A stretch of 20,000 nt of DNA from an uncultured virus (IMG/VR IMGVR_UViG_3300008111_000114). Taxonomy: Duplodnaviria; Heunggongvirae; Uroviricota; Caudoviricetes. A program made the translations under genes and the position numbers. The stretch lies in IMG/VR virus record IMGVR_UViG_3300008111_000114; one strand, written 5' to 3'. Positions 1 to 20,000 of the stretch are shown here, one piece after another. The first letter of the stretch is position 1, and the number at the start of each line of letters is the position of its first letter. The notes under the pieces were generated by a model, which was not told where the DNA came from, did not search any database, and saw only the letters and a program-made list of their open reading frames with translations.

Positions 1-11
1 TCAGATGTGTT

Positions 12-45
12 GGGGGGAGGTCAAATACCCCTCCCCCACATTTTT
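12..45. terminator. GC-rich hairpin downstream of ORF 44-466, possible intrinsic terminator
   Basis: GGGGGAGG..CCTCCCCC inverted repeat. The T tract (41-45) is on the + strand, so polarity is uncertain. Confidence 0.4.
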
Positions 46-466
46 ACAAGTATCGGGCGATAGCGTTGTAAGTAGAAGTAGAAACTACTTCCTCATCGGT
101 CATCTTGAGAATACGAATTGCGTTCTCAATTTCCTCTACCATCTCATTGTAAGAGTGGCGGTGGATTTGCTCAAAATCACGCTCAGGTTGCTTAGGAAAA
201 TCCTTTTCCTCAACAATCAAATCAAAATCAACATTGAGAGTGTTGTTCCAATGACGATAGTTCGTGCGAACATTTTGAGCCTTAGCGATTTGCGCTGTGG
301 CAAACTTAGCAATTTCTTTGTTCCATTTCTCAACGGACTTCTGATACTTTGCCTCGTTCTCATCTTGCTTAGCATAATCATTTTTGATTTCTGCTAACTT
401 AGTTTCCAAAGCCTTGATAACTTTGGGTGTTGCGATTTTTACATTTATCGCTTTTCCTCTTGCCAT
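44..466 (-). CDS. hypothetical phage protein, 140 aa, coiled-coil-like
   Basis: ORF with RBS AGAAAGGA and its own promoter at 495-516. Confidence 0.85.
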   Translation of the reverse strand: MARGKAINVKIATPKVIKALETKLAEIKNDYAKQDENEAKYQKSVEKWNKEIAKFATAQIAKAQNVRTNYRHWNNTLNVDFDLIVEEKDFPKQPERDFEQIHRHSYNEMVEEIENAIRILKMTDEEVVSTSTYNAIARYL

Positions 467-528
467 TTTGTTTCCTTTCTTAGTTGGTATTACTATTCTA
501 TCAGACCTTACCGACAGAATAAAGTTGG

Positions 529-558
529 TGAGCAGTTTTGATTGACTTGCTCAGGTCA
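529..558 (-). ncRNA. 30-nt H-type pseudoknot element, copy 1
   Basis: TGAC-CTGAGCAA-GTCA-ATCAAAAC-TGCTCA, same geometry as 9553-9582. Confidence 0.65.
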
Positions 559-573
559 GTTTCATCTGATAAA

Positions 574-723
574 CTACTTGATAGTAGTCCAGCGAGTTTC
601 GCCCTCTACATCAAGACGAACACGCACCGAGCCAGATGGGTTCTTTACGACTTCCTTTACAACGCCAGAAACTTTGCTCTGAGCGGTTGTAATGGTTTCA
701 CCGATTTTTGGTGTCTTAGCCAT
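574..723 (-). CDS. hypothetical protein, 49 aa (MAKTPKIGETITTAQSKVSG...RWTTIK), not in the ORF track
   Basis: Manual translation, RBS GAAAGGA, promoter at 754-775. Confidence 0.85.
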   Translation of the reverse strand: MAKTPKIGETITTAQSKVSGVVKEVVKNPSGSVRVRLDVEGETRWTTIK

Positions 724-811
724 TTTTGCTTCCTTTCGTTTGTTGGTAATAATAGTTTAGCATTTCAGACCGACAGAGCGCAAATCCAAATACGGACAAA
801 TCGGACATTTT

Positions 812-1621
812 CTAAAAAACTTTTGTGGGAAAAATCACAGTGTCGTAATTTGACAAACGCCTTGCGGCGGGGTGGGCCTCAGCTCTTACGGTACAAGATA
901 TAAACAATTTAGTTGCGCTAAATCTAATGTCAGCCTTACCATAAACACAAAGACCACACGATACACACGCAGAGCCTGCTTGTGAAATTAATGGAATACG
1001 TTTTGCATTTTCAGGGCACTTTGCACCAACCTTGCCAGTTAATTCTTTCATTTTGTTTTCGGTTAACGCAAACGTTTTGCCTAAGTATGCCAGGCGCACA
1101 CCATGATTAATTTTTAAGTCTTCCGCAATGGATACGTTTTCGTCGTCGGTAGAGAAATAAAGAGATAGGTTAGGGATACCCTTAAGCAATTCCGCCGCAG
1201 ACTTTACACGAGTGTAGACCCAAAATTGAATGTCGGGATGACGGCGAACAATTTCAGCCCATGCGATTGTATAAGTATCGTTAAAGAAATCTCCGTCCCA
1301 ATGGATACGGAATAATTGTTTTGCATTACGCTTTACACAGTCAGCCTTGAAATCAATAATCATTTCATCAAGAAGAGACACCATAGTGTCATAGTCAGCG
1401 TCTTTTAGTAATTCCCAATTGTGAAGAAGAGTGGCCTTTACTCCCTTGTAGATTTTTTCGAGTTTTCCTGCATAGCAAACGCTTTCACAAACACTAGTGG
1501 CACCAGGACACGAGAAATTTTTTCCAGCAGGTAGACCGAAAGTGTTGGCGATTGTTGGGGTTTTTCCATTTGGGGAGACTGCATTTGCAACCTTTCTATC
1601 ATTAGAGCGTTTTAGTTTCAT
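812..1621 (-). CDS. GP88-like protein (mycobacteriophage L5 gp88 family, radical-SAM-like Fe-S protein)
   Basis: SCPGATSVCESVCYA, FRIHWDGDFF, FWVYTR and C-terminal CP...CxxCxxC motifs. The last ~30 aa run through a regulatory spacer. Confidence 0.8.
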   Translation of the reverse strand: MKLKRSNDRKVANAVSPNGKTPTIANTFGLPAGKNFSCPGATSVCESVCYAGKLEKIYKGVKATLLHNWELLKDADYDTMVSLLDEMIIDFKADCVKRNAKQLFRIHWDGDFFNDTYTIAWAEIVRRHPDIQFWVYTRVKSAAELLKGIPNLSLYFSTDDENVSIAEDLKINHGVRLAYLGKTFALTENKMKELTGKVGAKCPENAKRIPLISQAGSACVSCGLCVYGKADIRFSATKLFISCTVRAEAHPAARRLSNYDTVIFPTKVF

Positions 1622-1643
1622 GGGGCACCTTTCTTTCTTTATT

Positions 1644-1781
1644 CTATTCTACACCATAGGGGCGACATTTATGCTTGCGCTTGCGAGAATACGCCTTTTT
1701 ATTTTTTACAGGCGTGGCTGCATTACTACGGCGTAACTCCATAAGTCGCCGTAATTCCTCAGCATTTTTTTTCGTTCTCAT
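1644..1781 (-). CDS. basic 45-aa peptide with an ArfA-like KNKKAYSRKRKHK motif, near-leaderless, not in the ORF track
   Basis: MRTKKNAEELRRLMELRRSNAATPVKNKKAYSRKRKHKCRPYGVE. The ATG lies 8 nt after the -10 box at 1790-1795. Confidence 0.75.
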   Translation of the reverse strand: MRTKKNAEELRRLMELRRSNAATPVKNKKAYSRKRKHKCRPYGVE

Positions 1782-1922
1782 AATAAACTAGTCTAGCATA
1801 ACCCACTGACATTCCACAAAATTTCGGCGTTTCTACGTAAAGCTCATAAATCGGACATTACAGGCCCGCCGCTGTCGGGCGTGTCGTGTCAAGTCGACAC
1901 GCCGCAGCAATTATGAATTAGA

Positions 1923-2207
1923 TCACAATTCGCTTTCGATTACCCATTCCCACAAGTGGTGAGCGTCAATAATCGCATTCGCTGGCGCAGTAATTTTATT
2001 TCTCCAAGTTACTCCGTCTGGTAATGAAATTTCTTTATCGTGTTCACCTGAATTGTATGCGTCAAGTGCTTCGATACAAACGGGCACCATTGAATGGGGA
2101 ACGGGCGGGTAATGATTAGAACGCAATTGAATAGTAATCGCAGTCTCCAAATCTAAATCAGGAAACAAATCCTTATCCGCTAATTCCGTTGATAGATTAC
2201 TTCCCAT
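1923..2207 (-). CDS. hypothetical phage protein, 94 aa
   Basis: ORF overlapping the upstream gene end, RBS GGAG, internal promoter at 2243-2264. Confidence 0.8.
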   Translation of the reverse strand: MGSNLSTELADKDLFPDLDLETAITIQLRSNHYPPVPHSMVPVCIEALDAYNSGEHDKEISLPDGVTWRNKITAPANAIIDAHHLWEWVIESEL

Positions 2208-2406
2208 TTACTTCTCCATTTCGATAGAAATTCTTTGTATACATTTTACCCATTGGGTCTGACAAGTTATAGGTTGCGTATTCTTTAGCATCGCCAAAAT
2301 CTACGCATTTATTCCAAGCATCTACGGCTTCAAGCATATCGGTATAGCGATACGCACCAAATAGTTTTCCGTCATAGGAAACTGTAAGAGAGTAGTTATA
2401 TTCCAT
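2197..2406 (-). CDS. hypothetical protein, 69 aa (start revised to MEYNYS)
   Basis: ATG at 2406 overlaps the TAA of ORF 2406-2516 (TAATG coupling). Confidence 0.8.
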   Translation of the reverse strand: MEYNYSLTVSYDGKLFGAYRYTDMLEAVDAWNKCVDFGDAKEYATYNLSDPMGKMYTKNFYRNGEVNGK

Positions 2407-2516
2407 TAGTCTTTCCATTCTAGCGCAAGGCAAGCGCATTTAGTTATCTTTAGTGTATCGCCACGCATTTCTACTGTGGCAAGGGTATCGCATTTATCGC
2501 ATAAGAACAATTCCAT
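2406..2516 (-). CDS. 36-aa Cys-rich peptide (CxxC...CxC), not in the ORF track
   Basis: MELFLCDKCDTLATVEMRGDTLKITKCACLALEWKD, TAATG-coupled at both ends. Confidence 0.7.
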   Translation of the reverse strand: MELFLCDKCDTLATVEMRGDTLKITKCACLALEWKD

Positions 2517-2677
2517 TAGAACACCACTTCCATTCCTTCTAGAACAAGATTGTGAGGATTACACTCACAATACTCAAAATCATAGTCCCCGTCTGGAGAA
2601 ACCCAACCTGTAAATCCTTTGCCGTAGCAAGTATCGCAAGCGAGTATATTTTCAATAAGTCTTTTTATAGCAGACAT
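2516..2677 (-). CDS. 53-aa zinc-finger-like protein (CxxCxGxG...CxC), not in the ORF track
   Basis: Manual translation, RBS AGAAAGGA, promoter at 2702-2723. Confidence 0.8.
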   Translation of the reverse strand: MSAIKRLIENILACDTCYGKGFTGWVSPDGDYDFEYCECNPHNLVLEGMEVVF

Positions 2678-2724
2678 TTTATTTCCTTTCTTTATGAATA
2701 AAGTCTATCAGAACCCACCGACAT

Positions 2725-2940
2725 TTAGTAGTCGGTTATTCTGACGGCTACTGTTGCCCATTGGTCATTTAGACGACCCGTTGGGCGATAGCGAATAGCG
2801 AAGGCTTCATAGCCTTCGGGTGGATAGACATCTTCACGCTTTTCTGCGTGGTTGATAATACCTCCGTTGAAACGGCGGGATAGGGATTGTGGGGCATAGT
2901 AAGTATCTACTAGCAAATCAACTATGGAATATGCTCTCAT
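2725..2940 (-). CDS. hypothetical protein, 71 aa
   Basis: RBS AGAAAGGA and promoter at 2967-2988. Loosely similar to ORF 5964-6164 (YSI..LLV..Y......L.G.I..AEK). Confidence 0.85.
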   Translation of the reverse strand: MRAYSIVDLLVDTYYAPQSLSRRFNGGIINHAEKREDVYPPEGYEAFAIRYRPTGRLNDQWATVAVRITDY

Positions 2941-3190
2941 TAGTTTTTCCTTTCTTTATACCTACAATTTTACACGACCCGACTGACATTTCTCTACTTA
3001 CTAGCGAGTAATTCCAAATAGTAAGACGCTCAGCCGTGTGAGAAATCTCACAAGATCTGGCTGTCAAGTCGACACGCCGTAAATTTCAAAAAAATTCTGG
3101 CAATTCCACGTAATCGTACATAATGCGTAAAACGGACATTTCGGGCAGGCCCGCCGCTGTCGGGCGTGTCGCAATTAGTTGAAAGTTGAA

Positions 3191-3304
3191 CTATTCTTTT
3201 TTTAGATCAGCTTTGAAATCTTTTATTGCTAAAACTAAAAGTGGAATTGTTACACCCGCCAAAATTATTTGAACGAGTGTTGTTAGAATTCTATTTGTTG
3301 TCAT
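3191..3304 (-). CDS. 37-aa single-TM membrane peptide, not in the ORF track
   Basis: MTTNRILTTLVQIILAGVTIPLLVLAIKDFKADLKKE, RBS AGGAG. Confidence 0.7.
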   Translation of the reverse strand: MTTNRILTTLVQIILAGVTIPLLVLAIKDFKADLKKE

Positions 3305-3307
3305 TTT

Positions 3308-3577
3308 TTATTCTCCTAAAACTTCTTTAGAAATATTTTCAATTTCATTTATTTCTGAAATCATTTCGTGCATTTGAGTTTCAGATAAAATTGCGTGGCT
3401 AACCAAAGTTGCAGTTAGCGCAGAAAGAGTTGCGGAATATTCAAATAACATTCTCGCCATTGTGTCATTATCAACATCATTTCGCATTTGAAAAATAGCA
3501 GCAGCCATCTGCATTACTTGTTCATCTTGAAACGCTTCTTGAGTTGCGTCTTGAATTTTTAGAGCGGTGCTTATCAT
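3308..3577 (-). CDS. hypothetical protein, 89 aa
   Basis: ORF, TAATG-coupled, RBS GAGGAG. Confidence 0.8.
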   Translation of the reverse strand: MISTALKIQDATQEAFQDEQVMQMAAAIFQMRNDVDNDTMARMLFEYSATLSALTATLVSHAILSETQMHEMISEINEIENISKEVLGE

Positions 3578-3729
3578 TACTTATTCTCCTCAACATCTAG
3601 AACTTCGAAAGCGTCAAACTTGATTAGTTCGCTATCAGGCAAATAGCGGAGAGATTTATTCAGGGCAAAGATAGCGGATAAATCGGTGTCGGCTTCCACG
3701 ACATAGGAGATTAGAATATTTTTTTTCAT
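3577..3729 (-). CDS. hypothetical protein, 50 aa (MKKNILISYVVEAD...), not in the ORF track
   Basis: Fills the gap exactly, TAATG-coupled at both ends. Confidence 0.75.
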   Translation of the reverse strand: MKKNILISYVVEADTDLSAIFALNKSLRYLPDSELIKFDAFEVLDVEENK

Positions 3730-3917
3730 TAGTTATTTTCCATTTCTTGTTGTAGCATTTTGATAATTTTCTTAGCATTCTTTTCAGAAATAAAAACCGA
3801 CATTGTGCCGATTTGACGAGCCATTGAAGTTGTAGAGTTTAGAGAACTATTAGGAAACTTTTTTTCCTCAAGTTTCCTAAATAAATCTCCGATTTCGTTT
3901 AGTGTTGAGAGTTCCAT
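3729..3917 (-). CDS. hypothetical protein, 62 aa
   Basis: ORF, TAATG-coupled. Confidence 0.75.
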   Translation of the reverse strand: MELSTLNEIGDLFRKLEEKKFPNSSLNSTTSMARQIGTMSVFISEKNAKKIIKMLQQEMENN

Positions 3918-4099
3918 TATTTCTTACGACCTTTCAATACTCCACGAATTGAAAGCACATCACAATCAAACTTTACAGAGATACCGACAGGGAGAGTGTC
4001 GGGATAAGTTGATACGAATTGAGCAACCGCACCTTTAGAGGGCAGGGATAGAGTTTTTACAGAACCATTGAAGGTTTCTAGTCTTACTTGATAAGTCAT
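3917..4099 (-). CDS. hypothetical protein, 60 aa
   Basis: RBS AGAAAGGA, promoter at 4125-4146. Confidence 0.8.
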   Translation of the reverse strand: MTYQVRLETFNGSVKTLSLPSKGAVAQFVSTYPDTLPVGISVKFDCDVLSIRGVLKGRKK

Positions 4100-4192
4100 T
4101 TTGACTTCCTTTCTTTAGGTAATAATTGTAGCATTGGGGGCTGACATTTTGGGGATTTCCCGCCGTGTCGGGGTGTGATTTGTATCACACGA

Positions 4193-4285
4193 TTACTCGT
4201 GGATACAATTGGACTCGATTTCGTGTCCAAATTCCTCTACGAGTTCCTCGTAGATTTCATCAAGATAATCAAGATAATCTGACAT
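4193..4285 (-). CDS. 30-aa highly acidic peptide, not in the ORF track
   Basis: MSDYLDYLDEIYEELVEEFGHEIESNCIHE, RBS AGAAAGGAG. Confidence 0.7.
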   Translation of the reverse strand: MSDYLDYLDEIYEELVEEFGHEIESNCIHE

Positions 4286-4299
4286 TACTTTCTCCTTTC

Positions 4300-4572
4300 T
4301 TAGAGATTACAGGCAACGCCTGTGCTATGAACACCTTGTTCATAGTGGTTTTTTTCTATACAATTTTTTTGTAAATCGTGAAAGATTTTACAACGCATTT
4401 CGTGATAGTTTATGAAATCTTTATGAACGACTTTATCGCAAGTCTGGCAGAAGTGCCATTTATGATTATCCTTACGGATAACCTTGTTATCTATTACATC
4501 ATAGCGGTCTATGAATTTTTTAGAGTGTGAGCAATCGTTTGCTTTACACTTATTTACTTTAGTGTTAGTCAT
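4300..4572 (-). CDS. Cys/His-rich hypothetical protein, 90 aa
   Basis: RBS AGAAAGG, promoter at 4607-4628, CxxC...H...C motif. Confidence 0.8.
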   Translation of the reverse strand: MTNTKVNKCKANDCSHSKKFIDRYDVIDNKVIRKDNHKWHFCQTCDKVVHKDFINYHEMRCKIFHDLQKNCIEKNHYEQGVHSTGVACNL

Positions 4573-4726
4573 TTTATTACCTAACCTTTCTTTTTGTTAT
4601 GCCACTATTCTAGCAGGGGGGTCTGACATTTTCGGGGGTATAAATCGGTCAAATCGGACATTGTGAGCCACATCACATATGACCTACATCACATTGTGAT
4701 CGAAATCACAAAAATTTCCAGCGATT

Positions 4727-4933
4727 TCACGGCGTGTCGTATTGACAAAAAGTTATCCACAGGGAAACATTACCACGAGGAATTTCAATGTGGCACTTGA
4801 AGCATAACATTTTTACTTCTGCTTTAGTTAGCAGAGCAATTTCCAAATCTAGTTTAGTAGAAGCGGAAGCATTTTCTAATGATACCCAACCAGCACCATT
4901 TTCATTCATTTCAAAAATTTCTAAGTTAGCCAT
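4727..4933 (-). CDS. hypothetical protein (start revised to MANLEIF), C-terminus possibly truncated or read-through
   Basis: ATG lies 2 nt after the upstream stop. A single CxxC is followed by read-through across DnaA and GACAC motifs. Confidence 0.65.
   Translation of the reverse strand: MANLEIFEMNENGAGWVSLENASASTKLDLEIALLTKAEVKMLCFKCHIEIPRGNVSLWITFCQYDTP
4753..4761 (+). promoter_or_regulatory. DnaA box
   Basis: Exact TTATCCACA, single copy seen. Confidence 0.45.
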
Positions 4934-4935
4934 TT

Positions 4936-5118
4936 TTACAACACCCAACTTTCTTGAGTGTATGCTAACCACTCACCAAGGGTCATTATTCCCTTGTATT
5001 CATTACACTTACCGCAGAAAACTTCTCCTGCGTAGTCTGAGCAAAACACGCAAACAATCAAGTTTGCTTCATCAACGGAAACATTTTCCAATGTTATTTC
5101 TTTTATTAGTGTAGTCAT
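4936..5118 (-). CDS. zinc-ribbon-like protein, 60 aa (CxxC...CxxC)
   Basis: RBS AGAAAGGTAGG, promoter at 5171-5192. Confidence 0.8.
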   Translation of the reverse strand: MTTLIKEITLENVSVDEANLIVCVFCSDYAGEVFCGKCNEYKGIMTLGEWLAYTQESWVL

Positions 5119-5361
5119 TTTCTGACCTACCTTTCTTGTCGAGAACCTTTCTCAACCTTCTATACCTAGAAGTCTAACATAGACCACTGACATTTTGACC
5201 CGTTTTTCGGGCGTGTCGCAAAACTATTTTTGTGATTTACACCACATTTCTGGGGGCTTTTCAAATCGTCTTAAATCGGACATTTCGGACACAGGCCCGC
5301 CGCTGTCGGGCGTGTCGCAGCTTTTGTCAAGGCGACACGCCGATCAGTTTTGTGAGTTATC

Positions 5362-5532
5362 TCACCAGCCTTTTTTGACTGCCTCAAAAAATCGAGGGCG
5401 GGAAAATCTAGGATTATCCTTTGCGAAATAGTCAGAGAAATCTCCAGCCATTTCCAAAATCAAATCGGGATTTTCTGGATAAGCCTGATTCAAAATATCA
5501 GCAGCGGTTATATAGTCTTTTCTAGTCATCAT
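5362..5532 (-). CDS. hypothetical protein, 56 aa (start revised to MMTRKDY)
   Basis: Start follows the stop of 5534-5698 and the C-terminus is F..DNPRF...RF..A. Confidence 0.8.
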   Translation of the reverse strand: MMTRKDYITAADILNQAYPENPDLILEMAGDFSDYFAKDNPRFSRPRFFEAVKKGW

Positions 5533-5533
5533 T

Positions 5534-5698
5534 TTACTTATTACGCTTTCTAAATAGTTTGATATCATTACGCTTTAGAATTTTATTTACAAAATAAATT
5601 ACAACAACGGAGCCAAGAAATCCCCATGTGAAATCTAGAGCAATAAAATCAGAATAGAAGCCGAAGCCCCATTTTGAGAATTCTATTTGAATTTCCAT
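5534..5698 (-). CDS. 54-aa putative membrane protein, not in the ORF track
   Basis: MEIQIEFSKWGFGFYSDFIALDFTWGFLGSVVVIYFVNKILKRNDIKLFRKRNK, RBS GAAAGGA. Confidence 0.7.
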   Translation of the reverse strand: MEIQIEFSKWGFGFYSDFIALDFTWGFLGSVVVIYFVNKILKRNDIKLFRKRNK

Positions 5699-5702
5699 TT
5701 TA

Positions 5703-5870
5703 TTAGTTATCCTTTCCGTTAGTTTGTTCGACCTTACGCATATGCGCTACGACATTCTTAGAAACTTTTTGTAGTTCAGTTACAAAAATGTTCATTTCTT
5801 CAGGTGAAGAAGCGGTGAAGCCAGTGCCTAGAAGTTGAGCACCATCCCAGATTGAGTATGTGATTTTCAT
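5703..5870 (-). CDS. hypothetical protein, 55 aa (MKITYSIWDGAQLLG...), not in the ORF track
   Basis: Manual translation, RBS AGGA, promoter at 5908-5929. Confidence 0.8.
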   Translation of the reverse strand: MKITYSIWDGAQLLGTGFTASSPEEMNIFVTELQKVSKNVVAHMRKVEQTNGKDN

Positions 5871-5963
5871 TTATTTATTTCCTATTCTTTTAGTTTGTTA
5901 TGTCTTTAGACTACACTACGGGGGCGACATTTTCAAGCCGCCACGCCGTAGCGTTTGTGTGAT

Positions 5964-6164
5964 TTAGTTCACACTAACCGCTATTGTGCGGAATGAATTA
6001 CGGAATGAGTTCGGATTGCGAACCTCTACAAGATACGCCTCAGCGTTTTCATACCATACGGCATGAGGATGCTTTTCGGCGGATACAATTTCACCCGTTA
6101 GGGTTTTAGAGCGATAGGTTTTTCCTACTAGTAGGTTTTCAATTGAGTAGACATTTGCGGACAT
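5964..6164 (-). CDS. hypothetical protein, 66 aa
   Basis: RBS AGAAAGGGG and a long leader from the promoter at 6280-6301. Confidence 0.85.
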   Translation of the reverse strand: MSANVYSIENLLVGKTYRSKTLTGEIVSAEKHPHAVWYENAEAYLVEVRNPNSFRNSFRTIAVSVN

Positions 6165-6195
6165 TTTGTCCCCTTTCTTTTTTAGTTTGTCTTTT

Positions 6196-6250
6196 AGGGT
6201 TTTATTTGCTTAGGCTCACCTTTCGGATTATTTGCTAAGGCTCACACCCT
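6196..6250 (-). other. two-fold symmetric leader element (tandem 18-nt repeat)
   Basis: GTGAGCCTWAGCAAATAA at 6202-6219 and 6228-6245, separated by CC-GAAA-GG and closed by AGGGT/ACCCT. Confidence 0.65.
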
Positions 6251-6335
6251 TTAATTCTTATTTAATTTTCTATGTCTTAAGACTATCAGACTTGACCGAC
6301 ATTTTCAAGCCGACACGCCGTCTAGCGGGTGTGAT

Positions 6336-6539
6336 TTATGCCACTTGGCATAGACCGCTAGTGGCTTTCCAACTAGACCAACCCGATAGGCGGTCTTCAT
6401 CATCAACCCAAAAGGCTGAGATATCTAACCCGCATTTAGCGCAGGTAGCGTGTCTATCCCATTCATCTGAGACGATAGAAGCGGGGATAGCGGAATGGGT
6501 AGAGAACCCTAGTTTAGTTAGTAGTGTTTGTTCATTCAT
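6336..6539 (-). CDS. hypothetical protein, 67 aa (CxxC)
   Basis: RBS AGAAAGG, promoter at 6577-6598. Confidence 0.8.
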   Translation of the reverse strand: MNEQTLLTKLGFSTHSAIPASIVSDEWDRHATCAKCGLDISAFWVDDEDRLSGWSSWKATSGLCQVA

Positions 6540-6678
6540 TTAGTGAACCAACCTTTCTTTAGTTTGTTATAGTAGAATACTAACACACACCACTGACATT
6601 TTCAAGGGGACAATTCGGACATATGGGATAAATTGAAAAAAATCTTTGTGACCTTGCTCACAAATATGTGCTCATTAT

Positions 6679-6694
6679 TAGAACAGATGTTCGA
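6679..6694. promoter_or_regulatory. actinobacterial-type LexA (SOS) box
   Basis: TAGAACAGATGTTCGA, one mismatch to TCGAAC-N4-GTTCGA. Confidence 0.65.
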
Positions 6695-6841
6695 TTTTAA
6701 AAAGCTGCATCATACAAAATAAAAATTTATTAACATTTCCTATAGATCATAAATAAACAGGGCTAATAAGAATATTTGCCATATAATGTCTATATAACTT
6801 ATAATTGATTATCTACGTCTAATAATTTAGGAGGACGGGAT

Positions 6842-6979
6842 ATGACAAAACAGCAATATCTAGCTGATACGCTACAAAAGCTTATACAGTCAGGAAAGTA
6901 CTTTAATAACGGTACTATAAATTTCGACGGGATAGCAGAAGAACTTCTTCTTGCCCTAGAGAGCTTTACTCCAGAGTAA
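6842..6979 (+). CDS. hypothetical protein, 45 aa (MTKQQYLADTLQ...), not in the ORF track
   Basis: RBS AGGAGG at 6829-6834, TATAAT at 6782-6787. Confidence 0.65.
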   Translation: MTKQQYLADTLQKLIQSGKYFNNGTINFDGIAEELLLALESFTPE

Positions 6980-7346
6980 TATCTACTGTTGTTCTCTCTA
7001 ATTCGGCGGGAGTCCATAAACCTACTTTAGAATCTCCCATATAACCCTTAGCCATTCCTTTGGCTACCATTTGATCATTAATGGAGATATCACTATTGAT
7101 ATATATCTTACCTAGATATCTACCGTACTTATCTGGTTTAAAGACTTCGAGTTTTACGAGCTTCCCCGCCAAAAGTTGGGTAAGGTATGCCTTAGTAGCT
7201 TTTCCATAGGGAGTATTCTTTTCGGCTGTATCTACCCCTACAAGGCGAATACGCTCTGATCTCCATACTTTAAATCCAAGGTCGATAAAAACATCTACAG
7301 TGTCGCCATCGACGACATTTTCTATTTTAGTGTAATACGTGTACAT
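6966..7346 (-). CDS. thermonuclease (SNase family)
   Basis: VVDGDT, RIRLVGVDTAE and DKYGRYLG motifs. Confidence 0.92.
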   Translation of the reverse strand: MYTYYTKIENVVDGDTVDVFIDLGFKVWRSERIRLVGVDTAEKNTPYGKATKAYLTQLLAGKLVKLEVFKPDKYGRYLGKIYINSDISINDQMVAKGMAKGYMGDSKVGLWTPAELERTTVDITLE

Positions 7347-7696
7347 TATTTTATAAAGCTCCCATTCCAGAATTTATCCATATCGTTATCTTCGTCTGTA
7401 TCGTTTTCGGCGTTCACTAATCCATCTGGAATAGCCGCTAATCTACACATACCATTTTCTTCTACATTAAACGATAGGATCTTACATCCTAATTCCATAC
7501 TCCCAGGAATTTCTACATGGAAAGAGCAATTTCCGCATTTTACCCCTATGGAGGCATTTTCATTATCTGAACCTTCTTCATATCCGACCCATACACTCCC
7601 GCTTCCTTTATCAAAGGGCCCGAATTTCTGGACTACTCCAAGTAGGGCGTCATGATAGGCTTTTTCAACGGGGGTTAATTGGTCATATAGGTTCAT
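7346..7696 (-). CDS. hypothetical protein with a HiPIP-like 4-Cys motif, leaderless (start revised to MNLYDQ)
   Basis: TATAAT-6nt-ATG, motif CGNC...GC.I....V...GMC. Confidence 0.75.
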   Translation of the reverse strand: MNLYDQLTPVEKAYHDALLGVVQKFGPFDKGSGSVWVGYEEGSDNENASIGVKCGNCSFHVEIPGSMELGCKILSFNVEENGMCRLAAIPDGLVNAENDTDEDNDMDKFWNGSFIK

Positions 7697-7765
7697 ATAG
7701 CTATTATACAGGAGTATCTTCATCGTCGGCGGCGCACTGATCACTATATATGATAATATAATCAT

Positions 7766-7840
7766 ATGAAGAATGATGGTAAATGTGATAGGGAAGAAGG
7801 ACCAGACTGGCTAGATCTCTACCCAGACGATATAATATAG
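7766..7840 (+). CDS. possible leaderless 24-aa peptide
   Basis: TGA-TAATAT-6nt-ATG, MKNDGKCDREEGPDWLDLYPDDII. Confidence 0.35.
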   Translation: MKNDGKCDREEGPDWLDLYPDDII

Positions 7841-7862
7841 TTAGCACTTCAGTACGGCGTAT

Positions 7863-7895
7863 ATTCATATAATGTTCATATCTAGTTATCTAAAT
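7863..7895 (+). promoter_or_regulatory. PHO-box-like array of three 11-nt direct repeats
   Basis: ATTCATATAAT/GTTCATATCTA/GTTATCTAAAT upstream of TATACT (7924-7929) and pstS. Confidence 0.65.
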
Positions 7896-7938
7896 ATGGG
7901 TGTATACCAGCAGCCCCATATTGTATACTAGAGTTACT

Positions 7939-8976
7939 ATGAGAAATAAATCTATAGTCATAACGCTAGCATTGGTTGCTGGCATCTTTACATCACATCC
8001 CGCCACCGCATCAGAAGATGTAGTTGGATCGGGATCATCATTTATATCAAATTACCTTGACGCATGCAGAATTAGTTATGCCAAGGCAACTGGAAACACC
8101 ATCACCTATTCTTCATTAGGATCTGGTGCTGGTAGATCACAATTAAACAATAAGATCATCGACTTTGCTGGAACAGATACCCCATATAATCCAGGAGAAT
8201 TAAAGCCATCTGGTATAGTCTACATTCCTTTTATTGCTGGCCCTATCGGAGTCATCTATAGACTTGATGGATATTCAAAGCCTATACAACTTAAAAAAGA
8301 AACATTGGCAAATATTTTTGCAGGTAAGATTACAAAATGGAATCATAAGTCTATTATTTCAGATAACACAATTAAGGGAGTCAAACCAAAGATTCCAGCA
8401 ACAGCTATTCGAATTGCTTATCGTGCAGACGGATCTGGAACAAGTCAGATATTTACAGAATATTTAAATTCAGTAGCCCCAACAATTTGGACTAAAGCAG
8501 GCAATAAAGACTTTAAGACTGCTTATCCTGGAACATTGTCTTTTACTTCACAGGCAGGGTCAGGATCTCATGGAGTCGTAATGATAGCCCGTCAAATGAA
8601 TGGCGTAATAACATACGCAGAGTCTTCCTTTGCGGGTGGATTAAAACTTGCCTTAATTGAAAATGGTGCTGGTAAATTTACTGCCCCTACTTCAAAAGCA
8701 GCATCTCAATTCCTTAGTGATTTTGAGCCATTGGCTAACGGACTCATAAAGGCAAACTATAACAATAAAAACCCTTTATCGTATAACTTATCAGCATTTA
8801 GTTATATAGTTGCATTTAAGGAAAATACGCCAAGAAATGACGCAGTTAAAGAATTTATATCATTTGCTGTGACTAAATGTAATAAGGAGGCTGTGGCTAC
8901 TGGATACTCTCCTTTAGTTGGACCAGTACTTGCTATTGCCAAGTCTAAAATAGCCGAAGTCTCTTCTGGCGAGTAA
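7939..8976 (+). CDS. pstS: phosphate ABC transporter substrate-binding protein (auxiliary metabolic gene)
   Basis: GSGSSF, GSGAG, DFAGTD, IFAGKITKWN and RADGSGTS motifs, signal peptide from ATG 7939. Confidence 0.95.
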   Translation: MRNKSIVITLALVAGIFTSHPATASEDVVGSGSSFISNYLDACRISYAKATGNTITYSSLGSGAGRSQLNNKIIDFAGTDTPYNPGELKPSGIVYIPFIAGPIGVIYRLDGYSKPIQLKKETLANIFAGKITKWNHKSIISDNTIKGVKPKIPATAIRIAYRADGSGTSQIFTEYLNSVAPTIWTKAGNKDFKTAYPGTLSFTSQAGSGSHGVVMIARQMNGVITYAESSFAGGLKLALIENGAGKFTAPTSKAASQFLSDFEPLANGLIKANYNNKNPLSYNLSAFSYIVAFKENTPRNDAVKEFISFAVTKCNKEAVATGYSPLVGPVLAIAKSKIAEVSSGE

Positions 8977-8999
8977 ATATCAAATTTGATATAATAGGT

Positions 9000-9026
9000 T
9001 TAGCACTCTGCTTCGGGGAGTGCTAA
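9000..9026. promoter_or_regulatory. CIRCE operator (HrcA site)
   Basis: Exact TTAGCACTC-N9-GAGTGCTAA just after TGATATAAT and upstream of hsp20. Confidence 0.88.
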
Positions 9027-9054
9027 ATCTAACTCGCTTAATAAAGGAGCAAAA

Positions 9055-9477
9055 ATGGTAAATTATATCAACTCAACGGTCAGCGTTTATGACCCATTCA
9101 AGTTCGTAGACCAGCTATGGAATCAAACTGTAGCATCTGCGGCAACGTCATGGCAGGATTCATATCCTCCATTTAATATCAGAGAAATTGATGAGGATAC
9201 CCGTGTGCTTGAACTGGCTACCGCTGGTTTTGCAAAGGACGAAATCGCTATCAAGATCGAAGACGATGTTGTAACAATCTCAGGAGAAAAAGCTAAGCAG
9301 GACGAAGAGCCAAAATACCTACATAAGGGTATTGCAACTCGTAAGTTTGCCAAAACTATTACTCTTTGGGAGTATTGGGAAGTAGACTCTGCTGACTATA
9401 AGGATGGAATCCTCAATGTAGTTCTAAAAAGAGAGATTCCAGAAGAGAAAAAGCCTAGACAAATTAAGATCAAGTAG
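9055..9477 (+). CDS. hsp20: small heat-shock protein, Hsp20/alpha-crystallin family
   Basis: YPPFNI, LELATAGF, YLHKGIATRKF and A.YKDGIL motifs, C-terminal IxI, RBS AAGGAG. Confidence 0.95.
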   Translation: MVNYINSTVSVYDPFKFVDQLWNQTVASAATSWQDSYPPFNIREIDEDTRVLELATAGFAKDEIAIKIEDDVVTISGEKAKQDEEPKYLHKGIATRKFAKTITLWEYWEVDSADYKDGILNVVLKREIPEEKKPRQIKIK

Positions 9478-9491
9478 GCTATAATTAATAT

Positions 9492-9587
9492 GTGCACCGC
9501 CGTGTTACTTTCCGTTCTACCTTTCTTGCGGATAGCTTAGTGCGGGCATAAGGGCCCTGAGCATGGCCATGTAAACTGCTCATTTTT
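9492..9587 (+). ncRNA. candidate sRNA with an anti-SD loop and a 3' pseudoknot
   Basis: TATAAT at 9480-9485, nested stems, loop TCTACCTTTCTT, pseudoknot at 9553-9582, then T5. No convincing ORF. Confidence 0.6.
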
Positions 9588-9645
9588 CTATTCCTGATAG
9601 AATAGAGGTATATCCACTGAGGATATTTTAAAGGAGAAAACATAT

Positions 9646-9972
9646 ATGTCAATCAATAAAGCAATGCTAGATTCATATGCCCGTAACCTTGCAGGTCAAG
9701 TAATCGGTGCAATTGTAATCGTAATGCAAACAGCAAATGTCGGATCACCAGTTGATTTTGGTTCATCTGAATGGCTACTTGTTGCAAATGCTCTTTGGTC
9801 TTCCGCCGTTCCAACATTAATCCGTTGGGCGAATAAGAAGGATCCAGCATTTGGACGTGTAGCAACATCTGTAGTTGCGGAAGCAACTAAGAAGCTAGAA
9901 ACAGCAGCGACTGCTTCAGCCGCAAAGAAGACAGCAGCAAAGAAAACTGCAGCTAAGAAGACGGTGAAGTAG
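9646..9972 (+). CDS. putative holin with a KKTAA-repeat basic tail
   Basis: Two hydrophobic segments, directly upstream of the endolysin, RBS AAGGAG. Confidence 0.7.
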   Translation: MSINKAMLDSYARNLAGQVIGAIVIVMQTANVGSPVDFGSSEWLLVANALWSSAVPTLIRWANKKDPAFGRVATSVVAEATKKLETAATASAAKKTAAKKTAAKKTVK

Positions 9973-9974
9973 TA

Positions 9975-10772
9975 GTGGGAGCAAAAGGGTCTTTAGAAGC
10001 AATCATTGAGGTTGCTAAAAAAGAAATAGGAACTATCGAGGGACCTAAAGATAACGAAACCAAGTATGGTAAATGGACTGGTGCAAACTTCTTGCCTTGG
10101 TGCCAATCTTTCGTTTCATGGTGTGCATTTACTGCAGGCCTAGACGCAAAGAAATACCCAAAGACTGCAGCAACTGTTGCAGCTTCAGATTGGTTTAAGA
10201 AGAATAATCGTTGGGCAGATGCTCGTAACGATGATCCTACACCAGGAGATTGGATTTATTTCGATTTCCCAGATGATGGAGTCAACAGAATTTCACACGT
10301 TGGACTTTGCATCAAGAATAACGGTGATGGAACAATTCAAGTTATCGAAGGTAACACTTCAGGAACTGCTAAGGGCGATCAAAGAAATGGCGGAATGTGC
10401 GTAGAGAAAACTCGTGCATACGTAAAGAATAACAAGAAGAAGCTAATTAATGCTGTAGTTGGTTGGGGACGTCCAGTTTATGCTGGAGAAGAAAACCTAC
10501 CACTACTATCTAAAGTTGGATCTTCTGACGCTCCAGCAGCACCTGCTAAGCCAGCGGCACCAAAAGCACCTGCTGCGCCAGCACAGTTCATTGATCTTAA
10601 AGTTGGTGCAAAAGGACAAAAAGTAAAAGTTGTTCAAACTGCACTAAAACTTAAGGCTGATGGCGAGTTTGGTCCTGCAACAGAAAAAGCTGTAAAGGCT
10701 TATCAGAAGGCCAAAGGTCTTCCAGAGACTGGTATTGTTGATCAAAAAACATTCAAGGCTCTAAAGGGCTAA
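9975..10772 (+). CDS. endolysin with a CHAP/NlpC-P60-type peptidase domain, Pro/Ala linker and PG_binding_1 domain
   Basis: PWCQSFVSW, SHVGL, IEGNT and DGEFGPATEKAVKAYQ..GL..TGIVD motifs. Confidence 0.9.
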   Translation: MGAKGSLEAIIEVAKKEIGTIEGPKDNETKYGKWTGANFLPWCQSFVSWCAFTAGLDAKKYPKTAATVAASDWFKKNNRWADARNDDPTPGDWIYFDFPDDGVNRISHVGLCIKNNGDGTIQVIEGNTSGTAKGDQRNGGMCVEKTRAYVKNNKKKLINAVVGWGRPVYAGEENLPLLSKVGSSDAPAAPAKPAAPKAPAAPAQFIDLKVGAKGQKVKVVQTALKLKADGEFGPATEKAVKAYQKAKGLPETGIVDQKTFKALKG

Positions 10773-10780
10773 TAAGCTCT

Positions 10781-10822
10781 AAAAAAATATCCCCTAGGAG
10801 AAATCCTGGGGGATTATTTTTT
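10781..10822. terminator. bidirectional intrinsic terminator
   Basis: A tract, TCCCCTAGGA/TCCTGGGGGA hairpin and T tract between convergent genes. Confidence 0.85.
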
Positions 10823-10997
10823 AATACTCTTCGTCTTCGAAGTCATCTTCGTATTCTTCTGCCTTTTCAGTTGACACCTCTAACACCTCTGTGTTTTCAG
10901 CAGAACCGAGAAGATCGAAAGAATCGATGATGGAATCAATATTGTCGACTTTGTTGATATCTACTTCTAGATTCAATGTTACGAAATATTTAGGCAT
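10821..10997 (-). CDS. acidic hypothetical protein, ~58 aa
   Basis: RBS GGAGG before MPKYF, D/E-rich tail. Confidence 0.7.
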   Translation of the reverse strand: MPKYFVTLNLEVDINKVDNIDSIIDSFDLLGSAENTEVLEVSTEKAEEYEDDFEDEEY

Positions 10998-11175
10998 CTT
11001 CATCCTCCACTAGTGATGGCGGTGGTGTAAGGATCTTACCTTCTGCATGAAGATTTCTAATCTCTAAGGCCTCTTCGCCCTTACCAACACCGTCGGCTAT
11101 AATCATAAGCATATCATACACTCTTGATAGTTGTATATAGATTCCAAGTAAAATATTTTCGTTTTCTTCAGCCAT
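10990..11175 (-). CDS. hypothetical protein, 61 aa
   Basis: ORF overlapping both neighbours by 8 nt. Confidence 0.75.
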   Translation of the reverse strand: MAEENENILLGIYIQLSRVYDMLMIIADGVGKGEEALEIRNLHAEGKILTPPPSLVEDEDA

Positions 11176-11380
11176 TCAATTCTCGTTCCATTGTTTTATA
11201 TGTTTCCAGTCCTACATACACTCTATCATTACATTCTAGGCAAAATAGGTACACACCGTCATCGTCAAAACCAGATAGTAGCTTGACACTGCACGAAACA
11301 TTATGTGAAAAGTCTGTGCGAGTATCAAGCCACTGTCTTACGACTCTGATATCAATTACCCCAGTGTTATCTATTTGCAT
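11168..11380 (-). CDS. small Cys-containing protein, 70 aa, leaderless
   Basis: TGA-TACAGT-6nt-ATG, LFCLECN motif. Confidence 0.75.
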   Translation of the reverse strand: MQIDNTGVIDIRVVRQWLDTRTDFSHNVSCSVKLLSGFDDDGVYLFCLECNDRVYVGLETYKTMERELNG

Positions 11381-11412
11381 AGATTAACTGTATCATTTGA
11401 TTTTACCGAATG

Positions 11413-12036
11413 TCAAGCTTCGACTGGTATTTTATAAGGGGTTAGATCCACTTTAGGGAAGTTAAGTACCCATGTTTTGGCTTTCTGGATTGAATTGGTC
11501 CATGAAGACCAATCTCCTCCACCCTGAGACATATGAAATGCAATTTCTGCATTGGTAACTGGATTTAGCAACTCCTTATTGCTATCAAGCCCGAACTTCT
11601 TACGACGCTCTGGCCCTAGGTTTCCAATCATATTGATTTGGAAGATCCCGTAAGAACTATCTCCAGTCTTTGTATTACCATTATATGCCACGGGGCGGCC
11701 ATTGGACTCCGTTTTTGCGATAGCCCAGGCCTTCTTAAGCTCATTACCTTCAAAGCCTACTAAATACAATAAAATAGCAAGGTCTTCGTCAGTTAACTTC
11801 TTAGCCTTTTTAAATTGCTCAAGCTTATTAGTTCTAGCTTTCACAATTTCCATGGTTTTCTTTAAAGATTCAAGATACTCCTGATATTCACGAGTAGTCT
11901 TTAAATCTTCTAAGTTACTTACCTTTTTTAACGGTTCTTTTGTATATCTACTAAAATCTATACTAGGAGTAATATTAATTCCTAATATAAATATTAATAA
12001 ATAACTAAGTAACCTAATACTTAGGTTTTTACTCAT
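11413..12036 (-). CDS. membrane-anchored lysozyme-like/SLT lytic transglycosylase
   Basis: N-terminal TM segment, AIAKTES, SYGIFQIN, LLNPVTNAEIA and DWSSW motifs. Confidence 0.85.
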   Translation of the reverse strand: MSKNLSIRLLSYLLIFILGINITPSIDFSRYTKEPLKKVSNLEDLKTTREYQEYLESLKKTMEIVKARTNKLEQFKKAKKLTDEDLAILLYLVGFEGNELKKAWAIAKTESNGRPVAYNGNTKTGDSSYGIFQINMIGNLGPERRKKFGLDSNKELLNPVTNAEIAFHMSQGGGDWSSWTNSIQKAKTWVLNFPKVDLTPYKIPVEA

Positions 12037-12042
12037 TATATT

Positions 12043-12071
12043 ATAATAACCTCTTTCTTGTACCTTGTCAA
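12043..12071 (-). promoter_or_regulatory. sigma70/SigA-type leaderless promoter
   Basis: TTGACA-17nt-TATTAT-6nt-ATG. Confidence 0.75.
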
Positions 12072-12134
12072 GACTTTTTTTTAAAAAATCTTTGTGATAT
12101 ACTGAAAATATTCTGAAGCGAAAGGTAGTACCCC

Positions 12135-13115
12135 TTGCATATAAGTTTTTTTACATCCGAATCTGGATATAATCCCGCCGTTGGATACGGCCAGGCCAGC
12201 ATGGGCATAATCACTTCCCTTCAGAAATTAGGTCATTTGGTCACTCCAAACAACGCTAAAGCTGACCTTCAGCTTAATTTCATATCACCCATCGCATACA
12301 AATACAACAGGCCTACTCAATATACTATCGGATATACACCGTGGGAGTCAACCCTTTTGCCTCATTTCTGGAAAGAAAATATGAATCGGTGTGATGAAGT
12401 ATGGGCAACATGCGCTTTCAATGCTTGGGTATATAAAGAGCAGGGTGTAACAAGACCAATAAAGATTTATAAGCATGGACTGCATGACGTATGGAAAAAT
12501 TCTACAAAAAGAACTGTTGGATCAAAGTTTAGATTTTTACACATTGGTGAACCATCAGAGAGAAAAGGTGGAAGTTTAACTGTAAAGACATTTATAGAAA
12601 CATTCGGAAATAACCCTGATGTCGAATTAACTGTAAAGTGTCATGAGACAAGTACAATAAGGGTTTACGATATGTTTGGCGAAAGAGTTGATTTCTCTAA
12701 ATATCCTAATATTAAGTTTGTCTCAAAAGAAATGTCTGATGAAGAGCTAGTGATGCTTATGCATTCTCATCACTGTTTGATCTACCCGTCCTACGGAGAG
12801 GGTTTTGGTTTTATTCCTATTCAAGCAATGGCGACGGGAATGCCAGTAATTTGCACAGAGGCTTGGGCACCATATAAAGAATTTATAACCCTAAAGCTAC
12901 AGTCAACACTTGGAGATTCTCCTTGGCCATTAATGCTTCCAGGAAAAATGTTTCATCCAGATGTCGACCACTTAAAATATTTAATGACAGAAGTTGTTTA
13001 TAAATATGATCAGTATGTTGAAACTGCCCTGAGTAATCTAGATGAAATGTATAAACAATATGATTGGCTTACCTTAACCGAAAAAGCTTTTGCCCATTTA
13101 AAAAACATTGCATAA
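12135..13115 (+). CDS. glycosyltransferase, GT4/GT-B fold
   Basis: RKG and YPSYGEGFGFIPIQAMATGMPVI motifs, TTG start with RBS GAAAGGTAG. Confidence 0.9.
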   Translation: MHISFFTSESGYNPAVGYGQASMGIITSLQKLGHLVTPNNAKADLQLNFISPIAYKYNRPTQYTIGYTPWESTLLPHFWKENMNRCDEVWATCAFNAWVYKEQGVTRPIKIYKHGLHDVWKNSTKRTVGSKFRFLHIGEPSERKGGSLTVKTFIETFGNNPDVELTVKCHETSTIRVYDMFGERVDFSKYPNIKFVSKEMSDEELVMLMHSHHCLIYPSYGEGFGFIPIQAMATGMPVICTEAWAPYKEFITLKLQSTLGDSPWPLMLPGKMFHPDVDHLKYLMTEVVYKYDQYVETALSNLDEMYKQYDWLTLTEKAFAHLKNIA

Positions 13116-13207
13116 ACACTTCCGCACTCGTAAAAGCTTGTGGTAAGATTGTATCTCAACAAAAAATTTATTAAGTGCCAAGAGGCACTAGAAGGAGTTT
13201 CACAAAA

Positions 13208-15142
13208 ATGTCGTTACCATCACCTTATCAGGAATTTATTGCTCTATCTCGCTATGCAAGATATATAGAGTCAGAGAATCGTAGAGAAACCTGGGGTGAA
13301 ACTGTAGATCGATATTTTGGATTCATGACAAACCACTTAGGTAAAAATCATGGATATACTCCAAAGCCAGAACTACTAAAAGAACTTCGTGAAGCAGTTT
13401 ATAATCTTGACATTATGCCATCAATGCGTTCTGTCATGACTGCTGGAGCAGCACTTGAAAGAGATAATGTGGCAGGATACAATTGCTCATTTGTTCCAGT
13501 AGATTCACCAAGATCATTTGATGAAACAATGTATATTCTAATGTGTGGTACAGGTGTTGGATTCTCTGTAGAGTATAAGTACATTAATAAACTTCCCGCC
13601 GTTCCAGAGAAGCTAGAAAAGACAACAACTACAATTGTAGTAGAAGATTCTAAGCAGGGTTGGGCAAAGGCATACAAGGAACTACTTGCTATGTTGTGGG
13701 CAGGACAGATTCCAGTAATTGATGTTTCAAAGTTGCGTCCAGCAGGAGCTAGACTTAAGACAATGGGTGGACGTTCATCTGGACCACAGCCACTAGTTAA
13801 CCTTTTTGATTTTACAATTGCAAAGTTTAAGAATGCAACTGGTCGTCAACTAAAGCCAATTGAATGCCATGACATTATGTGCAAGATTGGTGAGATTGTT
13901 GTAGTAGGTGGCGTTCGTCGTTCTGCTATGATTTCTCTTTCAAACATTAACGACATTGAAATGGCACAAGCAAAAACTGGTAACTGGTGGGAGAACAATT
14001 CACAACGTGCACTCTCAAATAACTCAGTTGCATATTCTCGTAAGCCAGAGATGGAACAGTTTATTGCTGAATGGAAGAATCTATATGACTCAAAGTCAGG
14101 AGAGCGTGGTATCTACAATGTTAATGCTGCACAGAAGCAAGCATCTCGTTGGGGCCGCAGAGATCCAGAAATCCATTACGGTACAAACCCTTGCTCAGAA
14201 ATTATTCTTCGCCCGTACCAATTCTGCAACTTGTCAGAAGTTGTTATTCGTGAGCATGACACAAAAGAAACAATTGCTAACAAGGTAAGACTAGCTACAA
14301 TCCTTGGCACATGGCAATCTACTCTTACAGACTTTAAGTATCTTCGTAAGATCTGGAAGGATAATACAGAAGAAGAAAGACTACTAGGAGTTTCCCTAAC
14401 AGGCCAGTTTGGACATAAGTTCATGTCTGGAAAGGAAAACCTAAAAGATCTAGAAGGATTCCTAGAAAGACTTCGTGAGTATGCTCGTGAAATCAATACA
14501 GAGGAAGCGGCATCAATCAATATTCCTGCTTCCGCAGCGATTACTTGCGTAAAGCCTTCTGGAACCGTCTCACAACTTGTAGGCGTATCTTCAGGAATGC
14601 ACCCATGGCACAGCGAATATTATGTTCGTACAGTAAGAGCGGATAACAAAGATCCTCTTACAGAGCTAATGAAGGCATATGAAGTTCCAAATGAGCCAGA
14701 CTTTATGAAGCCAGACTCTACAACAGTATTTTCATTCCCAGTAAAGGCACCAGAGGGTGCAATTATTAGAAATGACCTAACTGCTATTGACCACCTAAAT
14801 ATTTGGTTGGTATATCAGAGAGCATGGTGTGAGCATAAGCCATCAATCACTGTTTCAGTTCGTGATGACGAGTGGATGGCAGTAGGAGCATGGGTATACG
14901 AACACTTTGATGAGGTATCTGGAATTTCATTCCTACCTTACTCAGACCATACCTATAAGCAAGCACCTTACCAAGAATGTTCTGAGGTTGAGTATTTAGA
15001 GCTATTGGCTAAAATGCCTTCAGGCATTAATTGGTCAGATTTGGCTTTTTATGAGAAGGAAGACATGACTTCTGGAAGCCAGACCTTCGCTTGCAGCGCA
15101 GATAACTGCGAAGTAGTAGACCTAACCACTACATCAGCATAG
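13208..15142 (+). CDS. nrdJ: class II (adenosylcobalamin-dependent) ribonucleotide reductase
   Basis: YNCS, GTGVGF, GGVRRSA, TNPCSEI, CVKPSGTVS and C-terminal CxxxxC motifs. ATG 13208 has RBS AAGGAG and no beta subunit gene is adjacent. Confidence 0.93.
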   Translation: MSLPSPYQEFIALSRYARYIESENRRETWGETVDRYFGFMTNHLGKNHGYTPKPELLKELREAVYNLDIMPSMRSVMTAGAALERDNVAGYNCSFVPVDSPRSFDETMYILMCGTGVGFSVEYKYINKLPAVPEKLEKTTTTIVVEDSKQGWAKAYKELLAMLWAGQIPVIDVSKLRPAGARLKTMGGRSSGPQPLVNLFDFTIAKFKNATGRQLKPIECHDIMCKIGEIVVVGGVRRSAMISLSNINDIEMAQAKTGNWWENNSQRALSNNSVAYSRKPEMEQFIAEWKNLYDSKSGERGIYNVNAAQKQASRWGRRDPEIHYGTNPCSEIILRPYQFCNLSEVVIREHDTKETIANKVRLATILGTWQSTLTDFKYLRKIWKDNTEEERLLGVSLTGQFGHKFMSGKENLKDLEGFLERLREYAREINTEEAASINIPASAAITCVKPSGTVSQLVGVSSGMHPWHSEYYVRTVRADNKDPLTELMKAYEVPNEPDFMKPDSTTVFSFPVKAPEGAIIRNDLTAIDHLNIWLVYQRAWCEHKPSITVSVRDDEWMAVGAWVYEHFDEVSGISFLPYSDHTYKQAPYQECSEVEYLELLAKMPSGINWSDLAFYEKEDMTSGSQTFACSADNCEVVDLTTTSA

Positions 15143-15187
15143 AACTGTTTTTGTGATAAAATTGAATTAATCTGGAGGGATTAATTA

Positions 15188-15538
15188 ATGGCTGGTATTA
15201 AAAATTTTAAGGTAGATCAATCTACCAACTTTACCTTTACCATTATTTATAAAGATCCCGACGGAGATCCAATTGATTTAACACAGTATCGTGTATTTAT
15301 GGATATCAAATCTGCACCAGGCTCAAAGAAAGTATTAGCTTCTTTGACTCAAGGTAATGGCATTACTGTTACTCCCCTCCAGGGAAAAATTGAAGTTAAT
15401 GCTACTCCAGACAAGACATCAAAGTTTGCATATCCAAAATCAGCATACGATTTAGTTGTTGAACATATACCAACAGGCCAGCTCACAAGACTTGTGGAAG
15501 GTTGGCTAGAAGTTTCTAGGGCGGTGACAGTAGTCTAA
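15188..15538 (+). CDS. putative virion structural protein (BppU N-terminal-like Ig fold)
   Basis: DQ..F.F...YKD..G.PIDLT...YDL...RLVEG pattern at the head of the structural operon. Confidence 0.65.
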   Translation: MAGIKNFKVDQSTNFTFTIIYKDPDGDPIDLTQYRVFMDIKSAPGSKKVLASLTQGNGITVTPLQGKIEVNATPDKTSKFAYPKSAYDLVVEHIPTGQLTRLVEGWLEVSRAVTVV

Positions 15539-15993
15539 TGGTAAATTACATTGATAATTCTAATATTATCGACATTACCACAACAGAGAATGAAGTAATC
15601 ATCTCTGATACTGGGCAACCAGGTCCTAGAGGTAAATCAATCCTTAATGGAACTCAAACTCCTACTCCTACATTTCCAGCCGAAGCTGTAGAGGGAGACT
15701 TCTACTTAAAGATCCCAGAGTACCTGCTTTATGGTCCACGTACCTATGCAGGAAACTGGGGAACTCCAGTAGACCTATTTACCCTTCCAGAATCCGTATA
15801 TGCCTACGAGCAATTAATCTCGTCTACAACATGGACTATTCCAGCTTCAATGCATAAATTGGCCTTCAAGCCAAACGTTACCGTAGTAGATAATAATGGA
15901 AACCAAGTGGAAGGGCATGTCCAGTACCAGAATGATAATACTGTTATAATTAGTTTTGCGGCAGAATTTTCTGGGAAGGCATATCTGTCGTAA
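15538..15993 (+). CDS. putative tail-associated structural protein
   Basis: GQPGPRG, GDFYL...LYGP and C-terminal W.I..H.L.F.P.VTVVD...FSGKAYL motifs. Confidence 0.7.
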   Translation: MVNYIDNSNIIDITTTENEVIISDTGQPGPRGKSILNGTQTPTPTFPAEAVEGDFYLKIPEYLLYGPRTYAGNWGTPVDLFTLPESVYAYEQLISSTTWTIPASMHKLAFKPNVTVVDNNGNQVEGHVQYQNDNTVIISFAAEFSGKAYLS

Positions 15994-16018
15994 TTTAAAA
16001 AACCTAGGAGTTATATAA

Positions 16019-17329
16019 GTGGCACGTAAATTTTTAACACCGATTGATATGACGGGGTTGGAAATCCAGAAGCTTCGTATTGAAAATGCGACTTCTAATC
16101 CAACTGTTGCGTCAGGTACAGAATCGGTATTCAAGGGAAGAGTATTCTTTAACTCTTCTACTAATAAGCTTTATTATTACAATGGAACAGCATGGCAAGC
16201 AACAGGTCTTGTCTCAATTACTCTTGGCGGAGACCTTAGTGGTACCGCAACAACAGATGTAGATGGAAATGTAACACTTAATGCCACAATCAATGCAAAC
16301 TCCATCGCCCTAGGTACAGATACAACTGGTAACTATGTAGCAACTGTAGCGTCTTCTGGCGGTACAATCACAGTAACTGGTTCAGGATCTGAAACAGCTG
16401 CAGTTAACGTTGACCTTCCCAACACAGGCGTTACAGCAGGTTCATATGGATCTACAACAGAGATCCCAACATTTACAGTAGATGCACAAGGTCGTTTGAC
16501 TGCTGCAGGAACTGTAAGCGTAGCAACAACACTTTCAATCGCAGGTGACACTGGAACAGATACAGTAAATCTTCTTACTGACACTCTAACAGTTGCTGGC
16601 GGAGAAGGAATCGATGTTGCTGTAACAAACAATACAATTACAGTATCAGCAGAAGATGCAACTACAACTAATAAGGGTGTTGCGAGCTTTGATACAAATG
16701 ACTTCACAGTAACATCTGGTGCGGTAACAATCAAGAATGTTAACCTTGGATCACAAACAACTGGCGATTATGTAGCCAATATTCAAGGTACAGCAAACGA
16801 AGTAACCGTAACACCTACATCTGGAGAAGGAACCAGCGTAACAATTGGTTTGCCAGATGATGTAACAATCACAAACAACTTGAACGTTGGCGGTAACCTT
16901 AACGTTACTGGTTCTATCAACGCTGTAAGCACTACAGAAATCAACATTCAAGATAATAAGATTAATCTTAACTCTAACTTCAACACTGGAACACCTACAG
17001 CAGATGCTGGTATCAAGGTAAACCGTGGAGATGAAGCAGATGTTGAGCTCAAGTGGGATGAAACAGATAACCGCTGGGAATTAACAAATGACGGTACAAA
17101 CTACCACGCAATTACAAGAAAGTTTGTAGATGTAGTTGGAGACGGAGTAGCTACTAGCTACGCTGTAACACATAATCTAGGAACAAGAGATGTAACTGTT
17201 CAAGTTTATGATTCAGCAACATACGAGTCAGTCGAAACTGGTGTAACAAGAACAAGCGACTCAGTAGCCACACTAGTATTCGCAGTAGCACCAGCATCGG
17301 GAGCATATCGGGTAGTAATCACGGGATAA
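16019..17329 (+). CDS. tail fibre-like structural protein, 436 aa
   Basis: T/G/V-rich beta repeats, GVTAGSYGS...TFTVDAQGRLT and duplicated TTG(N/D)YVA. Confidence 0.75.
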   Translation: MARKFLTPIDMTGLEIQKLRIENATSNPTVASGTESVFKGRVFFNSSTNKLYYYNGTAWQATGLVSITLGGDLSGTATTDVDGNVTLNATINANSIALGTDTTGNYVATVASSGGTITVTGSGSETAAVNVDLPNTGVTAGSYGSTTEIPTFTVDAQGRLTAAGTVSVATTLSIAGDTGTDTVNLLTDTLTVAGGEGIDVAVTNNTITVSAEDATTTNKGVASFDTNDFTVTSGAVTIKNVNLGSQTTGDYVANIQGTANEVTVTPTSGEGTSVTIGLPDDVTITNNLNVGGNLNVTGSINAVSTTEINIQDNKINLNSNFNTGTPTADAGIKVNRGDEADVELKWDETDNRWELTNDGTNYHAITRKFVDVVGDGVATSYAVTHNLGTRDVTVQVYDSATYESVETGVTRTSDSVATLVFAVAPASGAYRVVITG

Positions 17330-17340
17330 GGAGAATATAA

Positions 17341-18051
17341 ATGTCTTCTATAAAAAGATTAGTCCCGTTAAATGCAGTATCATTAGCAACTAATCCTGCC
17401 AACCCAAAACTTGGTGACTTTTATCTAAACACCACAACAAATAATTTTAGAGTTTATACCGCCACAGGCTGGGTCGAAGTTGGATCTGGCGGCGGAGCAG
17501 CAGTACACATTGGGTCAAACCCACCATCCACATATTCAGAAGGCGATCTTTGGTTTAATAACGTAGATCCACACTTCTATACATATGATGGAACTTATTG
17601 GGTAGAAATTTCGCTTGGACCTGTTGGACCTTCTGGCCCTGGTCTTCCAACTGGCGGTACAGTTGGGCAGGTTCCAGCCAAATCTTCAACAAATGATTAT
17701 GAGACAACATGGGTAACACCATACTCATCAACTACATTTGCCTCAGACTTTTTAGCAAGAACTACAGATTCATTATCTGAAGGTGCAAATAATAAATACT
17801 TTACTAACCAGAGAGCCGTAGATGCCACTGCAACAGCCGTTGCTGGGGCTGTAACAACCGCAAACGCTTATACTGATACCAGAATCACCAATCTTATAGA
17901 TTCAGCTCCTGGAGCCCTAGATACGCTTAATGAAATTGCGGCGGCCATAGGAGATAATGCAGATTTTGCTACTTCAGTGTATAATGAAATTAACGTAACA
18001 AAGGCTTCCGTTTTGGACACTGAAATTGGTATAATTATGGGAGCATTGTAG
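17341..18051 (+). CDS. tail fibre-associated protein
   Basis: GDLWF, GGTVGQV, TDSLSEG..NKYFT..RA and LIDSAPGALDTLNEIAAAIGD modules. Confidence 0.75.
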   Translation: MSSIKRLVPLNAVSLATNPANPKLGDFYLNTTTNNFRVYTATGWVEVGSGGGAAVHIGSNPPSTYSEGDLWFNNVDPHFYTYDGTYWVEISLGPVGPSGPGLPTGGTVGQVPAKSSTNDYETTWVTPYSSTTFASDFLARTTDSLSEGANNKYFTNQRAVDATATAVAGAVTTANAYTDTRITNLIDSAPGALDTLNEIAAAIGDNADFATSVYNEINVTKASVLDTEIGIIMGAL

Positions 18052-18057
18052 GAGATT

Positions 18058-18184
18058 ATGGCAAATACACCATGACACTATGATCCTTGACATGCGTACT
18101 GTGCTTGCACAGAATCTGCAGATTACAGGACTAGCTTCTACAGCTGGTGTTAAATTTCATATTTCAGGTGTAATAACACCATGA
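18058..18184 (+). pseudogene. structural gene remnant with an apparent internal deletion or frameshift
   Basis: RBS AGGAG and MANTP* are followed in another frame by HDTMILDMRTVL...VKFHISGVITP*, which is ATGA-coupled to the next gene. Confidence 0.65.
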
Positions 18185-18405
18185 GTATAAGAGTGGCTAG
18201 CTCGTCAACAATTGTTACTGCTACCGCTCCTGCCTCAGCAATTCCTGTAGGTACAGTAGAGGAGAGACCTTCAAATCCTGGACACGGGGACCTGTATTTT
18301 AACACTACTCATGATACACTTGAGCAGTACACAAAAGGTGGCTGGCAAAAAATGGGTTACCAAATTGCCATGGCACTAAAAATGAATAAAATGGAGTTGA
18401 TGTAA
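18181..18405 (+). CDS. small tail-associated protein, 74 aa
   Basis: GT..ERPSNP..GDLYFNT...LEQY....W module. Confidence 0.75.
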   Translation: MSIRVASSSTIVTATAPASAIPVGTVEERPSNPGHGDLYFNTTHDTLEQYTKGGWQKMGYQIAMALKMNKMELM

Positions 18406-18773
18406 TGCCTGATTATACTTCGTTAGCGAATGAAATTACCGCTATCAAGTCGGAGATCGCTGCAAGCGTAGGTGCTTCTACCTATACTGCACAAGATCTT
18501 GTCTACCTTGCATCAGCACTACAAACTTTGGGCGGGATGCTCGGAGTAAATGACATTGTAACAGCTACAGCAGATAAAATTGCTGAAGTTAATACAGCTA
18601 AGACTACAGCTTTGGCTAACCTCGAAACAAAGAGAGTTAACTCATTAGCTGACGTAAATGCTGACAGAGCAACAGCATTAGCAGATATTGATTCTGCTAA
18701 AACAAGTGCTCTAAATCAAATTACTGGCGCATCAACAAATTTCAATGTGCTATTCATAGGGAGCATGATTTAA
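18405..18773 (+). CDS. helical Ala-rich virion protein, 122 aa
   Basis: Coupled ORF with 11-aa AL..(I/V)N repeats. Confidence 0.7.
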   Translation: MPDYTSLANEITAIKSEIAASVGASTYTAQDLVYLASALQTLGGMLGVNDIVTATADKIAEVNTAKTTALANLETKRVNSLADVNADRATALADIDSAKTSALNQITGASTNFNVLFIGSMI

Positions 18774-18774
18774 T

Positions 18775-19110
18775 ATGGCAATTCATTATAAGGTTTTGGG
18801 GCAGGTACTACCATCAGCAGCCTCAACATGGACACAGTTATACGCTGTTCCAACAGGTAAGGAGGCAGTATGCTCATCTCTTACCGTAGCAAATTTAACA
18901 GCAGATGATATTTTATACCGTGTTCGCATTCGTGTAGCAGGTGCAGCCGCTAATGATAAGCAAACGTTAGTTTATGACACAGCAGCAGCAGGCGGAGTAT
19001 CACAAGCACTACAACTTTCTATGACACTTTCAGCAGGAGATATTGTTGAAATTTATGCACCATCAACATCAATTGCATTCAATCTATTCGGATCGGAGCT
19101 TGATGCATAA
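18775..19110 (+). CDS. putative virion structural protein, 111 aa
   Basis: YKVLGQ..P.A...T.LY.VP...FNLFGSE pattern. Confidence 0.75.
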   Translation: MAIHYKVLGQVLPSAASTWTQLYAVPTGKEAVCSSLTVANLTADDILYRVRIRVAGAAANDKQTLVYDTAAAGGVSQALQLSMTLSAGDIVEIYAPSTSIAFNLFGSELDA

Positions 19111-20000
19111 TGCCAGGTTTTAATACATTACCAGCAGTAGGAGGCGGCGGAGGTCAAGCAAATATGACCTATGTAGCTTCAATTCACATGAATACCTACA
19201 ATAGATCTTGGGCACAAGGTGGAACACCTGGATTTTATGCAATGTATTCAACAAATCAAGAAAATGGATACGCATATTTTGTAGGAACAGGCACTACAAC
19301 TGGTGTAGCATTAAATAGACTTGCAAATATTTCACATAGTTTTACTAGAATTGATGTAATTGCTCCACAAAATGATATGGTTTCTTTATATAAAGCCAAA
19401 GTAAAATCAACAACAGAATTTTCAAACCCGTTTGCAAATTTTTCATCTTTCCCATCTACAATAACTTCATCTGGAAACTTTGTTCTTCCAAATAATGCTT
19501 TACCACTAGTAAACATTTTGCTTACAGGTGGTGGAGGAGCTGGAGGATATCACGGAGGCGGTGGTGGTGGAGGAGCTGGAGTTGTTAAGCTTACAGCCTT
19601 TCAAGCAGTTGGTACAACAGCAGTAACTATCGGTGGTGGCGGTGGTGGCGGAGGCGCAAATAGAAATTCTGGCGGCAGAACTTTCTTTGGAAATGTTTAT
19701 GCTATCGGTGGTGGTGGAGGTGGTCATTATGATAATGATGGAGCTGGTTCAAATACTGACGGAGCAGTTGTAGCAAATGGCGGTGGTGGCGGAGGCCATC
19801 ACGGAACCCATATTGGTGGTTTTGGAACAGTTCAAACAACTTCAACTGGACTAGGTAATGCTGGAGCACCTGTCTGGCACGGAGGATTTGCAGGAGCTAT
19901 TGGTGGCAGACATACAACAGGTGCATCTTGGGGTAATGGTGGCGGTGGTGGCGGAGGCGCATCTCAAGCTGGAACTAACCATACTAATAATAATGGGCAT
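19110..20000 (+). CDS. glycine-rich tail fibre or receptor-binding protein, 3' partial, not in the ORF track
   Basis: TAATG-coupled start MPGFNTLP, with repeated GGGGG motifs continuing to the window end. Confidence 0.8.
   Translation, partial: MPGFNTLPAVGGGGGQANMTYVASIHMNTYNRSWAQGGTPGFYAMYSTNQENGYAYFVGTGTTTGVALNRLANISHSFTRIDVIAPQNDMVSLYKAKVKSTTEFSNPFANFSSFPSTITSSGNFVLPNNALPLVNILLTGGGGAGGYHGGGGGGGAGVVKLTAFQAVGTTAVTIGGGGGGGGANRNSGGRTFFGNVYAIGGGGGGHYDNDGAGSNTDGAVVANGGGGGGHHGTHIGGFGTVQTTSTGLGNAGAPVWHGGFAGAIGGRHTTGASWGNGGGGGGGASQAGTNHTNNNGH

Follow-up and report, generated by a model that had tools for sequence, protein, structure and literature searches.

Promoters with an extended -10 can work without a -35 hexamer, and in the middle promoters of phage T4 a MotA box replaces the -35 at a fixed short distance from a normal -10. 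In actinobacteria, RecA-NDp promoters follow the consensus tGTCgg(N10)tA(N3)T, with the -26 element spanning -23 to -28 and no -35. According to the same report, PafBC reads this element by sigma adaptation and has been shown structurally to bind there, the GTC triplet is strictly conserved across actinobacteria, and PafBC is present "in almost every actinobacterial species" (PMC8635444). A second printed form of the motif is tTGTCRgtg-8nt-TannnT (PMC5656591), and the same source cites a study attributing RecA-NDp recognition to ClgR (Wang 2011). The trigger of PafBC is described as ssDNA (PMC11804915). An initial annotation of the DNA analyzed here had named the motif, its -26 position, sigma adaptation, and a single-stranded trigger, all of which agree with these sources as printed.

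A pattern scan of the window, a 20-kb stretch of DNA from an uncultured virus, found 13 copies of TGTC(A/G)(G/C)-N10-TAnnnT between 495 and 6598, all on the minus strand and at the coordinates given in the initial annotation (Table 1). The simpler pattern TGTC-N12-TAnnnT has 15 matches in the window against 3.31 ± 1.91 expected, a count reached by none of 200 shuffles; 13 are the minus-strand sites, one is on the plus strand at 6167, and one (16562-16583, minus strand) lies within a plus-strand ORF. The box reads TGTCAG at six sites, TGTCGG at five, and TGTCGC at two. The fixed spacer length was borne out, since on the minus strand of the first 7 kb TGTC[AG][GC]-Nx-TAnnnT matches 13 times at x = 10 and 0 to 3 times at each of the other lengths between 5 and 16, as were the extended -10 (TGn) at 9 of the 13 sites and the overlap of two copies with ORFs. 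When TGnTAnnnT was the sole anchor (minus strand, 1-7000), TGTC[AG]G stood at the constant distance in 9 of 14 matches; comparison by hand with the ORF list placed these nine outside ORFs and the five box-less matches within them. A same-strand Shine-Dalgarno sequence and start codon follow 23 to 56 nt from each of the 13 sites, once at 115 nt. Other genes of the window lack the box and have promoters of the TTGACA or TGATATAAT type.

Table 1. Candidate promoters, upstream palindromes, and hairpins in the window
Feature	Position	Strand	Elements	Context
Promoter 1	6577..6598	-	TTGAAA -35, 17-bp spacer; aaaTGTCAG; TGn; TAGTAT	ORF 6336-6539 (67 aa)
Promoter 2	6280..6301	-	TTGAAA; TGTCGG; TGn; TAGTCT	115-nt leader; ORF 5964-6164 (66 aa)
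Promoter 3	5908..5929	-	TTGAAA; TGTCGC; TAGTCT	ORFs 5703-5870, 5534-5698, 5362-5568
Promoter 4	5171..5192	-	No -35; TGTCAG; TGn; TAGACT	ORFs 4936-5118, 4727-4972
Promoter 5	4607..4628	-	TGTCAG; TGn; TAGAAT	ORF 4300-4572 (90 aa)
Promoter 6	4125..4146	-	TGTCAG; TGn; TACAAT	Operon 3917-4099, 3729-3917, 3577-3729, 3308-3577
Promoter 7	2967..2988	-	TGTCAG; TAAAAT	ORF 2725-2940 (71 aa)
Promoter 8	2702..2723	-	TGTCGG; TGn; TAGACT	ORFs 2516-2677, 2197-2439
Promoter 9	2243..2264	-	Weakest copy; no AAA, no TGn	Within ORF 2197-2439; 35 nt before ORF 1923-2207
Promoter 10	1790..1811	-	TGTCAG; TGn; TAGACT	ORF 1644-1781 (45 aa)
Promoter 11	1646..1667	-	TGTCGC; TAGAAT	Overlaps end of ORF 1644-1781; gene 812-1621
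Promoter 12	754..775	-	TGTCGG; TGn; TAAACT	ORF 574-723 (49 aa)
Promoter 13	495..516	-	TGTCGG; TGn; TAGAAT	ORF 44-466 (140 aa)
Palindrome	6647..6662		TGTGA-N6-TCACA	Centre 56 nt upstream of promoter 1 TGTC
Palindrome	5958..5973		CRP-type	Centre 36 nt upstream of promoter 3 TGTC
Palindrome	4695..4710		CRP-type	Centre 74 nt upstream of promoter 5 TGTC
Palindrome	4662..4677		CRP-type	Centre 41 nt upstream of promoter 5 TGTC
Palindrome	4174..4189		CRP-type	Centre 35 nt upstream of promoter 6 TGTC
Palindrome	3037..3052		CRP-type	Centre 56 nt upstream of promoter 7 TGTC
Hairpin pair	5285..5350	-	GC-rich, no U tract; -30.7 kcal/mol	Directly after stop of ORF 5362-5568; likely terminator of the promoter 3 operon
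Hairpin	1855..1912	-	GC-rich; arms GGCGTGTCG / CGACACGCC; -24.3 kcal/mol	Directly after stop of ORF 1923-2207; likely terminator

The annotated absence of a -35 at the canonical distance is wrong for the first three of the 13 sites, each of which has the canonical TTGAAA at a 17-bp spacing that had been missed. A TTG-bearing -35 is likewise found at promoters 1, 2, and 5 of 19 in relative G003 and at promoters 2 and 3 in G005; in G004 it occurs at 1 of 17 sites, which is not among the first. Because they carry a -35, the first promoters could fire with sigma-A alone.

Scanning the relatives showed that the box is family-wide in uncultured relatives and restricted to one block. Forward/reverse counts are 17/1 in G004, 25/2 in G005, 1/21 in G003, and 16/0 in G001, while reversed-pattern controls gave 0 to 4 matches; the sites are confined to one block of 10 to 15 kb in one orientation, with 1 to 4 exceptions per complete genome. 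G001, the nearest record, has the same 13 sites plus three more, and the promoter block extends beyond the left end of the window. The 22-mer of promoter 2 recurs identically in G005. Across 159 overlapping relative loci, the box matched 1,806 times with N10, 489 times with N5, 160 to 170 times with N12, N15, or N16, and at most 71 times with any other tested spacer. An analysis independent of TGTC gave the same register: among 706 unique TGnTAnnnT sites of relatives with a Shine-Dalgarno sequence and start, GTC lies at exactly -15 to -13 in 508, against 0 to 25 at other offsets except for 97 at -11, a peak that we read as part of TGTCAGTC. The spacer sequence, annotated as variable, proved to be partly conserved, as the consensus of the relatives has AAA before the box, T and then S-S after it, and T-G before the -10. 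No conserved -35 was found among 1,170 unique sites of the relatives. The box is essentially absent from the cultured Streptomyces phages PinkiePie, Wakanda, and Annadreamy (0 to 4 matches versus 0 to 2 in controls); in PinkiePie, 14 of 16 TAGACT promoters of terminal small genes, counted by eye, have ordinary TTG/TAGACA -35 hexamers.

The phage has a GC content of about 40%, with a host regarded as low-GC, is probably lytic, and belongs to a large uncultured family with genomes of 105 to 112 kb. All five relatives searched encode WhiB, which makes an actinobacterial host likely; similar WhiB proteins occur in 203 cultured-phage records, all bearing actinobacterial genus names, and WhiB is described as an actinophage marker (PMC10202952). 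The ribonucleotide reductase (RNR) shares 66% identity with its counterpart in Streptomyces phages; the product of gene 812-1621 is D29 gp88-like (PF17338, E = 2e-54) and about 50% identical to its mycobacteriophage counterpart. In both sequence and spacing, the box agrees with the consensus published for PafBC/RecA-NDp promoters.

We propose, with moderate confidence, that the 13 sites are a distinct promoter class read by the host sigma-A RNA polymerase with an adaptor at -26, most likely PafBC, and switched by ssDNA. Such promoters would have no conserved -35; a TAnnnT -10, usually preceded by TGn, would follow the -26 box (aaA-TGTC-A/G-G-T-S-S) after a spacer fixed at 10 nt. They would head small-gene cassettes in a block that encodes dozens of small proteins without Pfam or PHROG function and probably holds the early (host-takeover) genes. 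The adaptor would substitute for the -35 contact of the housekeeping polymerase; host PafBC would be always present and activated by single-stranded DNA, and phage DNA entry or processing could itself fire the block. The phage may thus borrow the ssDNA-alarm switch of its host for its small, probably early genes, a suggestion drawn from sequence. A literature search found no description of a phage promoter of the PafBC type, in keeping with the initial annotation.

Several points count against PafBC. The box is missing from the three cultured Streptomyces relatives, and extra upstream TGTC-containing words (AATGTCCGATTT and GTGTCG/CGACAC arms) correspond to no known PafBC feature. PafBC needs ssDNA to be active, a requirement that sits uneasily with control of the very first genes, and three promoters keep a -35. 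The stricter and slightly different box of the phage could indicate a different reader, and ClgR reportedly recognizes RecA-NDp (cited in PMC5656591).

Perfect CRP/GlxR-type palindromes lie within 130 nt upstream of 6 of the 13 window promoters. A count of 478 palindromes upstream of 1,214 promoters gave peaks in 10-bp steps, at 26 (11 palindromes), 36 (80), 46 (101), and 56 (51) nt. This spacing by whole helical turns, which the initial annotation had not noticed, suggests that a further regulator of the host acts on the promoters from a single side of the helix; CRP would be the predicted binder, and no phage CRP-type HTH (HTH_Crp_2) was matched in five relatives.

A host factor other than PafBC (ClgR, WhiA, or a WYL-type protein such as SiwR) might instead read the box, or the box might merely strengthen an extended -10 under CRP-type regulation; we consider this unlikely. 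The frequent extended -10 and the phased palindromes fit the latter idea, but near-invariance of all six box positions at a fixed offset in relatives argues for sequence-specific protein contact rather than a passive spacer, and perfect palindromes precede fewer than half of the window promoters. The WhiA motif, GACAC/GTGTC, occurs in GC-rich arms, but the box itself reads ATGTC and not GTGTC. Sigma-adapting WYL activators other than PafBC are described in mycobacteria (PMC10693628), but PafBC is the factor with structurally shown binding to exactly this -26 element (PMC8635444).

It is also doubtful that the box is read by an activator of the phage itself, encoded in its genome or delivered with the virion, that captures sigma region 4 in the manner of MotA/AsiA at T4 middle promoters, the likeness to the PafBC box then being convergence. 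The head promoters with a -35 would then be the true early ones and the remainder delayed-early or middle, which fits the gathering of TTG-bearing promoters at the block start but not G004. T4 middle promoters share the geometry, in which a box some 12 nt ahead of a sigma-A -10 replaces the -35, and the parallel is drawn in PMC8635444 itself; the strictness of the box and its absence from the cultured Streptomyces relatives point the same way, and the dozens of function-less block proteins could hide such a factor. However, base-for-base and spacing identity with the -26 box of the host phylum would be coincidence, and five relatives gave no match to WYL, sigma-70 region 2 (Sigma70_r2), or, over the cut-off, HTH_11, nor to MotA C-terminal, AsiA, or T7-type RNA polymerase, the last three searched without a positive control. 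The lack of WYL and sigma-70 region 2 makes a host factor likelier than the phage HTH-WYL mimic that the initial annotation had entertained; otherwise its interpretation is partly supported, in the motif it named, the match of the box to that motif, and the apparent actinobacterial affinity of the phage family.

That the repeats mark recombination seams, or belong to terminators, of mobile gene cassettes, with only incidental promoter likeness, is very improbable. Contigs of two RNA libraries do connect 4113 with 4609 and 5890 with 6261, omitting whole cassettes, with breaks in or beside promoter/leader repeats, but the -10 of the sites is a perfect sigma-A element with TGn, their distance to Shine-Dalgarno sequence and start is fixed, and they share a single orientation, always 5' of genes. 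Moreover, the promoter-early stem-loops (PeSLs) of T4-type phages are promoters and seams at once (PMC2839356, PMC4122927), so the two roles are not mutually exclusive.

As with PeSLs, small variable genes sit between promoter-plus-hairpin repeats, and whole cassettes distinguish one related genome from another, the breaks falling at the repeats; judged against the PeSL abstracts, the phage group and promoter type are different and the GC-rich hairpins lack U tracts. With class I CRP-dependent promoters (E. coli CAP; actinobacterial GlxR/Crp, consensus TGTGANNTANNTCACA) the phage shares the perfect TGTGA-N6-TCACA and whole-turn steps, its palindrome centres falling at about -54, -64, -74, and -84 from the assumed start with a register uncertainty of about 3 nt, but its core promoter is of the PafBC type. 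As in T4 middle promoters, a box near a normal -10 replaces the -35, and a protein would bridge DNA and sigma region 4; in T4 the phage itself supplies the bridging proteins, which remodel sigma, whereas no such phage gene was found in five relatives here and the box equals the site of a host activator. Another close likeness is to the PafBC promoters (RecA-NDp, recA P1-type) of Mycobacterium and other Actinobacteria, with TGTC-R-G-t-g, a 10-nt gap to TAnnnT, a box spanning -23 to -28, the lack of a conserved -35, and an actinobacterial setting. Unlike those host promoters, the phage sites number 13 to 25 per genome and head small genes of no assigned function rather than repair genes; their six near-invariant positions make a stricter box, which prefers A over G at position 5 and is preceded by AAA where the published motif has t, and most add an extended -10, some a -35, and many a phased CRP-type site.

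A pattern scan of the window for TGTC-N12-TAnnnT returned 15 matches against 3.31 ± 1.91 expected, and none of 200 shuffles reached 15. Thirteen occupy the minus strand from 495 to 6598, at exactly the coordinates given in the initial annotation; the other two are on the plus strand at 6167 and on the minus strand at 16562-16583, the latter within a plus-strand ORF. Every one of the 13 carries a box of the form TGTC[AG][GC] (TGTCAG in six, TGTCGG in five, TGTCGC in two), nine have TGn ahead of the -10, and two are located within ORFs (1646-1667 in ORF 1644-1781 and 2243-2264 in ORF 2197-2439), all as originally counted. The spacer is likewise fixed as had been claimed: on the minus strand of the first 7 kb, TGTC[AG][GC]-Nx-TAnnnT gives 13 matches at x = 10 and 0 to 3 at any other x from 5 to 16, while the plus strand of the same 7 kb has none at N10. 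The ORF list places every candidate gene of 44-6539 on the minus strand, and all 13 sites lie upstream of a Shine-Dalgarno sequence (SD) and start codon, at 23 to 56 nt and once at 115 nt. With TGnTAnnnT alone as the anchor (minus strand, 1-7000), 14 matches were found, nine of which have the box at the fixed offset; by comparison with the ORF list, these nine are outside ORFs and the five unboxed matches are inside.

The box is a promoter class specific to this block of minus-strand small genes. Elsewhere in the window, promoters are of the TTGACA type or, ahead of the PstS-like gene and hsp20, of a common TGATATAAT...TTAGCACT type. The TGATATAATA..TTAGCACT-type promoter-like motifs of these last two genes lack the TGTC box, and for the minus-strand genes starting at 11380 and 12036 the promoters are of the TTGACA type and the leaders very short. 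The first box promoter is preceded by an AT-rich gap containing the best sigma-70-like match of the region, TTGCCA-18-TATAAT, which precedes a 45-amino-acid ORF with an AGGAGG ribosome site. The unusually long, 115-nt leader of the second promoter in the direction of transcription carries a directly repeated 19-nt word, TTATTTGCTWAGGCTCAC, in two copies.

In complete related genomes, boxes are confined to a single block of 10 to 15 kb in a single orientation. Forward/reverse site counts were 17/1 in G004, 25/2 in G005, and 1/21 in G003 (all complete) and 16/0 in G001, the record nearest to the window, which has the 13 sites of the window unchanged plus 3 past its left end; the reversed pattern, used as a control in the same relatives, gave 0 to 4 matches. 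A spacer scan in the relatives returned 1806 matches at N10 versus at most 489 at any other spacer from N5 to N16. A total of 1170 unique sites give the profile aaA-TGTC-A(0.75)/G-G(0.97)-T(0.68)-S-S ... T(0.63)G(0.79)-n-TAtAAT. The box also emerges when TGTC is left out of the definition: among 706 unique sites of relatives selected for nothing but TGnTAnnnT followed by an SD and a start codon, GTC is found at exactly -15 to -13 in 508 and at other offsets in 0 to 25, except for 97 at -11, which we read as the second GTC of TGTCAGTC.

The initial annotation had stated that no -35 box is present at the canonical distance. This is incorrect for three of the window sites (6577, 6280, and 5908), which have TTGAAA exactly 17 bp from the -10 and are the first three promoters to be met when the block is read along its transcription; across the family, the 1170 sites have no conserved -35. 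In G003, TTG occurs at sites 1, 2, and 5 of 19, and in G005 at sites 2 and 3 plus one later site, and G004 has TTG in only 1 of 17 sites, not an early one; the genomes are kin, so that these counts are not independent cases. The concentration of TTG-bearing sites among the first promoters suggests that the head of the block may be able to fire with sigma-A alone. The cultured Streptomyces phage relatives PinkiePie, Wakanda, and Annadreamy do not use the box (0 to 4 matches versus 0 to 2 in the control). On our reading, the 16 TAGACT promoters of PinkiePie have TTG in 11 and TAGACA in 3 at the -35 position, and TGTC in only 6, there as TGTCC.

The window has a GC content of about 40%, and its DNA gave no match to cultured phages. 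Its proteins include a D29 gp88-like protein (PF17338), an SNase-type nuclease, a PstS-like phosphate-binding protein, Hsp20, a CHAP/PG-binding endolysin, a glycosyltransferase, a class II ribonucleotide reductase (RNR), and tail-fibre-like proteins. The RNR shares 66% identity with its counterpart in large Streptomyces phages, and the gp88-like protein is about 50% identical to its mycobacteriophage homologue; a close relative of the latter protein is encoded in >590 IMG/VR stretches. Four relatives are complete genomes of 107 to 112 kb (CheckV estimate), three of them classed with direct terminal repeats. WhiB, which according to PMC10202952 occurs only in Actinobacteriota and the phages that infect them, is encoded by all five relatives searched, and a search with a WhiB of the family matched 203 records of cultured phages, every one of which bears an actinobacterial genus name (Streptomyces, 139; Mycobacterium, 45; Rhodococcus, 9; Gordonia, 6; and others). 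Because WhiB occurs in five of five relatives, the RNR, gp88-like, and WhiB proteins are closest to those of actinophages, and GC is about 40%, the host is most likely a low-GC actinobacterium.

A cyanophage had been considered on the basis of the 40% GC and the PstS-like and Hsp20 proteins and was dropped on the same WhiB, RNR, and gp88 evidence. The genes for these two proteins are auxiliary genes better known from cyanophages, and the window PstS is only 27 to 30% identical to cyanophage copies; a contig scan for the host via PstS gave only four Bdellovibrionales loci (29 to 32% identity) and was uninformative. A search for tyrosine integrase gave no match in the five relatives, which fits a lytic phage. 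Judged by gene size, position, and analogy, the block probably comprises early genes. Relatives of the block occur as contigs in four metatranscriptome runs from four studies, in which DNA carry-over is possible.

The block contains further repeated elements (see the table). Perfect TGTGA-N6-TCACA palindromes number 6 in 1-7000 versus 0.0075 expected and 0 in 7001-20000. In relatives, the 200 nt ahead of 1214 unique promoters contain 478 such palindromes; measured from the centre of the palindrome to the T of TGTC, the spacing peaks in bins at 26 (11), 36 (80), 46 (101), and 56 (51) nt, with a side peak at 41 (39). Two GC-rich hairpins probably serve as the terminators of two operons. Both are strong hairpins formed by the inverted repeat GGCGTGTCG / CGACACGCC, which is GC-rich in a 40% GC genome; GTGTC/GACAC words are found within its arms, and TTGACA or TTGAAA follows five copies. 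ATGTCCG is a second TGTC-bearing word upstream of promoters (n = 7) and, in relatives, is most frequent at 34 and about 108 nt ahead of the box. The window has one perfect DnaA-box word, TTATCCACA, which in relatives also ranks with the commonest 8-mers ahead of promoters. A search of Rfam found no families in 1-7900. Contigs from two RNA-library runs, X5 and X10, join 4113 to 4609 and 5890 to 6261, pointing to related phages from which these single-gene cassettes would be missing, the break points falling in promoter/leader repeats; these are mixed-population contigs with two joints only.

Positions of repeated and single sequence features in the window
Feature	Position (nt)	Strand	Remarks
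GC-rich hairpin	1855-1912	minus	-24.3 kcal/mol; shortly after stop codon, no U tract
GC-rich hairpin	5285-5350	minus	-30.7 kcal/mol; shortly after stop codon, no U tract
Single arms of GGCGTGTCG / CGACACGCC	3070-3078, 3163-3171, 4731-4739, 5210-5218, 6311-6319		
ATGTCCG (mostly AATGTCCGATTT)	802-808, 1852-1858, 3133-3139, 4655-4661, 5277-5283, 6158-6164, 6616-6622	minus	
TGTGA-N6-TCACA, perfect	3037-3052, 4174-4189, 4662-4677, 4695-4710, 5958-5973, 6647-6662		palindrome, 16 bp
TGTGA-N6-TCACA, looser copies	824-839, 5231-5246		
DnaA-box word	4753-4761	plus	between promoters
Two copies of TTATTTGCTWAGGCTCAC	about 6200-6250	plus	leader of second promoter
AT-rich gap	6600-6840		
TTGCCA-18-TATAAT	6776-6805	plus	
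45-amino-acid ORF	6842-6979		
Promoter-like motif, PstS-like gene	about 7829-7848	plus	
PstS-like gene	7900-8976		
Promoter-like motif, hsp20	about 8988-9007	plus	
hsp20	9055-9477		

The ChIP consensus of PafBC is tGTCgg(N10)tA(N3)T; its 5' part, the "-26 element," is located at -23 to -28 and is accompanied by no -35 consensus (PMC8635444). According to the same source, the GTC triplet is strictly conserved across actinobacteria and is read by the HTH of PafB, the HTH of PafC holds sigma-A region 4 ("sigma adaptation"), and PafBC is present "in almost every actinobacterial species." For RecA-NDp promoters, an older consensus reads tTGTCRgtg-8nt-TannnT (PMC5656591), and PafBC is activated by single-stranded DNA (ssDNA) (PMC11804915). 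The phage box T-G-T-C-R-G-T-G/C agrees with these promoters position by position and has the identical gap, 10 nt from the hexamer to tA(N3)T, which would place it at -23 to -28; the sole core difference is an A, not t, ahead of the box. As an upstream element is free to have any sequence at any offset, identity with the element of the host phylum is unlikely to have arisen by chance.

Profile searches of the five relatives found no WYL domain, sigma-70 region 2, or CRP-type HTH (HTH_Crp_2) and no HTH_11 over the cut-off. MotCF (PF09158, the MotA C-terminal domain), AsiA (PF09010), and T7-type RNA polymerase each scored zero of five, weak negatives in searches run without a positive control. 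A Pfam search of 36 window proteins likewise contained no WYL, sigma-70 region 2, HTH_11, CRP-type HTH, MotA, AsiA, or T7-type RNA polymerase match. Since no phage reader is recognisable in the relatives or the window, a host factor would be the simplest reader of the box. Among host proteins, only PafBC has been shown to bind an element of this sequence at this position, on host promoters, and we put the chance that it also reads the phage box at about even. Three points weigh against it. The box is stricter than the host consensus; the extra TGTC-bearing words upstream are unexplained; and ClgR has also been linked to RecA-NDp promoters (as cited in PMC5656591). The remaining probability is shared between a non-homologous phage-made factor, possibly one of the many small proteins without assigned function, and another host factor, or none, behind the box. 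The phage-encoded HTH-WYL mimic proposed in the initial annotation is unsupported, the searches of the five relatives and the 36 window proteins having given no WYL match.

The box sites would be promoters for the host sigma-A RNA polymerase at which an adaptor sitting on the -26 box replaces the -35 contact, host PafBC being the likeliest adaptor. PafBC would be activated by ssDNA arising on entry or processing of phage DNA, the first promoters of the block, which have a -35, would provide a factor-independent start, and a host CRP-type dimer bound on one helix face would add a second input; the hairpins without U tracts would end two operons. More broadly, and with somewhat less than even confidence, we propose that an abundant family of uncultured actinophages wires its whole host-takeover programme (13 to 25 promoters per genome) to the PafBC ssDNA alarm of the host and a CRP-type input. 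Incoming DNA would then trip the host damage sensor and so launch the infection, and many consensus-strength boxes on replicating DNA could also soak up PafBC, blunting the damage and defence response of the host.

PafBC-type sigma adaptation has so far been known only for host DNA-repair genes, and phage promoters of this type are not described in the titles and abstracts of the literature found; pafBC and mycobacteriophage resistance are the topic of a 2025 ACS Infect Dis paper (cited in PMC12848934) that may bear on the question. If the proposal is right, no earlier phage regulon would be known to work by sigma adaptation via a host WYL activator, and the phage would show a new form of viral transcription takeover in which a host alarm is used and no factor of the phage's own is brought, tying the entry of the phage to the sensing of ssDNA. 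The family would also offer natural PafBC promoters of consensus strength, and natural hybrids with -35 or CRP sites, ready for use in dissecting sigma adaptation. The box would flag this uncultured family as infecting low-GC actinobacteria, for which phage-host pairs are hard to establish.

The arrangement would differ from sigma appropriation of the T4 type, whose phage-encoded activator and anti-sigma co-factor (MotA/AsiA) were not found in the five relatives. In gene order, the window resembles Streptomyces phage PinkiePie (Stanwilliamsviridae), with leftward small genes at the left end followed by a rightward glycosyltransferase and RNR. Cassette loss with break points at promoter/leader repeats, as the two joints suggest, would be like modular shuffling of the PeSL type. 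The phage palindrome equals the GlxR consensus TGTGANNTANNTCACA (PMC4254451), and, as at class I CRP sites, the palindromes of the relatives form a 10-bp ladder ahead of the core promoter, on a single face of the helix.
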